In this document: piece by piece, positions 1 through 64,000 of the stretch | Layout: every line of letters starts with the position of its first letter | Position numbering within the stretch: the stretch's first letter is position 1 | Sequence record: OK570374 | Strand: one strand, 5' to 3' | Length of the DNA: 64,000 nucleotides | Source: Escherichia phage UoN_LG358_1 | Translations under genes and position numbers: made by a program | The notes under the pieces: model-generated | Told to the model about the DNA's origin: nothing | The model's input: only the letters and a program-made list of their open reading frames with translations | Database searches by the model: none

Positions 1-1
1 T

Positions 2-130
2 GGCGCAAATGGCGGAGGTGCTTGGGGCCCGTCTGGAGAATTATATGGCGGTGGCGCATCTGGACACGCAGTAGTAGGAACCTCTCCTCAATGGATAAAC
101 ACTGGTAATATTGCTGGTCCTTGGTTATAA
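2..130 (+). CDS. 3' fragment of a glycine-rich tail-fibre adhesin (gp38-like, T2-type); 5' end lies outside the window
   Basis: Open frame to TAA at 128-130 giving ...GANGGGAWGPSGELYGGGASGHAVVGTSPQWINTGNIAGPWL; Gly-rich; sits directly upstream of holin t as gene 38 does in T-even phages. The alternative frame is Arg/Trp-rich and implausible. Confidence 0.4.
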   Translation, partial: GANGGGAWGPSGELYGGGASGHAVVGTSPQWINTGNIAGPWL

Positions 131-132
131 AT
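125..132 (+). promoter_or_regulatory. T4-type late promoter (TATAAATA) for holin t
   Basis: Exact TATAAATA about 18 nt upstream of the t start codon, followed by AAGGAG RBS. Confidence 0.55.
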
Positions 133-149
133 ATCTCTAAGGAGATAAT

Positions 150-806
150 ATGGCTTCAAAAATTTCGTTACCAATAACGGATATAATTTTTGGAGTATGG
201 GACAGAGTTTTTAAAGATAATGCATCCGGGAGGGTTTTAGTCTCCCGGGTTGTTGTTGTAATTATTTTCTTTGTACTTGGATTAGTTTGGTCAAAAAGCG
301 ATGCAATACTAACCACTTACAGAGATTCGTCTTACGATACGTACGCGAAAATTATACAACAAGAACGCGAATCACGCTTTGAAACAACTGCTCTGGAACA
401 GCTTCAAATAGTTCACATATCCAGCGGAGCAGATTTCACTGCTGTGTATTCGTTTAGACCCAAAAATTTAAATTATTTTGTTGATTTAATAGCGTATGAG
501 GGTAGATTACCTTCAACCGTTTCGGAAAAAAGTCTTGATGGTTTCCCGGTTGATAAAACTACTAATGAATATTCTACACATTTAGGAGGAAGAGTTTTTA
601 AATCATCACAAGAATTTGCTTTTCTACCGTCAAAGAAAAAAACAACTGAATTAAAATACATGTTCAGTTGTCCTTACTTCAATTTAGATAATATATATGC
701 CGGGACTGTTTCTATGTACTGGTACGATGGAGCTCCAAGTGTAAGCCCGGAACGACTTGAATCGATATGCGGTCAAGCCGCTCGTACATTAGGAAGGTCA
801 CGTTAG
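150..806 (+). CDS. t: Holin T (lysis timing, lysis inhibition)
   Basis: 218 aa; N-terminal TM segment; near-colinear with recalled T4 holin T (FKDNA.GKVL.SRV, LEQLQIVHISS, YSFRPKNLNYFVD, CPYFNLDNIYAG); strong RBS. Confidence 0.92.
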   Translation: MASKISLPITDIIFGVWDRVFKDNASGRVLVSRVVVVIIFFVLGLVWSKSDAILTTYRDSSYDTYAKIIQQERESRFETTALEQLQIVHISSGADFTAVYSFRPKNLNYFVDLIAYEGRLPSTVSEKSLDGFPVDKTTNEYSTHLGGRVFKSSQEFAFLPSKKKTTELKYMFSCPYFNLDNIYAGTVSMYWYDGAPSVSPERLESICGQAARTLGRSR

Positions 807-1075
807 TTGTTTGTGTGCATCGTCAGATGACGATAGATATCTTCAAACCCTTCATTAAATTCTTCAACGAGCATTCCTTTCTCTTCCGCAGTTAAATCAG
901 AAATTATTTTTCTAAAGCTACTCTGATTTAACTGCTTCCAATTTTTATCATTACTCATTGTTTCATTAATAAAAGCAATAAAGTTATCTCGTTTATCAAC
1001 AATATCATCGCGACCAAATTTAATTAACAAAGACGCAATAGTAACAACTTCACGAGCAACTTCAAACTTAGTCAT
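803..1075 (-). CDS. asiA: Anti-sigma70 factor AsiA
   Basis: 90 aa; matches recalled T4 AsiA (REIITVAS.LIKF, NFIAFLNE, NEGFE..YR.L); early promoter immediately upstream. Confidence 0.9.
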   Translation of the reverse strand: MTKFEVAREVVTIASLLIKFGRDDIVDKRDNFIAFINETMSNDKNWKQLNQSSFRKIISDLTAEEKGMLVEEFNEGFEDIYRHLTMHTNN

Positions 1076-1117
1076 CTTATATCCTTTAGTATTTAATTTT
1101 TAAATCAGTAAAACAGT

Positions 1118-1156
1118 ATAGAAGTATAGTATCAAAATTTTATGATGTTGTAAACG
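1118..1156 (-). promoter_or_regulatory. T4-type early promoter (-35 GTTTAC, extended -10 TACTAT)
   Basis: Plus-strand gtaaac at 1150-1155 (= GTTTAC on minus), 18-bp spacer, TACTATAC -10; drives asiA. Confidence 0.5.
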
Positions 1157-1166
1157 GTTAAGTGAA

Positions 1167-1427
1167 CTAATTTAAAACTTCCCAACGAACCATCAGATGC
1201 TCAGGTTGAGTTACGTACTCATTTCCAGAATTGTTCACTCGAATGGCGTAGCGACCATCAATCATCGAAGCTGATATATACCATTCGGCTCCTACCGGAC
1301 GAATCCTACGTCCCATCCAGTGACAGATTTCCATGGCCTCATGAAAAGAGTAATATTCTTTGTCCATTGCCAAATTAATCATCATAGTTTCAATATAACG
1401 CTGAATTTCTACAGTTTGGTTGCTCAT
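1167..1427 (-). CDS. Hypothetical early protein (positional counterpart of T4 arn; not verified)
   Basis: 86-aa ORF on the early strand immediately downstream of asiA. Confidence 0.45.
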   Translation of the reverse strand: MSNQTVEIQRYIETMMINLAMDKEYYSFHEAMEICHWMGRRIRPVGAEWYISASMIDGRYAIRVNNSGNEYVTQPEHLMVRWEVLN

Positions 1428-1786
1428 AATTTTCCATTCAATTCTTTAGATAAAATATTATCAAAATAAATCACGGCAGCTTCGAGAATGCTTGGATTTT
1501 GATAAGTAGAAAATTTGAAATTGCATCCAGAATAAGACCCTCCCATGTACTTCACCTGAACACCGTATTTTTTATAGACCTTTTCTTCTGCCCTCTCAAT
1601 TTCGTCAGGAAAATCACTTCCAAACTTTCCAAATTTAATTACTTCAGAATTGTGTAAATAACTGTGTTCTGTAACAATATTTTTATGCTTGAAAGTCATT
1701 TGGCTTTCCTTTATGTTTTTGTTTACGTCTGGAGTCATTAGTGGATTTCTTTTTATCTTTATGAAATCCACCTTTGTTAAAATCAT
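1424..1786 (-). CDS. Hypothetical early protein (start uncertain; ATG with RBS at 1699)
   Basis: ORF on early strand; AGGA Shine-Dalgarno 8 nt before ATG at 1699. Confidence 0.45.
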   Translation of the reverse strand: MILTKVDFIKIKRNPLMTPDVNKNIKESQMTFKHKNIVTEHSYLHNSEVIKFGKFGSDFPDEIERAEEKVYKKYGVQVKYMGGSYSGCNFKFSTYQNPSILEAAVIYFDNILSKELNGKL

Positions 1787-1800
1787 TTTTTGCTACTAAG

Positions 1801-1998
1801 TTATTCAACTAATTTTCCTCTTGCGTTTTTAAGCTGTTTAACTTGGTGAGCCAAATGTTGCAGTGGAATATTTTCCTCTTGGTTAAGATTTCGTCTAATT
1901 AATTCAACAAACCACTCATATTTCGGTCTTTTTGATAATTCAGCTTTAAGCTTAGCATTTTCTTGTTCAGCTATAGTAGCTCTTTGTCTATAATCCAT
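1801..1998 (-). CDS. Hypothetical small protein
   Basis: 65-aa ORF, ATG start, early strand. Confidence 0.4.
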   Translation of the reverse strand: MDYRQRATIAEQENAKLKAELSKRPKYEWFVELIRRNLNQEENIPLQHLAHQVKQLKNARGKLVE

Positions 1999-2032
1999 TT
2001 AAAATGCCTTAAGTTTTTAATTTCTTTAATAA

Positions 2033-2362
2033 TTATTTGAACCACATTTTAATTCTCATCCATAGGGATTTCTGAACAGATTTGTTTACCCCATAAGAAC
2101 GAATTACTGGTTGAGATTCTTGTAGTTCCTTATAATCAGCTTTATACACTTCACATGCTGCAGGAATAAATGAACTAATTGCTGCCATAAAGTTTTTACG
2201 TTCGCATAAAAGATTCACTGAACTATCACGAATAATCAAATATTTTCCCGCTTTAACCTTCACAATAGTTCCAAGATACGCGCCATGATACCAAATATCC
2301 CAACCTTCTGAAGTAGGTTCTACACAACGCTGAAGTTCATTCATAATTGCAAAACGGTTCAT
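2033..2362 (-). CDS. Hypothetical protein downstream of motA (ORF track labels it +, but it translates from the minus strand)
   Basis: Reverse-complement of 2033-2404 reproduces the track protein exactly; first ATG at 2362 has GAGGA SD and lies 7 nt after the motA stop. Confidence 0.5.
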   Translation of the reverse strand: MNRFAIMNELQRCVEPTSEGWDIWYHGAYLGTIVKVKAGKYLIIRDSSVNLLCERKNFMAAISSFIPAACEVYKADYKELQESQPVIRSYGVNKSVQKSLWMRIKMWFK

Positions 2363-2369
2363 ATATTCC

Positions 2370-3014
2370 TCACAGTGTGTCAACGGAGTTAATGATAGTT
2401 TCAATATTTTCTTGAGTGCGAGCGATATCTAAGTAAATATTTCCATTTTTTGAATGCTTGGCAGTCATACCAAGGTCTTCAAAGTGCTTAACTTGGTCGT
2501 CAGTCATTTTATAACCGGAAATACGGAAGTTACCTTTATTACTAACTTCAAAACTACGAATACCAAAAGTACGTTTTTCGAGAACCGCGATAAAGTTACT
2601 ACGATAAACATCAAGTTTTTTGATTTTGAAAAGTTCTTCTTTAGTTCCAAGAAGCTCCATCATAAAATCTTTATCTGCTTCCATGTCGCCAGTAATTGGG
2701 CGGGCTTTACGAGTATTACGTTTTTCTAAAAGTTCAGGAGCATTTTCCTGCGCATAAAGTACCGCCGCGTTTGAAATGATGTCCTGTGCTTCACCTGTGA
2801 TTACTAAACCATCACCAGATTTTTCAATTAATCCCTTCTTAATCAAAACACCAATATTACTGTTAACTGAAGATGATGTCATTTTATCTTCTAACTGCTC
2901 ACGAAGTTCAGCTGAAGTAACGAAATCTTGTTTAGCGACTTTAACTAAAATCGATGCAGTTTTTTCATTAAGAACATCATTAGAAGCTTTGATGATATAA
3001 GTTACTTTTGACAT
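2370..3014 (-). CDS. motA: Middle-transcription activator MotA
   Basis: 214 aa from MSKVTYIIKASNDVLNEKTA...; near-colinear with recalled T4 MotA (NSNIGVLIKKGL.EKSGDGL.ITGEAQDIISNAA.LYAQENAPELL); ORF-track N-terminal extension rejected. Confidence 0.9.
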   Translation of the reverse strand: MSKVTYIIKASNDVLNEKTASILVKVAKQDFVTSAELREQLEDKMTSSSVNSNIGVLIKKGLIEKSGDGLVITGEAQDIISNAAVLYAQENAPELLEKRNTRKARPITGDMEADKDFMMELLGTKEELFKIKKLDVYRSNFIAVLEKRTFGIRSFEVSNKGNFRISGYKMTDDQVKHFEDLGMTAKHSKNGNIYLDIARTQENIETIINSVDTL

Positions 3015-3043
3015 TTTATTTCTCCGATAATCTATTTGTTTGG

Positions 3044-3083
3044 TATGAAGTAATAGTAACACAGTTTAAAGCAGATGTAAACG
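3044..3083 (-). promoter_or_regulatory. T4-type early promoter
   Basis: gtaaac at 3077-3082 (GTTTAC on minus) with TGTTACTAT extended -10; upstream of motA. Confidence 0.5.
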
Positions 3084-3084
3084 G

Positions 3085-3348
3085 TTAGTTGTAAAATTTT
3101 ACGATAACTGCATTACCGTCTTTGAAGAGACCGTATTCAACACCATCAATTGTGATGATTTTACAAGGATACAAACAGTTGTTAATGAAAACTTTAGATT
3201 TGCCACGAACTGCTTTAATTTCAGTCCCGACACGGTTTGCATCAACTGTTTCTTTAAAGTTATTGTAGTAAAAACCATCTTCTTTAATTACAGAAACAGT
3301 CATTACACCACCGAAAGAACGATTGAAAGCGATAAGTTTAGTAGCCAT
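3085..3348 (-). CDS. Hypothetical protein
   Basis: ORF between motA and gene 52; ATG at 3348 with GGAG 9 nt upstream (track start is TTG). Confidence 0.5.
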   Translation of the reverse strand: MATKLIAFNRSFGGVMTVSVIKEDGFYYNNFKETVDANRVGTEIKAVRGKSKVFINNCLYPCKIITIDGVEYGLFKDGNAVIVKFYN

Positions 3349-3387
3349 AATTTTATTCTCCAAGTTGTTTTGTTTACCATTTATTTG

Positions 3388-3428
3388 GTATGAAGTAATA
3401 GTATCAAATCTTAAAGCAGAAGTAAACG
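3388..3428 (-). promoter_or_regulatory. T4-type early promoter
   Basis: gtaaac at 3422-3427; -10 region TGATACTAT; upstream of the 3085-3348 gene. Confidence 0.5.
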
Positions 3429-3500
3429 GCTGAAGTGAAATTTTTTAAAGTTAACCAGAACGGTTTAGAGGAACGCGGAAGAAAGGATGATTAATTATAT
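3421..3500. repeat. Conserved ~85-bp promoter-upstream element, copy 1 (second copy at 55413-55495)
   Basis: About 80% identity by eye between the two copies (gtaaacggYtgaagt..ccagaacggtt.agaggaac..ggaaRgatgattaat.atat); both sit just upstream of an early promoter -35 and downstream of a hairpin. Confidence 0.5.
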
Positions 3501-3536
3501 GGACCGGGCTCTAGAATTTACTAGAGCCGTATAGAG

Positions 3537-3674
3537 TTATAGCAAAATGAAGAGAAGTGCAAGAATAAGGGCTAAACCGCCTAAAACTACGACGATTGAC
3601 AACAACCCAGCCACCAAGACCGGACTCGCATACCAAAGAAAAACCGCTAATGAAATTATCAGAGCTATTCGCAT
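3537..3674 (-). CDS. Putative 45-aa hydrophobic membrane peptide (not in ORF track)
   Basis: MRIALIISLAVFLWYASPVLVAGLLSIVVVLGGLALILALLFILL; ATG overlaps the last codons of gene 52. Confidence 0.3.
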   Translation of the reverse strand: MRIALIISLAVFLWYASPVLVAGLLSIVVVLGGLALILALLFILL

Positions 3675-5002
3675 AGCTCCTCCAAATCCTTCATAAACTC
3701 AACTTCCGGAGTGGTATCTTTCCAGTACTGATATTCTTTCTTAAGCTCTTTGGCAGCCTCTACGAGTTTTTTGGCTTCATCTGACGTGATGTGATAAATG
3801 TTCATACCAACCAATTTATCAATATGAGCCTTGAACAATTCAGTTTTCTCTAGTTCTGTTACAAGCTGCTTACGAGTTTTTCCTTGAATAACAATTTCGC
3901 CCGAAATCACTTGTTTGATGAATTGAGCTTTAGCTACTGCCAAGTTCAACTGAGTCAAAACGTCTTCACGCTTAAATTCAATTCGTTTTTCAACGAAAGT
4001 CTTACGGACTTCAACAAAATGTTTAATGAGTTCAGACGCTTTTTGAAACTTGTCGTTTAACTTGCCATTTTCGTCGATGACCACAATGAACTGTGAAAGT
4101 TTTTCAATTAATTTGAAATCTCGCATTACAGCATCATGTCGTTTATCTTCGTCTGCAGGTAACCCGTAATCTTTCTTGAATTTTACTTTAAAGCCAAAAC
4201 CGGATTTTGAACAGTCATCCGTATAAGTAATAAAACCTTTGTCTTCTAATGGGTCGAGTACTTTTTCAATGTAAGTATCGCGGTCAAATTTATATGGAAT
4301 TTCACTGATATACATCTGTGTAGCTGAAGTGAATTTATATACACCATGTAATTCAACCCCGCCGTCATCAGTTGGAACTATTTTGCCATTAAATTTTGGA
4401 AATTCAACTTCCGGCTCTTTATCAAGCTTTCCTTGCAAAGCGAGTTTAGTGCATTCTACAACTGACTTAAAACTGTGCGGAAGAATATTAGTTGCATATC
4501 CAGTAGCAATACCACGAACACCATTCAATAATACGGTAGGAATAACCGGAAGATAAAAAGCTGGTGGTGTATGTTCTTCGTCTTTGTGCTTTGGAGCAAT
4601 CTCTAAGTCTTTATAAACTTTACGGAAATTGTCAGAAATACGGCAAAAGATATAACGAGACGCGGCGGCTTTTTGTACTAAACGCGAACCAAAGTTACCT
4701 TGCCCGTCCAATAAAGGGAAATTGTTATTCCATGTATTAGCCATTAATGCCCCTGCGTCTTGAGCAGAGCCTTCACCATGATGATACCCTAAATCAGCTA
4801 CTCCGCCGGCGACTGATGCAAGCTTATGAAATTTTTCTTTATTACCTTTACTGAGGTCCAATGCTCGACGAATAACAAATCGCTGCACTGGTTTAAATCC
4901 GTCAATCATGTTAGGAATTGCACGATTTTCTACCGTGTAGATTGCGAATTCTTTAGCTTCAGTGTCAATAATACTTTGTAAACTTCTTTCATTTAATTGC
5001 AT
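3665..5002 (-). CDS. 52: DNA topoisomerase II medium subunit gp52 (GyrA-like)
   Basis: 445 aa from MQLNERSLQSIID; near-colinear with recalled T4 gp52 (YTVENRAIPNMIDGFKPVQRFVI, ADLGYHHGE.SAQDAGALMANTWNNNFPLLDGQGNFGSR); track start at 5020 is TTG, ATG with SD at 5002. Confidence 0.92.
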   Translation of the reverse strand: MQLNERSLQSIIDTEAKEFAIYTVENRAIPNMIDGFKPVQRFVIRRALDLSKGNKEKFHKLASVAGGVADLGYHHGEGSAQDAGALMANTWNNNFPLLDGQGNFGSRLVQKAAASRYIFCRISDNFRKVYKDLEIAPKHKDEEHTPPAFYLPVIPTVLLNGVRGIATGYATNILPHSFKSVVECTKLALQGKLDKEPEVEFPKFNGKIVPTDDGGVELHGVYKFTSATQMYISEIPYKFDRDTYIEKVLDPLEDKGFITYTDDCSKSGFGFKVKFKKDYGLPADEDKRHDAVMRDFKLIEKLSQFIVVIDENGKLNDKFQKASELIKHFVEVRKTFVEKRIEFKREDVLTQLNLAVAKAQFIKQVISGEIVIQGKTRKQLVTELEKTELFKAHIDKLVGMNIYHITSDEAKKLVEAAKELKKEYQYWKDTTPEVEFMKDLEELCE

Positions 5003-5144
5003 ATTATTTCCAATTACCAAATGTATGAACTGATGTCAATTATAACACGTGCGAAGAAAAGCGTCATCTGTAGTGCTATAAAATACGAACTTGCGAGAAT
5101 TATTCCAAATATCACTAAACAAATTGCGAGAATTGACAAAATTT

Positions 5145-5330
5145 TCATTTAATCATGCCAGTATAAAAGAACAGACGTTCAACCGCCAAAGCAGCTATTC
5201 CGAAACACACAGCTCCAAGAACTCTTGGCGGAGGGGCTAACCCCTCCCAAATAAACATCCCAGAAACTATAAATAACGGTATCATTATAATAAACATGGT
5301 CACCCATATAGTTTTAATTGCGTCATTCAT
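5145..5330 (-). CDS. Small integral membrane protein (T4 ac/stp locus)
   Basis: 61 aa, two hydrophobic segments; AGGAAA SD; between gene 52 and ndd. Confidence 0.5.
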   Translation of the reverse strand: MNDAIKTIWVTMFIIMIPLFIVSGMFIWEGLAPPPRVLGAVCFGIAALAVERLFFYTGMIK

Positions 5331-5347
5331 AATGTTTCCTAGATAAT

Positions 5348-5491
5348 TTAAAATTGTTTAAGCGCGGAAACAACTAAAACTACGCCAAGAGTCAATTGAG
5401 CAACAAACTGAGCCACGAATGAAGACTCTCGTGTAACTGCAGTGTAAATTGCTAAACCAAACCACACCGACGCGATTAATAATGTCAACAT
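5348..5491 (-). CDS. Small 47-aa membrane protein (not in ORF track)
   Basis: MLTLLIASVWFGLAIYTAVTRESSFVAQFVAQLTLGVVLVVSALKQF; GAGGA SD 5 nt before ATG. Confidence 0.45.
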   Translation of the reverse strand: MLTLLIASVWFGLAIYTAVTRESSFVAQFVAQLTLGVVLVVSALKQF

Positions 5492-5502
5492 TTCAAATCC
5501 TC

Positions 5503-5949
5503 TTAATATTTCTGCAGAATAAATTTAAAATTATCATTTAACATGCGATTCATTTCTTCGAGGTTCTGAAATGCATCTTCGTGCTTACGAGTGAAAGCTA
5601 AAGACAATTGACCTTTACCATAGCCCGTTGTAAGAAGTTTCATTTTTTCAGCTGGAACGAATACCACACTATAAACTTGATGATTATTGCTCAAAGTGCG
5701 GCCAAGTTGAGAGCGTCCTTGACGAAATTGCGACAAAGTATTAGAAAACCCTGTTTTAGACCGTTGACGACCAACGTAACTACGAGATACTGCAAAACCG
5801 CCGTTATTCATAATAAAATAAAACCCTGGGCGAGATAGTTCTTCTTCCATAGGAACACCACACAGCCAGTTTGCGTTTTTAATCGTGCCAATTACAGTTG
5901 CGCCAGCTTTTGATAAAGTTTCGATAGACAAAAATGTACGACGGGTCAT
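5503..5949 (-). CDS. ndd: Nucleoid disruption protein Ndd
   Basis: 148 aa; matches recalled T4 Ndd (AGATVIGTIK, PGFYF, YVG.QRSK.GFS, TTG.GKGQL.LAFTR, LEEMNRML.DNFKF.LQ). Confidence 0.85.
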   Translation of the reverse strand: MTRRTFLSIETLSKAGATVIGTIKNANWLCGVPMEEELSRPGFYFIMNNGGFAVSRSYVGRQRSKTGFSNTLSQFRQGRSQLGRTLSNNHQVYSVVFVPAEKMKLLTTGYGKGQLSLAFTRKHEDAFQNLEEMNRMLNDNFKFILQKY

Positions 5950-6114
5950 ATTGATATCCTCAAGTTAAGTAATTTATTATCCTATAGTATCACATCTTTC
6001 AATTGTTGTAAACAGTTATGATAGTTTCCACAACAATAAGCTAAAACAAACGCAAATCAATGGGATAGATAATATCCAAATTAAACACCAAGCTTTACTG
6101 CTCATGATTATCTC

Positions 6115-6324
6115 TTAGTAATCTGCTAGCATGTCAACAATAGAATCGCGAAAATATTTAATGTTAATACGCTTAAAATCAATATCGCACTGTTTCGCCC
6201 CGGAAATAATCATTGAATTAAGTTCAGCTTCCAAAAATTGAAGTTCTTTCACGCATTCATTTTTATACTTAGCCATACCATGTTTTGCTTTGGCTTTCTT
6301 AAGATTAGATGAAGTGAATTCCAT
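6115..6324 (-). CDS. Hypothetical early protein
   Basis: 70 aa from MEFTSS...; GAGGA SD; the track N-terminus (MCYYYLIKTNE) is translation of the upstream promoter cassette. Confidence 0.5.
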   Translation of the reverse strand: MEFTSSNLKKAKAKHGMAKYKNECVKELQFLEAELNSMIISGAKQCDIDFKRINIKYFRDSIVDMLADY

Positions 6325-6344
6325 TGGTTTATCCTCATTTGTTT

Positions 6345-6385
6345 TGATGAGATAATAGTAACACATCCTTCCATGGATGTAAACG
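6345..6385 (-). promoter_or_regulatory. T4-type early promoter (cassette family A)
   Basis: gtaaac at 6379-6384, TGTTACTAT -10; 55-bp block identical to 31869-31932. Confidence 0.55.
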
Positions 6386-6393
6386 GCTGATAG

Positions 6394-6951
6394 TCAAATC
6401 ATTAAGTACCAACCTTGATACTTACTTCTTTTGACAATTTTCTTGGTGTCTTCTGGGTCTCCAACGAACACTGGGGTAAACTCGAAGCTTCCAGTTAAAT
6501 TCTCTACCACATCTAATATAATTATACAGTCCGCAACTTGATGGTTCAGGAACGGCCCTAGATTAACCCCATACCCATAGGGAAAGTCGCCAGAGTATCC
6601 CGTAGTAACTGAAATCCACTTAGACTCTGATTGATGTGTTTTTACTTCAATGCGGAGACCACAGTATCTTGGATGCGCAAGTACATCCCATGCGAAGGTG
6701 TAAGGGTCATCATGATTTTCTTGACCATGCATTACATAACCATCAACCCATTCTGCGACGGCCTTTTCAGCTAATTGCGCTATCATGCACCTTTTAACCG
6801 CGGCCTCTTTATCTTGGCCTGGGTCTTTTGACATCGTGTAATTTACGGTGTCTTTTATTTTAACTCTATCTTCTGGAGTTAAATCATTCTTCCCGCGGAT
6901 AAATGTCGGCAGTTTCTTCAGTCTCAACAACCCCGGATTGTTCTTGTTCAT
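6394..6951 (-). CDS. Hypothetical protein in the T4 denB (endonuclease IV) position; identity not verified
   Basis: 185 aa from the second ATG (GGTGAG SD); length and position match T4 DenB; no sequence-level confirmation. Confidence 0.4.
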   Translation of the reverse strand: MNKNNPGLLRLKKLPTFIRGKNDLTPEDRVKIKDTVNYTMSKDPGQDKEAAVKRCMIAQLAEKAVAEWVDGYVMHGQENHDDPYTFAWDVLAHPRYCGLRIEVKTHQSESKWISVTTGYSGDFPYGYGVNLGPFLNHQVADCIIILDVVENLTGSFEFTPVFVGDPEDTKKIVKRSKYQGWYLMI

Positions 6952-7210
6952 TTTGCTCACCTGTATAAACGTCTTTTACCCGAAGAATACCACAATAAAT
7001 TCGGTCATCAAAATTTAAACTTTCTTTGTTTGAGAGAGCAAATTGTATGTGTTCTTTACCAATAAAAACATCATCGCAAGTCAGTACACCATCAACATTA
7101 GGGTCAATCACCAAATCCAAAGCATATACATTTTGAGCTTTGTGATTGCCGTGCAATCGTGATTCATTAATTTTCGAATCAGAAACGTTAATCCAATTAA
7201 TCATAATCAT
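6884..7210 (-). CDS. Hypothetical protein (overlaps the next ORF by 68 nt)
   Basis: 108-aa ORF without a clear SD; lies after the rIIB terminator. Confidence 0.3.
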   Translation of the reverse strand: MIMINWINVSDSKINESRLHGNHKAQNVYALDLVIDPNVDGVLTCDDVFIGKEHIQFALSNKESLNFDDRIYCGILRVKDVYTGEQNEQEQSGVVETEETADIYPREE

Positions 7211-7216
7211 CTCTTA

Positions 7217-7240
7217 AAGAAAAAGGGACCGAAGTCCCTT
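7217..7240 (-). terminator. Rho-independent terminator after rIIB
   Basis: AGGGAC-CGAA-GTCCCT hairpin followed on the minus strand by a T-run. Confidence 0.6.
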
Positions 7241-7266
7241 AGAATTAAATTAGCGATGCGACGGTA

Positions 7267-8175
7267 TTAGAACGTGCACCATTTGCTAGTTACATCTTCA
7301 ATTACTTGGTATTTACATGTACGCATTTTAGCATCGCCGTAATCAACCGGGATAGATACTACATCTCGCGGATGAACTTTAACTGAAACGATACGGTCAC
7401 TAGAACCACGGAAATAGCTAATATAACTCTTAGAGCAAACATGCAATCCAGCTGAACATGTACGTTCGTCATCTTCATCAACCTGGTTACGAGCCATTTC
7501 TACAGTAACCCCAGGGGAGTTATCAAAAGTGCGGCTATGGCAATCTTTGTAGTTTTCAGTAACAACTTTCCAAGCGATAAAATGGCCGTCATCAGTGATT
7601 TCAATATCGTTCGCAACCAAGAAATCAAACAGACGAGCTACAGCTTTGCGACTTGGGTTTTCCATCAAATTTTCAAGGAAAGGCATATAGAATTCGAAGT
7701 TCTCGCCCTGTTCCATGGATTTCAGGATACGCTCTGTGAGACCTGATTTAATTTCGATGTCTTTATAGAACAGACGGCCTTCGTCAATTTTAACATTACC
7801 TTTAACGTAAGAGGTCAAACCTTTTTCAGCGTTAACGATTTCCAATGCGCCTTCAATATCACCATCAATCAGGCGCTGCAGAGCAATTTTAAAACCGGGT
7901 AGTTTATCATCTGCCGGATAAGTTTTGTGAGTGCTCAAATCGGTAATTGAGATAAATTTATTAGAAGCGTTCCAGATATATTCTGGCGCAGCAACCGGAG
8001 TTTCAACTGCTTCAATTTCTTCTACTTTAGTTTCTTGAGCCATTTCTTTAACTACGCGGCGGATAGTATCTACTGAACAGTTGAAGTGCTTAGCAATCCA
8101 GTCTCGTTTGTAGCCTGAATCAACATAATCAACGATAGACAATTTCTGAGAACGAGTAAACATTTGTACGGCCAT
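7267..8175 (-). CDS. rIIB: rIIB protein
   Basis: 302 aa; matches recalled T4 rIIB (VDTIRRV, IWNAS.KFISIT, GENFEFY.PFLENL.ENPS.KAV.RLFDFLVANDIEIT, SAGLHVCSKSYI, HPRDVVSIP.DY.DAKMRTC.Y). Confidence 0.88.
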   Translation of the reverse strand: MAVQMFTRSQKLSIVDYVDSGYKRDWIAKHFNCSVDTIRRVVKEMAQETKVEEIEAVETPVAAPEYIWNASNKFISITDLSTHKTYPADDKLPGFKIALQRLIDGDIEGALEIVNAEKGLTSYVKGNVKIDEGRLFYKDIEIKSGLTERILKSMEQGENFEFYMPFLENLMENPSRKAVARLFDFLVANDIEITDDGHFIAWKVVTENYKDCHSRTFDNSPGVTVEMARNQVDEDDERTCSAGLHVCSKSYISYFRGSSDRIVSVKVHPRDVVSIPVDYGDAKMRTCKYQVIEDVTSKWCTF

Positions 8176-8184
8176 AATTACCTC

Positions 8185-10377
8185 TTAGATGGCGCCCTGG
8201 AGCGCCGCAATTTTCATGATGTCAGTGTAGTATTCTTCTCGAGAAATGTAGTATTCTTCAAGCATATACCAAATCACTGGGTATTTTTTAGCAAATTCGT
8301 CAGAAGCTTTATTAAAATCAGACTTTGACGATAAGATGAGTTTATTATAAATCTTATAACATAAAGCAATTTTTTTAGCAGCTTTTGACTGTTTCACTAC
8401 TGTGTTAATAGAGCGGCAATTTAATGCTTCAGCCATCTGGTTGAGAACTAAAGACTTTTCCCAGTTATCACCGGAGATAAAATTCTTCAGCAACGGATTA
8501 AGTGCCTTTATATTAATCATAGCATTGAAGCGTCTGATATTAAACAAATGCGGATGAATTAAATCATCAAGTACGTCGTCAATCAAATCTGCATAACTAT
8601 CAGCTAAAATATTAAAAACTGAAGTTAGAGAATTATTGTCTTTGACATATTTCATTGCGCTAGGACGAATAGTATAAAATTCTTTTATATCTGCCGCTTT
8701 ACATGCTTGTCTAATATTTTCAATGCTGTAACTCGTAGAGCATTCTGTTCTTAATTCAACAATGTCTTCTCGATTAATTCCAACTGCTAAACCTTCCAAT
8801 TCACGAACTTCATTTGCAGTTAAAAACAAATTAGTCGATTCCCAATGAAGTTCTGAATCCAATTTCCATAGATGAACATTCGGAGATTTTGGACGTTTAA
8901 CCGCATCTGAATTATCTGGCTTATTGATTTCAGCATCTTTGGCACGGGCTTGTTCCATATCAGAAGCTTTAAAAATAACTACTTCATCGCCTTCAAACAA
9001 CTTCTTGGCAAGTTCTACAACTTCTAAATGGTCTTCATTATTCGGGTCAATTAAAATAACTTGACAGCCTTTATGAATATTAAGGTAACTCATCCCACGA
9101 ATAGTGCTTGCTCTGCGGTTTGGCTTATCGTCAATCATAAAAACAATCTTTTTCTGATTAACATGAATTAAGCCAGATGCCGAATATCGATTACGCGTGC
9201 TCCATGAATTACTAATTTTGCGGCGTTCAGCCATATCGCCGACAAAGTAAGTATACATATTAGATGAATACATTTTATTTTCGAGAGCACGTTGGTCGAA
9301 ATAATCAAGCCATTCGCGGCAAGTTTTGCCTTGAATTTTTGATTGGCTATTACCAATAATAGCAAGAGACCTGCTGGAAAATTTCTTTAACTCACGGACC
9401 AGTTCTCGCTTATTGGTTATACTTTCAAGATGTTTGATATCGTCTCTTAGATTTGTTTCTTCGATTTTATTAATTTTATTGCGAATAGCTTCGATAGTTT
9501 CTTCATTGTAAGAAAGCTCTTCACGGCTAGGAGTAATATCAAGTTCACCTAATTCAAAATTAACATAAACTGTGTTATACTTATTATTCAACCATTCGCA
9601 TTTGATACCAGGAACTTCTTGAACCTTAATCGGATAAACAATTCGTCCATAAATCGCATATAAATTCGAATCAGTATCAAAATAAGAGCGTTGTTTATCA
9701 AACCACTGCTTTTCTGGAGTAAACTCTTCGAAATAATCAATATTGATATTAGCACCTTGAATTTCTGGTTCAACACCAGCAAATGTGCGCAAAGTACGAC
9801 GGACTTCATGATGCCACTTATCAATATCGTCAGTTTTTACCGGGACAGTAATTTCAATACCGGTGTATTCATCTTCTTCCATTGCTGTGTCAAACAGCGG
9901 AATAATTTCTGGGCCAGTATTTTTCATTATAGCGGTGTAACCGCGCTTACGGCCCTTATGACAAGAAACGACTGTAAAAGTTTTTGTATAGCTAAATGGA
10001 GATTTTGAGCCAAGACCCATTGCCCCGATGAAATCATTTGAGTCGGCTTTAGTTGAAGCAAAATAAGTATTATACAAGCCTGGAGCATCATCAGTTCCAC
10101 GAATTTGTTCATCGCTCATACCTGGGCCAAAATCGCGAATTACGAAGCGCGGGTCTATACGAGTAGGAACTTTAATAGTGAACGGACGAGTTTGACCATT
10201 CAGTTTATGAGCATCGAGACAGTTAGTAGATAATTCACGAACGATAGCGTAAATTTTATTGGTGTACAACTTGTCTGAAAGAACCATGAACGCTTTCATG
10301 TTGTTCTCAATGCCAAACTTACTTGCCTTTTGATTGGCTGAACCAAAAATCTGCTCTTCTTCTTGTTTAATAATCAT
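8185..10377 (-). CDS. rIIA: rIIA protein (GHKL-type ATPase fold)
   Basis: 730 aa, immediately upstream of rIIB; T4 rIIA size and position. Confidence 0.88.
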   Translation of the reverse strand: MIIKQEEEQIFGSANQKASKFGIENNMKAFMVLSDKLYTNKIYAIVRELSTNCLDAHKLNGQTRPFTIKVPTRIDPRFVIRDFGPGMSDEQIRGTDDAPGLYNTYFASTKADSNDFIGAMGLGSKSPFSYTKTFTVVSCHKGRKRGYTAIMKNTGPEIIPLFDTAMEEDEYTGIEITVPVKTDDIDKWHHEVRRTLRTFAGVEPEIQGANINIDYFEEFTPEKQWFDKQRSYFDTDSNLYAIYGRIVYPIKVQEVPGIKCEWLNNKYNTVYVNFELGELDITPSREELSYNEETIEAIRNKINKIEETNLRDDIKHLESITNKRELVRELKKFSSRSLAIIGNSQSKIQGKTCREWLDYFDQRALENKMYSSNMYTYFVGDMAERRKISNSWSTRNRYSASGLIHVNQKKIVFMIDDKPNRRASTIRGMSYLNIHKGCQVILIDPNNEDHLEVVELAKKLFEGDEVVIFKASDMEQARAKDAEINKPDNSDAVKRPKSPNVHLWKLDSELHWESTNLFLTANEVRELEGLAVGINREDIVELRTECSTSYSIENIRQACKAADIKEFYTIRPSAMKYVKDNNSLTSVFNILADSYADLIDDVLDDLIHPHLFNIRRFNAMINIKALNPLLKNFISGDNWEKSLVLNQMAEALNCRSINTVVKQSKAAKKIALCYKIYNKLILSSKSDFNKASDEFAKKYPVIWYMLEEYYISREEYYTDIMKIAALQGAI

Positions 10378-10399
10378 CTTTTTCTCTCATTCACTTAAA

Positions 10400-10603
10400 T
10401 TAATCTTGGTTACGCTTAATCAATTCTGCAACTTCTAGAAGTTCTTCTGCCGTTGCGGTGTTGTTTTGTATTTTAAACCGTATTTCCTTAAAGCGTTCTT
10501 TAAAATCTTCAGCTTCACTCATGTCAAAAAATCTTTGAATGATGCGGTACTCTTTATATACAGCGTCATCAAATAATACCATACAAACGTTAAAGCTTTT
10601 CAT
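10400..10603 (-). CDS. Hypothetical small protein (rIIA.1 position)
   Basis: 67-aa ORF directly upstream of rIIA. Confidence 0.5.
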   Translation of the reverse strand: MKSFNVCMVLFDDAVYKEYRIIQRFFDMSEAEDFKERFKEIRFKIQNNTATAEELLEVAELIKRNQD

Positions 10604-10889
10604 TTCCTACCTCTCTGAGGATGGCTGCAAACTGGCTCATAGTGTGTTTTTCACGTACAGAGTAAACCAGCCTCAAAGCGGTTTGTTGTAGGTTCACCGG
10701 AATGATCTGGTTGTTTTCAACTAATACAGCAATATGTTCTATCATATTAGAGAATTTATTTAACCAGATTTCATCTGGTGTATTCTCTGTTTTATTCAGA
10801 AACATATCTTTACTATCTCTAATTGTTGCTGCTACGTTGTATAAATTAACATAACTTCCGTTAAGCATTTTCATAGCTGTAATCACCAT
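10590..10889 (-). CDS. Hypothetical protein
   Basis: 99-aa ORF; start uncertain. Confidence 0.45.
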   Translation of the reverse strand: MVITAMKMLNGSYVNLYNVAATIRDSKDMFLNKTENTPDEIWLNKFSNMIEHIAVLVENNQIIPVNLQQTALRLVYSVREKHTMSQFAAILREVGNEKL

Positions 10890-10892
10890 ACT

Positions 10893-10917
10893 AAAAAGGG
10901 ACTCCCGAAGGAGTCCC
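10893..10917 (-). terminator. Rho-independent terminator
   Basis: GGGACTCC-CGAA-GGAGTCCC perfect hairpin with T-run on the minus strand; a near-identical hairpin recurs at 21066-21092. Confidence 0.65.
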
Positions 10918-10922
10918 TGTTA

Positions 10923-11078
10923 TTACCATGTGGCTTTTGACACCATACCTGTAACTTTCTTCAAAGAGTTGTCCGGCTGACGAACACGAATAGTAGCTAT
11001 ATCGCCAGGGAGAGGAAGAGCATCTCCCCACATATAACCGAAACTTCCATCTACAAGCGTTACCCAGATTTGTGACAT
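10923..11078 (-). CDS. Hypothetical 51-aa protein (not in ORF track)
   Basis: ATG with GGAGAG SD; preceded by ACGGGC..GCCCGT hairpin; ends just before the terminator. Confidence 0.35.
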   Translation of the reverse strand: MSQIWVTLVDGSFGYMWGDALPLPGDIATIRVRQPDNSLKKVTGMVSKATW

Positions 11079-11112
11079 ATACTCTCCTATACGGGCGGAA
11101 TGCCCGTATTAT

Positions 11113-11640
11113 TTATTCACTCATCCAGACCTTGCGAGGAGCCGCATCATTACCCATAACCATTTCAAAAAGTTCTTTCCAATTTGGCGGCAATGACACT
11201 ACGTCATAAACCGGTTGCTGAATAACTCGTTCATATTCATCTTCTTCCAAAGAACCAAGTCCTTTGATGTAACGAAGTTTCCATCCAGCAAGTTTATCTT
11301 TTTCAGCTTCATATTCGGCGGCATTGTAATACCATTTTTGTTCAGAGCCCTTTGACATAATAATCACTGGGGTTTTAACAAACCGAATACGTCCTTCTTC
11401 GAACAATTTCGGCCAATTAGCAAAGAACGCTAGCAGGCTTGGATAAATTGACCCTGTGCCAAATATCTCTATTGTGAGGTATATCAATGATTAGCCCGAA
11501 GGCTAACCATCAACATCAGCATCAGTCATGATGGCAATGTTTTTATAATTCAAAGAAGAAGTTGATGTACGACGTACAATTGTCTGGGCTTTATATGATT
11601 TCATATCAATTTCAGTTTCTTTAACTTTAGCAAATTTCAT
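11113..11640 (-). CDS. 60: DNA topoisomerase II small subunit gp60 with an internal translational-bypass gap: codons 1-45 at 11506-11640, resumption at 11113-11457
   Basis: N-segment MKFAKVKETEIDMKSYKAQTIVRRTSTSSLNYKNIAIMTDADVDG ends in GGT followed by TAG; C-segment (T)GSIYPSLLAFFANWPKLFEEGRIRFVKTPVII... matches recalled T4 gp60 after the hop; combined 159 aa versus 160 in T4. Confidence 0.85.
11458..11505 (-). other. Untranslated coding gap of gene 60 (48 nt including the landing codon GGC)
   Basis: Take-off GGT (11506-11508) then UAG; hairpin UUAGCC-UUCG-GGCUAA (11491-11506); in-frame UAA; GAG 6 nt 5' of landing GGC (11458-11460). Confidence 0.6.
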
Positions 11641-12340
11641 TTAAAACCTCATAAAATTTTTCATCAGGAGTCCAACCGTTTTTAAACTGATTGAACGCGA
11701 TTTTGAACAGTTTCGTTTTGATAGTTATATTATTAACCGTTTTCCATTTAGCAATTCCGGTTTTCTTATAACTAACTGGGTCATAAACGTTAGCATACCA
11801 ATCATAAAGGGACGGAATCAACTTAACTGCGTCTGGATTGGTTTTAGATTTGTTATACCAAGGTTTAGATTTTTCAAGGGCGGCTGCTACTTTTGTAGCG
11901 TTTAACGTGTTACCAACTCCGCATAAACCAAGGTCCTTTATTAAAGGGTCGTCCGTTCTTAGTCTATAGGTTGTGTTATCTTTATCCTTGTAAACTCCGT
12001 ATCCTTTCACACCTTCAAATTTTCTTCCGTAATTTACGCCAACCCAATCTTCTTCAGTGTATTCGCCTTTCGTCAGTAATCGACATTCTCCAGTTTCTTT
12101 ATTTCTAAGTAAAATTTTGTCACGCATGAACTCAGCAGACCAATCTGAAATCATATTAACATAATTTTTCCTGGCTATTTCATAAAGTTTAGAACGAAAT
12201 ATTGTTCCAGAATTCATTATCCGGTTCAAAGCATAAGACATTTCTTTGTTTTTATGAATTTTAAACAATAACCAGTGCGCAATAAAATGTTCGCGATATG
12301 TCAATTTTACCAAATTATCTGAAGTATCTAATCCACCCAT
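11627..12340 (-). CDS. mobA: MobA-like HNH homing endonuclease between genes 39 and 60 (reading frame open upstream to the gene 39 stop codon)
   Basis: 237 aa from first ATG, beginning inside the HNH motif (GGLDTSDNLVKLTYREHFIAH); in-frame upstream codons encode ...EIHHILPRS with no stop back to the gene 39 UGA. Confidence 0.7.
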   Translation of the reverse strand: MGGLDTSDNLVKLTYREHFIAHWLLFKIHKNKEMSYALNRIMNSGTIFRSKLYEIARKNYVNMISDWSAEFMRDKILLRNKETGECRLLTKGEYTEEDWVGVNYGRKFEGVKGYGVYKDKDNTTYRLRTDDPLIKDLGLCGVGNTLNATKVAAALEKSKPWYNKSKTNPDAVKLIPSLYDWYANVYDPVSYKKTGIAKWKTVNNITIKTKLFKIAFNQFKNGWTPDEKFYEVLNEIC

Positions 12341-12421
12341 GCTTCTTGGAAGTATATGATGAATTTCTCCTTTAACCGGCGGAACCCTGGTTTTACCCCG
12401 GGAAATTAGTTTTTCTATAAT

Positions 12422-13975
12422 TCATACTAAGTCTTTTACTTTTTTCCAGACGCCATCAATAAAAATTTCGTCATTGATATTAACTACAATATCTTCACCG
12501 GCAACATTTACAGTATACCATTGTTCGCCGGCTTCAACTTCCGTGAATGGGTCTTCACCAATGACTAACCCAGTAATTGCACAAATATCAAAGATTTCTT
12601 TGTTTTTCAAAGCATCACCTGCAGACATTCCCCAGGTGTTCATCACTTTACCACGTAATGGATAACCGCCATGAAGGGCACGGTCACGAGTATTAATTAG
12701 ATAACCAATAGCAGAATCACCTTCTGTTAAAAACAAAGTTGTTTCTACTTTATCATTACCATATTCGCCAGCTTTGATGTGTTTATGAACTTTAGCTTTG
12801 GCCGCCTTTTTCGCTGCTTTGGTTTCTGCTGCTTTCTCTGCCGCTAGTTTACGTGCTAATGCAGCTTCAATAATCGGCATTAAAATAGCATCAGATTTCA
12901 TAATCTGATTAGAAATTTTCTTTGCATCGAGATTTAAGTGAGATTTAATTTCGCCCCATGGACTTGTAAGACGCTCTTTGGTTTGCGAGTCAAAGCGCAA
13001 GTTACTCATATCTCGAATAAACATCAACACAGTAAAACACTCTTTAATACGAGCTTTGTTTACTTCAATTTTGTGTTTACGTTTAATAGCCGGAATTAAT
13101 TCATTAGCAATTTCGTCAATAACATAATCAATATGCGAACCGCCATTCTTTGTATGAATGTTGTTAACATAAGTCATTTGACGAAAACCATCTGGAGAAT
13201 TACCTATAGCCAAAGAATAATTTTCTTCATCAATAATGATAGCATTTTTATCATACTGCTTAGAATATTTTTTGAAATTACTATCAACTTTTTTATTGTT
13301 AAATTTAAATTCAATTTTTGGATAAACGACTGCCAATGTCTGTAAACGGTCCAACATAATATCAAAATAAACATCATCAAAATTGTTCATTTCGAAATGG
13401 CTAAAATCTGGAATAAATTCTACCTTAGTTCCTTTATAAGAGGATTTTTTGGATTTCCAAGAAACATTGTCAGAATTATTGCTACAAGAAACTGTTAATT
13501 CATTTTCTCCATCAGATGTTGTACCTTTAAACATAACAGAGAAAATATTAGTCAATGAAGAACCAACACCGTTTTGCCCGCCAGTTTTACGCTCTTCATC
13601 AGCTCCAAAGTTTCCGCCTGCCTTAGTTTTCGTCCATGCTGCTACTGGACCAGGAATTTCTTCACCTTCAGGAGTAGTAACCATAGCCTGTGGAATTCCA
13701 CGGCCATTATCTTCTACGGTCACTTTGCTTGTGGAAGAATCGATATTGACTGAAATTTTATTAGCAAATTTAAAACTTGTACGGATAGCTTCATCAACAG
13801 AGTTATCGATAATTTCATCAATAAGTTTGAGAACGCCAGCTACGTATTGTACCCGCTTAAATTCGCCAAAAACAAAACGCTCATGAAATTCGTTAGATAC
13901 ACTTCCGATGTACATTCCAGGACGCTTAAGAACGTGTTCCTTGTCAGAGAGCATTTGAATTTTATTTTCAATCAT
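12422..13975 (-). CDS. 39: DNA topoisomerase II large subunit gp39 (GyrB-like ATPase)
   Basis: 517 aa; matches recalled T4 gp39 (GMYIGS, LIDEIIDNSVDE, VEDNGRGIPQAMV.TP.GEEIPGPVAAWT, GGNFG, GVGSSLTNIFSVMF, TEGDSAIGYLI). Confidence 0.92.
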   Translation of the reverse strand: MIENKIQMLSDKEHVLKRPGMYIGSVSNEFHERFVFGEFKRVQYVAGVLKLIDEIIDNSVDEAIRTSFKFANKISVNIDSSTSKVTVEDNGRGIPQAMVTTPEGEEIPGPVAAWTKTKAGGNFGADEERKTGGQNGVGSSLTNIFSVMFKGTTSDGENELTVSCSNNSDNVSWKSKKSSYKGTKVEFIPDFSHFEMNNFDDVYFDIMLDRLQTLAVVYPKIEFKFNNKKVDSNFKKYSKQYDKNAIIIDEENYSLAIGNSPDGFRQMTYVNNIHTKNGGSHIDYVIDEIANELIPAIKRKHKIEVNKARIKECFTVLMFIRDMSNLRFDSQTKERLTSPWGEIKSHLNLDAKKISNQIMKSDAILMPIIEAALARKLAAEKAAETKAAKKAAKAKVHKHIKAGEYGNDKVETTLFLTEGDSAIGYLINTRDRALHGGYPLRGKVMNTWGMSAGDALKNKEIFDICAITGLVIGEDPFTEVEAGEQWYTVNVAGEDIVVNINDEIFIDGVWKKVKDLV

Positions 13976-14014
13976 GTTATTATCCCAGTTTGAATTTGTC
14001 TGATAATTATATCA

Positions 14015-14380
14015 TCAATTTAATTTAGCAATTAATTCATCACGATATTTCATGAGATGATGAAGCGCCGGAGCCCCATATATAGGAGAACACAAACTTG
14101 AATTAGGTTTTTTACAAAATATGGTGTGAATAGCTTGCTCTTCACTTTCGTATGAAAACGTCAAAGTTTGGCTATACCGGTCATCATAATAGGCAGCATA
14201 ATTATTTTCTTCAATTACGATAAATTCTTGAACAACTTTATAATATTTTTGTAACCAGATGCACCGTCCGTTATCCAATTTAGTCGGGAACAATGCGAAT
14301 TTATATTTTCCAATCGCTCGTTCAACTAATCTAAGCTTGCTGGCGGCATTCTTTTGAATTGAAGATTTTCCAAATATCAT
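14015..14380 (-). CDS. Hypothetical early protein
   Basis: 121-aa ORF downstream of gene 39. Confidence 0.45.
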   Translation of the reverse strand: MIFGKSSIQKNAASKLRLVERAIGKYKFALFPTKLDNGRCIWLQKYYKVVQEFIVIEENNYAAYYDDRYSQTLTFSYESEEQAIHTIFCKKPNSSLCSPIYGAPALHHLMKYRDELIAKLN

Positions 14381-14401
14381 AATATTTTTCTCACTTAGCT
14401 G

Positions 14402-14581
14402 TTAAGAATAATCGCGATTTTTGTATCCGTTGTAATGAACAGCGGGCGCAGCGGTTTCTCGGAACATTTTTCCTTCACAATTCAGAAATGAACATTCAAT
14501 TGGTTCATCACGTTCTGAGACCTTGCGCATCTTTTCTACCTTTTCACCGCAGGCTTCGCACGTGTAATCATAAATTGGCAT
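14402..14581 (-). CDS. Small zinc-ribbon protein, FmdB-like (not in ORF track)
   Basis: 59 aa, MPIYDYTCEACGEKVEK...ECSFLNCEG: CxxC...CxxC pattern with MPIY-YxC N-terminus; TAATG overlap with the upstream gene. Confidence 0.45.
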   Translation of the reverse strand: MPIYDYTCEACGEKVEKMRKVSERDEPIECSFLNCEGKMFRETAAPAVHYNGYKNRDYS

Positions 14582-15018
14582 TATAGTAATCCTTTTAACA
14601 TTTCAATAGCCGCTTTGACTTGATTTTTATTAGTAATTGCTAAAGTGATATGAGGAATTTCATTTTCTTCTGAAGCTTCATATTCGTCATCGTTTGCTGC
14701 TAAATTAGGTGTTTCAAACTTAAAATATTTAGCTTCTTCACGCAGGATAAGGAAATATTCATCGCTGACTTTAGCATTCAAGTATCCAGGCAATCCATTG
14801 ACTGTATCTTGGTCACCAACCAGTACGCCATTACACATTATAGCTGCTTCGGCATTACCGGTCTCGGGATTGACATAAATTACTCTAAAAAATCCGCCGT
14901 TTTTCTCAATAAAGTCAATAATTTCCTCATTGTACTTATGAGCTTTAGCAAATCCAACGTAATCGCGGATTGAATACCATTTATCTTCTACAAATTCTTC
15001 TAAATTCTGTGTAGTCAT
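14581..15018 (-). CDS. Hypothetical protein
   Basis: 145 aa from ATG at 15018 (TAATG overlap; AGGA SD); the track start is TTG. Confidence 0.5.
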   Translation of the reverse strand: MTTQNLEEFVEDKWYSIRDYVGFAKAHKYNEEIIDFIEKNGGFFRVIYVNPETGNAEAAIMCNGVLVGDQDTVNGLPGYLNAKVSDEYFLILREEAKYFKFETPNLAANDDEYEASEENEIPHITLAITNKNQVKAAIEMLKGLL

Positions 15019-15227
15019 TAGATAGTTTCCTTCCAATAAGAAGTTCCGTTTTCATTGATGTAACGAACTACCGCATAGATTGCACGGCTGTTTTCGTAAA
15101 CGTAGGCGTATGTGTGATGTTCTAGATGTCCTTGAACTTCTTTTTGCACAATAGTCAACTCTGGATTGAACAAGATATCTTCAAACTGCTCTTGTGTTAA
15201 AATGCGGTTCATTTTATTTTTCCTCAT
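15018..15227 (-). CDS. Hypothetical small protein
   Basis: 69-aa ORF following an early promoter. Confidence 0.45.
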   Translation of the reverse strand: MRKNKMNRILTQEQFEDILFNPELTIVQKEVQGHLEHHTYAYVYENSRAIYAVVRYINENGTSYWKETI

Positions 15228-15237
15228 TTATTTTGAT

Positions 15238-15274
15238 AGGGTTATAGTATCATAACCCTCAAGGAAAGTAAACG
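15238..15274 (-). promoter_or_regulatory. T4-type early promoter
   Basis: gtaaac at 15268-15273; -10 TGATACTAT. Confidence 0.5.
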
Positions 15275-15275
15275 G

Positions 15276-15713
15276 TTAAACTTTTACGCTCAGAAAACGG
15301 GTTGAACGGATTACTGCTGGGATAACTAAATCCAAATCTTTAGTAGCCATTAAAGCGTATTCACCCTGATAAACCACGTTCGCAACTTCTTCGCCGTCAA
15401 TATCATAAACCAAGGTAACTAATCCACACTTACGGTCACAAATGTGACAGTCTCCCTGACCGCCGGAATGCTCGATTGCTGCATCTGCGTTTCGAATTCG
15501 TACAATATCGCCAATTTCAATAACACAACGCTGAGAAGCTTCTTTCGTATAAGTGTTGTTTTCAGACACATAGTAGTCTTTTACATAAATTGTGTTATTA
15601 GTTTTAACATCGCGCAGACGATATCCATCACGCTTTGAATGACCTAGAACAATACCAACACGACCAGCATTTTTACCACTAATTACACGAAGTTCAGTAC
15701 CTTTAACAAACAT
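15276..15713 (-). CDS. Hypothetical protein
   Basis: 145 aa from ATG at 15713 (AAGGTGAT SD); track start is TTG. Confidence 0.5.
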   Translation of the reverse strand: MFVKGTELRVISGKNAGRVGIVLGHSKRDGYRLRDVKTNNTIYVKDYYVSENNTYTKEASQRCVIEIGDIVRIRNADAAIEHSGGQGDCHICDRKCGLVTLVYDIDGEEVANVVYQGEYALMATKDLDLVIPAVIRSTRFLSVKV

Positions 15714-15779
15714 ATTATCACCTTTCAATTTTCAGTATCAGATTTGAGAAATTATTTTATATCAAAATATTTAAAGTTG

Positions 15780-16475
15780 TTATCCACGACCTTTTGGAAG
15801 TGAAAGAGGGTCAACTTCATCACCGACCGGAGCTTCTTCTAATCCAAGCGCATATCGTTGAGCATATTTCAGCATCAGAATATCTTTAGCACAATCATGA
15901 ATACTATCATGAGCGATGAACCCGTCGAGTACACCATTACGCAATGGAGTTGTTGTTAAATTTCTAGTCATCAAAAGAGCTTCTATTGCTGTACGAATGT
16001 CTCGTTGATTCCAGAATTTACACGGTTCCAAATTAAATGTGTCAATATCTTTATCTTCAATTCCTTTCCGGAGTTCACCTTCACGTAGGATATCAACAAG
16101 AATAGGAAAGTCAAATGACTGTCCGCGGCACCATCCGAATGAGTTCCATGCATCTACTCCGTTATCTTTCAGGAATTTAAGAAGTTTATAAAGTCCTTCG
16201 ACGTGGTCAATGTCATCATCAGACGGTGCAAGGTTAGCTCTAGCTTCAGCTGACTGCTTTTTCCACCAAGCTAAAGTACTTGCACCGAATAACCGAAATG
16301 GACGCTGAGACCGGAGGTCAAACTTTAGTTTCATTCCCCTGGAAACTAGTTCGTCGAACGTTTCGATAACTTCCGGATTAGGGTCAAAAACTACCACCGC
16401 ACAGTCAATAACTGCTGATCGAGAAACGTTACCGAATGTCTCCCAATCAATAATAAAATCTTTTACGCCCGGCAT
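15780..16475 (-). CDS. dexA: Exonuclease A (DEDD 3'-5' exonuclease)
   Basis: 231 aa; FIIDWETFG exo motif; matches recalled T4 DexA (FDELVSRG.K.KFDL.SQ, GWCRG.SFDFPILVD, LEPCKFWNQRDIRT, HDSIHDCAKDIL). Confidence 0.85.
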   Translation of the reverse strand: MPGVKDFIIDWETFGNVSRSAVIDCAVVVFDPNPEVIETFDELVSRGMKLKFDLRSQRPFRLFGASTLAWWKKQSAEARANLAPSDDDIDHVEGLYKLLKFLKDNGVDAWNSFGWCRGQSFDFPILVDILREGELRKGIEDKDIDTFNLEPCKFWNQRDIRTAIEALLMTRNLTTTPLRNGVLDGFIAHDSIHDCAKDILMLKYAQRYALGLEEAPVGDEVDPLSLPKGRG

Positions 16476-16696
16476 AGATATTCCTTAAATTCATTAATCT
16501 GTTTAGATATTTTATCATTAATTGATATAAGCGGTACTTGTCCTTGGAACCAAGCGATACTCATAGCTTCGTCGCGAATCTCGTTTAGTTGAAGCAATAA
16601 CGTAGATTGATGACCGCGCCACCAAGCATCTTCGGGTTTGTTAATTTCAATAGCATTAATCAACTTATCAAAATCATCAATATCAAGAGTAAACAT
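16463..16696 (-). CDS. Hypothetical small protein
   Basis: 77-aa ORF between dda and dexA. Confidence 0.4.
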   Translation of the reverse strand: MFTLDIDDFDKLINAIEINKPEDAWWRGHQSTLLLQLNEIRDEAMSIAWFQGQVPLISINDKISKQINEFKEYLCRA

Positions 16697-16705
16697 ATTT
16701 GTTCC

Positions 16706-18031
16706 TTATACAAAGAAAACATCATGGCGGCCACGAGTTGCACCCACATAAAGAAGTTCTAGCTTAAACTTATTATCGCTGCTTACGTGAATACACGGAG
16801 TATAAATGAAACTACTATCTACAGAAATACCCTGAGCTTTATGGAACGTTGAACAAGGTAAAGCTTTAACCTTATGAAATTTTCGTTTAGCATCCCAGAA
16901 TTCTGACCAAGGAGCTTTACCGCCTTTATTCCAGTTTTTATAAGTATCTGCCGTCTTTGCCAAGAAAAACTGAAATTTGTTCATTTCTTGTTCGTCAGAT
17001 ATTACATTAATTTTCTCACGAGCATATTCTTCATCGTCATAAGTTTCTACATCTAAAACCCAGTGACGAATTAGATGTTCACCAGATACTCCCTTTGCTC
17101 CCAAGAATGAAGATGTGTAATCTGCACTTAGAATACGAACATATTGACCATTAGTAAATAATGTTTCATGGAATTTTTTTCCCTCAAATACAAGTTCCCT
17201 CATTAAAGGTTCTTGCATAACAATAACTTCTCCTACTACGAACGCTTCTTCCGTTTGATATAAACGTCTACGAATGATAGAGTTTAATTTATCAACCGAC
17301 TTATTTGTGAATGCGAGCATTCGGTTTTCAAACAAATCTTCCGGTGATTTGACGATACTAAAATATTGCATCATAAAATCTTTAAGTGCCGTTGTACTTG
17401 TAAATCCATGCACACCATGACCATCAACAGTTTTTTCGTAAATCCATGAACCGTTTCTTATATCAGTAGCAACATCAATAATCGGAGCGTTACTGCGCAT
17501 TACTTCAGTAAGATTTAATTGTTTAAAATCTTTATGAATAAAGAAAGGAGATATATGAGCTTCTGTTTCTCCAGGGTCAACCGGACGAATTTGAGCGACA
17601 TCTCCAATAGCGACTATAGTACACCATTTAGGAATTGAAGCCATTAGTATTTTAAATAATTTGCGGTCCCACATTGAAGCTTCGTCACATATTAGCACTC
17701 GGCATGATGCTAAATCTGGCACTTCTTTTTGTTCAAACAACATACTTTCTTCATATGTTGTGGGGTTAATTTTTAAAATTTTATGAATAGTATTAGCTTC
17801 CATGCCGGACAATTTGGTTAATACTTTTTTGGCTGCATGTGTAGGAGCCGTCAAAATAATACCAGTTTCGCCAGTAGAAACTAAATGCTCCATGATAAAT
17901 TTTGTTAACGTAGTTTTACCAGTACCCGCTGGACCGTTGATAGTAACATGGTTTTTCTTTTCTTTTATAGCTCTAATAGTTTCATCAAATGCTAGTTTCT
18001 GGCCAGAAGTCAGCTGCTCAAATGTAATCAT
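16706..18031 (-). CDS. dda: Dda DNA helicase (SF1)
   Basis: 441 aa; Walker A GPAGTGKTT; near-colinear with recalled T4 Dda. Confidence 0.92.
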   Translation of the reverse strand: MITFEQLTSGQKLAFDETIRAIKEKKNHVTINGPAGTGKTTLTKFIMEHLVSTGETGIILTAPTHAAKKVLTKLSGMEANTIHKILKINPTTYEESMLFEQKEVPDLASCRVLICDEASMWDRKLFKILMASIPKWCTIVAIGDVAQIRPVDPGETEAHISPFFIHKDFKQLNLTEVMRSNAPIIDVATDIRNGSWIYEKTVDGHGVHGFTSTTALKDFMMQYFSIVKSPEDLFENRMLAFTNKSVDKLNSIIRRRLYQTEEAFVVGEVIVMQEPLMRELVFEGKKFHETLFTNGQYVRILSADYTSSFLGAKGVSGEHLIRHWVLDVETYDDEEYAREKINVISDEQEMNKFQFFLAKTADTYKNWNKGGKAPWSEFWDAKRKFHKVKALPCSTFHKAQGISVDSSFIYTPCIHVSSDNKFKLELLYVGATRGRHDVFFV

Positions 18032-18327
18032 ACCACTGATACCCTTTTAACACTTAATGTGTTCATAATTTGTCTGTTCATTCTACTTTCAATTTCAGAA
18101 AGCTTTTTAAACTTCATTTCAACTTTATCGAACCAGAAACGACGTTTCTTAATTGTAGTTTCTACTTTACCGACATTCAATATATGAGTAAGATAAGTTT
18201 TTAGCTGCTCATAATGCTTCACAGCATCATCAAATTTTTCATAGATTGTAGCCTTTCCAGATTCGAAGTACGGGAGTTCAAACCCGTCTTTATCTTTGTA
18301 GACTAACATGTATCCATAGTGCATCAC
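18028..18327 (-). CDS. Hypothetical protein (dda.1 position)
   Basis: 99-aa ORF overlapping the dda start by 4 nt. Confidence 0.5.
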   Translation of the reverse strand: MMHYGYMLVYKDKDGFELPYFESGKATIYEKFDDAVKHYEQLKTYLTHILNVGKVETTIKKRRFWFDKVEMKFKKLSEIESRMNRQIMNTLSVKRVSVV

Positions 18328-19106
18328 ATTTTGCCTCGGATAAGTTGTAACAATGTTGCAGAAAGTGGAAGACCTTTTTTCAGCTTCGCTTTATCCAAAC
18401 GAGATAAATTTTGGAAACGAGTAAGACCTTGAATAATAATATCATAATCTTTCACGGTGATTTCTGCTTTGCTATTCTTTTTGGATGCAGCGCCTGAAGT
18501 TACAGCTTCAGAAGACGGGTATTTTTCAAATATTCTCTTTAATGTTTTAATTCCGCCTTTGATGCGAGTTTCTAGAGAATCGCGAGTGTCTTTCTGTATT
18601 CCGGCTTGCTTAAGATGACTGCGGCGGGCCTGCACGTTTGCCCAAATGCGTTTAGCTTCTTCACGGCGGACACCGGAAATTTTAGACCAATCAGGCTCTT
18701 TGTTCCAATCATGAGTTTCTAATACAAAGTCAGAATGATTGAGGTCAACAGCAGGTTCTACAACTTTGTTTTTAGAGTCAACGGCGGAAACGATGCGCGC
18801 AGCTAGTTCTTCTTGCTTTTTAATGAGGTCATCAATTTCGAAGTTGGCGCGCAGTTTATTGTACTTCATTTTAACAGGAATAACGTTGCCTTCTACATAT
18901 CCTTTGTTGTTATCAAACCGCTCGAGAGTCATTTGGTCAGGTCCAAGTTCCTTCTTGAACTTTTCTCCTGAATATGCACAAGTATCTTGCTCCATGATGT
19001 TCATCAAGTACTTCAAAGAAAGATTAAATTCTTTACTTCTAGAAGAAGCACTTTTGTATGTATGAACCAAACGTTGAGCGATAACAATTTCACGAGGCAT
19101 GGCCAT
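18324..19106 (-). CDS. Hypothetical protein in the T4 srd position (not verified)
   Basis: 260-aa basic ORF between the Mod-type gene and dda. Confidence 0.45.
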   Translation of the reverse strand: MAMPREIVIAQRLVHTYKSASSRSKEFNLSLKYLMNIMEQDTCAYSGEKFKKELGPDQMTLERFDNNKGYVEGNVIPVKMKYNKLRANFEIDDLIKKQEELAARIVSAVDSKNKVVEPAVDLNHSDFVLETHDWNKEPDWSKISGVRREEAKRIWANVQARRSHLKQAGIQKDTRDSLETRIKGGIKTLKRIFEKYPSSEAVTSGAASKKNSKAEITVKDYDIIIQGLTRFQNLSRLDKAKLKKGLPLSATLLQLIRGKM

Positions 19107-19151
19107 AACGATATTCCTTATTTGCTTTTTATGCGAAGATGGTATAATGGT

Positions 19152-19192
19152 TTCAAGGATTATTCTAATACACTCTATCCGGAAAGTAAACG
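19152..19192 (-). promoter_or_regulatory. Putative early promoter
   Basis: gtaaac at 19186-19191; weaker -10. Confidence 0.4.
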
Positions 19193-19193
19193 G

Positions 19194-19826
19194 TTAGAAT
19201 GAATAAAAATCCAAATGATATACAGTATATGACGGAGATAAAGGGTCATACTGTAACTCTTCAATCTCCACTATCTCAAATTGTGTTCCAATAGGGAACA
19301 TCCATTCATCTTCTCCATTGACCATTTCAAGTTTATCCAGTCTTTCATCAAAAATAAAATCTGGGTCTATGCTGTGCATAAATTCTGTGTCTGGCGCAGC
19401 CAGAAGCATATTCAGTGCGTGCTCTTGATAGTTAAAAGCAAATGGGCAATTACGTAATGACAAAATAGTATGAGTACCATACACACTCCCTCCAGCGAAT
19501 TGTCTTGCTGTGGAAAAATCTGATGTAAATGACGTAACTCGGTCATCAGCAATAATTCTTCCTACAGCCATATTTTTCAACCAAGCTTCGGTACGTTTTG
19601 ACACTCCTCTGTAGAGTTCAACTGGAACGTCAGAACTAATATGCTTACGTATAATTTTGTCCAGTTCTACATGCAAAGTTTTGTCAATTTTATCATTCAT
19701 ACACTGCCAAAGTATGCTCTGTTCAAAATCACTGAACATCTTAATTTTTTCTTCATACAATCCATAGAGATTGTTATCAACTATGTTACAAACGATTTCA
19801 TTAAGCTGAGAATTTGTGTATAACAT
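19194..19826 (-). CDS. ADP-ribosyltransferase, ModA/ModB/Alt family
   Basis: 210 aa with R...STS...E arrangement (ELYRG, TSFTS, DEWMFP) typical of R-S-E ADP-ribosyltransferases. Confidence 0.65.
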   Translation of the reverse strand: MLYTNSQLNEIVCNIVDNNLYGLYEEKIKMFSDFEQSILWQCMNDKIDKTLHVELDKIIRKHISSDVPVELYRGVSKRTEAWLKNMAVGRIIADDRVTSFTSDFSTARQFAGGSVYGTHTILSLRNCPFAFNYQEHALNMLLAAPDTEFMHSIDPDFIFDERLDKLEMVNGEDEWMFPIGTQFEIVEIEELQYDPLSPSYTVYHLDFYSF

Positions 19827-19844
19827 AATAGCCTCCGTAGTTTA

Positions 19845-19884
19845 CAGAAGCTATCATAACACATTTTGACTGGGATGTAAACGG
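19845..19884 (-). promoter_or_regulatory. T4-type early promoter
   Basis: gtaaac at 19878-19883 with TGTTATGATA -10 region. Confidence 0.5.
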
Positions 19885-20079
19885 TTATTCTGTCCACGGA
19901 GCCCAAGGAGGAGGGTCTAACCAGATAGAAGAGAGTTCTTCTACGAAAGTGTCGTTGAGTTTTACACCGTGCCGTAAGGCAAGAACAAAAAGCTCTTGTT
20001 TGATTTCAGCACGTCGGTTGCCAAATGCTTCTGAATTTTTTGACTGGTCTTCTTCAAATAAATCAAATAAATCCGACAT
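19885..20079 (-). CDS. Hypothetical small acidic protein
   Basis: 64-aa ORF. Confidence 0.4.
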   Translation of the reverse strand: MSDLFDLFEEDQSKNSEAFGNRRAEIKQELFVLALRHGVKLNDTFVEELSSIWLDPPPWAPWTE

Positions 20080-20564
20080 TACATACCTCTGATGTATTTG
20101 ACAGCAGTTACGGACATAGTTTTTTCTTCAAATCCATTACGACGAATTCCAGTATCATTAAAATGATGCCAAATGAATTTTTCCAATTCAACGATGTGTT
20201 CAGGAGTATTTACAATAAATTTTTTGAAGATTTTTGTGCCATATCCATCTGTATGACACAAAGCTTCGCTAAAATTGAATTCTGGAAAAATGTATTTCTG
20301 ACTGAGCAAAGTTTCTACCATACCAAACGGTGAATTTTCGCATTTGTCGATATTACAATCATGAATGATTTCTAACAATGCATTTTCGGGAATTCGCATT
20401 TTCATAAACTGCTTTTCTAGATTATTATAATGCTCGTTTGAAAAAGGTGCAGGTTCACCATACTGAGTTAGAACAACTTCAAACTTTTCTCGAGTTTCTT
20501 CTACTCGTCGATTAGTTCTTTTATAGAATTTCACTACAAATGACTTTGTTTTCATATTTTTCAT
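20079..20564 (-). CDS. Hypothetical protein
   Basis: 161-aa ORF between soc and the Mod-type gene. Confidence 0.5.
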   Translation of the reverse strand: MKNMKTKSFVVKFYKRTNRRVEETREKFEVVLTQYGEPAPFSNEHYNNLEKQFMKMRIPENALLEIIHDCNIDKCENSPFGMVETLLSQKYIFPEFNFSEALCHTDGYGTKIFKKFIVNTPEHIVELEKFIWHHFNDTGIRRNGFEEKTMSVTAVKYIRGM

Positions 20565-20578
20565 GATATTCTCTTATT

Positions 20579-20782
20579 TTATGACTTATCGCCGTAAATG
20601 TTAGTTAAAAGCTTTTTAGCTTCTATTGAAATACGTTTAGCTTCTTGTTCATTGCGCCAATTTCTAGCGTATTCTTCCGCTTCATGTTGAAGTTCTTGCT
20701 CAACTTTAGCAACCCATTCATCATCTAAATGAGTAGGTGTTTCAAACCAATTTTTGAATTCTTCGTACCATCGTTTAATCAT
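20579..20782 (-). CDS. Hypothetical small protein
   Basis: 67-aa ORF. Confidence 0.4.
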   Translation of the reverse strand: MIKRWYEEFKNWFETPTHLDDEWVAKVEQELQHEAEEYARNWRNEQEAKRISIEAKKLLTNIYGDKS

Positions 20783-21018
20783 AACCAGGATGTCCCAAAG
20801 CGAATAACAGATTTTTCACCTACAAAGTGAAAGTGAGCCTCATATACGACACGTAAAGCAGTACCTTCCTCACGGTAGCAATGAATAAAGATGTCTACTA
20901 AATCATACAGATTTGGGCTATTTGTGATAAACAAATGTTCATGAATTAAGCGATTTGCAATAAGACTATTGATACCACCAACTTCTTCAACTGGCTTCAT
21001 CCAGTTAGATGTTTTCAT
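20779..21018 (-). CDS. Hypothetical protein
   Basis: 79 aa from ATG at 21018 (GAGGA SD); the track extension runs into the soc terminator. Confidence 0.45.
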   Translation of the reverse strand: MKTSNWMKPVEEVGGINSLIANRLIHEHLFITNSPNLYDLVDIFIHCYREEGTALRVVYEAHFHFVGEKSVIRFGTSWL

Positions 21019-21065
21019 AATATTATCCTCATTTGATAAAAGAATTATATCATATCGTTTAAAAG

Positions 21066-21092
21066 CAAAAAAGGGACTCCCGAAGGAGCCCC
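21066..21092 (-). terminator. Rho-independent terminator after soc
   Basis: GGGACTCC-CGAA-GGAGCCCC hairpin plus T-run (minus strand). Confidence 0.6.
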
Positions 21093-21097
21093 TGCAA

Positions 21098-21343
21098 TCA
21101 ACCACCTGGTACTACTGGCGGTACGCCTTTAAACATATCAGCGTTTTTGGCAATCCAAGCGTCTCTTTGAGCTTCTTCAAAAACGGTAGAATACGCCGCT
21201 TTTTCGGAAGGGAAGAGTTGATAATGAGAACCAGCAATTTGATGCACGTCGGAGTAAAGCTTAAAAGCTACAGAAACTTCCATACCTTTTACTTCACCGT
21301 CGGCATTTGTATGGTCAAACGTTTTTACGTTAACATAACTCAT
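21098..21343 (-). CDS. soc: Small outer capsid protein Soc
   Basis: 81 aa; matches recalled T4 Soc (YVN.KTF, SVAF.LYSDVH.I.G.HYQ.FPSEKAAYSTV.EE.QR). Confidence 0.85.
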   Translation of the reverse strand: MSYVNVKTFDHTNADGEVKGMEVSVAFKLYSDVHQIAGSHYQLFPSEKAAYSTVFEEAQRDAWIAKNADMFKGVPPVVPGG

Positions 21344-21528
21344 GTAATTCTCCTTTGTTGATTACATGAGTATTTATTAATAGTTATTTAAAGCCTCTAC
21401 TATATCTGCTATGATATCTTCAGAATCGCCAATAAGTTCTCGAAGAGATTTGTACTTATCTTCTGGACTTAGAGGATTTAAGCCCCAATATTTTATTAAA
21501 GCATTTTCAATATCAGAATATGAAATCA

Positions 21529-22047
21529 TTAGTATCCTCGGTTTTGCCGCTCAAAGTTTTCAGCATTTTTCAGATAGTAAAGTTTAAAGATTTCTTCAGC
21601 CGACATGCCTAATCCTTGGAACATATTCAACACAAAGTGAAGAATATCAATCATTTCAAATTTAATTTCTAATTGGTCTTTTGAAGACATTTCAGAAATA
21701 AGACGATTGCGTAATTCTGCATGTTGTGCTTTCCATGGTTTCCAGACAGAAGAAGCAGCCTTCTCGCCATTAGACATACCGCCCAGAGAAGTCAACAGCT
21801 CACGGAATTCGTCATCGATATAATCTTTCTGATTACGTAGCCAATCAACAACTTCACCAGCTTTAGCTAAGTCATCTGGATTGCGGTTATAGTCAGGTTT
21901 ATCATTTGCTAGACGCACTTGCAATGATTTTTGCATGTCAAGCATCACTTGAAGCGGGTCAATACCAGCATTCACAGCATCATAATACGCATTTTCTGCT
22001 TTTTCATTGCCAGAGATGAGTTGAGAACATTCATTAAAATGGGCCAT
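21529..22047 (-). CDS. 56: dCTP pyrophosphatase gp56 (MazG-like)
   Basis: 172 aa from MAHFNEC; matches recalled T4 gp56 (PLQVMLDMQ, DDEFRELLTSLG, LEIKFE..DI.HFVLNMF.GLGM.AEEIFKLYYLKN); track start is TTG. Confidence 0.88.
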   Translation of the reverse strand: MAHFNECSQLISGNEKAENAYYDAVNAGIDPLQVMLDMQKSLQVRLANDKPDYNRNPDDLAKAGEVVDWLRNQKDYIDDEFRELLTSLGGMSNGEKAASSVWKPWKAQHAELRNRLISEMSSKDQLEIKFEMIDILHFVLNMFQGLGMSAEEIFKLYYLKNAENFERQNRGY

Positions 22048-22087
22048 TATATTTCCTGTCAAAGTATTAAATAGTTTAGGAGGATTT

Positions 22088-22297
22088 ATGTCTGAAAAAA
22101 TTAAAACCCCAGAAAATAAAAATCTGAAGTCTCAATTCGTTGAGAACAAAGGTAAATTAATCTTAGTTGGAGTTATTACAGCTGTAATAACAGCATGGAA
22201 CTATATTATCATCCCTTTCGCATTAGCATATGGGTTTACTTTACCTCCAATTCCATTGGATAAAGTTATTCATTTCATTATGCTCGGAGGATTTTAA
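22088..22297 (+). CDS. Small membrane protein encoded on the plus strand
   Basis: 69 aa with strong RBS (TAGGAGGAtttATG); hydrophobic core LILVGVITAVITAWNYIIIPFALAYGF. Confidence 0.5.
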   Translation: MSEKIKTPENKNLKSQFVENKGKLILVGVITAVITAWNYIIIPFALAYGFTLPPIPLDKVIHFIMLGGF

Positions 22298-23322
22298 ACT
22301 CCAATCTTTGAGTAATTCTTAAGGCGAAGTTGAGCCATCAAACCCGAAGATATATTTTCGGAAATATATTTTTCGATGTCTTCAACTTTCGCCCCTTCAT
22401 TTTTTATCATATCATTAATGTCTTTTTCTTTCCATTGAGATTTATCCCAAAACACAACTCTTTCGCCAGCGTCTATCAAACGCTTCATTCGCTTGATTGT
22501 GTCTTCTTTTCTTGGTTCATGGTCCATAATCCATACTCTATCTTCTTTAAATGGAACCAAATCCAAATCAATAGCGCCACCGGTGATGGCAATAGCATTG
22601 CCCAAGAACAATGAGTCTATCGGGCCTTCTAATACAAAAATATTTTGACCGGTCTTTGCTGTGTCTAATCCGTATATTTTTGTTGCATGTTCGTTTCGTT
22701 TAATTGTTATGTATTTTTGAGGGGCGTCTTTACGCAATGCTCTTCCTTGAAAACTTTCAATAATACCTTTCTCATTAAAGATTGGAATTACTAAACGAGG
22801 CTCATTACGTTCTGTTTTATAAGTTCCGGGATTAACGGAATTCACCAAAGCTGGCCATTCCATCGTAAAATACAAACGGTTCCAACGAGATTTTGGAATA
22901 CAACGATGTTTAACGTATTTTATAATAGGATGCTCTTCTGACAAACTATCTAAGCGGCTGCAATGAACTAATTTAATTCCTTCTGGTTCTTTAATTTCAA
23001 CTTTTTTCACCTCTGGTTTTGTATCAGGCTTAAAAGTCATTTTGTCCTTTCTGAGTTCTAAAATAAACTCACGGTATAAATCAGGTTCATATTCCTTTAA
23101 ATACACCCCAATTGGTTTTCCATAATCACAGTTATAACACTTCAAAAATACATCATCGCCCGTGCCATAAGCCCAAAAACGAGCTTTTAATGCGTCTTTC
23201 TGTGAGTCGCCACAGACTGGGCAGCGGCAGTTTAACTTGAATTGGGATACGTTGTTTACTTGACGAAAGCGAGGTAAGTGAGATAATGCACGAAATGCAT
23301 ACTCGTTATGGACCCATGACAT
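22294..23322 (-). CDS. 61: DNA primase gp61
   Basis: 342 aa; zinc-ribbon CPVCGDS...CYNC; matches recalled T4 gp61 (PRLVIPI.N, FQGRAL.KDAPQKYITI, LEGPIDSLF, DAGERV.FWDKS). Confidence 0.9.
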   Translation of the reverse strand: MSWVHNEYAFRALSHLPRFRQVNNVSQFKLNCRCPVCGDSQKDALKARFWAYGTGDDVFLKCYNCDYGKPIGVYLKEYEPDLYREFILELRKDKMTFKPDTKPEVKKVEIKEPEGIKLVHCSRLDSLSEEHPIIKYVKHRCIPKSRWNRLYFTMEWPALVNSVNPGTYKTERNEPRLVIPIFNEKGIIESFQGRALRKDAPQKYITIKRNEHATKIYGLDTAKTGQNIFVLEGPIDSLFLGNAIAITGGAIDLDLVPFKEDRVWIMDHEPRKEDTIKRMKRLIDAGERVVFWDKSQWKEKDINDMIKNEGAKVEDIEKYISENISSGLMAQLRLKNYSKIGV

Positions 23323-23954
23323 TATACTCTCCTAAAATCGTCTATAATTTTTTGATAACTAATATCCGGATATCCCAATTTAATTGCTAATTTTCTAAAT
23401 TTAACATATCCTATATTACCATTAGAGTTCCAAAGCTCTTTTAATTCATCGTAGTATTTCCATTGAGGGCCTCTTTTCATTTCTGAAATTATTTTAGAAA
23501 CATGTGGTCTACGTTTGCCATATGTTGCGCTTCCACTACCCTTTCTTTTTTCTGACCACATCTTTTTGGTTTCAATGGAATGTGTTTTTCCATAAAATGG
23601 GTTTCCTTTACCGGAGTAAAGACTAGATTGAGTTTTTGATAATTGAGTTCTAATCCAACTATATTCCTTATTGTTTCTGCTAGTATATTTTCCATTTATA
23701 GTTAATTGCTTAGCAGCGCATAATAACGAATAATATTGCTTTGTGTTCAATTTTTTATATATTTTTGATAACAATTGATGAACTACGAAATGTTCTGATG
23801 CTGTAAGCAAAACCAAATTATCATCACTATCTAGTCCTCCAATAGATTTTGGAATTATATGATGTTTTTCTGAATAAAAATTTAATTTAGATTTATCCAG
23901 TCCTCGTAATTTAGCTTTGTTGATAATAGAATCATGTATCTTTTGATAATTCAA
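23322..23954 (-). CDS. Free-standing HNH homing endonuclease
   Basis: 210 aa; HHIIPKSIGGLDSDDNLVLLTASEHFVVH HNH motif; YSGKGNPFYGKTHS-type repeat; TAATG overlap with the gene 61 start. Confidence 0.8.
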   Translation of the reverse strand: MNYQKIHDSIINKAKLRGLDKSKLNFYSEKHHIIPKSIGGLDSDDNLVLLTASEHFVVHQLLSKIYKKLNTKQYYSLLCAAKQLTINGKYTSRNNKEYSWIRTQLSKTQSSLYSGKGNPFYGKTHSIETKKMWSEKRKGSGSATYGKRRPHVSKIISEMKRGPQWKYYDELKELWNSNGNIGYVKFRKLAIKLGYPDISYQKIIDDFRRV

Positions 23955-23993
23955 TGCATTCTCCTAAGTGGCCTTATTTCTAAGGCCACTATA

Positions 23994-24458
23994 TTACAAT
24001 TTCTTAAGATTAACTTTAATGCGCTTACGTTTTGAGGGGATTTGTTCTGGACCCTTGTTGGTTATTGCTCCGGTTGTGGTACCAGAGGCGATATTCTGGA
24101 CACTTCCACCGGAATCACCGGCTACCATGTCCTCGAACATAGGGAGAGCATCAAATATCTCTTTCTGTTCGGATTCGGTTATATTGTATCTAGAAGCGAT
24201 TGAAGACCAAGCCGACATCATAGAAGCTATTCCATTTAAACCGGGAACAGTTGACATCATTCGCTTCATTGAACGAACCGCAGCATGAAACGGAGTATAC
24301 GCTGCCTTTTCTTCAGGGGTTGATGGTCGTTTAAGCACGCTGCCTTTTTCGTCAATGATTTTTGCTTCATATGCGTTCCATTCGGTGAATGGTTTTTGCA
24401 TTAGACGAATAAACTTATATGCATAAACGGCATCTATACCGTTTTTAATAGTGCTCAT
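23994..24458 (-). CDS. Hypothetical protein (61.x region)
   Basis: 154 aa from ATG at 24458 (GGAGGTG SD); track start is GTG. Confidence 0.5.
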   Translation of the reverse strand: MSTIKNGIDAVYAYKFIRLMQKPFTEWNAYEAKIIDEKGSVLKRPSTPEEKAAYTPFHAAVRSMKRMMSTVPGLNGIASMMSAWSSIASRYNITESEQKEIFDALPMFEDMVAGDSGGSVQNIASGTTTGAITNKGPEQIPSKRKRIKVNLKKL

Positions 24459-24476
24459 AAACACCTCCTACGATAT

Positions 24477-24674
24477 TTAATCAATAACAAAAACGGCTTT
24501 ATTTCCGTTTGCGTCTGTTACTTCATAAGTATCTTCGTCATAGAGAGGTATAAACCATTCTACATCAGTATCTGACATAACAGAAATAATATTTTCTGAA
24601 ATTTTTGTCATTTCGTATTCTTCAAATAAACGAAACACTTCGATATTTGTACTTGTGCAAGTTGCAGTAGACAT
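24477..24674 (-). CDS. Hypothetical small acidic protein
   Basis: 65-aa ORF. Confidence 0.4.
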   Translation of the reverse strand: MSTATCTSTNIEVFRLFEEYEMTKISENIISVMSDTDVEWFIPLYDEDTYEVTDANGNKAVFVID

Positions 24675-24686
24675 TTAGCCTCTCAT

Positions 24687-24977
24687 TTAAAGTCCAATCC
24701 ATTCCAGCACTTCAGGAACTGATTTATTTTCACAATAAAGATTAGTGCCAGCAACTACCAAATCATTCTGGTCGACATCTTCAATGAGCATCTTTTGATT
24801 CGCATTAGCTCCAGCAAGAAGGTCTTTAATTAGCTTAGGTTTTACCGTATCCCAATCACCTTCGACAAATTTAAGGCATTGAATAGAATTATAATCAGCT
24901 ACTCCCGGAGTTGCATGGGCTGGAACTGCTGAACATGATGCTACTACCAATACGAGACTTGCAATTAACTTTTTCAT
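24687..24977 (-). CDS. sp: Secreted small protein in the T4 spackle (sp) position; superinfection-exclusion candidate
   Basis: 96 aa from MKKLIASLVLVVASCSAVPAHA (signal peptide); size and position match T4 Sp; early promoter upstream. Confidence 0.6.
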   Translation of the reverse strand: MKKLIASLVLVVASCSAVPAHATPGVADYNSIQCLKFVEGDWDTVKPKLIKDLLAGANANQKMLIEDVDQNDLVVAGTNLYCENKSVPEVLEWIGL

Positions 24978-24995
24978 TATTACTCTCCAGTTTGT

Positions 24996-25035
24996 TGATA
25001 AAGTAATAGTATCACATCCTTCCATGGATGTAAAC
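24996..25035 (-). promoter_or_regulatory. T4-type early promoter (cassette family A, partial)
   Basis: gtaaac at 25029-25034; shares catccttccatggatgtaaacgg with 6361-6384 and 31906-31930. Confidence 0.55.
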
Positions 25036-25037
25036 GG

Positions 25038-25262
25038 TCAACTCAAACTTTTCATTGCTTCTTCAAACGTTAATTTTTTAACTGAAAGATACCGCGCCGA
25101 GCTAATTTTCTTACCATTGCTAAGGACGACCAGTGTCCCGTAGTCCCATCCTGATAAATCTATTGAGTTCCATATATCAACACATACTTGTAGTGACTCA
25201 TCCGCTACTATGAACTTCTCGTGACCATCTCGGTCACGATTGGCAATTAAAACATAAATCAA
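25038..25262 (-). CDS. Hypothetical small protein immediately downstream of gene 41
   Basis: 74-aa ORF; occupies the T4 dmd/61.4 position but I could not confirm similarity. Confidence 0.4.
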   Translation of the reverse strand: MIYVLIANRDRDGHEKFIVADESLQVCVDIWNSIDLSGWDYGTLVVLSNGKKISSARYLSVKKLTFEEAMKSLS

Positions 25263-26698
25263 AATTTAAGTTCCTCTGCAAGTGCGTCCAGCTTAGCTCG
25301 GGCTGATGTCTGGTCCGCGCGTTGTTGTCTATTAGCCTCGGCTTTTCGTTGCTGAGCTCCGGATGTTTCAGTAACTGGAGTTGGCTGAGTTCCACCTTCC
25401 TGTGCAATTTCAACCCAGCGTTGATTTCCTTTCTTAACGCCTACCGCAAACTTATTCCAAATATTTTTATCGCCATAACGAGATTTAATCTGCTTGATGA
25501 GTTGTTGTCCCATCTGAGCAAGTTCTTCTGTCTCAATCACAGCAAGCATGAAGTCCGCCGTTGCCGGTAAGCCAGCTGATTCTGCAATGTCGGACATATT
25601 CATATCAGAAGCATCCCATGCACCACGACCAACCTGAGCCGCAGACCAGACGACAGTTTCTGATTCTACCGCCAGCGCACGGAGTTCTTCGGCAATTGCT
25701 TTCACTAAAGTGTAACTGTTTTCAGTATAAACACGAATACGGCAAGAACCACATATTCCTAGATAGTCAATCATAATGATATCAGGAACAAAATTCTTTT
25801 TAAGTTTTAACTCATTTAGTAAAGCTCTAAATGTGTTCGCATTAGCTCCGCCGGTAGGATATTGTTTAATGATTAAACGGCCAAGAGTATTTTTATCTCG
25901 CCATTTTTCCATCTTACCTTTGTATTCTGCATATGACACATTGCCGTCATCAATATCATCCAAAGATACATCAAGTAAGTTAGCATCAATACGTTTAGCG
26001 CAGACCTCCTCGGCCATCTCCATGGAGATATAAAGAACATTCTTACCAGTTTGAAGATAATCAGCTGCTAAAGAACACAATCCAAGAGACTTACCAACGT
26101 TAACACCAGCCATGAGAATGTTGAGAGTGCCAGTTTCTGCCCCGCCCTTAGTGATACGGTTCAAAATATTCATCAAGAATGGAACTTTACGAGCCTTGTT
26201 CTGATACGCTAACCAACGAGCTTCATAATCTTCCATCCAATCATGACCGACATAAGAGTCAAAACTAATAGAAAGAGCTTGACGCATAATGTCTGGAATT
26301 GCTCCAACATCCGGTAATTTTTTGTTTCTTTTTTCTGGCGGTAGTTCAGCGTTCGTTTGAATTTCAATGATTTTTGATGTTGCATTATACATCGCATGAG
26401 ACTGTACATATTTCTCAGTCTCTTTTACCAACCATGCTTGGTCTTCTGGCGTATCTGCTAATTTATCAATTAATTTTTTGGCTTGTTCAGCTTCAGATTC
26501 ACCTAGAGTTGAATTGTCTAACGCAATATTCAAAGCATTGATTGAAGGGACAGATTGATATTCGTTGATATGTTTTTGTAATAAGTTAAACACATTTTTA
26601 GCCGGGCCATGTTCAAAATATTCTGAATCCATATATGGCCAAACTTTTGCGAAATATCCTTGATTAAAAATAAGATGCGATAATATTGTTTCTACCAC
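25259..26698 (-). CDS. 41: Replicative DNA helicase gp41 (DnaB-like)
   Basis: 479 aa; near-colinear with recalled T4 gp41 (ILSHLIF, KVWPYMDSEYFE, Walker A GVNVGKS, YISMEMAEEVCAKRIDAN). Confidence 0.92.
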   Translation of the reverse strand: MVETILSHLIFNQGYFAKVWPYMDSEYFEHGPAKNVFNLLQKHINEYQSVPSINALNIALDNSTLGESEAEQAKKLIDKLADTPEDQAWLVKETEKYVQSHAMYNATSKIIEIQTNAELPPEKRNKKLPDVGAIPDIMRQALSISFDSYVGHDWMEDYEARWLAYQNKARKVPFLMNILNRITKGGAETGTLNILMAGVNVGKSLGLCSLAADYLQTGKNVLYISMEMAEEVCAKRIDANLLDVSLDDIDDGNVSYAEYKGKMEKWRDKNTLGRLIIKQYPTGGANANTFRALLNELKLKKNFVPDIIMIDYLGICGSCRIRVYTENSYTLVKAIAEELRALAVESETVVWSAAQVGRGAWDASDMNMSDIAESAGLPATADFMLAVIETEELAQMGQQLIKQIKSRYGDKNIWNKFAVGVKKGNQRWVEIAQEGGTQPTPVTETSGAQQRKAEANRQQRADQTSARAKLDALAEELKF

Positions 26699-26708
26699 GG
26701 TAACCTCA

Positions 26709-27068
26709 TTAAAATAATTTGAAACGTTTTTTATTACGCTCAGCTAACGCTTGCTCAATTTGAATTTTAACACATTTTTCAACATGCGGAGCTAGTTCTG
26801 CTTTTCTATCTTCGGATAATGTAGAAAAATCTACAGAAATTTCGTTTCCATTGTGATTTATTGATGTGACATAAACTATATGCGAAGACCCATCTTCTAA
26901 TGTTAGCAAAATTTCTTGTACTATATTAGCCATTGCCTTTTTGACAATATCTAATGATTTTTGGTAAACTCTTTCTGTCCTCTCAAATTCCCCCTCCTGA
27001 GAGGGGGCTTCTTCGACGACTTCAAGATTTAAATCTAATTCGCTTAAATCATAATCGTCTTGTTTCAT
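26709..27068 (-). CDS. Hypothetical protein in the gene 40 position
   Basis: 119-aa acidic ORF between uvsX and 41. Confidence 0.5.
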   Translation of the reverse strand: MKQDDYDLSELDLNLEVVEEAPSQEGEFERTERVYQKSLDIVKKAMANIVQEILLTLEDGSSHIVYVTSINHNGNEISVDFSTLSEDRKAELAPHVEKCVKIQIEQALAERNKKRFKLF

Positions 27069-28231
27069 TATTCGTCCATCATAGAGTCAAGGTCATCTTC
27101 AATTGCTGCCGGAGACGGAGCATGAGAACCTTCGGGAGCTTTGAAAACCTCAGTTTTTGAATTAATCAATGCATCAACTTCAGCATCAACAACCGCATTA
27201 CTATCAATTGCGCCCAGTTGATATTTACGTTTAATTGCATCACGGAATGGTTGATGCTTGAACATCGGTCCCCAGAAATCTACGCATGATGTAGCTGCGG
27301 CGCGCCATGATTTTTCTTCACGAACCATTTCACCGGTTTCAATGTCCAAATATTCGCGAGCATACCAACCATTTTTTGGTTTAACTACAAACCCAAGCTC
27401 CAATGCCATTTCAAGCAAACCGGAATACGGGTCAATACCACCATCAAATTTAACATCAATAAAGAACTTAGATTTCTCTTTAACTGTACGAGATTTTTCT
27501 GCGTTTAAAACAAACTGATAACCTTGCAAATCAGTACCGTCTTTAATCTGACGTTTGCCGATAATGAACACGGTATCTGCAGAATACATCGGGCCAGTAC
27601 CACCGGTCATTACCGTTTTACTGAACATTTCAATAGTTTCAATTGTATGGTTAACTGCAACACATGGAATGTTCTTAATACTGAAATATGGAGTAACGAT
27701 ACGGAACAGAGATTTCAATGCTTTCGCACGTGTCATATCTGCAACCGATTTTTCATTCAACGCGTCTTCAGTTTCTTTCTTGGAAGCGAGGTTACCAATT
27801 GAGTCGATGAATACAATAACCTTTTCACCACGCTCAATTTCTTCCAGCTGATTTACCATATCAATCTTAAGTTGTTCAACAGACTGAACAGGAGTATGAA
27901 CAACACGGTCAGGGTCAACGCCCATAGATTTCAGATAAGCCGGAGTAATACCGAATTCACTATCATAGAACAGACAAATTGCATCTGGATGTTTTGTCAT
28001 ATAAGCACTGACCATTGTCAGAGACATATTCGATTTAAAGTGCTTTGACGGACCAGCAAAGATTGTTAAACCAGACTGCATACCACCATCTAATGCCCCA
28101 CTGATTGCAATGTTCAGCATCGGAATTTTAGTACGGATAACGTCTTTTTCGTTGAAGAATTTTGACTTAGTTAGTTCCGCGGTCATTTTAGAAGTGGATG
28201 CTTTAATCAGACGAGATTTTAAATCAGACAT
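27068..28231 (-). CDS. uvsX: UvsX recombinase (RecA-like)
   Basis: 387 aa; N-terminus MSDLKSRLIKASTSK essentially identical to recalled T4 UvsX; Walker A GPSKHFKS. Confidence 0.92.
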   Translation of the reverse strand: MSDLKSRLIKASTSKMTAELTKSKFFNEKDVIRTKIPMLNIAISGALDGGMQSGLTIFAGPSKHFKSNMSLTMVSAYMTKHPDAICLFYDSEFGITPAYLKSMGVDPDRVVHTPVQSVEQLKIDMVNQLEEIERGEKVIVFIDSIGNLASKKETEDALNEKSVADMTRAKALKSLFRIVTPYFSIKNIPCVAVNHTIETIEMFSKTVMTGGTGPMYSADTVFIIGKRQIKDGTDLQGYQFVLNAEKSRTVKEKSKFFIDVKFDGGIDPYSGLLEMALELGFVVKPKNGWYAREYLDIETGEMVREEKSWRAAATSCVDFWGPMFKHQPFRDAIKRKYQLGAIDSNAVVDAEVDALINSKTEVFKAPEGSHAPSPAAIEDDLDSMMDE

Positions 28232-28304
28232 TCATTTTTTCCATAAGTCTCCATTATATTTTTCTCATAGGTTTAAAGGATAGAGTAATTATATCAAAAC
28301 AAAT

Positions 28305-28445
28305 TTAAAGCGATTTAACTTTTATTACGCACTTAATTGGTGAGTTGACCATAGATTTTCGGGGTTTAGCCATTTTAACCTCAGGTACATCCTCAGTTCT
28401 TTTAATCCAACTTTTGTATGGACAGTATTTTTCTTTCTTGGTCAT
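28305..28445 (-). CDS. Possible 46-aa basic peptide (weak)
   Basis: Short ORF in the 280-bp uvsX/beta-gt intergenic region; poor SD. Confidence 0.2.
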   Translation of the reverse strand: MTKKEKYCPYKSWIKRTEDVPEVKMAKPRKSMVNSPIKCVIKVKSL

Positions 28446-28512
28446 GATATTTCCGGTTTAAATTTTTGAAAGAAGGTACACTAGAAGTATACCTTCGCGA
28501 AAATTTTTAAAC

Positions 28513-29589
28513 TTACAGGTCAATAGCCTTGCGGAACTCTTCTTGCCAAATTGGTTTTTCATCAAGATATTTTTGAAGAATTTTGTGCTGATATTTCAAA
28601 GTTTCAACACGGAACTCTTCATCTTCTTTAATCTTGTTGATTTTATCTACTAATTCTTGACGATTACTCACATAAAAGAAATCATTACCTTCCATGATAT
28701 TCATGTCAGGGTCAAACGTGCTATCGAAGAATGCCACTGCAGTAGATGCTAGAGCTTCCCATACACGAGGAGTGATTTGGTTGTTATCGTAGGTTTTATC
28801 ACCTAATACAATAGTAGCATACGCGGTTGAGTTGCGTTGAACCATTTCACGAGAGTCTACTTTACCGGGGAATACCGGCGGAGTCGTCCAAGGAAATTCT
28901 GGGTTCTTGAACTGTTCTGCTTTCACTGAACCAAAGAATTCAACATCCAATCCAGTATCAAATAGGTATTCAACCATTTTAGCTTCACGGTTACCAGAAC
29001 GGAAAGTGCCGCCATAAATCAGGTCTCGCATTTTGATGCCATCTGCGGCAATCTTAAAGACACTATGATACATTTTATGACGGTCCAAAGCAAAATGAAC
29101 GAATTCTAGTTTATCGGATAAACATCCAACTAAACGATCAGAATGAATTTTCTTGCATTGCTCTAGATTTCTTCCTTGAGATACAATACGCATTGGAGAT
29201 GTTACAATGAATTGTTCTTCTTTATATTTACTGGACCATTTCTTTTTAGACATCCTTCGCCAAGCTTGCTCAAACGGAAGACGAATATCGGTGAACAAAT
29301 AATAAATTTTTGATTTATACTTATTCATGAACATATAAGCTTCTTTGTTCATCTTATTTTCTTCGCCGCCATAGAAGTTCAGAGCAGCATTAACGACCAA
29401 TAAGCGGTCATACACATTCGGGTCTTTTACTGAATCGAAAGAAATTCCATACTGTGTATTTTTCATTGAAATAAGGTCAACATCAAGACCCATATCTTTT
29501 AAACATTCGGACAAATAAATTGTTTCTGAAGCAGGGGTTGTTTTAAACCCCTGGATGTTATTGCCCATATTAATAATAGCAATTTTCAT
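28513..29589 (-). CDS. DNA beta-glucosyltransferase (hmC-DNA)
   Basis: 358 aa; matches recalled T4 beta-gt (MKIAIINMGNN, KYKSKIYYLFTDIRLPF, YGG.FRSG.RE.KMVE.LFDTGL, FKNP..PWT..PVF.GK, AFKKAIDL-type C-terminus). Confidence 0.9.
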   Translation of the reverse strand: MKIAIINMGNNIQGFKTTPASETIYLSECLKDMGLDVDLISMKNTQYGISFDSVKDPNVYDRLLVVNAALNFYGGEENKMNKEAYMFMNKYKSKIYYLFTDIRLPFEQAWRRMSKKKWSSKYKEEQFIVTSPMRIVSQGRNLEQCKKIHSDRLVGCLSDKLEFVHFALDRHKMYHSVFKIAADGIKMRDLIYGGTFRSGNREAKMVEYLFDTGLDVEFFGSVKAEQFKNPEFPWTTPPVFPGKVDSREMVQRNSTAYATIVLGDKTYDNNQITPRVWEALASTAVAFFDSTFDPDMNIMEGNDFFYVSNRQELVDKINKIKEDEEFRVETLKYQHKILQKYLDEKPIWQEEFRKAIDL

Positions 29590-30422
29590 AGTGTCGGTTC
29601 AATCTCGCTAAATTTATGAAAAGCATCTGACTTCTGCTTTTTAGCAACACACATACGAAGTACTTTCAAAGGTTCATCAGTACCAAACATAGTTTTGGTT
29701 GGGTCACCTTCTGATTTCCACCGAGCTTGAGTTGGGAAGTCAGCATGAATTTTTTCCAGCGCTCTGTTCTGTTTAGCAGCATTACGCATAGATGATACAC
29801 CGCCTGGAGCTTGTCCTTTACCTGATTTAACGAGATATTTAAAAATCGCCAAATGAGGATAACCCATATTAATGAGTTTAAGAAACGCGTATGTATCTTC
29901 GGATAGGTCTACTATACCATATCCAATGTCATCGGCAGAAAGTTTGCTTAAATCATAAAAAGTATTTGTAAACCCGTAAGAGTTCTCACGGAAATGACCC
30001 CATTTAGAGTCAATCTTGAATATTGGCAAGCGAGCGTGACCATGATAAAAGCCGCAGTCCATCGCTGTTTCAACATAAAGACAAAGATTATTAAATTCAT
30101 CCCAGGTCATTCCAACATCATGGAGAATGCGCCGGTCATCTTTTTCGCGAATTTCCGTTGTATGAATAGTAGTATCATCATCCAACATCCAAATTCGTTG
30201 TCCTTGATACATTTCGGTGATTAAACGACGAGTACCAGCAATCCCATTTACATCATCCGGGATAGTTACTATTTTAGCAATTGTGCTATATCGAGTTTCG
30301 TATTCTTCTTTTTGAGACTCGCGAACTACAAGATGAGCGACATAACCTTCAGGGAACATGTCTAGGGCAGTAACTGCCCCGGCACGATTATAACTTGGAA
30401 TTACAAATTGAATCATTTCCAA
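29586..30422 (-). CDS. Putative nucleotide-sugar glycosyltransferase (GT-A-like motifs); candidate second DNA sugar transferase
   Basis: 278 aa; N-terminal FVIPSYNRAGA and WMLDDDT (DxD-like) motifs; translationally coupled between gene 42 (10-nt overlap) and beta-gt (ATGA overlap). Function inferred from motifs only. Confidence 0.4.
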   Translation of the reverse strand: MEMIQFVIPSYNRAGAVTALDMFPEGYVAHLVVRESQKEEYETRYSTIAKIVTIPDDVNGIAGTRRLITEMYQGQRIWMLDDDTTIHTTEIREKDDRRILHDVGMTWDEFNNLCLYVETAMDCGFYHGHARLPIFKIDSKWGHFRENSYGFTNTFYDLSKLSADDIGYGIVDLSEDTYAFLKLINMGYPHLAIFKYLVKSGKGQAPGGVSSMRNAAKQNRALEKIHADFPTQARWKSEGDPTKTMFGTDEPLKVLRMCVAKKQKSDAFHKFSEIEPTL

Positions 30423-31150
30423 TAACCTTTGTAATCTTTCTTTGGTATATGAGTTTCACCAGTGTGATAAAAATGGTCAACTAGATAAAATTGATTTTCA
30501 TATACATGGAGGCTTCCGGCGTTCCAAATAATGTCACCAACTACATATTTTTTATCGCGACCGCAGTTAAGTGTCTGTACTAATAATTCTAATACATGTT
30601 TTTGCCAAGCATAGTCATTACGATAACCTGCCCAGCAATCGTTGCTTCTCATACTCACAACAGCATGAACTTGCTCATCGCGAATTAAGTATTGAACCGT
30701 GTTTGTACACATGAAATCACTCATACCGTCACGGTTATAATCAGTCTGCATACTTGGACGAGTATAAATCATAATTCCACGGCGAGAATCTGGATTGACA
30801 CTCAGTTCAGCCGCACAACTTGCAAATTGGCTATAATTATCTTTATTCCAAATCGCCCATCCGTAGTTTGAGTTAATCTCGCCGTTTTTGGATGAAATCT
30901 GGTCCCAAATTGCTGGAGTTTTTCCTGGAATGTCTTTAACGAATAAACTTTGAGACTTATACCATTCTAATTCGCGGGCTACATACTCATCATTAACTGA
31001 ACCAAAAATAAGTTCTTCATCTGCAACAAAAGACGCGCCGATAATTTCAATAGTTTTTACGCCAGTTTTGTCAATAACAAACTCTTCATTTTCGAGAGCT
31101 ACAGCAAATTCCTGACGAATGTCTTGTACTGTCAAAGGTGTGATAATCAT
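30413..31150 (-). CDS. 42: dCMP hydroxymethylase gp42
   Basis: 245 aa; matches recalled T4 gp42 (VDKTGVKTIEIIGASFVADE, LEWYKS.SLFVKDIPG, NPDSRRGIMIYTRPSMQ, DGMSDFMCTNTVQYLIRD). Confidence 0.9.
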   Translation of the reverse strand: MIITPLTVQDIRQEFAVALENEEFVIDKTGVKTIEIIGASFVADEELIFGSVNDEYVARELEWYKSQSLFVKDIPGKTPAIWDQISSKNGEINSNYGWAIWNKDNYSQFASCAAELSVNPDSRRGIMIYTRPSMQTDYNRDGMSDFMCTNTVQYLIRDEQVHAVVSMRSNDCWAGYRNDYAWQKHVLELLVQTLNCGRDKKYVVGDIIWNAGSLHVYENQFYLVDHFYHTGETHIPKKDYKGYWK

Positions 31151-31395
31151 TTTGCCTCTTTAATTACGATAATTTGTTGAGGTTGGTTATTTTTTCGCTC
31201 GGCGACGAATGCCCAAATTAAAGCAACCAACCATCCAATGAAAGTCCAACCAAAAATAAGATTTAAAAAGAAAATTCCAACATTAGATTTTGTCCCACGA
31301 AGAAGAGCAATAATCCACGGAAGAAAATACGCTAAAAACGCTAAGAACAATGAACCAAAACCAAGTGCCGCTGTACCCAATACGATAGTTTCCAT
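31147..31395 (-). CDS. imm: Superinfection immunity membrane protein (Imm-like)
   Basis: 82 aa from METIVLG (GAGGAA SD); two TM segments; T4 imm position and size. Confidence 0.6.
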   Translation of the reverse strand: METIVLGTAALGFGSLFLAFLAYFLPWIIALLRGTKSNVGIFFLNLIFGWTFIGWLVALIWAFVAERKNNQPQQIIVIKEAK

Positions 31396-31423
31396 TATAA
31401 TTTCCTCTATTTTATCAAATGAT

Positions 31424-31870
31424 TTATTTAGCATTTTTAGCCATACATTTATTAAAAGCTTTCACTTTTCCGCCTGAACGATAATGAATAACTGCCAGAC
31501 GAGTTTTATTATTTGGATTTTTGAAGTATTGTTCACGAAGAACTTCTTCATGAGCTTCTACCACAAATTCACACATTCTGATAGCTTTTTCCTTTTTATC
31601 GAGTGCAGCTTGACGTTCATCACCTTCAGCTACTGATTTTTTAATTGCAGCTTCAAGCGGACTATTCGCGCGCCGTTCTTCAATTTCTTTAATAGCGTTA
31701 AGAGTTTCCTGCGAGACTTGAGAAGTTGCACGAGTATAAACCATCCCAGAAGCTGGTTTGTAAACCAAATTACCTTCACTTCCATAATGTGGTTGCGAAT
31801 AAGGTTGAATAGAACAACCTGCTAAAGTAGTTGCTGCTAGAACAATCAGTGATTTCAAATTAAATTTCAT
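31424..31870 (-). CDS. Lipoprotein (signal peptide with LAGC lipobox)
   Basis: 149 aa from MKFNLKSLIVLAATTLAGCS; GAGGAA SD; the track N-terminus is promoter read-through. Confidence 0.6.
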   Translation of the reverse strand: MKFNLKSLIVLAATTLAGCSIQPYSQPHYGSEGNLVYKPASGMVYTRATSQVSQETLNAIKEIEERRANSPLEAAIKKSVAEGDERQAALDKKEKAIRMCEFVVEAHEEVLREQYFKNPNNKTRLAVIHYRSGGKVKAFNKCMAKNAK

Positions 31871-31889
31871 TTTATTTTCCTCATTTGTT

Positions 31890-31931
31890 TTGATGAGATA
31901 ATAGTAACACATCCTTCCATGGATGTAAACG
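31890..31931 (-). promoter_or_regulatory. T4-type early promoter (cassette family A)
   Basis: gtaaac at 31925-31930, TGTTACTAT -10; block identical to 6335-6390. Confidence 0.55.
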
Positions 31932-31932
31932 G

Positions 31933-34626
31933 TTAGAAGTCAAACATATCTTCTAACGATGCTTTCTCTTCGTAGTCCATACCAGCAGCCTCACACATGC
32001 CAGTCAAAGGTTTGACAAAAGACTTCTGAAAGAGTGTGGTGTAATCCATCCAAGCCAATACTTCTGAACGAATTTCCTGTGGCAACTCAGTACCGGATGG
32101 CCAAGCAATGCACTTATCACCAAACGGGTTTCCTTCGCGCAAAGGAACAATCATTACTTTGTTCCCCTCAAGAATTGGAGTAGCGCTGAACCCAGCAGTC
32201 GCTCGGTTGTAAGTCAAAGCACCTCGAATGTGGAACGGACACTTAAATCCAGGCCATCCGTTATCATCATACTTGGCGATGTCATTACATGTCTTAACTT
32301 CTGCAATGATTTTGTAATCAAGACCACGGTATTCTTTTTCAAACTGTTTGTAATATTCTTGTACTGATTTTTCACCTTCTTGAAGCATACGACGAATACT
32401 TTCTTCCAATGCTGCCTGCACCGCCTTTGGAGTAGAAGATTGCTGAGTTTCCATACCCATGATTTTTAGATGCGGCTCAGTGTAACGAGTATCTTCCATG
32501 TCATATACGTTCAATGCATAACGTTTCTTAGCTTTCCAGAAACCGCCAATACCCTTTGAACCAAGAGGAGGACAAGAAATAGCCTCACGGTCCATATGCA
32601 TTAGGTGTTCTTTATTATTCATGTACTCACAAAGCTCACGGTAAGCTTTGTCAATCATAGGTTCCATTTTTTTCTTACCAAATTGGTTCATGAATTCAAC
32701 CAAATCATTGGTATTTTTAAAACGCTCTAAACCTACTTTTTCAATTACTTTATCGACAGAAACGTAAACTGAGTCAGTGTCTCCTGCCGCTATAAAATCT
32801 TCATTGGTTGTACCGCATACTCGGTTCAGATACTCGTTAATCTTACGAGCAATCCACTGGATACCAACCTGACCGAACAGAGTGATAGCAGTCGCATTAC
32901 GGAGGTCAAAATATCGGAAATAAATGTTACCGAGAGCACCATAAAGACTGTTGATGAGAATTTTACGGTTCAACTGGTTTGTATTAGCCAAAATACTCGC
33001 AAGTTCACAATCATGTTTCATCGCTTTCAGAGCTGATACACTTAACCCGTAGAGTTCATTCTTCACTTCATCACTAAAATCTTTATAACGCTCAACCTGA
33101 ATTTTACCGCCAGTACCGCCGGACTTTGAAGCCATAACAGCATTAATAACTTCGATGTTACGTTTTTCGGCTTGCTGCTTTTTCTTCCAATCTTTACGTT
33201 GGAAAAATACCTTCGCAATCTCAACCGGGATAATACCCTCACGGTCTTTGTGATACATCCAACCATTTGGTGAACATGAATATGTATCACTAGGACGCGG
33301 TGCTGTTCCATTGATGTATTCATGAATTGGATGAAGCTTAAACTGACCAGCGATAGTTTCTGGACTGATATTCACTTGACGAATGATACTTGGATAAAGA
33401 GACGTCAAGTCAAAACTCATAATATAATTACGAGCACATGCTTTTGGTTCAAATACATAAGCACCTGGGAAGCTCTGCTTAACATGCGAACGTCCTTGCG
33501 GAACCACTCGCTTATCTTCTTTGAGACTATTGAAAATAATAGCATCCCAGGTTTTAATCGGACTCATTACACCGCCAAAAGGCATTTTAGCGTAATAAGA
33601 CATACTAATTGCTAGGTCGATGAACCCACGAACTTGGTCGATACCTTGCACCGATTCAACGTCCATGATGTTATAACTGATATAACGTTGGTGGTTCGTT
33701 TCACGCAATTTGTTAATCGGACCGTCATAAGGCAGTTTACCTTTTTTGGTCTCATATTTTGCAACATAATCCAAAGTATAAGACGGTTGGTTAGTGAAAC
33801 TGTACTTTTTGTACAAATCCATGTAATCAAGAATAGTTACGCCGTCAATGCTAAATACTTCTTTATCACCGTACATGTTAGTGATAATTTTAGATTTCAC
33901 GCGATTGATTGGTGAAAAACGCTTCATCGAACGTTCACCTAGAACTTGCTTAACGCGGTTCATGATATACGGAATATCAAAACCTTCAATGTTCCAACCG
34001 GTGAAAATTACTGGACGCTTTTGTTCCCAAAGACGAATATATTCCATCAACAGTTCGGCTTCAGTTTCAAACGGTAGATAAACAACCCGGTCAAGAATAT
34101 CTTGTGGAACTTCGTCGCCGCGCTCTGCTTCACACCGAGCTGCTAACTTTTTATCCCATTTGGATACTGACCCATACAACGAATGGAGTAAATCAAAGAC
34201 ATAAAATTTGTCATCAATGGAATCGTAATGAGTGATAGCATCAATTTCATATTCTGCTTTCATCGGGTCTGGGAATTTATCGCCAGTAACTTCGATGTCA
34301 CAGTTCGCTACACGAATGAATTTTCGGTCATAAACAATTTCGGAACCATATGTGTCACTGATATATGCGAGTTTAAAATCATCCATTCCCATTGCTTCAA
34401 GACCGACATCTTCCATGCGCTTGAACCAATCACGGGCATCCTTCATTGTAGGAAAATTAATTGGTTCGCAGTCCTTTCCATAGATGTCTTTGAATTTTGA
34501 TGGTTTATCAACATGACGGAACAGAGTCGGAGAATATTCGACGCGACGAGTTTTTTCTACGCCATCTTCAATATATCGTTCAACAATATCATTACCAACA
34601 GTTTCTACAGATACATAAAATTTCAT
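31933..34626 (-). CDS. 43: DNA polymerase gp43 (family B)
   Basis: 897 aa; near-colinear with recalled T4 gp43 (exo motif, YGDTDS-region equivalents, C-terminal KASLE.LF); no intein or intron interruption. Confidence 0.95.
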   Translation of the reverse strand: MKFYVSVETVGNDIVERYIEDGVEKTRRVEYSPTLFRHVDKPSKFKDIYGKDCEPINFPTMKDARDWFKRMEDVGLEAMGMDDFKLAYISDTYGSEIVYDRKFIRVANCDIEVTGDKFPDPMKAEYEIDAITHYDSIDDKFYVFDLLHSLYGSVSKWDKKLAARCEAERGDEVPQDILDRVVYLPFETEAELLMEYIRLWEQKRPVIFTGWNIEGFDIPYIMNRVKQVLGERSMKRFSPINRVKSKIITNMYGDKEVFSIDGVTILDYMDLYKKYSFTNQPSYTLDYVAKYETKKGKLPYDGPINKLRETNHQRYISYNIMDVESVQGIDQVRGFIDLAISMSYYAKMPFGGVMSPIKTWDAIIFNSLKEDKRVVPQGRSHVKQSFPGAYVFEPKACARNYIMSFDLTSLYPSIIRQVNISPETIAGQFKLHPIHEYINGTAPRPSDTYSCSPNGWMYHKDREGIIPVEIAKVFFQRKDWKKKQQAEKRNIEVINAVMASKSGGTGGKIQVERYKDFSDEVKNELYGLSVSALKAMKHDCELASILANTNQLNRKILINSLYGALGNIYFRYFDLRNATAITLFGQVGIQWIARKINEYLNRVCGTTNEDFIAAGDTDSVYVSVDKVIEKVGLERFKNTNDLVEFMNQFGKKKMEPMIDKAYRELCEYMNNKEHLMHMDREAISCPPLGSKGIGGFWKAKKRYALNVYDMEDTRYTEPHLKIMGMETQQSSTPKAVQAALEESIRRMLQEGEKSVQEYYKQFEKEYRGLDYKIIAEVKTCNDIAKYDDNGWPGFKCPFHIRGALTYNRATAGFSATPILEGNKVMIVPLREGNPFGDKCIAWPSGTELPQEIRSEVLAWMDYTTLFQKSFVKPLTGMCEAAGMDYEEKASLEDMFDF

Positions 34627-34696
34627 AAGGTTCCTTAGTTTTTCCAGTGGTCCGAGTGATTAGACCTTGGGTGTATTATATTCTATTCTTTGAATA

Positions 34697-34719
34697 GCAG
34701 AAAAGGCCCGGAGGCCTTT
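34697..34719 (-). terminator. Palindromic hairpin/terminator between regA and gene 43
   Basis: AAAAGGCC-CGGA-GGCCTTTT; T-runs on both strands. Confidence 0.45.
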
Positions 34720-34727
34720 TCATTGAG

Positions 34728-35090
34728 TTACGCGCCTATAGTATATTTCGCGATAAGTTTCCAATCGTCTTTTTGCTTAAATGTGATGACGCGGAAATTA
34801 TTTTGCATAGCTTGCAGAGAACCTCTGTCTACGAGTTCGATTAAACCCCAATCTTCCAGGAGTTGAGCAATTGAGTCGCGGCGGATAATATCTTCATCAT
34901 CAATAGTGACTGGCCGTCCGTCCAGTTTAAGCATCTCTTTAAAATGAACTACATAATAAAGACCCTGCTTCTGTAAGATATGACAACTTTGATATAATAC
35001 ACGGTCTCTGTTATTAGCAATACCCATACGAGTAAGAGTTTCTTTTACTTTCAGGAAGTCTTCAGGTTGTTTCAGTTTAATTTCGATCAT
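34728..35090 (-). CDS. regA: Translational repressor RegA
   Basis: 120 aa from MIEIKLKQPEDFLKVKETLTRMGIANN; near-identical to recalled T4 RegA. Confidence 0.9.
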   Translation of the reverse strand: MIEIKLKQPEDFLKVKETLTRMGIANNRDRVLYQSCHILQKQGLYYVVHFKEMLKLDGRPVTIDDEDIIRRDSIAQLLEDWGLIELVDRGSLQAMQNNFRVITFKQKDDWKLIAKYTIGA

Positions 35091-35092
35091 TT

Positions 35093-35665
35093 TTACCATT
35101 CCAATGCTTGTTTTTTAAATTGTTTTTGTTCTTTAACATTTTTGGTCACGTCTTTCAAAAATTCATCTGTGACCAACCCTTTGGCTTCTTTTAACACTAT
35201 GCCCAATTTACCTTTGCGTTCTAGAGTTTCTCTATAAACCTGAGCGTCATTTAAATTAATAGTATAATATTTCATTAATACCCTGAGAATAAGTATCTCC
35301 TGGGTATCCTCTATTAACTTAGCCCACTTACCAAAACGGCGGCCTTGAGGAACAGCAGCTACCATATAGTTGAAATGTGCTTCATCTGACAGTTCAGAAC
35401 CGATAAGATTCATTGTATAAACTGCTGTCATGCATTCCGGATGTTGCGATAACGCATTTTCAACCATGAATTTGTTATATTCTTTTTGAGCGATGGAACA
35501 TTGTTTCTTTTCGTTAATTGCGCCGATTATTTCAAAAAATTCATTTTCTGCTTTCTGTTTGAAAGTATCAGCCATTTCTTGAACTTTGTTCCAATCTTTA
35601 GAATACCAAGCTACCTGATGCTCATTAAATTGGACGTCATCATCAAATAAACTCATTATTTCCAC
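35093..35665 (-). CDS. 62: Clamp-loader small subunit gp62
   Basis: 190 aa; position between 44 and regA with coupled overlaps. Confidence 0.85.
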
Positions 35666-36621
35666 TCATTATTAAGTTCAGCTGTTAAACGCAAGAACAT
35701 ATACATCACATGAAGTTCAGTATTTGAGGCAACTCCTTTGTACTGGTTGTTTTCACCAATAATTTCGTACATTGCCATTATACCAGGTCCTTTAAGCATA
35801 GAGTATAATTCTTCGGCGAGTTTACCTACAAACCAAGAGTAATCAGTAGAATATTTTGGAGCCAAAGCCCTAAGCTGTTTAACATCTCGATTTTTTAGAG
35901 CATCAATCACATCTGAAATTGAACTAGAGTCTTTAGTTACAATACTCAGAATTCCAGCATCCAGAACGCCTTTGGACGAATACATATCAAGTTCGCCAAT
36001 AGTCTTACGAAAATCTGGAAAGTTCTTTTTAACTAAAGCAGCAACAACTTTTAAATCGGCGATTTCAATGTTTTCATTTTTACATATTTCAACCATACGA
36101 CGAATCATCTGTTTCATCATTGTTGTACGGTCTTCTTCTGTTGCTTGGCCAAATTTAATTACTCGGCAACGCGAACGAAGTGGTTCAATAATGCCGTCAA
36201 TATTGTTGGCAGTAATAATAACAGAACAGTTACTTGAATATGCTTCTAAAAATGAACGCAAATGACGCTGAGATTCAGCAAGTCCAGAACGGTCAAATTC
36301 GTCAATAACAATAACTTTTTGACGACCTTCAATAGAAGCAGAACTTGCAAAATTAGTTAATGGCCCACGGACAAAATCAATTTTACAATCTGAACCATTC
36401 ACAAACATCATATCAGCATTTGTGTCATTACACAAAGCTTTTGCTGTAGTTGTTTTACCTGTACCTGGTGAAGCAGATACCAGAATCATATGAGGGATTT
36501 TACCGCTTTTAACAATTTTATTCATTGTTTCGCGGTCGGCGGCGGGAAGGATACATTCTTCAATTGTAGAAGGACGATACCGTTGTTCAAGGATGTGTTC
36601 TTTTTCGTTAATTGTAATCAT
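35656..36621 (-). CDS. 44: Clamp-loader ATPase gp44 (RFC-like)
   Basis: 321 aa; Walker A SPGTGKTT, Walker [12 protein letters not shown] motif. Confidence 0.9.
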
Positions 36622-36689
36622 AATTTCCTCATATTAATATTCAAAGCAATGGGGCCGTAACCCCATTTTAAATCATTTTATTTACAGCA

Positions 36690-37376
36690 TTAAAAATCAT
36701 GAGTAGAATCAGCTTCCATAGCTACTACATAACTTGCATGTTCACCTTCAAACTTAGCTGCTGTTTTCTTACCATCAGCCCACAGCATCAGTTTGTATGA
36801 AGCGGGTTGCATTTTCATATTAGCCATGTTAATAACAAAGTTAAAGTTATTGGTGCCGTCATAATCGCCCAAAGTCAAAGAATATTTCACACGAACCAAA
36901 GCAGAATCTTCAACTTTATTATAACCGTTCAGAATAATTTTACCATCTTTATTGGTGAATGTGATGGTATCAATCTGCAAACCACGAGAAACTCGCATCA
37001 GCTGCTGAAGGTCTTCACCTTTAAAATCTACAATAACTGAAGCGACCGGGAACGGAATTGGCTTGCTTGGAAAAACAATGGTGCTTGGGTCAGCTGCTGG
37101 CCAGAAAATAGTTGAACGAGCATCTGCGATTTTCACATTACCATAATCTGCCATGGAAATCTCTGCGTCTTCATTAACCAAACCAAGAATACCCAGAAAA
37201 CCATTCAAATCATAAATTGCTACTTCAAAATCAATTGTGTCAGCGATAGTTGCTTCAGCATAAGTTGTGCCGTTTACAGCACGTGTCATGATAAAGTTAC
37301 CCTGCTTAAGCATGATACCAGAGTTAATAGTAGAGAAATTTTTCAGAATATTCAGAGTATCTTTAGACAGTTTCAT
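36690..37376 (-). CDS. 45: Sliding clamp gp45
   Basis: 228 aa from MKLSKDT; near-colinear with recalled T4 gp45. Confidence 0.9.
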   Translation of the reverse strand: MKLSKDTLNILKNFSTINSGIMLKQGNFIMTRAVNGTTYAEATIADTIDFEVAIYDLNGFLGILGLVNEDAEISMADYGNVKIADARSTIFWPAADPSTIVFPSKPIPFPVASVIVDFKGEDLQQLMRVSRGLQIDTITFTNKDGKIILNGYNKVEDSALVRVKYSLTLGDYDGTNNFNFVINMANMKMQPASYKLMLWADGKKTAAKFEGEHASYVVAMEADSTHDF

Positions 37377-37417
37377 TATTTTTCCTTTCAATTACACGTT
37401 TAATAAGATTTATTATA

Positions 37418-37810
37418 TTACTTAAAAGTTTTTGCAAGTTCTTCGATAACTTCTTCAGATACCAGCAAAGCAGCAGAAATCAATTGTTCATCAGCGTTAA
37501 CGCAGAAATCATCTTCAAGACGCTCGCCACCAATACGGTCCAGAACAAATTTAGCGCCGGCAGAAACAGACTCATTGTAATGTTTCCGCATCAGTTCAAT
37601 CCATTTATCATTTACGGCACGGTCAATTGACTGATAATATGCATGACGCGCTTCAGCAATAGGGATACGTTTGCGGATAAGTTCAGCACCTTGTTCACCC
37701 ATAGCAAGTACCCATGCTCGACGAATTTTGTTTTGGTTATTAGGGTTAGAGTCAGTACGTACATTTTTAGGCTGGATATCTTTAGTATCAATTGCAAAAT
37801 TCAAGTTCAT
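37418..37810 (-). CDS. Hypothetical protein in the rpbA position
   Basis: 130-aa ORF between 46-region genes and 45; T4 RpbA size and position. Confidence 0.55.
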
Positions 37811-37826
37811 AATATTTCCTATTCAA

Positions 37827-38018
37827 TTAATCAAAATATTCTATTACTGTCCAAGCGGTGTTGCGGTTAGACATTATTTTAACATATTCGTCTTTAAAAG
37901 CATCTCTGAGCTGTATTTCAGTAACTAAGTGGTCTTCACCTGAAAAATTATTAGTCAGAATATATCTTTTAATTTCCGGTACGGCCAACAGCTGTTGGCC
38001 ATTTTTAAAGTCTGTCAT
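37827..38018 (-). CDS. Hypothetical small protein
   Basis: 63-aa ORF overlapping the gene 46 end. Confidence 0.4.
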   Translation of the reverse strand: MTDFKNGQQLLAVPEIKRYILTNNFSGEDHLVTEIQLRDAFKDEYVKIMSNRNTAWTVIEYFD

Positions 38019-39700
38019 TTTTCCATTACCGTGAATCTGCCAACTTTCTTCATCTGAAGATGTTGCCCATAATCCTGCGGGTCATGGTCTTTATGGCTTA
38101 TGATAAAGATATTACTATCAGTCATTCCATTGAGAATTGTTCCTACTCGCTTAATACCTTCATTATCAAACGCGCCATCATAAACTTCATCAAGAAAGAG
38201 ACAGTTAATTTTAACATTAGAAACTTTTTCAGCAATGTCTCGCCACGTGAACAGCAACGCAATATCAATACGAGCTTTTTCGCCTTGGCTGAATGACGCA
38301 TAACTGAATTCTTCGCGCCCGCGAGATTTAATAGTTTCGGTGAATTCTTCGTTCAAAGTAAAGACATAATCAGCTTCCATAATTTTAAGATACTGATTAA
38401 TCTGTTTGTTGAACATCGGAATATATTTGCTAATAATAGCTCCCTTGATACCCGAATCTTTCAGCATTTCAGTTAAAATGCCTCGATGATATTTTTCCAT
38501 AACCATATTGGATTTGGTATCAACTATTTTATTCAATTCTTCGTTAAGCGTTTTAATCTCATCGGCATGATTGATGAATTCTTTTGATGCTTTTTCAATC
38601 GCCGCTTTTACTTTTTTAGCCTTTTCTACTGTTGAAATTAAAGTTTGCTTTTTAGATTTTATGTCTTGAGCAAGTTCACGTTGCGTTCTAACGTTGCTCT
38701 CATATTCATGCACTAGTGTCTCTAGATTGGCTCTATGACTTTCTAACGACTCTGATTTATGTTTACATTCATTAATCTTATCGTTAATCTGAGTGACTAG
38801 AGATGACCCAGAGTCTAATTGTTGCATGCATGTTGGGCATGAACCTCCAGAATGATACAAAGAAACAACCTTGTTATATGAGTCAATTTTAGACTTAATC
38901 AACAGAGTTTGATTACCAATTTCAGTAAACGCGGACCGAGGGTCTTCATCAAGCACGATAGATGTTAAACGCTCAGTTGCTTTTTCAATTTCGGATTTGA
39001 TAGAACGTGCTTCAGTCGCAAGTTCATCATACATGGTCTGAAAACGAGCTATATTTTCTCCTGATAGCTTTTTCTGGCGTTCAACGTTCTCTTCATAAAT
39101 TTTAATCTGTTGGATAATTCCGTCTTTCTTTGCGTCCAACACAGAGACTTGTGAATTAATTTCTCTTATATGAGATTTATTCAATTTATCCATTTCAGCT
39201 AATGTAGAAACTTCGAGCAAGTCTTCTACTAACTTCCGCCGAGCTGGAGTACTCAAACCCATGAACGGTGTATAACCAGCTGTACCAAGCACAACTACTT
39301 GCTTAAAGCTGGAATAAGACATTTTGATAAGTTCTTCAAAATAGCTTTGAAAATCTTTAACAGAAGCTGCCTCGTCCAGGCGAACTCCGTCTCGAGTTAT
39401 TTCAAAGATATTCGGCTTTTGACCGCGCTTTATATAAAAATGCTTACCGTCATACTCCATCCAAAGCTCTACTAACATATCTTTTTTATTAATAGAGTTT
39501 ACTAGTTGTCCTTTCTTAATATCACGGAACGGTTTGCCAAATAAAGCAAATGTAATAGCTTCCAGCATGGTACTCTTACCACCACCATTTTTGCCGGTGA
39601 TGAGAGTTTTTTGTACCTTATCAAGTTGAATATCAATTGGAACTTGTCCAACAGACATTATATTAGAATATTTTACTCTATTAAGTTTAAAGGTTTTCAT
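38015..39700 (-). CDS. 46: Recombination nuclease subunit gp46 (Rad50/SbcC-like ATPase)
   Basis: 561 aa; Walker A GKNGGGKST; near-colinear with recalled T4 gp46; C-terminus QHLQMKKVGRFTVM. Confidence 0.9.
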   Translation of the reverse strand: MKTFKLNRVKYSNIMSVGQVPIDIQLDKVQKTLITGKNGGGKSTMLEAITFALFGKPFRDIKKGQLVNSINKKDMLVELWMEYDGKHFYIKRGQKPNIFEITRDGVRLDEAASVKDFQSYFEELIKMSYSSFKQVVVLGTAGYTPFMGLSTPARRKLVEDLLEVSTLAEMDKLNKSHIREINSQVSVLDAKKDGIIQQIKIYEENVERQKKLSGENIARFQTMYDELATEARSIKSEIEKATERLTSIVLDEDPRSAFTEIGNQTLLIKSKIDSYNKVVSLYHSGGSCPTCMQQLDSGSSLVTQINDKINECKHKSESLESHRANLETLVHEYESNVRTQRELAQDIKSKKQTLISTVEKAKKVKAAIEKASKEFINHADEIKTLNEELNKIVDTKSNMVMEKYHRGILTEMLKDSGIKGAIISKYIPMFNKQINQYLKIMEADYVFTLNEEFTETIKSRGREEFSYASFSQGEKARIDIALLFTWRDIAEKVSNVKINCLFLDEVYDGAFDNEGIKRVGTILNGMTDSNIFIISHKDHDPQDYGQHLQMKKVGRFTVMEK

Positions 39701-40529
39701 TTAATATCCGTCTGTCAAATTCGGCTACTATAGCTTGTAAAGAACTTGTTATGGGATGCCCGAGTTTAATAAGTTCTTTTGAAAATGTAGAATATCTAGG
39801 TTTATTCATTTTAATCCACTCTGTATAAAGCAAATCAAAATTTTGCCATTGATACGATTTTCTTCTGGATTTTAAATGAGCCTCTCTAATTTCGTCATTC
39901 TTCCAACTTTGAGAAACTCCCAATGATAAAGATTTACGATAATCTAAATTTTTAGATGAGAGTCTAGTTGCATTTAAATGCTTAATTTTATTTTCTGGAT
40001 TTTCAAACCACTCTTTAGTTTTCTTAGATACTAAAGACTTAAATTCATTTGAATTTACTCGTTCCAGGTGAATTTTTAAATTATCGGAATTTTCAAACCA
40101 TCGTTTGACTGCTTGGCTAATTTTTATTCTGTTTTCTGCTATTGAATAATAACTGGACATTTTGATTGAAATAGCCTTTGAAATTTCAGTAGAAACTTTT
40201 GAATATATTTTAGCCATTTCTTCAAATTCTTCAAAACTACATTTATAAGCAGTTTTGCTATTATTCATTCTATTAATAGCTTGCAACATTCTATAATCTT
40301 TAGTTTCAGACAATATAGCATGTGCAATAAAATGGTTATAATGTGTTAAATGCACAATATTTGACGGGTCTTTAGCATATTCTGGAAAAATGGACTTTGG
40401 TAAAATATGATGAGCTTGAGTATGTCCTTTGTTTAACTTGGTTGAATTAGTTTTAATAAATTCTACATACTTATTAACGCCTTCCCATTGAGGGAAGGCT
40501 GCTTTTAATATAGTCTCAGCGTCAATCAT
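39687..40529 (-). CDS. Free-standing HNH homing endonuclease between genes 47 and 46
   Basis: 280 aa; HHILPKSIFPEYAKDPSNIVHLTHYNHFIAH HNH motif; basic repeat-rich C-terminal half; overlaps both neighbours. Confidence 0.8.
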   Translation of the reverse strand: MIDAETILKAAFPQWEGVNKYVEFIKTNSTKLNKGHTQAHHILPKSIFPEYAKDPSNIVHLTHYNHFIAHAILSETKDYRMLQAINRMNNSKTAYKCSFEEFEEMAKIYSKVSTEISKAISIKMSSYYSIAENRIKISQAVKRWFENSDNLKIHLERVNSNEFKSLVSKKTKEWFENPENKIKHLNATRLSSKNLDYRKSLSLGVSQSWKNDEIREAHLKSRRKSYQWQNFDLLYTEWIKMNKPRYSTFSKELIKLGHPITSSLQAIVAEFDRRILNENL

Positions 40530-41548
40530 TGATTTTGGACCTCGATATAAAGTTGATTAGCATATTTTATAACTGCTTTCCTGTCATCGTTGGATAAATC
40601 AGGTAAAGAGTTAATATATTCTTCCATAAGTTCAAGTAAGCTTTTAACTTCTACTTCAGCTTCTTCATCAACTTCAAGAGAATTATCAATCTTTGAAACG
40701 GTACGAAGCTCATGAACAACTTTTTCGAGTTCGCTTTCAAATTTTGGAAGGTCTTTATCAACTTCTGTAATAATGACACGAACTGAAATATTTTTGTAAC
40801 GATTAATATCAAATTTACCCTTAAATGGATAAATTATTTTTTGATGCCAACATGTTTCGTTTTCGATAAAATCAAAACTGTCATCTTGAGTGTCCTGTAT
40901 CCAAAAACCTCGCGGGTCATTTTCGTCTCCCGCAGTAAGTGTCCATGGTGTGCCAATATATTTGACATTAGCGGCACTAGAGATAGTATGGAAGTGTCCA
41001 GAACGAACATGTTTATATTTTTTAAGGAAATCAGGTTCCAACCCGTGGGATTTTAATCCTTTGTAGTAATAAAAACCACTTAATTCCCAATGACCAATGC
41101 AAATATCAGCATCAGATGTTTTGATGTGATTCATTATATCGGACGCGTTCTCTTCGCACATCCACGGAATCATATCAATCAAACAACCATCAAAATCTAC
41201 AGTTTCAGGAATATCATGAATTATGATATGGTCATATTTACCGAGAATCTCAGTAATCGCGTTAGGGCGAAGTGTGTTCTTATAATGCATGTCATGATTA
41301 CCAATTATGGTATGCATCGTAATACCAGCTTCATCCAATAGCGTTGCTATCTCACGGGCAAATTCCATAGTCTTATGAGTGATAGCTTTACGAACGTCAA
41401 AGATGTCGCCGTACTGAACCCATGTAGTTATGCCATGCTTTTTAGAATATTCAATCTTTTGACGTATTCCATCTCGCTGGATATTCTGAAGCCAAGGGTC
41501 ATCGCCCTTAACTCCTAAATGCCAATCACCTGTGTGAAGAATTTTCAT
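40526..41548 (-). CDS. 47: Recombination nuclease subunit gp47 (Mre11/SbcD-like)
   Basis: 340 aa; phosphoesterase motifs GDWHLG, GDIFD, GNHD, GHWE, GHFH; near-colinear with recalled T4 gp47. Confidence 0.9.
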   Translation of the reverse strand: MKILHTGDWHLGVKGDDPWLQNIQRDGIRQKIEYSKKHGITTWVQYGDIFDVRKAITHKTMEFAREIATLLDEAGITMHTIIGNHDMHYKNTLRPNAITEILGKYDHIIIHDIPETVDFDGCLIDMIPWMCEENASDIMNHIKTSDADICIGHWELSGFYYYKGLKSHGLEPDFLKKYKHVRSGHFHTISSAANVKYIGTPWTLTAGDENDPRGFWIQDTQDDSFDFIENETCWHQKIIYPFKGKFDINRYKNISVRVIITEVDKDLPKFESELEKVVHELRTVSKIDNSLEVDEEAEVEVKSLLELMEEYINSLPDLSNDDRKAVIKYANQLYIEVQNQ

Positions 41549-41688
41549 ATATCAAGCGCCGTCATAGCTGAGAGAATTAATATCATAGAAATGAACCCAT
41601 CTGGTGTAGAAAAGAATCCAACCCAACAAGCTCGGCCAAATAAGTATAATCCTGCCAATAGGCTAAGTATGCCTAAGTAAGTAATCAT
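41545..41688 (-). CDS. Putative 47-aa membrane peptide (not in ORF track)
   Basis: MITYLGILSLLAGLYLFGRACWVGFFSTPDGFISMILILSAMTALDI; stop overlaps the gene 47 ATG. Confidence 0.3.
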   Translation of the reverse strand: MITYLGILSLLAGLYLFGRACWVGFFSTPDGFISMILILSAMTALDI

Positions 41689-41760
41689 CTTTTCACCCCA
41701 AATATATTTTTAACATGTACAAAAATGATAATTAATTATATCAAATGTATAAAAAGCAAA

Positions 41761-42090
41761 TTAATACGCGCACAATATTTTTGAAACGTTTGACTGGTTA
41801 ATTTTGTGAATAAACTCACATTTTTCTTCTGGCGATAATTCGTGATTTCTGATGAGTGTCGCACAAGGATATTTTGGTGGATAATCTTTCTTTAAAACTA
41901 AAAGCAACTCATCCAAATATCCGCAACTATCATAAGCATGCCGAAGTTTAACAATATCAACATGCTTAATGCGTTCAAAATCTTTAGAGCTTTGTACTGT
42001 ACTTCGCCAATGCACTTCATTATCTTTAGTCGTTGGAGAAATATAAACTGCAACTCTTAGTTCAGTGTCATTTAATTTAATTTTTTCCAT
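41761..42090 (-). CDS. Hypothetical protein
   Basis: 109 aa from ATG at 42090 (GAGGT SD); track start is TTG. Confidence 0.45.
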   Translation of the reverse strand: MEKIKLNDTELRVAVYISPTTKDNEVHWRSTVQSSKDFERIKHVDIVKLRHAYDSCGYLDELLLVLKKDYPPKYPCATLIRNHELSPEEKCEFIHKINQSNVSKILCAY

Positions 42091-42103
42091 TATTACCTCA
42101 AAG

Positions 42104-42128
42104 AACAAAGGGAGCCTCGGCTCCCTTA
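42104..42128 (-). terminator. Possible terminator hairpin
   Basis: GGGAGCC..GGCTCCC stem with T-rich tail on the minus strand. Confidence 0.35.
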
Positions 42129-42262
42129 AATTTTACGATATGTTATAGTATTTTCGGCTTTTGCTTTATCGTGTAATAGTTTGAATTGTGACATCATTTC
42201 AGACATGCTGTTATGTATTTTTGTATAATCAACAGTCTTCTTTGGAGTTTCTGCCACGATTT

Positions 42263-42475
42263 TTACCATTTCCACCACCGTTTAACTTGAAAAGTATCAG
42301 CCCAAACTAATGTTTTTTCATCTATAGCAATCTCTGAACTTTTAGTTACACCATACGGACCAAGAATTTTGTATGTGTTTTTAGAAGTTTTTAGAGCCAT
42401 TGTTCCATTAACCATAGATAGAGTGAAACAGGCATTAACTTTAAGACGTTTGAATTTAACCTTTACTATTGCCAT
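42263..42475 (-). CDS. Hypothetical small protein
   Basis: 70-aa ORF. Confidence 0.4.
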   Translation of the reverse strand: MAIVKVKFKRLKVNACFTLSMVNGTMALKTSKNTYKILGPYGVTKSSEIAIDEKTLVWADTFQVKRWWKW

Positions 42476-42788
42476 TTACAATTTCCCAAATCTGTCGACG
42501 AGTGGTTTCCCACTGTACTTTGACAAGTTCATCTGTATAAGGTTGGCGTAAAATGTCCCGAGATTTCTCGATAGCATATTTGTACGCCGCGAAGTTATTT
42601 TCTACTACTACTGCTCTTTGTGCATGCTCATTTAAACGTTTAAGTTCTTTTGCATGCTTTTTATAAATTTTCGCTGCTTTAGCGTTAGCTTCTTGACGTG
42701 TTGCTTCTTCCATTCGAGCGATAATTTGTTCTACTTCTTCTGGGTTTTCATCAATTTTATTGATATTATCAATAATCTCTGGAGACAT
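42456..42788 (-). CDS. Hypothetical protein
   Basis: 110-aa ORF, coiled-coil-like. Confidence 0.45.
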   Translation of the reverse strand: MSPEIIDNINKIDENPEEVEQIIARMEEATRQEANAKAAKIYKKHAKELKRLNEHAQRAVVVENNFAAYKYAIEKSRDILRQPYTDELVKVQWETTRRQIWEIVNGNSKG

Positions 42789-42797
42789 TTAATTACC

Positions 42798-43052
42798 TTA
42801 TTTTGGAAAATAATCCAATGAAAAATAAAATCCGTCAGGAGATACAACATACTGATGAGGAACTTCTTTTCCATCAACAATAAATGTAATATCATGCGGA
42901 TTAGTTGGGTCAATATGAATATCCATTTCGAGAACTTCCCTTAAATACATTTTTAGTATATAAGGAATAGCTTCTAATTCTGGAATATCTTCAAGCATTC
43001 CTGCGAGGTCAATCTTCAGCCTCATATAAAAAATCCAAATTCGGAGAATCAT
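42798..43052 (-). CDS. Hypothetical protein
   Basis: 84-aa ORF overlapping the gene 55 end. Confidence 0.4.
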
Positions 43053-43548
43053 CTATTTCAACACTCTTTTTGTCAGACCCTGGTGCTTTGTAGGTAGATT
43101 CTTCATAATGCGTCATTTTATCGTAGATGTCCTGAATGAACGTTTCATCTGCTAACGCGACCATATCATCGTCACGACTGTCATAGACATTGTGAACAAA
43201 ATAGCTATATTTCTTTGCCATCTCTTTGCGTTCTTTTTTGATACGCTGAACGAAAGCATTAAAACAAGCCTGAGTTATGTATGCATGTGGGTTTTTGTAT
43301 TTCTCTTCGTCAAAGTTTTTGAGACCTTTAATAGCAGCCTCAACTCCATCAGAAATCATTTCATCTTTCCATGATTGGGTGTATCCTGAAAAGTTAAAAC
43401 GCTTTGACAATCCCTCGGAAATAAGCATAATAGCTTTTCCAATAGTGTCATTCTGACGAACAAGCGTTCCTTCTGGCGCTTCTCTACATTTTTGTTTCCA
43501 TTCACATATTGCGTTGTAAAGCTCTTTGTTGTTTACATAGTCAGCCAT
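43009..43548 (-). CDS. 55: Late-transcription sigma factor gp55
   Basis: 179 aa; matches recalled T4 gp55 ([70 protein letters not shown]). Confidence 0.9.
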
Positions 43549-43617
43549 TAATACCTCATCGCCTCAAGTTTATATATACTTTTATTATATCATATTTGTG
43601 GGACAAGAGGTTATTTG

Positions 43618-43905
43618 CTAATTAGAAGAACGAAGAATGCAATACATCTGAAAAAGTTGTTCACCAATTTCTTTAAATTGGTCAAATAAAAGAAAATAAG
43701 CTGTGTATGAATACAAGTCATTATCTTCCCAAAAATCGTTGAAACTATTAAACATTTCGGTGTAATCTTTTTGGTTGAGCTTTGAAGCATGAGAATGCCA
43801 ATATACTCCAGGCATCGCATCGGTTTCAAATTTAATTCCCATCATATAATCAACACTAAAAATACCAAAATTCTCAATAATTAATTTAAGTTCTGTTCTT
43901 TTCAT
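43618..43905 (-). CDS. Hypothetical protein
   Basis: 95-aa ORF; preferred over the overlapping 43611-43829 frame. Confidence 0.4.
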   Translation of the reverse strand: MKRTELKLIIENFGIFSVDYMMGIKFETDAMPGVYWHSHASKLNQKDYTEMFNSFNDFWEDNDLYSYTAYFLLFDQFKEIGEQLFQMYCILRSSN

Positions 43906-43943
43906 TGCTCCTCACATGTTTCGGCAAGTTTGTTCACAATTAA

Positions 43944-44195
43944 TCATAATTCAAACGCAGTAAAACTATCAGCAACTAAACTGGCAAATAGATGAAACGG
44001 AATAATGTTTTCCTCGTCTTCAACTTCTTCAATGAATTGCTCATATAAAATCTCGTTGGTATAATCACGGAAAATAGCTATATCGCTTTCCCAACATGCT
44101 CCAGTTAATTCGTTTAAAAAATAAACTGAGCCATCATTATGGATTATCCATTCTCTATAATTTTCTAAAACAATAGAAATTTGTTTATATTTCAT
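43944..44195 (-). CDS. Hypothetical acidic protein
   Basis: 83-aa ORF. Confidence 0.4.
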   Translation of the reverse strand: MKYKQISIVLENYREWIIHNDGSVYFLNELTGACWESDIAIFRDYTNEILYEQFIEEVEDEENIIPFHLFASLVADSFTAFEL

Positions 44196-44422
44196 AGAAC
44201 AAGTTCCTTAGCAGCTTCTAAAGCTTTATCCATTGAACTGAATGCATCTACTGAGTGATAATCTTTACCTGTGTATTCATATAACCACCAGGCGTCAAAG
44301 TCTTCTTCAATAACGTAACCAACACCGTTCTTCGAAGTACCTTCAATCATCAGTCTCCCATCTTCAACAGAAGCATCAAATCCTGCGAGTTCTAAATCTG
44401 CGACAATTTGTTCTTTATTCAT
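44192..44422 (-). CDS. Hypothetical acidic protein
   Basis: 76-aa ORF, coupled overlap with its neighbour. Confidence 0.4.
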   Translation of the reverse strand: MNKEQIVADLELAGFDASVEDGRLMIEGTSKNGVGYVIEEDFDAWWLYEYTGKDYHSVDAFSSMDKALEAAKELVL

Positions 44423-44678
44423 TCAGATATTCCTCAAGCTCTTTTCTTGTTAATCCTTCATTCCACATAGTAGCAGGATTAGGACAATCAGTGTTGCTAG
44501 TACTAATAGGATAATATCTCATTTCTTTACCAAGAGCATACAGACATCCAAATGCTTCGTAATAATTGACAGCTTGGTAAGTTTCAATCTGTTCTGGCAA
44601 TGAAATAGCCTTTGCGCCTGTAATAGTGGGTTTCAAGTAAACTACAATAAGTGCTATGCCTTCGCCGAATTCGCTCAT
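44415..44678 (-). CDS. Hypothetical protein
   Basis: 87-aa ORF. Confidence 0.4.
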   Translation of the reverse strand: MSEFGEGIALIVVYLKPTITGAKAISLPEQIETYQAVNYYEAFGCLYALGKEMRYYPISTSNTDCPNPATMWNEGLTRKELEEYLNE

Positions 44679-45013
44679 TTTGCCGCCTTAACAATTTTGA
44701 GGTCAACAAATCCTTTCTTGCGCTGATTTTTCATTTTACGAATAGTGCGTTCGGAAATTTCAGGTTTTTTATTTGTTGGAATACCAAAAGCATCTAGATT
44801 AAATTCATCAATAATATAACAAACAATCAATTCACGAATTCGAGCTTTTCCGATCTTCTGGTCGTTCTCTTTCATAGTTCCATGAAGAGCAGTTTCCCAT
44901 TCATCTAAAATTTCAGGCGTGACAATAACAGATTTGAATTCACCATCAACTTTCATTTCTTCAACTTTAGGGAAAACAAAAGAGTTCAGAACGTTTTTGA
45001 TAGCTTGTGACAT
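44675..45013 (-). CDS. Hypothetical protein
   Basis: 112-aa ORF. Confidence 0.45.
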   Translation of the reverse strand: MSQAIKNVLNSFVFPKVEEMKVDGEFKSVIVTPEILDEWETALHGTMKENDQKIGKARIRELIVCYIIDEFNLDAFGIPTNKKPEISERTIRKMKNQRKKGFVDLKIVKAAK

Positions 45014-45123
45014 GTTATTTTCCTCATTGGTCGTTAGATGTTTGACATAGAGATTTTAATTTAAAATCCCTATAGCAAACTCAACTCATCTGTATGTTTT
45101 TAGCATTATGAACAATTTTGAAA

Positions 45124-45309
45124 TTATCCTTCGACATACCAACCTTTATCTTGCCACGCTTCGCCTTTATACCAACGAGTCATATCATAACCGCCATTGT
45201 CGCGAACCGTTCCATTATCATAAATGAAATACTCATCTGATGTGAAATATTCATGACGAATACACTTGCCGGTAATTTTTGAAGTCATCACAGCTTCTTG
45301 GTAAGTCAT
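45124..45309 (-). CDS. Hypothetical small protein
   Basis: 61-aa ORF. Confidence 0.35.
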   Translation of the reverse strand: MTYQEAVMTSKITGKCIRHEYFTSDEYFIYDNGTVRDNGGYDMTRWYKGEAWQDKGWYVEG

Positions 45310-45575
45310 TATGCACCTCTTACAGCATCAATCAATTCTCGTACCACAGTATCCAATTCACTTGTGTATACATCCGGAACCAGAGCTTTAATACAATTAC
45401 TCATTCGTCCCGGGTAGTGTTGAGCATGATTGAGCGAAACATCTGTCCGACAACCCTTCGCCCGGAAAACAACTTCTTCGTCAGAGATTTCAACTGTGAG
45501 TGGCACTTTATCGGTGGATGAAGTACGAATAATCATTTCATACTTAATCATACTCGTTTTAGATACGATAATCAT
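45309..45575 (-). CDS. Hypothetical protein
   Basis: 88 aa from ATG at 45575 (GGAG SD); track extension is promoter read-through. Confidence 0.45.
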   Translation of the reverse strand: MIIVSKTSMIKYEMIIRTSSTDKVPLTVEISDEEVVFRAKGCRTDVSLNHAQHYPGRMSNCIKALVPDVYTSELDTVVRELIDAVRGA

Positions 45576-45594
45576 CTTTAACTCCATTTGTGTG

Positions 45595-45635
45595 GTATGA
45601 GGTAATAGTAACACAGTTTTTGGAGGATGTAAACG
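45595..45635 (-). promoter_or_regulatory. T4-type early promoter (cassette family B)
   Basis: gtaaac at 45629-45634; about 45-bp block identical to 62383-62427. Confidence 0.55.
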
Positions 45636-45644
45636 GTTGATATG

Positions 45645-45673
45645 AAAGAAAAGAGGGACCGCTAGGGTCCCTC
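45645..45673 (-). terminator. Rho-independent terminator after nrdH
   Basis: GAGGGACC-GCTA-GGGTCCCTC hairpin plus T-run (minus strand). Confidence 0.6.
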
Positions 45674-45725
45674 GGATTTAAAGTCAATATATTATATTAG
45701 AATGATGCAAGAATGGGATAGAGTA

Positions 45726-46037
45726 TCACTCTTCGTCCAGGTTATAACCTAAGACGCTAAGTTGTTCTAATAGGTGGGATTTGTTGCGTATTCTTTGGTT
45801 GTTCAAAAAGACGATAGGATATCGTAGAGCTAAACTCGGATAACTACCTACACGTTTAGCCGCTTCAGTAATTCGGTCTCTGTCGTAGACAAATCCAACT
45901 TCGTTTTCGTTTGGAATTATTACATCGTAAAAAGCATAAGGGATATTTTCATCATCCAAAGTTTTACGAATTGAATAGCAGGCCGGACACCGGCCTACTG
46001 TCTCAGGAATTCCGTATATTTCTATTTTTGCAGACAT
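45726..46037 (-). CDS. nrdH: Glutaredoxin-like protein (NrdH-type)
   Basis: 103 aa with CPAC redox motif; adjacent to the anaerobic RNR genes. Confidence 0.65.
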   Translation of the reverse strand: MSAKIEIYGIPETVGRCPACYSIRKTLDDENIPYAFYDVIIPNENEVGFVYDRDRITEAAKRVGSYPSLALRYPIVFLNNQRIRNKSHLLEQLSVLGYNLDEE

Positions 46038-46483
46038 CTTATTTCTTCAATAAGCGCTTCAATTTGTTTAAGTTTATCTTCAATTGAAGCTTTGGAGGTT
46101 GATTCAATTATGTATTTCTCGTCAACTTCATATAGAACATCTTTGTCGTAGAAGTTGAATAAACAGCTTTGGTCAAAATCGTCCGCGTCAAAAATACGCT
46201 TATCATGACTAAGAATTCTCATGACTTCAGCATGTTCACCATACCCATTTAATTCTAGTACTTTGAATGCGCCGCCCTTGAGCTCGTCATAAAGTTTTTC
46301 ATCACCTTTAGCCCGGCCCGCAGATAACCATTTGCTTACTTCCGCCGGGTTATAAGCGTACCATTGACCTGCTTTGAATTCAGTAATCATATTAATATTG
46401 TCCAAAGAAAATGAAAGCATAAAGAGCAGGGAACTCTTCACCAAAACGCTCAATGTAACTGTACATGTACACTTGAAGTTCAT
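46022..46483 (-). CDS. Hypothetical protein (start uncertain)
   Basis: ORF between nrdG and nrdH; the first ATG overlaps the nrdG stop (ATGA). Confidence 0.35.
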   Translation of the reverse strand: MNFKCTCTVTLSVLVKSSLLFMLSFSLDNINMITEFKAGQWYAYNPAEVSKWLSAGRAKGDEKLYDELKGGAFKVLELNGYGEHAEVMRILSHDKRIFDADDFDQSCLFNFYDKDVLYEVDEKYIIESTSKASIEDKLKQIEALIEEIRCLQK

Positions 46484-46971
46484 GAATCCAAGGATAGTGA
46501 ATCTGCATTTAACCATTCCTCATTGTGTTGTTTCCATAGCCGCTGGTTATCTGAACCACGCCATGGCTTATCAGTTGGGTTATCTTGTTCATATTTACCA
46601 TCAATAATAACATCAATGTATTTTAGCAATTCAAGGTGCTTGATGTCTTCAAACTTGTAACCAGTCCACATCCAGATATCTTTTTTGGGAAAACGCGCTT
46701 TAACCCATTTAACTAGAGCTTCAATATCTTCTCTGTTGCCTCGATAAAGAGGGTCTCCTCCAGTAAGAGTAAGTCCTTGGATGTATGGTTTTGAAAGATG
46801 CTCTGCGATTTCTTTTACTGTATTAGAGTTAAATGTCTCACCGTTGCAAGGGTTCCAAGTGCTTTTATTATAGCATCCTTGGCATTTATGAATACAACCC
46901 GTAACGAAAAGAACGACCCTGCAACCAGGGCCATTCACAAAATCGCATGGATAAATTCTATCATATTTCAA
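46480..46971 (-). CDS. nrdG: Anaerobic ribonucleotide reductase activating protein (radical SAM)
   Basis: 163 aa; CDFVNGPGCRVVLFVTGCIHKCQGCYNKSTW cysteine cluster. Confidence 0.9.
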   Translation of the reverse strand: MKYDRIYPCDFVNGPGCRVVLFVTGCIHKCQGCYNKSTWNPCNGETFNSNTVKEIAEHLSKPYIQGLTLTGGDPLYRGNREDIEALVKWVKARFPKKDIWMWTGYKFEDIKHLELLKYIDVIIDGKYEQDNPTDKPWRGSDNQRLWKQHNEEWLNADSLSLDS

Positions 46972-48784
46972 TGTGTTTTGTCCTATGCATGATTTCTTTA
47001 TTCTTACCTAGGTTAAATCCTCGATCAGAAGGATTACCGAGATATCCGCAAGTCCTTCTAATAGTATTCATCTTCTTAGGATTAGTCTCGCCACAAACAG
47101 TACATTCAAATCCGTTTTCAGTTGGTTTCATTTCATGAGTTGACCCGCAACTCAAACATTTATCAACTGGCATATTAACACCAAAATAATCCAGTTTTTC
47201 TACAGCATAATCCCAGACTGCTTCAAGAGCTTGAATATTTCTCTTCATATCAGGCAATTCAACATAAGATATGTGTCCACCCTTTGCAATGAAGTGGTAT
47301 TTTGCTTCTCGGTCAATTTTTTCAAATGGAGAAATTTTTTCTTCAACTGAAACATGGAAGCTATTAGTATACCATCCTTTGTCGGTTACGCCTTTGACTA
47401 TTCCGTGTTCGGCTGCGTCAATTTTACAGAAACGATAACATAACGATTCTGCCGGGGTACTATAAAGGCTAAAAGCATATCCTGTTTCTTCGGTCCATTC
47501 GCGGAGATAATCATTCATGTGTTTAAGCACTAATTCACCGATGCCTTTGTAGGTCATTAGTTCAAGCTCGTGAATTCCGATATATCCAAGCGAAATAGAA
47601 CTTCTACCATTTTTAAACAACTCAATGATTTCATCATCCGGTTTCATTCGAACGCCAAAAGCTCCTTCTTGATACAGAATCGGAGCCACAGAAGCTTTTA
47701 CACCTTTTAACGATTCAATACGAAGCAGCAGCGCGTCTTTACAAATCTTCATTCGGCAGTCTAGTAGATGCATGAGCATGTTTAAATCTGTTTTGCCGTT
47801 GACCTGAGAATCCAAAGCTATACGAGGAAGATTTAATGTAACAACACCTAAATTATTGCGTCCGTCAAGAATAAATTTACCATCGGAATTTTTCCATGCG
47901 CTCAAAAAGCTTCTGCACCCCATTGGAGATACAGGAATAGGAGAACCAGTAATCTTACGATTATTTTTGGCGCTAATAATATCGGGATACATTCGCTTAG
48001 AAGCGCATTCTAAAGCTAGTTGTTTGATATCATAATTTGGGTCTTCACTGTGGAGATTTAAACCTTCTTCAACGAACATAACCAATTTAGGAAAAATTGG
48101 AGTAATTCCATGACGACCTAATCCTCGAATACGATTTTTAAGAATAGCTTGTTGAATTAGTTTTTCTTCCCAAGATGTCCCCATACCAAATGTAATGGTA
48201 ACGAAAGGCGTTTGGCCGTTAGAGCTGAAAAGTGTATTAACTTCATATTCATATCCTTGAAAAGCATCGAATACATCTTTTTCTGTTTTCTCTTGAGCAT
48301 ATAATTCAGCGTCCGTAATATGATATCGGCGAGCGTCTTCGATATGTTTGTTGAAAGTTGCTTCTACATAAGGAGCTAGTACTTGGTCAACATTAGCAAA
48401 TGTAGTTCCACCATATTGATGAGAAGCTACTTGAGCTGTAATTTGAGCCATTACGGCAGTTGCTACACCGATTGAATTTGATGTTTCAATTTCAGCATTA
48501 CCGAGTTTAAACCCATTTTGAAGCATTCCGGCTAAATCTACTAAGCAACAGTTAGTAAACGGAAGCGATGGTGAATAATCCATGTCATGAAAATGGATAA
48601 TTCCTTTATCATGAGCATCTAGTATAGAGACTGGAATGACCTTACGGGCGACATGTTTAGAAACAATGCCGGCCATAAGGTCACGTTGGGTGGGAAATAC
48701 CCGCGAATCTTTATTCGCGTTTTCATTTAAAAGGTCTGTATTAGTTCTGTCAAACAGACCTTTGATTTCGGTTTCAATTGTCAT
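46961..48784 (-). CDS. nrdD: Anaerobic ribonucleoside-triphosphate reductase NrdD (uninterrupted)
   Basis: 607 aa; C-terminal glycyl-radical motif RRTCGYLGNP and Zn-ribbon CLSCG..CTVCG; no intron-like interruption. Confidence 0.92.
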   Translation of the reverse strand: MTIETEIKGLFDRTNTDLLNENANKDSRVFPTQRDLMAGIVSKHVARKVIPVSILDAHDKGIIHFHDMDYSPSLPFTNCCLVDLAGMLQNGFKLGNAEIETSNSIGVATAVMAQITAQVASHQYGGTTFANVDQVLAPYVEATFNKHIEDARRYHITDAELYAQEKTEKDVFDAFQGYEYEVNTLFSSNGQTPFVTITFGMGTSWEEKLIQQAILKNRIRGLGRHGITPIFPKLVMFVEEGLNLHSEDPNYDIKQLALECASKRMYPDIISAKNNRKITGSPIPVSPMGCRSFLSAWKNSDGKFILDGRNNLGVVTLNLPRIALDSQVNGKTDLNMLMHLLDCRMKICKDALLLRIESLKGVKASVAPILYQEGAFGVRMKPDDEIIELFKNGRSSISLGYIGIHELELMTYKGIGELVLKHMNDYLREWTEETGYAFSLYSTPAESLCYRFCKIDAAEHGIVKGVTDKGWYTNSFHVSVEEKISPFEKIDREAKYHFIAKGGHISYVELPDMKRNIQALEAVWDYAVEKLDYFGVNMPVDKCLSCGSTHEMKPTENGFECTVCGETNPKKMNTIRRTCGYLGNPSDRGFNLGKNKEIMHRTKHIEI

Positions 48785-49866
48785 TTTAAGCCTTTCTTTA
48801 AATAATAGACATAATCTTCAAGCCATTCTATTGTCAATAGAATTTCTTCGGGGCTTTTTAAATTAGCCTTTATTTCTTTAAAAGAATTTGTCATTATTTT
48901 AGAAGTATGTTCAATTTTAATAGTTTCTACTAAATTTAAAGTCGAAAGTCTCTCAATGTAAGACTTTTTATCTTCAATTTGTAATTTAATAATCTCGCCA
49001 GATTTAACAAATTTAGAACAGCTTCCACGATTAGAACCAAAGAATTCTTCGACTTCGGAATTTGACGCAAACTTTTTACCAGTTTCCACATGTTGAAACT
49101 TCCATCGCTGACGTCGAATTGAAGGATGTAGTGTCCATCGATCTTTTATAATATCAAGTTTTCCATTTAATAAATTTGTAATATGAGACGATGAAATATC
49201 ATTTTTTCTTGCAAATTCAGCTTGATTTATTACTTCGATTTCGCACGAATTTAGTTCATCCCAAATTTTAAATTTAGAAACAGAATGATACACTGATAAT
49301 TTTTCTTCCTTTGAGCGACCAAATTGCCAGCCAGAATCTAAATACTTTTGAACATCATCGGGTTTAACATATTTGGTTTTTTGACCAATTTTATACATCA
49401 TCGGCCATGAAACATGCTCATTTCCTTTGTCAAAATTCATCCATCGAGCAATATCTTCTTCTGTTAAATCATCGAAGCAGTTAGGGTTAAAATGCCCGCC
49501 AATTTGTTTGTTTAACCACATAGGGTCTCGTAATACGTCATTAGCAAGTTGCATTTCCATTTCAGCCATTAAAGTTTTACCCCAAGTTGGATACCATCCA
49601 ACAATTAGATATTCTTTAGGCTTTATACCATTTTCCAACATCGAATTCAATTCATTTGATGAAGATGTATAAGTCTTCCAATCTGATTCTTCAAATCCTT
49701 TTTTAGGACCGCGTTTAAACGTTGAAGGGGCAGCTTTAATTCTTTTCCAAATCTTTTTAGCGCCTACATACTTTTTACCGTCTTCAAACGTGATTACATA
49801 AACAAATCCAATATTATTTTTAATATCTGTTTCTTCAAAAACAGACCAATGACCATAATCTGACAT
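48781..49866 (-). CDS. Free-standing GIY-YIG homing endonuclease (Seg-like) upstream of nrdD
   Basis: 361 aa; N-terminal GFVYVITFEDGKKYVGAKK (GIY...YVG) motif; basic C-terminal half; ATGA overlap with the nrdD start. Confidence 0.75.
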   Translation of the reverse strand: MSDYGHWSVFEETDIKNNIGFVYVITFEDGKKYVGAKKIWKRIKAAPSTFKRGPKKGFEESDWKTYTSSSNELNSMLENGIKPKEYLIVGWYPTWGKTLMAEMEMQLANDVLRDPMWLNKQIGGHFNPNCFDDLTEEDIARWMNFDKGNEHVSWPMMYKIGQKTKYVKPDDVQKYLDSGWQFGRSKEEKLSVYHSVSKFKIWDELNSCEIEVINQAEFARKNDISSSHITNLLNGKLDIIKDRWTLHPSIRRQRWKFQHVETGKKFASNSEVEEFFGSNRGSCSKFVKSGEIIKLQIEDKKSYIERLSTLNLVETIKIEHTSKIMTNSFKEIKANLKSPEEILLTIEWLEDYVYYLKKGLK

Positions 49867-49896
49867 TATAAATACATCCTTTTTACTAATATTATG

Positions 49897-49904
49897 ATGT
49901 ATTT
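49897..49904 (-). promoter_or_regulatory. Possible T4-type late promoter (TATAAATA on minus strand)
   Basis: Plus-strand tatttata about 30 nt upstream of the GIY-YIG start codon. Confidence 0.4.
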
Positions 49905-49932
49905 ATACAATAAGCTAAACCATTAATTTATC

Positions 49933-50097
49933 TCAATTATATAGCCAATATGTCCTTGCCCATTTCTTACGGTTTCGGATTTGAGTTTTAGTCGGCTTAG
50001 TAGAGAACCACCAGGAAATTTTATATCCATCGTCAAAATCAAAAATTAGATGCCATTTAGACATCTGATTTGATACATACTTTAATTCAGTTTTCAT
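49933..50097 (-). CDS. Possible 54-aa protein (weak)
   Basis: Short ORF with Trp-rich C-terminus; no clear SD. Confidence 0.25.
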   Translation of the reverse strand: MKTELKYVSNQMSKWHLIFDFDDGYKISWWFSTKPTKTQIRNRKKWARTYWLYN

Positions 50098-50104
50098 TTA
50101 AATA

Positions 50105-50524
50105 CTAGCTGGAAAAAGATAGCTGTTTTTCTAGAGCTCGAATATAATCCGCTGCTGCTTGCATTATATTAGCTTCATACCCATTAACACGGATTTTCGC
50201 GGCTTCAAGATGGTCTGTTATTGGTTGTCCGTCGTCAAAAAATCCTAAAGTAACCGCTGGAAATAAATCAGAATCATATTCTTCGATTTCTTTAAGTTGA
50301 TACATACCGTCTTCACAGTAAAAACACCAGAACCAACTATCGCGAGCGTTAATATGAAGATAAGGGCCGTTTTTAATTTTGACAGAAGTGATACCGTCTT
50401 CATGGCCGTTTTCTTTGTCAACAGTAATAACTTTAAAAACAGTTCCGACTTTCATTTCAGGAAATTGTTCCAGAAGTTCTTCATCGTCTTCAATAATTTC
50501 AAAAACTTTATTCACTAAACTCAT
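50105..50524 (-). CDS. Hypothetical acidic protein
   Basis: 139 aa from ATG at 50524 (1 nt after the upstream stop); track start is TTG. Confidence 0.45.
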   Translation of the reverse strand: MSLVNKVFEIIEDDEELLEQFPEMKVGTVFKVITVDKENGHEDGITSVKIKNGPYLHINARDSWFWCFYCEDGMYQLKEIEEYDSDLFPAVTLGFFDDGQPITDHLEAAKIRVNGYEANIMQAAADYIRALEKQLSFSS

Positions 50525-50525
50525 A

Positions 50526-50885
50526 TTAAATTCCATCACTTTTAGTATTAGGAGTATCAAATAATGATATTACACAATCCGGATTTCCAGTTATATGACA
50601 GCTTGTAAACAGTGCCCAACGGCTTAAAGCCCATTTACCTAAAATAATTTTAGACCTTTTGTTGGATTCTTCAACGCTGAGAGTCATATTAAGTCTTGGA
50701 AAATAAACAGAAGTGATACCAGTGATTTCTCCAGTGTCAGTAAAACTTGTGTAGCATTTGGAAATAACAAGTTCATCACCAGGGATAACACCCATATCTC
50801 TGAAATAGTCTATCACATCTCCAAGCTCATGCTTGACTTTAAAAACTTCCGGTTTTACTGTAAGTTTAAGTCCAGTTAAATTCAT
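50526..50885 (-). CDS. Hypothetical protein
   Basis: 119-aa ORF; GAGGG SD. Confidence 0.45.
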   Translation of the reverse strand: MNLTGLKLTVKPEVFKVKHELGDVIDYFRDMGVIPGDELVISKCYTSFTDTGEITGITSVYFPRLNMTLSVEESNKRSKIILGKWALSRWALFTSCHITGNPDCVISLFDTPNTKSDGI

Positions 50886-51008
50886 TATTACCCTCGAAAT
50901 CTAATATCTCATTCATCATGGGTTCATTATAACATGGTTCTTCATCCGTGTAAACTGGTTCTTCCGGTTCTGGCTCGACGGTTTCCCATCTGGCGGCCCA
51001 CCAAGGTT

Positions 51009-51317
51009 TTATAGTTCCACCCATTCTGTAATTGTCCTCGTTACAACACGTTCGTGTTTCTCAACAAGCGAAACATTTGGAGTAATATAGTACCAGTCAG
51101 AATGGTACGAGCCTGAACGAGTTTCATTTACGGCGATATAAACGTCATGTTTTGTAGAATAATAAACTGATTGACGATATTGATATTTGTGCTCTTGAAC
51201 CCAGTCTTTGGTTTCCACTTCTTCAAGATATTCAGAATCGTCAAAATCATAATGCTCGTAATAACCATCATGGTCTTTCATGATTTCTTTAAGAATAGCA
51301 GTTTGTTCAGGAGTCAT
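51009..51317 (-). CDS. Hypothetical protein
   Basis: 102-aa ORF; GAGGT SD. Confidence 0.45.
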   Translation of the reverse strand: MTPEQTAILKEIMKDHDGYYEHYDFDDSEYLEEVETKDWVQEHKYQYRQSVYYSTKHDVYIAVNETRSGSYHSDWYYITPNVSLVEKHERVVTRTITEWVEL

Positions 51318-51477
51318 TATTTACCTCGTAGACGGTTAAGCTGTTCGTCATCAGCCCAGCTCTCAAGTCCAGATGGCAAATCGCATTCAATTTGCCAAAG
51401 TAACTCTTCAACTTCATAAAGTCTAAATAGTTCTTCTTGTTTAATAACTGCTTCGTCATCGTTCAATTCGATTGTTT

Positions 51478-51669
51478 TCATTGCAATGTCCACATAAATT
51501 TGAAAAGATTTTCTTGGACTACAGCATCATCCCAGCCCCAAACATTAATGTCTTCTGCTAATTTGCTTGGAAGTACATCAAGAACTTGCTGAATACTAGG
51601 AGCTGATATACCAATTCTTTTAGCACATCGACTATAAGCAACTAAAAATTCGTCATAGTTATTAATCAT
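51478..51669 (-). CDS. Hypothetical small protein
   Basis: 63-aa ORF. Confidence 0.4.
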   Translation of the reverse strand: MINNYDEFLVAYSRCAKRIGISAPSIQQVLDVLPSKLAEDINVWGWDDAVVQENLFKFMWTLQ

Positions 51670-51889
51670 AAAGTTTCACCATACAATCACCGTATTTCCA
51701 CTTTGACATAACCTTTTCGCCGGTAGAGTAAGTTACTTCAACCTTAGCTCGGTGATTTTTTATTTGAACAATTCGGCCAGTTTCAAGACTGCCGTAGCCG
51801 TAATAAAGCGCAATTATATCATTAACGAAAAGCTCCTTTCCGCGATAATCACGCATATAATCTTGACCTTCAACCATGCATTCTATCAC
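51662..51889 (-). CDS. Hypothetical small protein
   Basis: 75-aa ORF overlapping its neighbours. Confidence 0.4.
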   Translation of the reverse strand: MIECMVEGQDYMRDYRGKELFVNDIIALYYGYGSLETGRIVQIKNHRAKVEVTYSTGEKVMSKWKYGDCMVKLYD

Positions 51890-52149
51890 CGAAAATACTC
51901 GCGCAATTTATCAAAACCACCAATATAACTTCCATCTGGAGCAAATATTTGCGGTACGGTAAGACCGATTTGTGTATCTCTTCCAAGACGAGTCAAAAGT
52001 TCAGCAATAATTTCATCGTCAAATACACCTTTTTCTGGCATGATATTGATGAATTCATATGGTTGTTTTTTAACATCCAGAAGACGTTTAGCGTTATCAC
52101 AGAATACGCATTTATGAATGTTGCTGTCGTAACCGAATACTTTGAACAT
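51886..52149 (-). CDS. nrdC: Thioredoxin/glutaredoxin NrdC
   Basis: 87 aa; near-identical to recalled T4 NrdC (MFKV.GYDSNIHKCV.CDNAKRLL.VKKQP.EFINIMPEKGVFDDE.IAELLT.LGRDTQIGLT.PQ.FAPDGS.IGGFD.LREYF). Confidence 0.88.
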   Translation of the reverse strand: MFKVFGYDSNIHKCVFCDNAKRLLDVKKQPYEFINIMPEKGVFDDEIIAELLTRLGRDTQIGLTVPQIFAPDGSYIGGFDKLREYFR

Positions 52150-52655
52150 TATTTTACCTCTACGGGGAATACTTGGGCCAATTTTGCAGCAATAGCTTTA
52201 TCAATAATTTCGCTAAAACTTTCGTTCAATCGAGAAACAATCATTTCTTCATATTGTCGTTCATTAATCTTGATTGCATCAGCGATATAATTTTCCATTC
52301 GTTTAGCTGCTGCGTCTACCGAGCTCACAAGTGAGTCCAAAAGTTGTTCATGCGCTATACGTTCAGCTTCTTCTTTCATCACTCGTTTGAGTTCAACTGT
52401 ACCCTTAACATTCCAGCCATTACGCTCAAAAAACTTCTCGAGCTCTTTGCGAACCGCATCTTCTACGTTAGGAATGTTAGAACCTTGAAAAGCAATTTCA
52501 GATTTAACTGCTTCCGTAATTTTATTTTTGGAGTCTTTAACAACAAGTTCTTTAACAATATTGTTAATCACAGATTGTTGTAAAGCAACTCGCATTGCAG
52601 AGCCTTCAGGGAACAACTGACGAACTGCGTGAGTATCTAATTTTAAATCAATCAT
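52149..52655 (-). CDS. Hypothetical protein
   Basis: 168-aa ORF, coiled-coil-like. Confidence 0.45.
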   Translation of the reverse strand: MIDLKLDTHAVRQLFPEGSAMRVALQQSVINNIVKELVVKDSKNKITEAVKSEIAFQGSNIPNVEDAVRKELEKFFERNGWNVKGTVELKRVMKEEAERIAHEQLLDSLVSSVDAAAKRMENYIADAIKINERQYEEMIVSRLNESFSEIIDKAIAAKLAQVFPVEVK

Positions 52656-52975
52656 TCTGTAATAACCTCATAATATGCGTCGATTGCTGCTACATGAATT
52701 TGGTCGGATATATTTTTATACGGATTTTTAGTAAATTTTTGATTTGCTTTATGTTTAAAATAAATTACATCAAAAGCTGTAGCCGCGTTAATACAGTTAT
52801 GAATAAAATTAATATCAGTTTTTTCGCCGGCGTCAATAGTGTGTTGTACAATAATTTCAGCGTGTAATTTACGAAGTTCTTTAAAAAGAGACTTCATTTC
52901 TTCTGATTCGCACATTGCGTCAGATGAACTAAAGGGATTCATAACTAACCTCAATGTCAAATTTACCAATTTCAC
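52652..52975 (-). CDS. Hypothetical protein
   Basis: 107-aa ORF. Confidence 0.4.
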   Translation of the reverse strand: MKLVNLTLRLVMNPFSSSDAMCESEEMKSLFKELRKLHAEIIVQHTIDAGEKTDINFIHNCINAATAFDVIYFKHKANQKFTKNPYKNISDQIHVAAIDAYYEVITE

Positions 52976-53156
52976 GAAAAATTAAATTCAACAAATCCTC
53001 TTCAGTAAAATTGGACGATGAGCAGCAACTAGCGAATAGATGAAGTTCATTATATTGTACACCGTCAATAACTACATCGTATCCCTCGGCTGAATTCCAG
53101 CAACCCAGATCGCAATCTCCACTATCAGCATACAGCTTAGTTACTTCAATTTTCAT
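52929..53156 (-). CDS. Hypothetical small acidic protein
   Basis: 75-aa ORF. Confidence 0.35.
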   Translation of the reverse strand: MKIEVTKLYADSGDCDLGCWNSAEGYDVVIDGVQYNELHLFASCCSSSNFTEEDLLNLIFREIGKFDIEVSYESL

Positions 53157-53341
53157 TTAGCACCTTTGTGTTTGCATTGACCACATGGCTCGTAATCATC
53201 AGAGCTTGTCTGAGTTGGTTTAGATGAAATGATAAGCTCACCATCGCCAATAGTTTCAATTAAATCTTTAATAATATTATCATCAATTGGTTGAACAGAA
53301 ACAAGTTGCTTAGCTAATTCGTTTGGATTAATTAGTTTCAT
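53153..53341 (-). CDS. Hypothetical small protein
   Basis: 62-aa ORF with C-terminal CGQCKHK. Confidence 0.35.
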   Translation of the reverse strand: MKLINPNELAKQLVSVQPIDDNIIKDLIETIGDGELIISSKPTQTSSDDYEPCGQCKHKGAK

Positions 53342-53561
53342 TTAACACCTTTGTAAATTTATGTTTGCATTTACGACATTTCATTTTAAGAACTTCAGTA
53401 TGCCAATCCACTAATTGGACTTGATTGGTTTCACATTTTGGACAAGGAGTAACTTGTTTCATGGACCGTTCACGACGGTCCGCCATTTCTAATACAGTAG
53501 TCCAATCAATTTCAAAATCTTCTTCGTCTTGAACTAAATCTTCTTTTAATTGGTTCCGCAT
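53328..53561 (-). CDS. Small zinc-ribbon protein
   Basis: 77 aa; CPKC...CRKC pattern. Confidence 0.4.
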   Translation of the reverse strand: MRNQLKEDLVQDEEDFEIDWTTVLEMADRRERSMKQVTPCPKCETNQVQLVDWHTEVLKMKCRKCKHKFTKVLNETN

Positions 53562-54535
53562 AATACTGCATTAGCCTCTTTCAGTTTCTGTGATTGTTCT
53601 TTAAGACGTTTAAGTTTTAAATTAGACTTCTTAATTTTATCACTTAAATCTTTTTGCACTGATACTTCTTTTTCAATTTCCACTTTAATTAGGTCAATAA
53701 AGTGCTGAATCTGATTAGAGACATGTGTTTCTACCAATACATCAGTTGTCTCAAACTGCATTGTCGGAGAAAATTTATTATAAACCACCGGATTATTAGC
53801 GTCAATGCGCCGTGAATAAGTTCCGCTAATAGTATCTTTCATGTCTTCAGTCTCTTTCAATTTGATATTAATTTTAATTCTTGTTTTACGTTTTGCATCA
53901 CCGTAGCTAATATCGGCATTAACATTTTCAACAACGTTCATATGCTTTAAACCGGCGGCAAGTTGTTCAGCTATAATTCTAGAAACAGTATCAGACTGCC
54001 CAATCATCATTTTAATTGAAAATTGAATATCATAATCTCTTAGAGGAGACATAGTTACTTCAGTTTGAACATATCTCAACCGGTTGATAAAACACTGAGA
54101 ATATTCATGAATTAACGTTTTACGGCCAAGTGTAATAATTTGTTTGTATTCACTCTTTAAAGCATTAATAAATTTGTATTTAAAAATTTCAGACTTTTCA
54201 CAAATAATTTTTCGTTCACTCGTTGAATTTCTTTCTTCGGTGAACATGTTTGATGCGCTTAATTCCATGAATGAGCGCAAGCGCATCACTGATGTGATAT
54301 ACGAAGTTATTTTACAACGAGTCACTTCTTGAAAAAATTCATCATATGTTTTAGTAGAATACAGATTGTAATTAAATTTGTTGAACAGAAAATTCAATAT
54401 TTTAGCGTCAAAACCTTTTGAAACTAAAACGTCAATATACTGTTGTATCTTAGTTTTATTTTCATAGCCAAAATCAAACGTTGGTTTCATGTATTCTTTC
54501 AAATCTGCTGCTGTTTTAATTTCTTCAAATTTCAT
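53546..54535 (-). CDS. Hypothetical protein
   Basis: 329 aa from MKFEEIK (GGAGA SD); the track N-terminal extension is rejected. Confidence 0.5.
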   Translation of the reverse strand: MKFEEIKTAADLKEYMKPTFDFGYENKTKIQQYIDVLVSKGFDAKILNFLFNKFNYNLYSTKTYDEFFQEVTRCKITSYITSVMRLRSFMELSASNMFTEERNSTSERKIICEKSEIFKYKFINALKSEYKQIITLGRKTLIHEYSQCFINRLRYVQTEVTMSPLRDYDIQFSIKMMIGQSDTVSRIIAEQLAAGLKHMNVVENVNADISYGDAKRKTRIKINIKLKETEDMKDTISGTYSRRIDANNPVVYNKFSPTMQFETTDVLVETHVSNQIQHFIDLIKVEIEKEVSVQKDLSDKIKKSNLKLKRLKEQSQKLKEANAVLCGTN

Positions 54536-54575
54536 TTCAATTATCTCCAGAACCCGTAAACCCATTATAACACTA

Positions 54576-55358
54576 TTAATTGGTAAGCATTTTAACAGCA
54601 GATGGGCGTTTATAAAAAGCGTGAGTATTGTCATCAACTGCTTTAGTAAAAGTAGCTTTGAACTCAATTTCGCCGCGATAATTTACATCAACTGCTCCAG
54701 GTAATGAACCATAAACAGTAGCTCCATTTTCAAGACGCACCATCATTTTAGCAGATACTCCCCAATAGTCTTGGTAAATTTTTGTTGAAACTACTCTGCC
54801 TTTTACTACTTGTTTTCCTTCAGGTGCTTCGCCTTTAGTTGCTTTAAGTTTATCGTAGTAAGCATTGAACCATTCTTCGGAGTATTTCTGAATTGCTTCA
54901 AGAATACTTTTATGGGCTCTAATTTCTGCCATCAAAACTGCAGTATTATCTTCAAGTTCCCAATGCTTATATGGTTCGCGGACTTCAATAGGGCATCCGT
55001 AAAGCTTGAGCTCATTAAGCATATCAGATGTTAAACGAAGTTTCCACCAGCCAAAATCTCCAGTGAATTCCGGCTTATCTAAAACATCGAGCTCAGTAAC
55101 ATACGGAAGGTAACTCCCTCCATGATAAGCTTCAACTTCGCCAAGTTCATTTTCCCAAAGATAACCGTCAAACGGAGCATGTGGACGGTCGTCAATTCCC
55201 CATGTTGGTGCAACCACCCTTTCAAATCCTTCGCGACTGTAGAGAGTCTTCGCCCATCCTGCATTCAATTCCTGAGCGTATTTTTCAACTTTCGCTCGGC
55301 GAGCAGCACGTGCTTTGCGATTTTCATCTAAGATTGAATTGATGATATCAGTTAACAT
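54576..55358 (-). CDS. Hypothetical protein
   Basis: 260-aa ORF following an early promoter. Confidence 0.5.
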   Translation of the reverse strand: MLTDIINSILDENRKARAARRAKVEKYAQELNAGWAKTLYSREGFERVVAPTWGIDDRPHAPFDGYLWENELGEVEAYHGGSYLPYVTELDVLDKPEFTGDFGWWKLRLTSDMLNELKLYGCPIEVREPYKHWELEDNTAVLMAEIRAHKSILEAIQKYSEEWFNAYYDKLKATKGEAPEGKQVVKGRVVSTKIYQDYWGVSAKMMVRLENGATVYGSLPGAVDVNYRGEIEFKATFTKAVDDNTHAFYKRPSAVKMLTN

Positions 55359-55387
55359 TTTAGTCTCCGTTAGTAGATTACGAGACT

Positions 55388-55419
55388 ATCATATACTAAA
55401 CTTAATTCGTTGTAAACGG
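55388..55419 (-). promoter_or_regulatory. T4-type early promoter
   Basis: gtaaac at 55413-55418; TAGTATAT -10 region. Confidence 0.45.
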
Positions 55420-55495
55420 TTGAAGTAAAAATTTTTGAATTCGCCAGAACGGTTGAGAGGAACTTTCTTAGGAAGGATGATTAATCATATTACGA
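55413..55495. repeat. Conserved ~85-bp promoter-upstream element, copy 2 (copy 1 at 3421-3500)
   Basis: See copy 1; followed at 55505-55523 by a GCCCC..GGGGC hairpin with T-run on the minus strand. Confidence 0.5.
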
Positions 55496-55531
55496 GGATA
55501 TAAAAATGCCCCAGCGAAGCCGGGGCGTACA

Positions 55532-55861
55532 CTAGTGGTAAGATGGCGCAACATTGTCACCTTGGAACCAGGCCGAATTGGAAGATACTTTATTAGCATA
55601 TTCCCATTTTTCTGTTAAGTCATTTAGCCCGGCTTGCATTTTCGCGTATGACGCTTGCTGATATCGGTCCATTGTTATTAAAGATTTTGCCATTGCGGAC
55701 AAAAGTTTTCGCCTACCTTCATTGCCATAATTATGAATAAGCGTTCTATTATATTCCGGCACTAAAAATGAAAGCGAATGTCTGATGTCAGACAAATGCT
55801 CAGCCTTTAATTTTAATCTTTTAACGGCAATAGTTTTTCTTAACTTTTCAATCATTGTCAA
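55532..55861 (-). CDS. Hypothetical protein
   Basis: 109-aa ORF. Confidence 0.4.
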   Translation of the reverse strand: MTMIEKLRKTIAVKRLKLKAEHLSDIRHSLSFLVPEYNRTLIHNYGNEGRRKLLSAMAKSLITMDRYQQASYAKMQAGLNDLTEKWEYANKVSSNSAWFQGDNVAPSYH

Positions 55862-56050
55862 TTATCCTCGGTTTGCTAATGCGCATTCAATATCATTAGC
55901 ATTAATATAATCCTCAGCAAAAACGATATCACCGATTTTTAGTTGAATTACAAATAGAGAGTCTAAAAACTCAGGTGGTTTAATCTCGATAGACATTTCT
56001 TCTTTAATAATTTCTATTACCGCGCGGTGTAATTCATCTTTAGTCATCAT
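55862..56050 (-). CDS. Hypothetical small protein
   Basis: 62-aa ORF. Confidence 0.35.
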   Translation of the reverse strand: MMTKDELHRAVIEIIKEEMSIEIKPPEFLDSLFVIQLKIGDIVFAEDYINANDIECALANRG

Positions 56051-56286
56051 TTACCCGCAATTAAAACACCGACCATAAAAATAATCCAGAACGGGTAAAA
56101 GAAAACCATTGACCATTCTGCAACTATTTTTGTCAGTTTATGTTTAGTAGTGCGACAGCTCGACGCTGGCATTCCAATACACCAAGCAAATTTTCTAACA
56201 AATAAAAAACCGATAATTAAATAAGCAACTACACCTAATACAATTAAAATTTCCATAATTACACCGCCATTATAAACCCAATGCAT
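56047..56286 (-). CDS. Small membrane protein
   Basis: 79 aa, two hydrophobic segments. Confidence 0.4.
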   Translation of the reverse strand: MHWVYNGGVIMEILIVLGVVAYLIIGFLFVRKFAWCIGMPASSCRTTKHKLTKIVAEWSMVFFYPFWIIFMVGVLIAGK

Positions 56287-56620
56287 CCCGTTCTGATTCG
56301 GTTAATTTTGCTAAAGCTTGTTCACGTACTCGTTTAATGCGCTCTTCTTTGTCTTTGGCAGTTTCTCGTTGAATATCAAAACCGTTTTTAACGATAAATG
56401 AAAGCGTCTTTCCATCTGCAAATATAACTGTTAAAGCTTCTTTTGACATGTCTGAAACATGTCCATCACTGCCGTACCAGGATTTACCAGCGACGCTCTC
56501 GCGCGCTTTTTCATATGAGTCATAGTATCCATAATGTTGAGTTCTGCGGTCATCTGGGGATATCGTAGCTTCCCAGACCTTTTCAATTTTACTGCTAATA
56601 ATAGTTGTATTATTAATCAT
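56270..56620 (-). CDS. Hypothetical protein
   Basis: 116-aa ORF. Confidence 0.4.
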   Translation of the reverse strand: MINNTTIISSKIEKVWEATISPDDRRTQHYGYYDSYEKARESVAGKSWYGSDGHVSDMSKEALTVIFADGKTLSFIVKNGFDIQRETAKDKEERIKRVREQALAKLTESERDALGL

Positions 56621-56673
56621 TTTTTAATTCCTCAATATGGCTTTCGCAATTAATCACAAAAACTCTTTAATTT

Positions 56674-56952
56674 CTACCTGCATAATTTACCCTTAAATAA
56701 TTCTGCCCGGGCAGCTCGTTTAGGTTCGCAGTTCCAATATTTATCTTTACATGGAGTGCTGCAAAACTTATGTTGCCAACTACGCTTTGTAATAACCTTT
56801 CGGCAATAAGGACAATACATTTTTGTCCCTACTTTCACTGAAGTATTATTATCATAAATTGGTTTCATTACATTATAACGAGTATCTAATTCTTCCTCTT
56901 CAACGTAATCCCAATCTTCATCTAATCCGTATCCCATTATCCTTTGCTCCAA
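56674..56952 (-). CDS. Small zinc-ribbon protein
   Basis: 92 aa; CPYC...CSTPC cysteine pattern. Confidence 0.4.
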   Translation of the reverse strand: MEQRIMGYGLDEDWDYVEEEELDTRYNVMKPIYDNNTSVKVGTKMYCPYCRKVITKRSWQHKFCSTPCKDKYWNCEPKRAARAELFKGKLCR

Positions 56953-57930
56953 TTATTTCAGCATTGTTACTTCTGAGATTTCACGCCAATTTTTCTCGTC
57001 TGTTGCTACGAAATCCGCCAAATACAAGGCAGTACGTAATGATACATTACGAAGACGGTTTACGTTGTTTTTCATAAATTCGAGAACATCAACAACCTGT
57101 GAATTACGTAATCCGCGATTTTGTAACATCCGGGTATTCATAATAACTTCTTCAACGCGGACCATTATTTCTTCATTTGAATGAACACCTAAATCTAAAT
57201 AAACTGAACGTGATACCAAAGCAGCAAGATGCGGTGCTAATTTGCTTCCACGTTCTAATTCTTTATCAATATCAACGTTTGTGATAAAAACTACTGTTCC
57301 CTCATATTCAAATTCATTTGGGATGTTTTTTTCTTCCAAGTAAGAAGAAGCAGTACTCCAACATACCTTACGTTTATCACCCGAATCCAAAGCAGCTTTA
57401 AGAAGATTTAGAATATCCATATCAGAAAATACGTCCACATCATCAATAAGCAGAACTGAATTAGCTTCACGAGATTCCCAAAGACGGCAGTAAAGACCAA
57501 TCCCGGAAATTTTACCATTGACTGATTTATATTCAATTCTACCATCATTGTGAGCATTTTCCAATGCTTTATCTAAGGTGTAAGTTTTACCAATACCCGC
57601 AGCGCCCGAGATGATAAGTGAACGAATGTTACCATTTATAATACCATTCGTCATAAATCCCATAACGTTAAAGCGCTTATTAATGCGAGCTTTCATATCA
57701 TCTACGCTTTCGATAAGTTCAATCTTTTTAGTAGTTCCGCTGTAGCTGATATCTGATTTGTAAACCCAAACACCTTTTTTCTTACCATTAATCATTACGA
57801 ATACTTTACCATCACCTTGGGCAGCATCTTCGGGTTTCAAAGTTTCCGGGAACCATTCCCCTACTAATTCGAACGTCCCGGAAATTTCTTTTCCGAAGTT
57901 AATACCTTTATTGATAGTGATGGTTGTCAT
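56953..57930 (-). CDS. P-loop NTPase (AAA-like) of unknown role
   Basis: 325 aa from ATG at 57930 (GGAGAA SD); Walker A GAAGIGKT and Walker B VLLIDDVD. Confidence 0.6.
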   Translation of the reverse strand: MTTITINKGINFGKEISGTFELVGEWFPETLKPEDAAQGDGKVFVMINGKKKGVWVYKSDISYSGTTKKIELIESVDDMKARINKRFNVMGFMTNGIINGNIRSLIISGAAGIGKTYTLDKALENAHNDGRIEYKSVNGKISGIGLYCRLWESREANSVLLIDDVDVFSDMDILNLLKAALDSGDKRKVCWSTASSYLEEKNIPNEFEYEGTVVFITNVDIDKELERGSKLAPHLAALVSRSVYLDLGVHSNEEIMVRVEEVIMNTRMLQNRGLRNSQVVDVLEFMKNNVNRLRNVSLRTALYLADFVATDEKNWREISEVTMLK

Positions 57931-57969
57931 TTTATTCTCCAAGTTAGTTTTTGTTTTACCATTTATTTG

Positions 57970-58010
57970 GTATGAAGTAATAGTATCATCATTTCATACC
58001 GTTGTAAACA
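57970..58010 (-). promoter_or_regulatory. T4-type early promoter
   Basis: gtaaac at 58004-58009; -10 TGATACTAT; A/T-rich upstream. Confidence 0.5.
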
Positions 58011-58017
58011 TTATTTT

Positions 58018-58236
58018 TTAAATTAATGCTAAAATTTCGTTGACGTAGTAAGGACGAACTTTGGAGTTCAAGAAAAATTCATCAACGAAGTCAATCAATT
58101 CATCAGTAGTACCAGAAATGTTTGCTAACTTAGAGAAAACTTCTCCGACCATCAAAGCTTCAAATTTAACGTTGTATTGACGAGCTACTTCTTCGGCTTT
58201 TGTGACGTTATTTACTACGATTTGCAAAGTTTTCAT
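58018..58236 (-). CDS. Hypothetical small protein
   Basis: 72 aa from MKTLQIV (GGAGAA SD). Confidence 0.45.
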   Translation of the reverse strand: MKTLQIVVNNVTKAEEVARQYNVKFEALMVGEVFSKLANISGTTDELIDFVDEFFLNSKVRPYYVNEILALI

Positions 58237-58254
58237 TTTATTCTCCTTTGGTTT

Positions 58255-58295
58255 TGATAGTGCTATAATACCATATGTCATAGCACTTGTAAACA
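58255..58295 (-). promoter_or_regulatory. T4-type early promoter
   Basis: gtaaac at 58289-58294; 18-bp spacer; TATTAT -10. Confidence 0.5.
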
Positions 58296-58532
58296 TTATT
58301 TTTTGAAATTTGCGTTTTTAACAGTAACTTCATCTTCTGGGTTGAAAACGAACTGCTTAAACAATGTTTCTGCTTTTGGATTGAAAATCATAGTGAAGAA
58401 AGTTAAAGTGCCCGGTTCAACTTCACGAACTCCGCAGATATCATATTCAACGTTATCAACGATAAGTTTATTTGAGTTTAGTGCATCTTTAGCTTTGATT
58501 ACAGAAGTTTCGATTTTCAGGGTAACTTTCAT
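58296..58532 (-). CDS. Hypothetical small protein
   Basis: 78 aa from MKVTLKIE (GGAGAA SD). Confidence 0.45.
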   Translation of the reverse strand: MKVTLKIETSVIKAKDALNSNKLIVDNVEYDICGVREVEPGTLTFFTMIFNPKAETLFKQFVFNPEDEVTVKNANFKK

Positions 58533-58561
58533 TTTATTCTCCAATGTATCAGTTTGTTTGG

Positions 58562-58602
58562 TATGAGGTAATAGTATCAAACTTTAAAGCATCTGTACAC
58601 AC
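58562..58602 (-). promoter_or_regulatory. Early promoter variant (-35 GTGTAC)
   Basis: Same cassette layout as the others, with gtacac at 58596-58601 in place of gtaaac. Confidence 0.4.
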
Positions 58603-58647
58603 TTTTTGAAAATTTTCTTCAAAAACAACAAAACCTCCCGAAGGAGG

Positions 58648-58902
58648 TTATTTGGAGTATTTTTCTAGCTGGCGCTCAGCGAACCGTTTAGGTAGCATAA
58701 ACAACCATTTTAGGATATGCCAGAGACCCGTTAAGATAAAAACAGGTAACCATAATAGTAATACAAACAGGTAAGAAGAAGTGTCCTCAATCGTCCCTCG
58801 TTTAACGAGGGCATTTGTTATAAACCAGCCGCATGTTAGATAAACTAACGTAACAATGATAGGCATAATCCACCAAAGCTGAGCTAAAAGTAAAGTAACC
58901 AT
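58648..58902 (-). CDS. Small membrane protein
   Basis: 84 aa, two or three TM segments. Confidence 0.45.
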   Translation of the reverse strand: MVTLLLAQLWWIMPIIVTLVYLTCGWFITNALVKRGTIEDTSSYLFVLLLWLPVFILTGLWHILKWLFMLPKRFAERQLEKYSK

Positions 58903-58905
58903 AAT

Positions 58906-59952
58906 TCACCGGTAGTAATGGTTGTGATTTTCAAGATAAACCTCTTCCAAGAACTTGTCCCAGAATGTCATATCAATTTTGTTAGGCATTCCATTTTTAG
59001 ACGCAGTCATTGCCAGTGCTTCAACTTCATCTACGATGTCTTCAAGACTAGCTTGGACATCTTTGAATGGGATTAATCCTTGCTTAATTTCTAAGATGAA
59101 TGGTGCAGTACAAAGAGGATATTTTAAGTCGCCTGTTTTGTAAATTTCCTTTAACTGATATCCAGCACGGTACGCATGACTCAGAGCTTTCCAATCAATG
59201 CCTTCGTTAGCTTCTGCCTTTCGTGCTCGTTCGCCATATTCACTATCAAGTTTGTTTAAAGACTGTTTGAGCTCAGTAACAGAGAGTGTAGTCTGGTATT
59301 TGCGTCCTAATACAGTATAGAACGTCTGTGGACCAGTTTTCTCATGGTTATGGAATACCCATTCACAGAATTCATTCTCTGGAAGACGATGTTTGATATC
59401 TTCAACCTTAGTACGACGTGGACGTGTCGGAATACATTCCTGATGGTCAACCCACTGCTCAGGAACTTGATTAACAATTTCAAGAACCTGGCGAAGAGCA
59501 GCCAGGCGCGAACCTTTTACACCATATTTGGCAGCTTGTTTCCGGACATATCCAAGATAAGATTTCATATTAGTGGTGTAAAACCGCCAACGGTTGTCTT
59601 GAATAAATTTCCACACTTCGGGCAAATCAGATTTAACAATCATATTGCTAGGAGTATGAAGCATATCAAGAGCAACAGTTTCTCCTTGCTTAGCGAGTTC
59701 CAACCAATATTTGAGAGAATAGAGTTCATGGTCCACGTCGTCTTTGGTGTTTTTAGTTTCAGTGTTATTGGTGTTAAAATTCGTGTGGTTCATAGCCCGC
59801 CCAAGTAGAATGTCTCGGGCGTTTGGAACAAAAATTTCTTTAAAATCGACATCACTTTCAGGCGTAGATGTACCGTATAAATGACTTCCAAAATAGCTTT
59901 TTACGACTGTTTTCATATTAGCCCCAAAATAATCCGTATGCATCCAGCGCAT
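58906..59952 (-). CDS. Nucleotidyltransferase-fold protein (Pol-beta-like NTase motif)
   Basis: 348 aa; N-terminal FGSHLYGTSTPESDVDF matches the G[SG]x(9-13)DxD nucleotidyltransferase signature. Confidence 0.55.
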   Translation of the reverse strand: MRWMHTDYFGANMKTVVKSYFGSHLYGTSTPESDVDFKEIFVPNARDILLGRAMNHTNFNTNNTETKNTKDDVDHELYSLKYWLELAKQGETVALDMLHTPSNMIVKSDLPEVWKFIQDNRWRFYTTNMKSYLGYVRKQAAKYGVKGSRLAALRQVLEIVNQVPEQWVDHQECIPTRPRRTKVEDIKHRLPENEFCEWVFHNHEKTGPQTFYTVLGRKYQTTLSVTELKQSLNKLDSEYGERARKAEANEGIDWKALSHAYRAGYQLKEIYKTGDLKYPLCTAPFILEIKQGLIPFKDVQASLEDIVDEVEALAMTASKNGMPNKIDMTFWDKFLEEVYLENHNHYYR

Positions 59953-60496
59953 TTGTATCTTTAAAATTAATCATTTCAATTTTACGAGTATTTTCGTTTT
60001 CAACGACCACAGCAGAACAGCTATCGTTGATGTAAACTACTTTCCAATATCCAGAGCTAGAAGGTTTAGAAAGCATATCGCCAACAGCCACAGGTCTGTT
60101 AATGAATTTTTTCTTATTTACAACTTTACATAATGTGTATTTTTTAGGGTCAAAAACAAGTTCTTCACCTTTATATTCGACAACAGAAAAATGTTCAACT
60201 TTGAAAAAATCTGAGCCATTATAATAAAGAATTTCGTCTTTAAAGTCCAATTGAATGATGGCGTCCGGGTCTCCAACTACTGTGCCAAATATATAATTCT
60301 GGCGGTTAACGTCTGAAAACTCTCCAAAACAAGTTTTACCTACTATACGTATTTCGTATTTTTTGGTTCCAGAGGGGTCAATCAAAATATTAAGAATATC
60401 GCCAGTTTCAATTGGTACTAGTTCCGGTTCAATTACTGTCTTGGGTTTTTTAAATGAAATTTTGCTCATGTTTTTCTCACTTTTTAACAAATTCAA
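59918..60496 (-). CDS. Hypothetical protein
   Basis: 192-aa ORF. Confidence 0.45.
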   Translation of the reverse strand: MNLLKSEKNMSKISFKKPKTVIEPELVPIETGDILNILIDPSGTKKYEIRIVGKTCFGEFSDVNRQNYIFGTVVGDPDAIIQLDFKDEILYYNGSDFFKVEHFSVVEYKGEELVFDPKKYTLCKVVNKKKFINRPVAVGDMLSKPSSSGYWKVVYINDSCSAVVVENENTRKIEMINFKDTNALDAYGLFWG

Positions 60497-60932
60497 TTAA
60501 TGGACAAATTTTTTCTTTTCGTGCTTTAATATATTGGATAACAATGCTTTTACTTTCCGTCTTTTCACCAGCTTCTATCTTTTTAATACGATTTTTGAGC
60601 CGGGTCGCATAAATTTTACTCTGCACTTTATAGCATAAAAGATTTATACCAACAAGCACTCCAAAAATAGCGCTTATAACAATAATTCCAATAATTGTTC
60701 CTAGAATTACACTTCCTACTGAATTTGAAATACCAATGGAAGATAACAGATATATTGCTAAATCAACTCCAATTAAACTACATGCAAATAATATAATAAA
60801 AATTACTGAAGCAGACATAATTAGTACAAGTACAATTTTCCAAAAATACACACATAAACTATTCGGCCGAGTAAAAGAACTAAAAAAGAAGTCATAAATT
60901 CGACAATGCCAAGAACTAGTATTAATAATCAT
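60477..60932 (-). CDS. Integral membrane protein
   Basis: 151 aa, several TM segments. Confidence 0.45.
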   Translation of the reverse strand: MIINTSSWHCRIYDFFFSSFTRPNSLCVYFWKIVLVLIMSASVIFIILFACSLIGVDLAIYLLSSIGISNSVGSVILGTIIGIIVISAIFGVLVGINLLCYKVQSKIYATRLKNRIKKIEAGEKTESKSIVIQYIKARKEKICPLIEFVKK

Positions 60933-61180
60933 TGTTCATTTCCTTTCATAGAAGGCAGTACAATATTCAAATAGTCACGAAGTTTTTCAGCTTCGGTTTT
61001 TAACAGAAAAATTTCTACGTCTTCGTCTTCATAATCTCTATGAATTATGCTAACAATCTCATAGTTTTGTCCTTGATACCCATGTTCAATAACATCTAAG
61101 TTGAGAACACTTATTTCGCCAAAAGATGCATCAATTACATTAGCTTCGCGGCCAACGCCTTTAAAATTCATTACTGTCAT
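60929..61180 (-). CDS. Hypothetical small acidic protein
   Basis: 83-aa ORF. Confidence 0.4.
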   Translation of the reverse strand: MTVMNFKGVGREANVIDASFGEISVLNLDVIEHGYQGQNYEIVSIIHRDYEDEDVEIFLLKTEAEKLRDYLNIVLPSMKGNEQ

Positions 61181-61277
61181 TACTATTTCCTATTATTAAC
61201 AATACAATTATAATTAAAAGAACTATAGATATTATAGTCTCAAATCCATAAAGCGTAATAAATTCTATCATTTATGC

Positions 61278-61559
61278 TTATCCTGTTTGATTGGTTTTGT
61301 TAGCAATATAAGACATTTTAGCAGCATAAACATAAGAAGAACTTTTATGAATAATTTGAGCTAAATGGGGCAGTGCTTCAGTATCTTTTATAAACCTTTC
61401 TAGCTGTGAACGACATATTCCATCTTCTAGCATTTCATCATATATGGTATACATCAAAAACCCGGTCTGGCCCTTGTACTGGCAAATTTCAATTCGTTCA
61501 TTGCCGTCATAACAACGAGTAACAAGCAAATCACCTACTTCAAGTTTTGGAAAACTCAT
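61278..61559 (-). CDS. Hypothetical protein
   Basis: 93-aa ORF. Confidence 0.4.
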   Translation of the reverse strand: MSFPKLEVGDLLVTRCYDGNERIEICQYKGQTGFLMYTIYDEMLEDGICRSQLERFIKDTEALPHLAQIIHKSSSYVYAAKMSYIANKTNQTG

Positions 61560-61617
61560 CTTACACTCCCCAGATATTAAAGTTCATTGTAAACTTACTT
61601 TAGCAAATTCAGCGATA

Positions 61618-61782
61618 TTATTCGTTGTCCACTGTTTCCCAAGCAAGAGTTACTACAATGTTTTCAATAGATTGCACTAAGTGTTGTTTTGCACCAGTTG
61701 ATAAATCATACTGACATAACGAATTAGCTAATTCAATTAACTTTCTTTTAGTCTCTTCATGAGCTGTTTCGTCATATTTCAT
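61618..61782 (-). CDS. Hypothetical 54-aa protein (not in ORF track)
   Basis: ATG with GGGAAG SD; MKYDETAHEETKRKLIELANSLCQYDLSTGAKQHLVQSIENIVVTLAWETVDNE. Confidence 0.35.
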   Translation of the reverse strand: MKYDETAHEETKRKLIELANSLCQYDLSTGAKQHLVQSIENIVVTLAWETVDNE

Positions 61783-61941
61783 TGTAAACTTCCCTTAACT
61801 AATTCAACGATACCATTCACAAGATTGTAAGTAAACAATGGATGATTGTATTGAACGAACAGATAAACAGCAATAATAACGTTTTTCATATATCCTCCAT
61901 ATGATGAGATAATTATACCATATCTCATCATGAATGTACAA

Positions 61942-62361
61942 TCAAAAACTAAATGAATTCAAAAATGATTTTTCATCTATCGGGCTATTATTTTTAGCGT
62001 ATTCAGCATCTTTTGGGTCACTAAATTCATTATCTTTCAATTCTGCGCAGAAATGAATTGCTCCACCAAAATTAGTAAAAACTCGGTTCAAATTATAAAC
62101 CGTGCTTCGCTCTGAAGTCTCAACGCCCATATCAGCCAAAGAAGATTCAGTTACGTATTCTTTAATACCATCAAAACTTTTATACTTTCGAATATGTTTA
62201 ACAAACCAAGATTTAGAATACCCAAAATCTACCAAGAATGGATGACTCAAAACAATAAGTTTGTCAATAGACTCTTCTGAGACTTCAGTTTCGGTACGAT
62301 GAATTCCATAGACATGATACAGAACTCGGCCAGGGACAAAATCTTCGAATTTAGCTTTCAT
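61942..62361 (-). CDS. Hypothetical protein
   Basis: 139-aa ORF following an early promoter. Confidence 0.45.
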   Translation of the reverse strand: MKAKFEDFVPGRVLYHVYGIHRTETEVSEESIDKLIVLSHPFLVDFGYSKSWFVKHIRKYKSFDGIKEYVTESSLADMGVETSERSTVYNLNRVFTNFGGAIHFCAELKDNEFSDPKDAEYAKNNSPIDEKSFLNSFSF

Positions 62362-62382
62362 GATATTTTCCTCATTTGTTTT

Positions 62383-62422
62383 GATAAGTTAATAGTAACA
62401 CAGTTTTTGGAGGATGTAAACG
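62383..62422 (-). promoter_or_regulatory. T4-type early promoter (cassette family B)
   Basis: gtaaac at 62416-62421; block identical to 45595-45640. Confidence 0.55.
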
Positions 62423-62464
62423 GTTGATATGAAAATGCCCTGGACTGATGCCAGGGCGATAGGA

Positions 62465-62851
62465 TTACTCCAAGGTAAGGAGGTACTTCAGTTGGTAAAA
62501 TGCTCCAACAATCTCATCCACCGTGTTCTGTATAGCGCGAGGAATTTTATCATAAATTGTGTCAGATTCAGTTAAGATGAGTTCAATCATTTTTATAGTG
62601 TCGCTTGGCAAAGTCTTTTGTTCTGGAATGTCCGGAACGTAAGGCTTGCCAGAAAAGCCTAGCCATTGTTCACCAAACTTATCAATCAAGTCAGGTAATT
62701 CATCAAATATAAAATTGTATGCTTTATGACGAGCATAGCTTTTAGTTTCGAAATGAGCTGAATGAAAATATGAACGAGAAACCATTAACAAGCCAAGATA
62801 TCTATTGGCTTCGTTTGATTTGCCGCCTTTAGCAAAATCTTCAAATTTCAT
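62465..62851 (-). CDS. Hypothetical protein (rI.-1 position)
   Basis: 128 aa from MKFEDF (AGGAAG SD). Confidence 0.5.
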   Translation of the reverse strand: MKFEDFAKGGKSNEANRYLGLLMVSRSYFHSAHFETKSYARHKAYNFIFDELPDLIDKFGEQWLGFSGKPYVPDIPEQKTLPSDTIKMIELILTESDTIYDKIPRAIQNTVDEIVGAFYQLKYLLTLE

Positions 62852-63125
62852 GTTCTTCCTTTTCAGTAAATCGATTAGTGTAATATTCTTTAGCAACCTC
62901 TACACCAGCAGCTTCGCACGTGCTAGTACATGGTTGTCTATCCCATTTTGACTTAACAAATGAGAAGAATTGCTCACTTTCCCGTTTATTATAAATTTTA
63001 TATTGAGTATACACTTTAAGCGCACCCTCAAAATACTCATCAAATTTAGGATTAAACGTGTCTGCATGTACTGGAACACACATAATTCCAATAAGCGCAG
63101 ATAGAAATAGAGCTCTTAAGGCCAT
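62841..63125 (-). CDS. rI: Lysis-inhibition regulator RI (periplasmic antiholin)
   Basis: 94 aa; signal-anchor MALRALFLSALIGIMCVPVHA; resembles recalled T4 RI (MALKA...FM, EQF.SF, C.S..E); GGAGG SD. Confidence 0.75.
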   Translation of the reverse strand: MALRALFLSALIGIMCVPVHADTFNPKFDEYFEGALKVYTQYKIYNKRESEQFFSFVKSKWDRQPCTSTCEAAGVEVAKEYYTNRFTEKEEHEI

Positions 63126-63136
63126 AATCGGCCTCC

Positions 63137-63355
63137 TTATTTTTGTCCAGTGTTTTGTTTGTGCTGTAATACAGCCTTAACTTCACTGAGGTATTTTTCC
63201 AGCTTACGTTTACGTGTATAATCTGCTTTCGAACCGTATAGACGTAATTCTTCTTGAAGGTGCGAAATACCATGCCCAATCTCACGACGAAGTTCGTCCA
63301 ATTGTTCTACAGTAAGATTACGAAGTTGCTTTTCGTTTAAATGCTGCATATACAC
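63137..63355 (-). CDS. Hypothetical small protein
   Basis: 72-aa ORF between tk and rI. Confidence 0.4.
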
Positions 63356-63396
63356 CTCATTAGTTAGTAATAGTATTTATAAATGTAGTACTATTA

Positions 63397-63975
63397 TTAC
63401 ATACCAGTTAATTCACACCAGTGTTTGCGGCAAAGAGATACATACTTATCTTCGCCACCTAACTCTATTGTATTACCTTCTTTCACAGCGTTTCCATTTT
63501 CATCTATACGAGCCACCATGGTAGCTTTTCTTCCGCAATGACAAACGCCTTTCATTTCTATCAATTTGTCAGCAACCGCCAAAAGAGAAGCTGAACCAGT
63601 AAATAATTTACCTCTAAAATCTGTGCGCAATCCATATGCCATAACTGGAACATTATAGATATCCACGATTTTACATAACTCATGAACATTAGCTTCAGTT
63701 AAAAATTGCGCTTCATCAACAAATACGCAATGAATATCTCGTTGAGTTTGAGCCCATTTGAAAAATTCAAATATATCCATATCAGGCGTGATTACATTAG
63801 CTTCTTGGCGAAGACCAATGCGTGACACAACTTCAGTTGCCGAATCTCTATCATCAATTCCCGGTTTGAGAATTAATGTACCCATACCACGTTCTTTATA
63901 GTTATGAGCAGCTGTAAGAAGAGAAGCTGATTTCCCGGCATTCATGCTTGCATAGTTAAAATACAATTGAGCCAT
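63397..63975 (-). CDS. tk: Thymidine kinase
   Basis: 192 aa; P-loop MNAGKSASLL; C-terminal zinc-binding cysteines; typical TK1-family layout and T4 tk position. Confidence 0.9.
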   Translation of the reverse strand: MAQLYFNYASMNAGKSASLLTAAHNYKERGMGTLILKPGIDDRDSATEVVSRIGLRQEANVITPDMDIFEFFKWAQTQRDIHCVFVDEAQFLTEANVHELCKIVDIYNVPVMAYGLRTDFRGKLFTGSASLLAVADKLIEMKGVCHCGRKATMVARIDENGNAVKEGNTIELGGEDKYVSLCRKHWCELTGM

Positions 63976-64000
63976 TATAAGTCCTTCACTAAATTTTCCA

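Follow-up and report, generated by a model that had tools for sequence, protein, structure and literature searches.

A probable Mob-type homing endonuclease gene between genes 47 and 46 of Escherichia phage UoN_LG358_1, its conversion patch and the recoded start of gene 46

The window analysed here, a 64,000-nt stretch of DNA from Escherichia phage UoN_LG358_1 (OK570374), carries a free-standing HNH homing endonuclease gene between genes 47 and 46. The gene lies in a 1.23-kb patch that separates the window from phage STP4-a, its insertion is polymorphic among relatives, and a recoded 5′ end of gene 46 accompanies it in two genera. Homing, in which a Mob-type enzyme cuts a non-carrier and the break is repaired from the carrier with co-conversion of the flanks, is the probable explanation of this arrangement.

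The endonuclease gene and its product

The endonuclease is encoded by a 280-aa ORF with an ATG start (39687..40529, minus strand; ORF list of the window), the product of which contains AHHILPKSIFPEYAKDPSNIVHLTHYNHFIAHAIL. The two flanking genes and the domains and signals described below lie on the same strand. Gene 47 (40526..41548, 340 aa), the upstream neighbour, is Mre11/SbcD-like according to a Pfam Metallophos match and annotations in relatives. Gene 46 (38015..39700, 561 aa), the presumed target gene, is Rad50/SbcC-like according to Pfam AAA_23/SMC_N, a weak Rad50 zinc-hook match and annotations in relatives. The TGA stop of gene 47 and the ATG of the endonuclease gene share 4 nt (ATGA, 40526-40529), and the first 14 nt of gene 46 overlap the 3′ end of the endonuclease gene. 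The first-pass annotation had described an HNH ORF with these two overlaps, which the ORF list and the motif confirm, and was correct that the interval holds only small ORFs in T4; these are 46.1 and 46.2. The GC content of the endonuclease gene is 29.5%, compared with 36% in the flanking genes.

The ORF is a real gene. That it might be a chance reading frame in AT-rich DNA, for which nothing but the base composition of the region speaks, is refuted by 375 homologs, by dN/dS values of 0.17-0.27 against orthologs, which indicate purifying selection, by a confident structure model (pLDDT 87) and by strong family profile matches. PHROG 655 'homing endonuclease' matches the ORF with E=2.9e-36. A protein of 100% identity in Salmonella phage Melville (ATN93021.1) is annotated as 'MobD-like homing endonuclease', and T4 MobD was aligned by tblastn with 30% identity over 91% of the query length (E=6e-14). 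Homology to a T4 Mob protein extends over the nuclease domain and beyond; the gene stands free between conserved genes and is present or absent among close relatives; and flanking sequence was co-converted with it in a natural 1.23-kb patch. On these grounds it is likely to be a Mob-type homing endonuclease gene of the free-standing kind known from T4. As a selfish element it is unremarkable, its product belonging to a familiar class that was first described in T4. A second Mob-type gene (~11.6-12.4 kb in the window) borders a segment of greater divergence.

Most probably, the N terminus of the protein is an HNH (His-Me finger) nuclease domain and the remainder a helical region that binds DNA. 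The HNH/beta-beta-alpha-metal catalytic core (residues ~37-76, 40302..40421) was located from the predicted model and invariant residues. A beta strand (37-41) ends with H40 and H41, N57 precedes a second strand (58-62), and a helix (63-76) carries H66 and H70; all five residues are invariant in 109 homologs. The N-terminal domain was also modelled alone, because the helical array seems to swamp the small nuclease core in full-length Foldseek searches. It was predicted to adopt a beta-beta-alpha fold (pLDDT 92), in which a beta-hairpin is followed by a helix with His, Asn and His at the places expected of a His-Me finger. Foldseek with the full model found nothing in the PDB at E≤0.001. The Pfam scan of the ORF gave no HNH or NUMOD match at E≤0.1, and that of the C-terminal fragment alone gave no match. 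The sole match of a PDB sequence search was a coiled coil, which was judged spurious. The invariant residues, the predicted fold and the homology to T4 MobD uphold the first-pass assignment of this putative nuclease to the HNH homing endonucleases.

Three tandem two-helix repeats of ~33 residues each, with the motif ..R.K.S....K.WFEN.EN..KHL, were identified in the model and by repeat alignment at residues ~130-226 (39852..40142). The modelled helices span residues 131-146, 148-158, 161-176, 178-193, 195-210 and 212-225, with pLDDT mostly >85. From the model, the repeats are presumed to form a DNA-binding array, which is possibly NUMOD3-like, and the helical module at the C terminus (residues ~228-271, 39717..39848) is possibly helix-turn-helix-like. 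NUMOD3 is carried by 42 of the 109 homologs, and in distant homologs it aligns to residues ~129-142 of the endonuclease. The NUMOD3 (PF07460) label was not adopted for the repeats, for which hhalign against the NUMOD3 segments gave a probability of only 20% and Pfam gave no match.

The translation start region (40526..40543) contains GAGG at 40540-40543, 10 nt 5′ of the ATG that overlaps the gene 47 stop, and a ribosome-binding site is annotated at the equivalent place in Melville. No T4 late promoter TATAAATA was found within 9 kb of the gene. The scan for sigma-70-type promoters was at chance level (18 found, 17.2 expected), and its best match (39684-39657), which lies inside gene 46, was dismissed as chance in AT-rich DNA. 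It seems likely that the gene lacks a recognisable promoter of its own and is read from the gene 47-46 transcript. A conserved 8-bp GC-rich hairpin (40479..40499) is located 30 nt inside the coding region; it is kept in the Moonvirus contig L009 and in phage F2, and its closing pair varies between G-C, A-T and T-A. The hairpin is not classed as a terminator, as it scores on the antisense strand only and is followed by no U-run on the sense strand.

Insertion polymorphism and the conversion patch

Within Gelderlandvirus, the slot between genes 47 and 46 holds the endonuclease gene in Melville, SEA1, CF-SP2 and the window, a gp46.1-like ORF in STP4-a and S16, and nothing in STML-198. The slot is also polymorphic in Moonvirus, where contig L009 has an endonuclease gene (74% identical) and CF1 has none. 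Among Tequatrovirus phages, F2 and PhiZZ23 carry an intact relative, T2 a frameshifted one and T4 none. The homing-endonuclease insertion proposed in the first pass is supported by these three states within one genus, and comparison of the 46-47 junction revealed insertion polymorphism rather than conservation in all relatives. The copy in CF-SP2 is frameshifted by a 7-nt insertion; this and the T2 copy are decayed as expected for the gain, decay and loss cycle of homing endonuclease genes.

The patch relative to STP4-a (39638..40865, 1.23 kb) was delimited by a run of informative sites, with CF-SP2 as proxy donor. All 36 informative sites in 39638-40865 are of CF-SP2 type and all those outside are of STP4-a type, so that the crossovers fall within 39585-39638 and 40865-40904. 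No differences between the window and STP4-a were found over 34000-39637 (5.6 kb) and 40871-41548 (0.68 kb), and the window follows STP4-a from 40904 onward. The patch comprises the endonuclease gene, the first 63 nt of gene 46 and ~340 nt at the 3′ end of gene 47 (40526..40865), where every site that differs between CF-SP2 and STP4-a has the CF-SP2 base. At position 40579 the window differs from STP4-a and matches neither donor-like phage. The gp46.1-like ORF of STP4-a (STP4a_048, DUF5487) is replaced by the patch. Co-conversion of flanking 46/47 markers, which the first-pass annotation had expected in mixed infections, is thus visible in natural isolates, as the patch matches carriers and the same pattern occurs in a second genus.

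The direction of the exchange was judged from the flanks. The window is ~99.9% identical to CF-SP2 in the patch and only 94-97% identical in the flanks, and the identity of the STP4-a allele to S16 is not raised inside the patch, which marks the window as the recombinant. Gene loss by STP4-a, instead of gain by the window, was rejected on the same comparison. There is good reason to think that the phage of the window is essentially of STP4-a type and that a Melville/CF-SP2-like donor passed the element to it recently.

Two other patches of differences between the window and STP4-a, at 14692-16310 (78 differences) and 51278-52272 (21), contain no endonuclease gene. Ordinary recombination therefore also yields patches of such sizes, and the patch alone is no proof that the enzyme began the exchange. 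On this evidence one may propose that the HNH gene lacks activity or site specificity and was moved by ordinary homologous recombination, the recoded start of gene 46 being linked sequence of the donor lineage. The decayed copies in CF-SP2 and T2 are in keeping with this. We consider it unlikely, since the catalytic residues are all present and do not vary, purifying selection acts on the gene, and the patch is tightly centred on the gene with no differences for kilobases around. The same gene and the same recoded block also occupy the same slot in a second genus in a 98%-identical non-carrier background, and related genes fill the slot in three genera, a spread that is hard to explain without active mobility.

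The start of gene 46 and the proposed homing route

The first 63 nt (21 codons) of gene 46 (39638..39700, minus strand) travel with the endonuclease gene in recoded form. Compared with STP4-a, 24 of the 63 nt differ (binomial P=1.7e-14 against a background of 5.6%), with synonymous changes in 13 codons and non-synonymous ones in three. SEA1 and CF-SP2 share the block without change, and the Melville copy departs from it at one position. In Moonvirus, comparison of L009 with its endonuclease-free relative CF1 showed that the same recoded block accompanies the L009 endonuclease, with ~92% identity to the block of the window. Across the two genera the carrier alleles differ at 5 of 63 positions and the non-carrier alleles at 10 of 63. 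The GC content of the block is 25%, against 43% in the allele of endonuclease-free phages. We predict from these alleles that the block is a cleavage-resistant version of the homing site. The recoded block is no universal feature of the slot, as nt 19-66 of gene 46 are almost the same in T4, which has no endonuclease, as in T2 and PhiZZ23, which carry the T2-type endonuclease.

In the endonuclease-free phages STML-198 and CF1, gene 46 starts with GTG (GTGA) exactly at the position of the endonuclease start. Under homing, translation of the endonuclease would begin where the start codon of gene 46 lies in phages without the insertion, and the 3′ end of the endonuclease gene would supply a replacement start and the first ~21 codons for gene 46. 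During mixed infection, the enzyme would make a nick or a cut in the DNA of a co-infecting non-carrier, either at the 47/46 junction or in the 5′ end of gene 46; the cut site is predicted, from the sequence comparison, to lie between the junction and about nt 90 of gene 46. The break would be resected and then repaired from the carrier genome. The non-carrier would thereby gain the endonuclease gene, together with the recoded start of gene 46 and a few hundred bases from gene 47, and would lose gene 46.1 if it had one. The recoded 5′ end would render the repaired site uncuttable. The gene 46 product is itself one subunit of the nuclease that is thought to resect breaks during homing.

The nuclease may instead have become beneficial to its host phage, as a weapon that cuts gene 46 of competitors (interference competition or marker exclusion) or as an aid to the gp46/gp47 nuclease, with its spread as a by-product. 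The gene shares a transcript with genes 47 and 46, to which it is also linked in translation, and is under purifying selection, and cutting its presumed target, an essential recombination gene, would handicap a competitor. Such a role is improbable, and a little more so than passive transfer: the gene is absent from most close relatives, which are viable isolates, and it is frameshifted in CF-SP2 and T2. It is also compatible with homing, as a single cut would give both effects.

Relation to the Mob and Seg enzymes of T4

For Gelderlandvirus, and for the 46/47 junction, the literature searched contained nothing specific on an endonuclease. T4 MobD has the HH...N...H...H core of the window protein, and its gene likewise stands free and is promoter-less (PMC2988022). 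However, T4 MobD occupies the slot between nrdC.11 and mobD.1, is just 30% identical and has a C-terminal repeat array unlike that of the window protein. In a 2010 review the activity of T4 MobD was 'not determined, target unknown', no MobD-like enzyme had a known target, and T4 mobD and mobE were described as promoter-less, translationally coupled cassettes (PMC2988022). The name 'MobD-like' accordingly implies no known mechanism.

The position of the window gene resembles that of T4 MobE, a free-standing Mob-type HNH gene between the two subunit genes of one enzyme (nrdA/nrdB), whose product nicks the downstream subunit gene, nrdB (PMC2988022). The start of mobE and the stop codon of the upstream subunit gene overlap, which suggests translational coupling, as at the gene 47 stop in the window, and a structured RNA element lies early in the mobE coding region (PMC2988022), where the window gene has the conserved hairpin. 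Similarity of MobE to the window protein is confined to the N-terminal ~120 residues.

The free-standing GIY-YIG enzymes SegF and SegG of T4 cut genes 56 and 32 of T2, which leads to localised marker exclusion (reviewed in PMC2988022). They follow the logic proposed here, in which a neighbouring conserved gene of the non-carrier is cut, repair proceeds from the carrier and the flanks are co-converted. The target copy of their carriers differs in sequence, as does the 5′ end of gene 46 in the window. They differ from the window enzyme in being GIY-YIG rather than HNH proteins, and the evidence in the window is a natural footprint, not a cross. A general survey deals with nuclease genes that lie where genetic exchange between phages begins or ends (Barth et al. 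2023, bioRxiv 10.1101/2023.03.23.533998). The window shows a comparable arrangement, its endonuclease gene being situated centrally or marginally in a recombination patch that separates otherwise near-identical phages, and its second Mob-type gene lying beside a more divergent stretch.

The closest parallels in position are the T2-type mob-like genes (PhiZZ23 YP_010065699; T2 T2_55/T2_56; F2 QIG57388), which belong to the same family (44-55% identity) and occupy the same slot directly upstream of gene 46. Like the window gene, these Tequatrovirus relatives use the original translation start for themselves and provide gene 46 with a new one; in PhiZZ23 and T2 the start taken over is that of gene 46 itself, and the F2 relative overlaps gene 46 by 14 nt as in the window. 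The T2-type relative interrupts a T4-type gene 46 behind nt 18 and has a duplicated 9-nt TTTAAACTT on its flanks. It keeps 46.1 and 46.2 upstream, whereas the window type has taken the place of 46.1 and adjoins gene 47. Unlike the window, Tequatrovirus has no recoded block in nt 19-66 of gene 46.

The near-isogenic pairs, window/STP4-a and L009/CF1, give boundaries of two natural transfers at base resolution, and they lead to a definite prediction, open to test, of the place at which a MobD-like enzyme cuts. The element also accounts for the locally high apparent divergence where gene 46 begins, which should not be read as ordinary mutation. Relatives of S16 are used for biocontrol and detection, and the divergence is relevant to comparing and engineering these Salmonella phages. 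There is an even chance that a Mob-type lineage has specialised on the start of gene 46 in at least three T4-like genera, as a unit that takes over the start of its target and brings already recoded, cut-resistant first ~21-29 codons with it. If this is so, the two pairs would be ready donor and recipient systems for the first target site of a MobD-like enzyme.

The endonuclease ORF and its expression

The endonuclease ORF (39687..40529, minus strand) starts with ATG, encodes 280 aa and contains AHHILPKSIFPEYAKDPSNIVHLTHYNHFIAHAIL. It is flanked upstream by the gene 47 ORF (40526..41548, minus strand, 340 aa), with a Pfam Metallophos match, and downstream by the gene 46 ORF (38015..39700, minus strand, 561 aa), with AAA_23 and SMC_N matches and a weak Rad50 zinc-hook match. 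Both flanking ORFs are labelled gp47 and gp46 in related genomes and correspond to the SbcD/Mre11-like and SbcC/Rad50-like nuclease subunits. The endonuclease ATG lies on the gene 47 stop (ATGA), and the last 14 nt of the ORF are shared with the start of gene 46. The ORF listing and the sequence agree with the first-pass annotation on the position and length of this HNH ORF and on both overlaps, and its statement that only small ORFs separate the two genes in T4 was correct (46.1 and 46.2). The source of the window is a T4-like Salmonella phage of the S16 group, genus Gelderlandvirus. An identical protein in phage Melville is already annotated as "MobD-like homing endonuclease". The SEA1 copy differs at 1/825 nt. 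In the CF-SP2 copy (L013 10529-11378) a 7-nt insertion divides the gene into two ORFs, which reflects early decay or else an error in sequencing.

The protein belongs to PHROGs family 655 "homing endonuclease" (E=2.9e-36) and matches T4 MobD with 30% identity over 91% of the query (tblastn, E=6e-14). A Pfam scan of the ORF gave no direct HNH match. A profile search found 375 homologs, and in an alignment of 109 of them H40, H41, P44, N57, H66 and H70 were invariant; Pfam matches among these 109 were HNH (PF01844) in 23, HNH_5 in 16 and NUMOD3 in 42. In the AlphaFold2 model (pLDDT 87 for the whole protein, 92 for residues 1-98), a strand at 37-41 ends in HH, N57 precedes a second strand (58-62), and a helix at 63-76 carries H66 and H70. 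As modelled, this core is a beta-beta-alpha-metal arrangement. The model also shows three tandem two-helix repeats (residues ~130-226), each ~33 residues long; at the corresponding position of distant homologs there are NUMOD3 modules, and profile comparison of the repeats with NUMOD3 gave 20% probability. dN/dS was 0.17, 0.27 and 0.39 against orthologs of 74%, 55% and 42% identity, respectively. The profile matches, homologs, model and dN/dS values therefore indicate that the gene is real and constrained.

No T4-type late promoter was found within 9 kb of the gene, and sigma-70-type promoter matches were at chance level only. GAGG occurs 10 nt 5' of the ATG that overlaps the gene 47 stop, as seen in the sequence and the Melville annotation. 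The gene fits the pattern of T4 mobD and mobE, which are promoter-less, translationally coupled cassettes (PMC2988022). An 8-bp GC-rich hairpin (40479-40499) lies 30 nt inside the coding region and is retained in the Moonvirus contig L009 and in F2, where its closing pair covaries (G-C / A-T / T-A). Terminator hairpins occur early in mobE and segF (PMC2988022); the hairpin here is not followed by a U-run, and it scored as a terminator on the antisense strand only.

Slot states and the conversion patch in Gelderlandvirus

The insertion polymorphism expected at the 46-47 junction was found within Gelderlandvirus, where this slot has three states. It holds the endonuclease gene in the window, Melville, SEA1 and CF-SP2, and a 68-aa ORF of the T4 gp46.1 family (DUF5487) in STP4-a and S16. 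In STML-198 it is empty, and gene 46 begins with a GTG that shares bases with the stop codon of gene 47 (GTGA). At the level of megablast match pattern, UTK0003, AKM_NP4 and CGG4-1 gave an S16-like two-piece match with a "hypothetical protein" in the slot, and ABTNLPp2 matched as STP4-a did. Gelderlandviruses also differ from one another in how long the region upstream of gene 47 (41549-41760) is and in what it contains; STP4-a has 213 nt between gene 47 and the nearest annotated ORF on that side, against 55 nt in both STML-198 and Melville.

The window and STP4-a have nearly the same sequence across 34000-46000. Their differences cluster in 39638-40865; there were none in 34000-39637 (5,638 nt) or 40871-41548, and 11 in 41549-46000. 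Informative sites were those that distinguish STP4-a from CF-SP2. The window agrees with STP4-a at 47/47 of them in 38816-39584, with CF-SP2 at 36/36 in 39638-40865, and with STP4-a again at 23/23 in 40904-41525. The patch therefore comprises the endonuclease gene, the first 63 nt of gene 46 (crossover somewhere in nt 63-116) and about 340-378 nt of the gene 47 3' end, and what it replaces is the 46.1-like ORF of STP4-a. The window and CF-SP2 are ~99.9% identical in the patch and 94-97% in the flanks. STP4-a and S16 are no closer to each other inside the patch (96.8-98.6%) than in the gene 46 body (99.3%). By these comparisons the window lineage is the recombinant, and so gained the endonuclease gene. 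The co-conversion of flanking 46/47 markers proposed in the first-pass annotation has a natural footprint here, as the patch spans pieces of both genes.

The gene 46 start in carriers and non-carriers

The window and STP4-a have different bases at 24 of the first 63 positions of gene 46, giving 13 synonymous and 3 non-synonymous codon changes (Q12S, G19Q, S20V). At a background of 5.6%, the divergence of CF-SP2 from STP4-a in gene 46, the probability of at least 24 differences in 63 nt is 1.7e-14. The GC content of this block is 25% in the window and 43% in the STP4-a allele; that of the endonuclease gene is 29.5%, and that of genes 46 and 47 is 36%. The block is identical in SEA1 and CF-SP2 and one position off in Melville.

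A 74%-identical endonuclease, in the same order 47-endonuclease-46, is present on the 11-kb assembly contig L009, whose identity to Citrobacter phage CF1 (genus Moonvirus) is 98.2%. The endonuclease gene is missing from CF1, where genes 47 and 46 abut with a GTGA overlap; the GTG start of the L009 endonuclease is positioned exactly on the GTG of CF1 gene 46. Relative to CF1, the first ~86 nt of L009 gene 46 are recoded: 29/87 nt differ, altering 16 codons synonymously and 5 non-synonymously. Across genera, the 63-nt block differs at 5/63 positions between carriers (window and L009) and at 10/63 between non-carriers (STP4-a and CF1), against 22-24/63 in three carrier versus non-carrier pairs. 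In these alignments the block allele tracks the presence of the endonuclease, not genus.

In Tequatrovirus, F2 has a 55%-identical gene placed after 46.2, with only the identical 14-nt overlap into gene 46 in common with the window type. The PhiZZ23 gene is 44% identical (42% when aligned with MAFFT); its T2 counterpart is frameshifted and split into two ORFs. The T2-type insertion point is exactly after nt 18 of the T4-type gene 46 (PhiZZ23, L007 2926-3813, and T2, L006 2956-3841, compared with T4, L008 3925-4045). Its ORF begins with the old gene 46 start (GTGAAGAATTTTAAACTT), the 9-nt TTTAAACTT is duplicated with one copy at each end of the insertion, and the 3' end provides a new ATGAAATCATTTAAACTT start for gene 46. 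The start positions in the PhiZZ23/T2, window and L009 types thus indicate that the element takes the translation start of the non-carrier gene 46 and brings a replacement. Gene 46 nt 19-66 are almost identical in T4 and T2, and the heavy recoding therefore belongs to the window-type lineage, not to the slot generally.

Proposed homing, and other variable segments

On the sequence evidence, this is most likely a homing endonuclease gene of the Mob type, which would home to the 47/46 junction and the start of gene 46. When carrier and non-carrier phages infect together, the non-carrier allele would be nicked or cut by the enzyme; resection followed by repair off the carrier genome would then copy in the gene along with a resistant start of gene 46 and part of gene 47. 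The cut site should lie inside the conversion patch, because the product would otherwise be recut; it is predicted within 39638-39700, and 40526-40865 is less probable. A role in phage-phage competition would be compatible with homing.

Ordinary recombination might instead have transferred the gene without initiation by the enzyme. Endonuclease-free SNP-dense patches do occur between the window and STP4-a (14692-16310, 78 differences; 51278-52272, 21 differences), which shows that ordinary mosaic recombination is also at work in the window lineage, and the patch alone is therefore no proof of enzyme-initiated transfer. Such passive transfer is nevertheless unlikely, given the intact and conserved catalytic residues, the purifying selection on the gene, a patch tightly centred on it, and a pattern that recurs in a second genus with the slot filled in three genera.

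The gene 47-46 operon attracts further endonuclease genes. In SEA1, a 206-aa ORF overlaps the 5' end of gene 47 (L012 11682-12302); its GIY-YIG match is borderline (E=2.6e-4; 21.7 bits where the cut-off is 22.6). An HNH gene is annotated 5' of gene 47 in PhiZZ23 (L007 862-1485), and directly past gene 46 in F2 lies a putative homing endonuclease gene of opposite orientation (L005 5497-6213). Elsewhere, a further ORF with the annotation 'MobD-like homing endonuclease' lies between regA and the DNA polymerase gene of Melville (L011 4657-5361) and CF-SP2; it is in neither the window nor STP4-a.

A ~1.1-kb segment of the window missing from STP4-a (11458-12551) contains another Mob-type HNH ORF, at about 11627-12420 on the minus strand (HHILPRS...N..L..REHFIAHW). 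The topoisomerase II large-subunit gene lies on both sides of it in two pieces (12422-13975 and 11113-11487), a placement resembling that of mobA in T4 gene 39/60. The ORF had no Pfam match, and no ATG, GTG or TTG between the upstream stop and the HH motif. To its left (1-11457) identity to STP4-a falls to 91-96%, so the ORF is at an exchange boundary. Another ~450 bp missing from STP4-a (50032-50481) code for a PinA peptidase-inhibitor homolog (50105-50560, minus strand, 151 aa; Pfam Inhibitor_I24, E=6e-48).

The protein is already in GenBank as a homing endonuclease; literature searches found no paper on an endonuclease at the 47/46 junction or in Gelderlandvirus. The general phenomenon is well described (PMC2988022; Barth et al. 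2023), and T4 MobD has no known target (PMC2988022). The additions, modest in value, are the boundaries, at base level, of two natural transfers and a specific target-site prediction. In T4, breaks are resected during intron homing by the gp46/gp47 nuclease. Should the same apply here, the element is aimed at part of the machinery on which it depends, and the donor would provide that machinery in trans.

Follow-up and report, generated by a model that had tools for sequence, protein, structure and literature searches.

The stretch of DNA analyzed here (64,000 nt, hereinafter the window) comes from a T4-like phage of the genus Gelderlandvirus, in the S16/STP4-a group. The closest sequenced relative is STP4-a (complete genome, 159.9 kb), with 99.7% identity to most of the window. 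No record exceeds about 94% identity to the first 12.6 kb, and at least three cassette insertions distinguish the window from STP4-a. Within the 47-55 interval, the isolate departs from its deposited relatives by single substitutions; it also has a homing-endonuclease gene between 46 and 47. All features described below are on the minus strand. The downstream border of the 47-55 interval is gene 47 (40526-41548), which encodes an SbcD-like recombination nuclease subunit (72% identity to T4 gp47 over 337 aa, tblastn E = 3e-168) and is annotated in the same way in Melville and STP4-a. The upstream border is gene 55, the late sigma factor (43009-43548; 80% identity to T4 gp55, tblastn E = 8e-96).

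Between these borders we found six minus-strand ORFs of 47, 109, 47, 70, 110 and 75 aa; an earlier reading of the sequence alone (the sequence-only reading) was right that the ORFs are all short, but had counted five. Alternative starts extend the 109-aa ORF to 115 aa (upstream TTG), a 47-aa ORF to 50 aa (GTG), and the 75-aa ORF to 84 aa (upstream ATG). Homologs of T4 47.1, a-gt.2, a-gt.3, a-gt.4 and a-gt.5 account for five of the six (tblastn E from 4e-8 to 3e-26). The 47.1 homolog (41545-41688), a 47-aa predicted membrane protein, has a stop that overlaps the start of gene 47 and is 64% identical to the T4 protein (E = 2e-15; phrog_6693, 1.9e-25) and 89% identical to Merlin gp59. The a-gt.2 homolog (42126-42269; 59%, E = 2e-12; phrog_2140) has 47 aa when read from ATG; the mechanical ORF from GTG extends to 42278, and the Melville annotation corresponds to the 144-nt form. 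It is followed by the homologs of a-gt.3 (42263-42475; 70 aa, E = 4e-8; phrog_1648, 6e-29), with blastp identities of 40% to T4 a-gt.3 and 51% to CC31 a-gt.3, and of a-gt.4 (42456-42788; 110 aa, DUF2654, E = 3e-26; PF10849, 4.2e-24; phrog_951). The a-gt.5 homolog (42798-43025; 75 aa, DUF5491; 59%, E = 5e-25; PF17595, 2.6e-25) extends beyond position 43008 and overlaps the 3' end of gene 55. An Rfam search of the interval gave one sub-threshold chance match only, and a repeat search gave only short chance pairs.

The T4 proteins 47, 47.1, a-gt.2-5 and 55 all match the interval in order, and T4 a-gt and mobB are without a match (tblastn). DNA homology to T4 ends at window position 41633 and restarts at 42126, with 492 bp in between, compared to 2,238 bp in T4; the 2.2-kb a-gt and mobB cassette of T4 is replaced by 0.49 kb with a single orphan gene of 109 aa (ORF109, 41761-42090). 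ORF109 is not a glycosyltransferase: it has no Pfam domain and no GT fold. It is a conserved, well-folding protein that belongs to a PHROG family of unknown function, with matches in 24 records by tblastn, one cluster in a word-indexed protein search, and four clusters in an exhaustive HMMER search. The hairpin that the sequence-only reading placed in the interval is real. This terminator-like element (42108-42127; AAGGGAGC-CGAG-GCTCCCTT, followed by a T-rich tail) lies directly after the a-gt.2 homolog and consists of an 8-bp stem with five GC pairs and a 4-nt loop (folding energy -14 kcal/mol, z = -1.97). GC-rich tetraloop hairpins occupy the equivalent position in T4, Merlin, CC31, K65PH164 and Cronus. 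Upstream of 47.1, a putative middle promoter can be read from the sequence at 41735-41760, with a MotA-box-like TTTGCTTTT, an 11-nt spacer and TATAAT.

The central claim of the sequence-only reading was that no a-gt gene of ~400 aa lies between genes 47 and 55, the interval having only short ORFs and one hairpin, and our searches bear this out. The longest ORF within 41545-43008, on either strand, has 115 aa. A tblastn search with T4 a-gt found no match in the window (best E = 0.16, on the non-coding strand) or in the complete STP4-a genome (best E = 0.41). The a-gt profile HMM, built from three sequences (T4, Cronus and K65PH164) and searched against six-frame translations (segments of 40 aa or more) with filters disabled, found no match in the window or STP4-a either (best E = 2.7), and scored 6.9e-250 on the T4 positive control. 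It should be noted that this absence comes without a chance statistic; its weight lies in the use of a method that demonstrably detects a-gt where the gene is present. With regard to PF11440 (T4-type a-gt), we found neither a ~400-aa GT-B a-gt-like protein nor an a-gt gene between a-gt.2 and 47(.1). An arabinosyltransferase of the RB69 ORF003c type is also absent from the six-frame segments (at least 40 aa) of the window and STP4-a (phmmer, best E = 0.61), the only glucosyltransferases annotated in STP4-a are beta-gt and ba-gt, and Pfam searches with ten window ORFs that are large or lack annotation revealed no glycosyltransferase among them. Genome-wide statements on a-gt refer to the 64-kb window and to the complete STP4-a genome, which serves as the best proxy for the remaining ~96 kb; neither tblastn nor the profile HMM returned an a-gt homolog from it.

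The beta-gt gene and the additional glycosyltransferase-like gene noted in the sequence-only reading are both present and apparently intact; the latter is TAGT, a homolog of the T2/T6 beta-glucosyl-HMC-alpha-glucosyltransferase. Together with gene 42, they form a set of three overlapping, apparently intact genes 11 kb from the 47-55 interval. Gene 42 (30413-31150) encodes dCMP hydroxymethylase (PF00303, 1.6e-15; same annotation in STP4-a). TAGT (29586-30416) overlaps both gene 42 and beta-gt by 4 nt, matches phrog_842 over its full length (3.7e-82) and PF20691 over residues 5-90 only (29.4 bits versus a cut-off of 27.5), and shares 64% identity with RB18 ggt along its entire length (276 aa). 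The DxD motif of the GT-A type is kept: WMLDDDTTI in the window is aligned with WMIDDDTTI in RB18 ggt, with DDD unchanged. The beta-glucosyltransferase (28513-29589) matches PF09198 (2.6e-62; 209.9 bits versus a cut-off of 27), is 100% identical to that of STP4-a, and aligns in full length with the T4 structure 1BGT (residues 1-358 versus 1-351, E = 3e-113). In the HMMER alignment to 1BGT, six of six residues (E22, D100, R191, R195, R269 and E272, T4 numbering), which we take to be the catalytic and UDP-binding residues of T4 beta-GT, are identical.

The pair is widely shared. A beta-gt at least 80% identical to that of the window was found in 59 phage records, and in most of the matches listed a gene named ba-gt or TAGT appears under the beta-gt match; a TAGT at least 90% identical was found in 58 records. 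The identity of the window's TAGT is 99.6% to STP4-a and 95% to CC31, and is at least 92% across Gelderlandvirus, Karamvirus and Moonvirus, whereas identity drops to 64-73% for the TAGTs of a-gt phages. Thus, as judged by sequence identity, the TAGTs of beta-gt phages are a class distinct from those of a-gt phages.

The content of the slot between 47.1 and a-gt.2 varies among related phages. For example, Merlin (Moonvirus) has an identical 47-55 layout, including a homolog of ORF109; in CC31 the slot is empty; SEA1, of the same genus as the window phage, has a GIY-YIG endonuclease gene there; and in Klebsiella phage K65PH164 and Erwinia phage Cronus precisely this slot is occupied by a-gt. The surroundings of the slot are rich in homing endonuclease genes. 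We are highly confident that T4-like genomes have a variable cassette slot here and that the window shows the form of it that is usual for its lineage. The neighbors 47.1 and a-gt.2-5 are kept, and the 109-aa orphan, as in Moonvirus, takes the place of the a-gt cassette of T4, Jiaodavirus and Roskildevirus. Modules of a stem-loop, a TGCTT Mot box and a -10 element flank the slot in T4, CC31, Merlin, K65PH164, Cronus and SEA1, and promoter-stem-loop modules of this kind have been described as PeSL/PmSL shuffling elements of T4-like genomes (PMC2839356, PMC4122927). The slot appears to be located at a stem-loop and middle-promoter module, and by analogy, cassettes are probably exchanged there by recombination.

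The absence of a-gt in combination with the beta-gt/TAGT pair in S16-like phages is already known, in the literature and in RefSeq annotation, and matters little as a discovery. CC31 was reported to carry beta-gt and ba-gt (TAGT) and no a-gt (Petrov 2010, PMC2993671 Table 4), and for S16, STML-198 and STP4-a, a-gt is given as 'n/a', beta-gt at 50% and ba-gt at 64% identity (Thomas 2018, PMC6024577 Table 1). A 2026 survey found alpha- and beta-GT together in six of 753 phages, all six of them Tequatrovirus (PMC13216743), so that T4 is the exception. The arrangement without a-gt, which is the published CC31/S16-type set, is thus neither peculiar to this genome nor due to a loss.

Other explanations of this locus have to be weighed against the evidence. 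Between 47 and 55 the window has 1.7 kb less than T4, as it would if a-gt had recently been deleted from the window genome, leaving a scar; however, the same layout is found at 96-99% identity in about a dozen independent Gelderlandvirus isolates and also occurs in a second genus, Moonvirus. Moreover, no remnant of a-gt or mobB is detectable in the interval by tblastn, and the replacing sequence encodes a conserved protein. A deletion scar is extremely improbable, and we reject it, the interval being conserved across two genera. We give just as little credence to the idea that ORF109 stands in for a-gt as a new type of protein that modifies DNA or transfers sugars. Its gene sits exactly where other genera have a-gt, and occurs in phages with beta-gt and TAGT, but it has only 109 aa and no Pfam domain, and CC31, SEA1 and many other beta-gt and TAGT phages lack it; because of this, ORF109 is dispensable for the beta-gt and TAGT pathway.

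A homolog of a-gt elsewhere in the genome of the isolate, outside the 64-kb window, would be conceivable inasmuch as the isolate is a mosaic that is identical to no deposited genome and carries cassettes missing from STP4-a. Nevertheless, we consider this highly unlikely: neither tblastn nor the profile HMM found a-gt in the complete STP4-a genome, the gene is likewise missing from S16 and STML-198 according to PMC6024577 Table 1, and the co-occurrence of the two transferases is known only from the six Tequatrovirus genomes mentioned above. Indirect support comes from the records named 'Salmonella', among which the 12 a-gt matches and the 16 beta-gt matches add up to the 28 TAGT matches, as expected if the a-gt and beta-gt sets are disjoint. 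Only marginally more credible, and still very unlikely, is that beta-gt and TAGT are inactive relics and that the phage DNA carries plain hmC or another modification. No biochemical data on this lineage were found in the literature searched; on the other hand, both proteins are full length, the six beta-GT residues and the DDD motif of TAGT are kept, and both genes are 88-100% conserved across several genera, which is indicative of purifying selection. The lineage-typical cassette slot, with an apparently intact beta-gt/TAGT pair elsewhere in the genome, is thus the reading adopted here.

The sequence-only reading predicted that the DNA modification differs from that of T4, and the absence of a-gt and the intact-looking beta-gt and TAGT genes support this prediction at the level of gene content. 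Under this reading, a-gt is not needed because the glucosylation of hmC is encoded by 42, TAGT and beta-gt. In the phage DNA, hmC would replace C; beta-GT would add the first glucose, in beta linkage, to essentially all hmC; and some residues may receive a second sugar from TAGT. For comparison, 99% beta-glucosylation is reported for T4 devoid of a-gt, and the same paper describes what TAGT does in the presence of beta-GT as undefined (PMC13216743). A chemical analysis of DNA from any phage with beta-gt and TAGT was not found in the searchable literature. The DNA is predicted to contain no alpha-glucosyl-hmC, and an escape from alpha-specific defenses, e.g., the Brig1 glycosylase, is therefore expected, whereas the phage DNA should remain a potential target of GmrSD-type enzymes (both described in PMC13216743). 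This may be of relevance to the S16-type phages as broad-host-range Salmonella phages.

Among known systems, the T4 a-gt locus (47, 47.1, a-gt, mobB, a-gt.2-5, 55) shares with the window the flanking genes, their order and strand, and the hairpin after a-gt.2; however, T4 has beta-gt and no TAGT next to gene 42, whereas the window has both. The PeSL/PmSL elements share the GC-rich tetraloop stem-loop followed by a TGCTT Mot box and a -10 element, found at the a-gt slot of six genomes; in the window, this module is split, with the stem-loop upstream of ORF109 and the Mot-box/-10 part downstream, and a strict scan for complete modules (stem-loop, Mot box and -10) in the window yielded only two, both elsewhere than the slot. 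The CC31/S16-type set (Karamvirus, Gelderlandvirus and Moonvirus) has the same gene content, the same order (42, TAGT, beta-gt) and no a-gt between 47 and 55, with no difference of substance. The T2/T6-type set, in which a-gt and TAGT produce alpha-gentiobiosyl-hmC, likewise has a TAGT gene immediately after gene 42. In T2/T6, however, it is a-gt that attaches the first sugar, in alpha linkage, whereas the first transferase of the window phage is beta-GT, so that the acceptor of TAGT would be the other anomer; the T2/T6 activity transfers glucose in beta-1,6 linkage onto alpha-glucosyl-hmC, an acceptor that is not predicted in the window phage. The locus points to one question, the action of TAGT on beta-glucosylated DNA, which bears on the gene 42 region rather than on the 47-55 interval. 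We tentatively suggest, at somewhat less than even odds, that in beta-gt phages TAGT extends beta-glucosyl-hmC by a further sugar, giving a disaccharide-hmC with a first linkage of the beta type. A chemical description of such a base was not found in the literature searched; if the suggestion is true, this disaccharide-hmC would be a stereoisomer of the alpha-gentiobiosyl-hmC of T2 and T6.

The interval between gene 47 (40526-41548, minus strand, 72% identity to T4) and gene 55 (43009-43548, minus strand, 80% identity to T4) contains no alpha-glucosyltransferase (a-gt) gene, in agreement with the sequence-only reading: when the 400-aa T4 a-gt (from NC_000866) was searched against the window, the best E-value was 0.16, and the longest ORF between the two genes, on both strands, is at most 115 aa. 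The hairpin noted in that reading is present at 42108-42127 (8-bp stem, -14 kcal/mol). The ORFs are short, as stated, but they number six, all on the minus strand, rather than five. They cannot be regarded as anonymous, because T4 proteins of the 47-55 region, used as tblastn queries, match five of them in order, and blastp, Pfam and PHROG concur. Specifically, we detected minus-strand homologs of T4 47.1 (41545-41688, E = 2e-15), a-gt.2 (42126-42269, 2e-12), a-gt.3 (42263-42475, 4e-8), a-gt.4 (DUF2654; 42456-42788, 3e-26) and a-gt.5 (DUF5491; 42798-43025, 5e-25); a-gt and mobB are the sole T4 proteins of the region for which tblastn found no counterpart in the interval. Every gene of the region is on the minus strand, and the gene order is T4-like. 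DNA homology to T4 is lost at 41633 and returns at 42126, so that the stretch between these points measures 492 bp in the window against 2,238 bp in T4; it holds a single gene, ORF109 (41761-42090, minus strand, 109 aa), with GAGG ahead of its ATG start.

A genome-wide search for a-gt, which the sequence-only reading had proposed, was carried out on the complete genome of Salmonella phage STP4-a (159,914 bp) as a proxy. This phage is 99.3% identical to 40400-43700 by megablast, followed by Melville, CF-SP2, CGG4-1, STML-198 and S16 (95-98%), all of them Gelderlandvirus (Tevenvirinae); across 14882-64000, STP4-a identity is about 99.7%, except for inserted segments at 39638-40525 and 50032-50481. 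The isolate is a mosaic, because the 450-bp segment at 50032-50481 (overlapped by a 151-aa ORF, 50105-50560) has no STP4-a counterpart and the first 8 kb or so (1-8184, holin to rIIB region) is at best 91-95% identical to any deposited genome. In STP4-a, tblastn with T4 a-gt found no homolog (best E = 0.41). A profile HMM built from the a-gt of T4, Cronus and K65PH164, run with filters off on six-frame translations of both the window and STP4-a (1,982 segments), gave no match (best E = 2.7), versus 6.9e-250 on T4; an RB69 ORF003c-type arabinosyltransferase was likewise absent from the six-frame segments of both (best E = 0.61). No glycosyltransferase was found among the large hypothetical ORFs of the window, and the STP4-a annotation names beta-gt and ba-gt as the sole such genes. 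Judged from the window and the STP4-a genome, the presence of a-gt elsewhere in the genome of the isolate is very improbable. A recent deletion of the gene is likewise very improbable. The interval lacking a-gt is the normal, already known state of this lineage, with a-gt listed as "n/a" for S16, STML-198 and STP4-a, next to beta-gt (50% identity) and T2 ba-gt (64% identity; Thomas et al. 2018, PMC6024577, Table 1), and CC31 is reported to carry beta-gt and beta-alpha-gt without a-gt (Petrov et al. 2010, PMC2993671, Table 4).

The ORF109 protein, which is 100% identical to one from Escherichia phage UoN_LG358_1, is an orphan: its family is very small, with 4 clusters in 1.84 billion representatives, and its confidently predicted fold (pLDDT 90) has no PDB or BFVD match beyond that family. 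We give very little credence to ORF109 being a substitute transferase. In the predicted glucosylation pathway, the 47-55 interval has no role.

The interval is a cassette slot, as its contents differ among the compared genomes, with at least five states represented. Citrobacter phage Merlin (Moonvirus) shares the layout of the window, including an ORF109 homolog (44% identical; 1970-2308 in its own sequence, L009). The slot is empty in CC31 (Karamvirus), where the a-gt.2 homolog adjoins gene 47, and a-gt lies exactly between a-gt.2 and 47 in Klebsiella phage K65PH164 (Jiaodavirus) and Erwinia phage Cronus (Roskildevirus). In Salmonella phage SEA1, also Gelderlandvirus, a 206-aa GIY-YIG endonuclease gene (L007 1427-2047) takes the place of 47.1, ORF109 and a-gt.2; therefore, the slot is a hot spot also between closely related phages. 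It should be noted that the 47.1 homolog is unannotated in the STP4-a RefSeq record (L003, about 31692-31835), that the a-gt.2 homolog CC31p053 (L008 3304-3552) bears an additional Cys-rich extension at its N-terminus, and that the Merlin a-gt.2 homolog (L009 2340-2528) is labeled "head maturation protease", the name of phrog_17354, one of the PHROG families matched by the a-gt.2 homolog of the window.

In six genomes of five genera (T4, CC31, Merlin, K65PH164, Cronus and SEA1), the slot is bordered by a GC-rich stem-loop with a tetraloop, then a TGCTT Mot-box and then a -10 element. In the window, ORF109 splits this module: the stem-loop (42108-42127) precedes the gene, and the Mot-box/-10 part (41735-41760) follows it. 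The modules of the six genomes match the promoter-stem-loop (PeSL/PmSL) modules of T4-like phages, which have been proposed to mediate modular shuffling (PMC2839356, PMC4122927). Homing endonuclease genes cluster around the slot: mobB in T4, GIY-YIG in SEA1, and in the window a MobD-like HNH gene between genes 46 and 47 (39687-40529, minus strand), whose 280-aa product has no Pfam match; Melville has this gene, whereas STP4-a has a 46.1-like 207-nt ORF at the same place. From the patterns of border modules and homing endonucleases, we infer that recombination at the modules may exchange cassettes in the slot, and the recurring border module would fit the published PmSL proposal, in which recombination shuffles cassettes (PMC4122927).

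A separate observation concerns gene 39 (topoisomerase II large subunit; 11113-13975, minus strand), in which a mobA-like HNH ORF (11627-12340) and, after it, a translational bypass of the T4 gene 60 type split the coding sequence. A gene-60-like start at 11640 opens 45 codons (MKFAKVKETEIDMKSYKAQTIVRRTSTSS...DADVDG) up to the take-off GGU (GGT 11506-11508), followed by a UAG stop (TAG 11503-11505) and the stem-loop UAGCC-UUCG-GGCUA; landing is at GGC 11458-11460, and translation resumes as TGSIYPSLL, in exact agreement with STP4-a gp39, which is uninterrupted. The gap is 48 nt with GGU/GGC, compared to 50 nt with GGA/GGA in T4-type HY01. The cassette recurs in S16 (98% identity), whose annotation shows it as two separate CDSs, and the GGU/GGC bypass of S16 has been described (bioRxiv 10.1101/2022.08.31.505936); gene 39 is intact in STP4-a, and members of the genus differ in whether they carry the cassette.

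Three overlapping genes at 28513-31150 encode gene 42 dCMP hydroxymethylase, TAGT (276 aa) and beta-gt (358 aa). TAGT, the "extra GT-like gene" of the sequence-only reading, barely exceeds the PF20691 threshold but matches phrog_842 (3.7e-82), is 64% identical to RB18 ggt and keeps the DDD motif. The beta-gt matches PF09198 (2.6e-62) and the T4 beta-GT structure (E = 3e-113), with E22, D100, R191, R195, R269 and E272 all conserved. In the phage collection, beta-gt at least 80% identical to that of the window occurs in 59 records, and in most rows listed the features under the beta-gt match include ba-gt/TAGT. TAGT identities are bimodal: one group of 58 records reaches at least 90% (the examples listed are from beta-gt genera, namely Gelderland-, Karam- and Moonvirus, along with Enterobacter phages), and another of 616 records lies at 60-80%, where a-gt phages among the matches listed show 64-73%. 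This distribution suggests two TAGT classes, each corresponding to the anomer that the first transferase produces.

In a 2026 survey of 753 phages that encode at least one T-even GT, most combine alpha- or beta-GT with TAGT, and only 6 have both alpha- and beta-GT, all Tequatrovirus (PMC13216743). T4 without a-gt reaches 99% beta-glucosylation, and the role of TAGT next to beta-GT is called undefined in the same survey; we found no nucleoside analysis of any phage with beta-gt and TAGT in the literature searched. Gene content and synteny are established, as is the conservation of the catalytic motifs. Inactivity of beta-gt and TAGT is very improbable. The DNA would carry hmC in place of C, beta-GT would put beta-linked glucose on nearly all hmC, and TAGT may add a second sugar to some residues. 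With gene 42, TAGT and beta-gt present and no a-gt in the window or in STP4-a, the earlier expectation of a modification pattern unlike that of T4 is reasonable; the DNA would be without alpha-glucosyl-hmC and is therefore predicted to differ from that of both T4 and T2/T6.

Follow-up and report, generated by a model that had tools for sequence, protein, structure and literature searches.

A homing-type GIY-YIG nuclease gene occupies the gene 49 slot of an S16-type phage and probably replaces endonuclease VII

The textbook example of a junction resolvase is endonuclease VII (gp49), which phage T4 needs in order to package its DNA. We take the T4 protein to be made up of the Pfam domains PF02945 and PF09124 and to be represented in the PDB by 1EN7, 1E7L and 2QNC. 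Junction resolvases are dimers, whereas the characterised GIY-YIG homing enzymes are monomers, and we know of no phage in which the GIY-YIG fold carries out branch resolution for packaging. Among eukaryotes, the GIY-YIG structure-selective nucleases SLX1 and At-HIGLE resolve Holliday junctions (PMC9071465). For T4-like phages, the passage on F-CphI of cyanophage S-PM2 describes a homing endonuclease based on the catalytic motif of Endo VII, and hence an exchange of modules between Endo VII and homing endonucleases (PMC6083498). Petrov et al. (2010), in the passage that deals with gp49, describe gene 49 as essential in T4 and suggest that RB16 and phage 65 get round the need for gp49 by means of ‘putative alternative nucleases’; that passage contains nothing on S16-type phages, the leader, a gp49 remnant, fused long forms or mutual exclusivity (PMC2993671). 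No literature was found that links S16 or Gelderlandvirus with endonuclease VII. Hairpin-gated late translation has been documented for I-TevI-III, segB, mobE, soc and e and, by way of reference 60 of the same review, hairpin-gated translation is described for gene 49 (PMC2988022).

The stretch of DNA analysed here (the window) comprises 64,000 nucleotides of Escherichia phage UoN_LG358_1 (OK570374), a T4-like Gelderlandvirus of the S16/STP4-a type. The slot of gene 49 was occupied by an ORF of 361 aa with an ATG start (48781..49866, minus strand), whose family is labelled either ‘homing endonuclease’ or ‘hypothetical protein’ in the databases. In the protein, a GIY-YIG nuclease is N-terminal, a helix resembling part of gp49 is C-terminal, and two HTH-like DNA-binding modules lie in between. 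An earlier sequence-only reading of the window had proposed a GIY-YIG nuclease of this length, and domain analysis bore this out: the nuclease domain (aa 9-122; 49501..49842, minus strand) matched PF19835 (E = 2.3e-33), which we take to be named after SegE, and also matched the GIY-YIG alpha/beta fold. The ORF carries a SegE-type GIY-YIG domain. The motif itself (GFVYVITFEDGKKYVGAKK) lies at aa 20-38 and contains the pair GFVY (Y23) and KYVG (Y33, G35). Seven residues (Y23, Y33, G35, K37, K38, E102 and N119) were invariant across 43 family members, and putative counterparts of E75, N90 and R27 of I-TevI are found among E102, N119, K37 and K38. The middle region (aa ~191-320; 48907..49296, minus strand) contained two strand-helix-turn-helix modules that resemble the DNA-binding ‘beads’ of phage homing endonucleases; HTH modules of this kind are typical of site-specific homing enzymes and were conserved in the family. 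This layout, with an I-TevI-like catalytic domain followed by I-HmuI-like modules, is that of a sequence-directed homing endonuclease, and the combination of a nuclease domain with small DNA-binding modules is also that of the free-standing Seg-type enzymes. SLX1 and At-HIGLE share only the superfamily with the ORF, their accessory domains being different, and they serve as a functional precedent only.

The neighbourhood of the ORF is that of gene 49. The gene order in T4 is pin - 49 - nrdD, with a 4-nt overlap between 49 and nrdD, and in the window it is pinA - small ORF - ORF - nrdD. All of these genes lie on the minus strand: pinA (Lon protease inhibitor; 50105..50560), which in T4 adjoins gene 49 on its upstream side, is followed by a DUF7279 ORF of 54 aa (49933..50097) between pinA and the leader, and downstream of the 361-aa ORF are nrdD (607 aa; 46961..48784) and the activase gene nrdG, which has a TTG start (46480..46971). 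The ORF abuts the nrdD start, as the sequence-only reading had stated, through a shared ATGA (48781..48784, minus strand) in which the stop TGA of the ORF overlaps the ATG of nrdD, the same junction as between T4 gene 49 and nrdD. The codons before the stop (AAG AAA GGC TTA AAA) resemble the end of T4 gene 49 (AGA AAG AGT TTA AAA), and the last codons of the ORF carry the nrdD Shine-Dalgarno sequence. That reading was equally right in describing nrdD as uninterrupted, in contrast to the nrdD of T4, which is annotated as joined with I-TevII inside: the Pfam NRDD match spanned profile positions 1-562 of 562, and there was no Rfam match in the whole window, so no group I intron was found.

The leader of the ORF is 66 nt long and contains a T4-type late promoter consensus (TATAAATA; 49900..49907, minus strand), with 33 nt between the motif and the ATG. 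The presence of this motif upstream on the minus strand had been noticed before, although its position had been given as 49897-49904, 3 nt off. Across the window TATAAATA was not enriched (5 observed against 7.4 expected, with just 2 on the minus strand); its significance derives from its context in the 66-nt leader and hairpin arm. Late transcription in T4 begins some 6 nt 3' of the motif, which would place the start near 49894. The leader contains a hairpin with a perfect 12-bp stem and a 17-nt loop (49867..49907, minus strand). Its 12-nt 5' arm (TATAAATACATC; 49896-49907, minus strand) has TATAAATA as bases 1-8, and its 3' arm (GATGTATTTATA; 49867-49878, minus strand) ends at position -1, one base before the AUG, and overlaps part of the Shine-Dalgarno sequence AAGGA (49877..49881, minus strand; 10 nt from the AUG), the 3' half of which lies within the stem. 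The late promoter is placed such that late transcripts would omit the 5' arm. In the 64 kb there is just one other spaced perfect inverted repeat of at least 12 bp; the energy of the hairpin by itself is unremarkable (z = -1.2 to -1.6), and the case therefore rests on rarity, position and covariation.

A late-promoter core in the 5' arm of an RBS-masking stem also precedes the ORF in phiR1-RT, FB/Bp7 and MHG19. The same leader module precedes it in avDM2 and the P0025 contig, and weakly in RB16, and CGG4-1 and T4 have it upstream of the true gene 49. Among these leaders the stems vary in sequence, with compensatory changes, and in Dhakavirus the ORF leader and the gene 49 leader have the same sequence up to the promoter. 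What had been taken for the ORF's ‘own’ promoter is, by its sequence and layout, a leader of the gene 49 type, and the ORF combines the genomic slot of gene 49 with its regulation. Control by a late promoter and a hairpin is at the same time a feature shared with I-TevI, segB and mobE. Within or beside the ORF there was no sigma-70-like promoter, of which the scan detected 10 against 16 expected, and no MotA-box middle promoter, so nrdD must depend on transcripts that read through.

No Cys/His endonuclease VII gene was found between nrdD and nrdC, in agreement with the sequence-only reading, nor by tblastn elsewhere in the S16-type phage. The search for a gene 49 homologue that had been proposed with that reading was performed with CGG4-1 gp49 over the window and S16 1-150000 (almost the whole genome), and it yielded best E-values of 0.05-0.13 compared to 4e-106 for the gp49 positive control; the S16 annotation likewise lists no endonuclease VII. 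The best match in the window (36199-36372; E = 0.05) lies within the clamp-loader gene 44 and was rejected as spurious. The missing gene 49 had been treated as a matter separate from the nuclease ORF, but the slot that holds the ORF is that of gene 49, and the two halves of that observation are one phenomenon. Mutual exclusivity was surveyed by tblastn with a chimeric query consisting of the ORF and gp49, which resulted in 1482 places in 1480 records. No place covered both halves of the query, and gp49 was present in 0 of the 45 listed ORF-carrying records, each of which had a single place. The ORF-carrying records represent at least six genera and at least 45 genome records.

Among near-identical genomes the ORF was present in some and absent from others (CGG4-1/S16-type, JS98/FB and RB43/RB16), a patchiness among close relatives that is shared with SegA-G and I-TevI. 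In Gelderlandvirus, CGG4-1 has gene 49 at the position where the window has the ORF; a segment of nrdG, nrdD, the GIY-YIG ORF and the DUF7279 ORF (46491..50062, minus strand) stands in place of the 543 bp that hold gene 49 in CGG4-1, between flanks of 93.6-94.3% identity. In Dhakavirus, JS98 (gene 49) and FB (ORF) have near-identical flanks, the 5' breakpoint in FB falls directly after AATAAATACC, within the hairpin arm, and the last 6 codons and stop of gene 49 persist 3' of the stop of the ORF. In Pseudotevenvirus, the order is nrdC - 49 in RB43 and nrdC - ORF in RB16, both with a spacing of 34-35 nt. RB16 and phage 65 both lack gp49 and each has a member of the ORF family (RB16p243 and 65p046, with 58% and 31% identity to the 361-aa ORF, respectively), that of RB16 being where RB43 has gene 49 and that of phage 65 being outside the gene 49 slot and without a hairpin. 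RB16ORF270c and 65ORF061w are likely to be members of this family.

These comparisons bear on the earlier suggestion of an ordinary Seg-type free-standing endonuclease that has its own late promoter and targets nrdD, gene 49 having been lost or relocated independently. The ORF does lie directly 5' of nrdD in S16-type phages, MHG19, RB16, avDM2 and the P0024 contig, and seg and mob endonucleases are known to target nrdD and nrdG (PMC2988022), which favours this explanation. However, the ORF holds the same slot in phages without nrdD (phiR1-RT, FB, Bp7 and the P0002 contig, with the order pin - ORF also in phiR1-RT and the P0002 contig), its leader and 3' end belong to gene 49, tblastn over almost the whole genome found no gene 49 elsewhere, and a co-absence in all 45 listed carriers from several genera cannot be coincidence. 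Seg genes lie between host genes that remain intact, whereas here the coding sequence of an essential gene was replaced, from the leader hairpin to the last 6 codons; unlike Seg genes, the ORF borrows the leader of gene 49 and appears to carry a piece of its protein. Judged by gene order, the association of the ORF is with the gene 49 slot and not with nrdD, and we consider the Seg-type explanation highly improbable.

The piece in question is a C-terminal amphipathic helix (aa 343-359, LLTIEWLEDYVYYLKKG; 48790..48840, minus strand), which aligned with residues 82-98 of endonuclease VII (IDYLEWLESLLTYLKAD). Among the short forms of the family, W348 and Y352 of this helix were invariant and Y355 and L356 nearly so, and hhalign picked exactly this segment against gp49 (P = 0.01, 17 columns), a match that is weak for the short forms alone. 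No match was obtained with the short-form profile against PDB sequences. Long-form relatives of metagenomic origin run on into residues 84-157 of endonuclease VII (E = 2e-19 and 1.4e-14), and the PF09124 dimerisation domain was present in the relatives P0023, P0024 and P0025 (45-59 bits); the long fused form was found in no cultured phage of the collection searched. The helix, and in the long forms the whole dimerisation domain, was conserved and not decaying. The C-terminal helix of the 361-aa ORF is probably a remnant of gp49, and since the long relatives keep the whole C-terminal dimerisation domain of endonuclease VII, the family arose as a chimera, in which a GIY-YIG nuclease took the position of the zinc/beta-beta-alpha-Me nuclease domain. 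F-CphI, as described in the passage on that enzyme, is the reverse case, in which a homing enzyme acquired the nuclease domain of Endo VII (PMC6083498), while here a homing-type nuclease would have taken the Endo VII gene.

The differences from T4 gp49 are considerable. The ORF has 361 aa compared to 157 aa in gp49, its catalytic domain is GIY-YIG, and it is without the Cys4 zinc site, the beta-beta-alpha-Me domain and the dimerisation domain. PF02945, the zinc-binding beta-beta-alpha-Me nuclease domain, gave no match in the ORF and 73.5 bits in the gp49 control, and PF09124 was not found in the window protein, in which only the helix equivalent to gp49 82-98 is left. The lack of the endonuclease VII dimerisation domain in the window protein counts against a replacement of gp49, and so do its homing-type domain layout, the monomeric action of the characterised GIY-YIG homing enzymes, and the phage 65 family member, with its different location and missing hairpin.

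The leader and ORF together (48781..49932, minus strand) showed near-zero divergence among S16-type phages. Compared to S16 there were 0 differences in 1152 positions, where about 17 would be expected at the nrdD rate; STP4-a likewise showed 0 differences, and Melville 3, against about 27 expected. In the flanks, divergence was 1.2-2.4% for nrdD and 4-5% for the small ORF upstream, and the island was 8-15 times less diverged than either. Its edges were sharp, with the nearest differences at 48770 and 49934, and it coincides with leader and ORF to within 2-11 nt. This near-zero divergence indicates recent mobility. A fully domesticated analogue of endonuclease VII that no longer moves, its patchiness being due to ordinary homologous recombination between co-infecting phages, would agree with a slot, leader and 3' junction that are those of gene 49, with the strict exclusivity with gp49 among the listed records and with the existence of fusions to the endonuclease VII dimerisation domain. 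We regard such immobility as improbable, however, because the island matches leader plus ORF, as endonuclease-driven conversion predicts, neutral recombination is not expected to put both boundaries at gene ends, and HTH modules of the site-specific homing type have been conserved.

Our preferred reading, to which we assign a probability of roughly 0.55, is that a homing-type GIY-YIG cassette replaced the coding sequence of gene 49 and probably supplies its late branch-cutting function. A mobile cassette with a Seg/I-TevI-like GIY-YIG nuclease and HTH modules would have displaced the endonuclease VII coding sequence and would use a gene 49-type leader, with the late promoter in the 5' arm and the 3' arm lying over part of the Shine-Dalgarno sequence up to the AUG. 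Early and middle transcripts that read through to nrdD would keep the ORF untranslated, whereas late transcripts would begin just 3' of the 5' arm of the hairpin and hence be translated. Sequence patterns suggest that the unit still moves among genomes, most likely by homing into relatives that bear gene 49. As the carriers are without endonuclease VII, which is essential in T4, the 361-aa protein most likely carries out the late cutting of branched DNA on which packaging depends; we infer a junction-resolving function from its replacement of, and exclusivity with, gp49 and from the dimerisation-domain fusion in its relatives. An element that takes over an essential job would thereby be indispensable. 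The fuller history, in which a homing cassette invaded gene 49, kept its leader and at first also its dimerisation domain, and now resolves branches while still driving itself into relatives, is more tentative, and we place it a little below even odds.

The replacement has to be weighed against a purely selfish homing endonuclease that destroys gene 49 and whose protein has no role in phage DNA metabolism, endonuclease VII being dispensable or its loss being made good by something else, such as the nuclease of the terminase, RuvC/RusA of the host or a lower degree of branching. In favour of this explanation, mutations that lower recombination can suppress defects in T4 gene 49, and the domain architecture typical of a homing endonuclease, the sporadic distribution among close relatives and the low-divergence island as a sign of recent transfer count on the same side. 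Apparently damaged copies of the ORF, still without gp49, were found in Bp7 (two ORFs), vB_EcoM_005 (324 aa) and CPRSA/CPRSB (split) and point the same way; unless they reflect sequencing errors, neither nuclease would be strictly required in these phages. However, one would expect neither that the destroyer of an essential gene lasts across at least six genera and at least 45 records, 0 with gp49, nor that its ORF is full length with catalytic residues invariant in 43 divergent members. The conservation of the gp49-derived helix and of the long-form dimerisation domain also argues against pure selfishness, and so does the retention of the late-only expression control of gene 49 with compensatory stem changes. 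On balance we consider the purely selfish explanation unlikely, although it is the weightier of the alternatives to a cassette that replaced gene 49.

Cultured T4-like phages of the S16 type and of at least five other lineages do without endonuclease VII and have a nuclease of a different fold in its place. S16-type and related phages are in part commercially used. If the protein resolves branches, junction processing by GIY-YIG enzymes such as SLX1 would be found in phages as well, the annotation of about 90 phage records would be corrected, and the ORF would show how a selfish element can become essential by replacing the gene that it invaded. The fuller history would in addition make it a natural instance in which a selfish element displaced an essential enzyme non-orthologously, and the first phage or bacterial GIY-YIG junction-processing nuclease.

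The region 45000-51000 displayed 99.8% identity to Salmonella phage STP4-a and 98.3% to S16 (Straboviridae, Gelderlandvirus), with every gene carried on the minus strand. From nrdC (51886-52149, minus strand), the order runs through 49.2-like and 49.1-like ORFs to pinA (50105-50560), a 54-aa DUF7279 ORF (49933-50097), the leader of the 361-aa ORF and the ORF itself (48781-49866), nrdD (46961-48784), nrdG (46480-46971), an ORF of unknown function (46022-46516; PHROG 11904, core at aa 43-164) and finally nrdH (45726-46037). The unknown-function ORF is also kept in the sister Gelderlandvirus CGG4-1, and its annotated start differs among S16, STP4-a and Melville. pinA is absent from STP4-a, the closest database relative (99.8% identical elsewhere, only a 33-aa ORF being annotated there), and 50035-50481 had no alignment in S16 or Melville either.

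The 361-aa ORF, with its GIY-YIG motif GFVYVITFEDGKKYVGAKK, lay where the sequence-only reading had placed it, and profile search agreed on its fold (Pfam SegE_GIY-YIG, E=2.3e-33, aa 9-122). PHROG 7363 ('homing endonuclease') matches it along its full length; public records name the gene 'hypothetical protein', 'homing endonuclease' or 'TevII-like homing endonuclease'. nrdD was, as claimed, uninterrupted, encoding a full-length 607-aa protein, whereas nrdD of T4 is split by the I-TevII intron; no Rfam family, and hence no group I intron, was detected in the window. The feature is real and that description was correct, but it was split in two: the GIY-YIG gene and the absence of gene 49 (endonuclease VII) had been listed as unrelated remarks. 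They are one feature, in which a GIY-YIG endonuclease gene of Seg-like kind has merged with the locus of gene 49, the ORF occupying the gene 49 slot.

Gene order and junctions show the ORF to be the allelic occupant of this slot, with a gene-49-type leader and gene 49's 3' junction with nrdD. T4 has the order pin - 49 - nrdD, its gene 49 stop and nrdD start sharing 4 nt; the ORF and nrdD overlap likewise by ATGA, nrdD starting after the ORF end just as after T4 gene 49. The ORF closes with AAG AAA GGC TTA AAA TGA, similar to the final codons of T4 gene 49 (AGA AAG AGT TTA AAA TGA). CGG4-1, with the order pinA - gene 49 - ... - nrdH and flanks 93.6-94.3% identical to the window, carries 543 bp with gene 49 at the position of the window's 3572 bp (nrdG, nrdD, ORF, DUF7279). 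The right breakpoint of this divergence (50063) falls within the DUF7279 ORF and a terminator-like hairpin (50066-50048), and the left one (46490) is ~20 nt away from a 15-nt palindrome (46457-46474, core TGTACATGTACA) that closely follows the nrdG stop. The Dhakaviruses JS98 (gene 49) and FB (ORF) have near-identical flanks on both sides; identity ends directly past AATAAATACC in the leader and restarts at TGAGGAAATCGCTTAAATGA, the end of gene 49 (its final six codons plus the stop), retained in FB past the ORF's own stop. Among Pseudotevenviruses, RB43 (nrdC - 49) and RB16 (nrdC - ORF) share a spacing of 34-35 nt. In phiR1-RT and a 167-kb metagenomic contig, both without nrdD, the ORF likewise comes after pin; it is therefore linked to the slot and not to nrdD.

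The late promoter motif TATAAATA reported upstream of the ORF was present, its position being 49900-49907, 3 nt from that first given. It makes up bases 1-8 of a perfect 12-nt hairpin arm (49896-49907) that pairs with 49867-49878, the 12 bases directly upstream of the AUG, among them half of the Shine-Dalgarno AAGGA; the 64 kb hold just two spaced perfect inverted repeats of at least 12 bp, this hairpin being one. The promoter had been regarded as the ORF's own, but the leader design is that of gene 49. Hairpins whose 5' arm contains, or is closely preceded by, an ATAAATA-type core and whose 3' arm reaches to within a few bases of the AUG or overlaps it precede the homologues in phiR1-RT, FB/Bp7, MHG19, avDM2, the contig of the metagenomic homologue P0025 and, weakly, RB16, as well as genuine gene 49 in CGG4-1 and T4. 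Stem sequences differ between leaders, indicating that pairing was kept by compensatory change. Such hairpins are documented for I-TevI-III, segB, mobE and late genes within early regions: the ribosome binding site is masked in early/middle read-through transcripts, and late transcripts begin inside the hairpin and are translated (PMC2988022). The review cites the gene 49 paper for late genes in early regions. No sigma-70-like or MotA-type promoter was seen inside the ORF, so nrdD must be transcribed through it and the gate has a purpose; we infer a late transcript start near 49894. The window's only other minus-strand TATAAATA (63374-63381) falls within the 3' portion of the thymidine kinase gene, with the rI.1/rI homologues downstream of it (S16 ~53.5 kb), and could serve as a late promoter of rI.

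The claimed absence of endonuclease VII held by tblastn across the window and S16 1-150000, nearly a whole genome. gp49 of CGG4-1 gave no true match there, the positive control recovering gp49 at E=4e-106, and S16 has no endonuclease VII annotation. The sole match of the gp49 query, in gene 44, was spurious. A chimeric query (ORF plus gp49) searched by tblastn against 50,697 phage records matched 1482 places in 1480 records, no place spanning both halves. Among the matches listed, all 45 ORF-bearing records (54-100% ORF identity) had a single place, i.e., no gp49, supporting a lack of endonuclease VII in ORF carriers. Listed carriers were 13 S16-type records; Dhakavirus FB, Bp7, E33, 04086, PSD9, LQ5, TH15, PSD2001 and ABTNLS3; Tegunavirus phiR1-RT and TG1; MHG19; RB16, leE, Cronuts, KLB1, KLB21 and KP13MC5-1; avDM1, avDM2 and avDM5; Ac42; vB_EcoM_005; and CPRSA and CPRSB. 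The copies in Bp7 (3501-4438 of its locus), vB_EcoM_005 and CPRSA/CPRSB appeared interrupted or shortened, with gp49 absent too; these are either sequencing errors or a sign that neither nuclease is strictly required.

The ORF itself descends from a gp49 chimera, as shown by alignment. At the end of the family alignment stands a helix (LLTIEWLEDYVYYLKKG in the window) that aligns to gp49 residues 82-98 (IDYLEWLESLLTYLKAD); within the C-terminal third, conservation is highest on its hydrophobic face (W348, Y352, Y355, L356). When 21 short forms, relatives without the dimerisation domain, were compared with four gp49 sequences by hhalign, exactly this segment was picked (P=0.01, weak taken alone). 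In three metagenomic long forms (P0023, P0024, P0025; 46-54% identical to the ORF) the helix runs on into a full PF09124 'endonuclease VII dimerisation' domain (45-59 bits, cut-off 22), P0025 matching gp49 at E=2e-19 and residues 84-157 of T4 endonuclease VII chains at E=1.4e-14. These fused genes also sit in the gene 49 slot, either immediately 5' of nrdD or following nrdC. The helix match of the short forms and the retained PF09124 of the long forms together identify the family as chimeric: a GIY-YIG nuclease with DNA-binding modules has displaced the zinc/beta-beta-alpha-Me nuclease domain of endonuclease VII, and short forms, the window's included, would since have lost the dimerisation domain. 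The long forms may instead be secondary recombinants formed via the shared helix. In phiR1-RT the P0025 tblastn alignment passes the annotated stop of phiR1-RT/TG1 g078 and extends, ~51 nt beyond it, to residue 383, a hint that more of the gp49 C-terminal region persists there in decayed form. nrdD in long-form contigs is broken by other endonuclease genes (L019 11497-14732, L021 4981-6423), an I-HmuI-NUMOD-like gene and a NUMOD4/HNH_3 gene.

Leader and ORF differed from S16 at 0 of 1152 nt, compared with 27 differences in nrdD (1.5%) and 7 in the 165-nt DUF7279 ORF (4.2%); against Melville the values were 3, 42 (2.3%) and 8 (4.9%). At the nrdD rate ~17 (S16) and ~27 (Melville) differences would be expected, an estimated Poisson probability of ~1e-7 to 1e-8 per comparison. 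The nearest differences bounding this island are at 48770 and 49934. This pattern indicates that leader and ORF were exchanged as a unit among S16-type lineages after their divergence, with boundaries at its own ends, as predicted for endonuclease-driven conversion, and it supports an ORF that is, or recently was, mobile. Among S16-type phages, divergence peaks in the DUF7279 ORF (4-5%). S16 carries many homing endonuclease genes: one lies inside the split topoisomerase II large-subunit region, one (I-TevIII-like) between prohead core genes, one takes the SegE position ahead of a uvsW that is annotated as three ORFs, another sits in a split nrdB, and one, between nrdA and nrdB, takes the mobE position.

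Gene 49 is essential in T4 (PMC2993671), yet it is replaced in many lineages, so late cleavage of branches most likely comes from the ORF product itself; the GIY-YIG enzymes SLX1 and At-HIGLE are capable of branch cleavage (PMC9071465). The chief competing reading is a purely selfish element that carrier phages tolerate because endonuclease VII is dispensable or compensated in them. Against branch cleavage count the lack of a dimerisation domain in the window protein, its resemblance to a site-directed homing enzyme and the seemingly damaged copies in a few carriers. Petrov et al. (PMC2993671) describe the requirement for gp49 as apparently bypassed in RB16 and phage 65 by 'putative alternative nucleases'. 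These, RB16ORF270c and 65ORF061w, are probably RB16p243 and 65p046, since both of the latter belong to the ORF family. No mention of S16-type phages without endonuclease VII was found in the accessible literature. Nor, as far as can be told, does that literature describe the retained leader, the relics of gene 49, the long forms with their fused domain, the census of mutual exclusion or the island of identity. A branch-cleaving replacement would be a concrete, readily testable claim on an essential, classic phage function.
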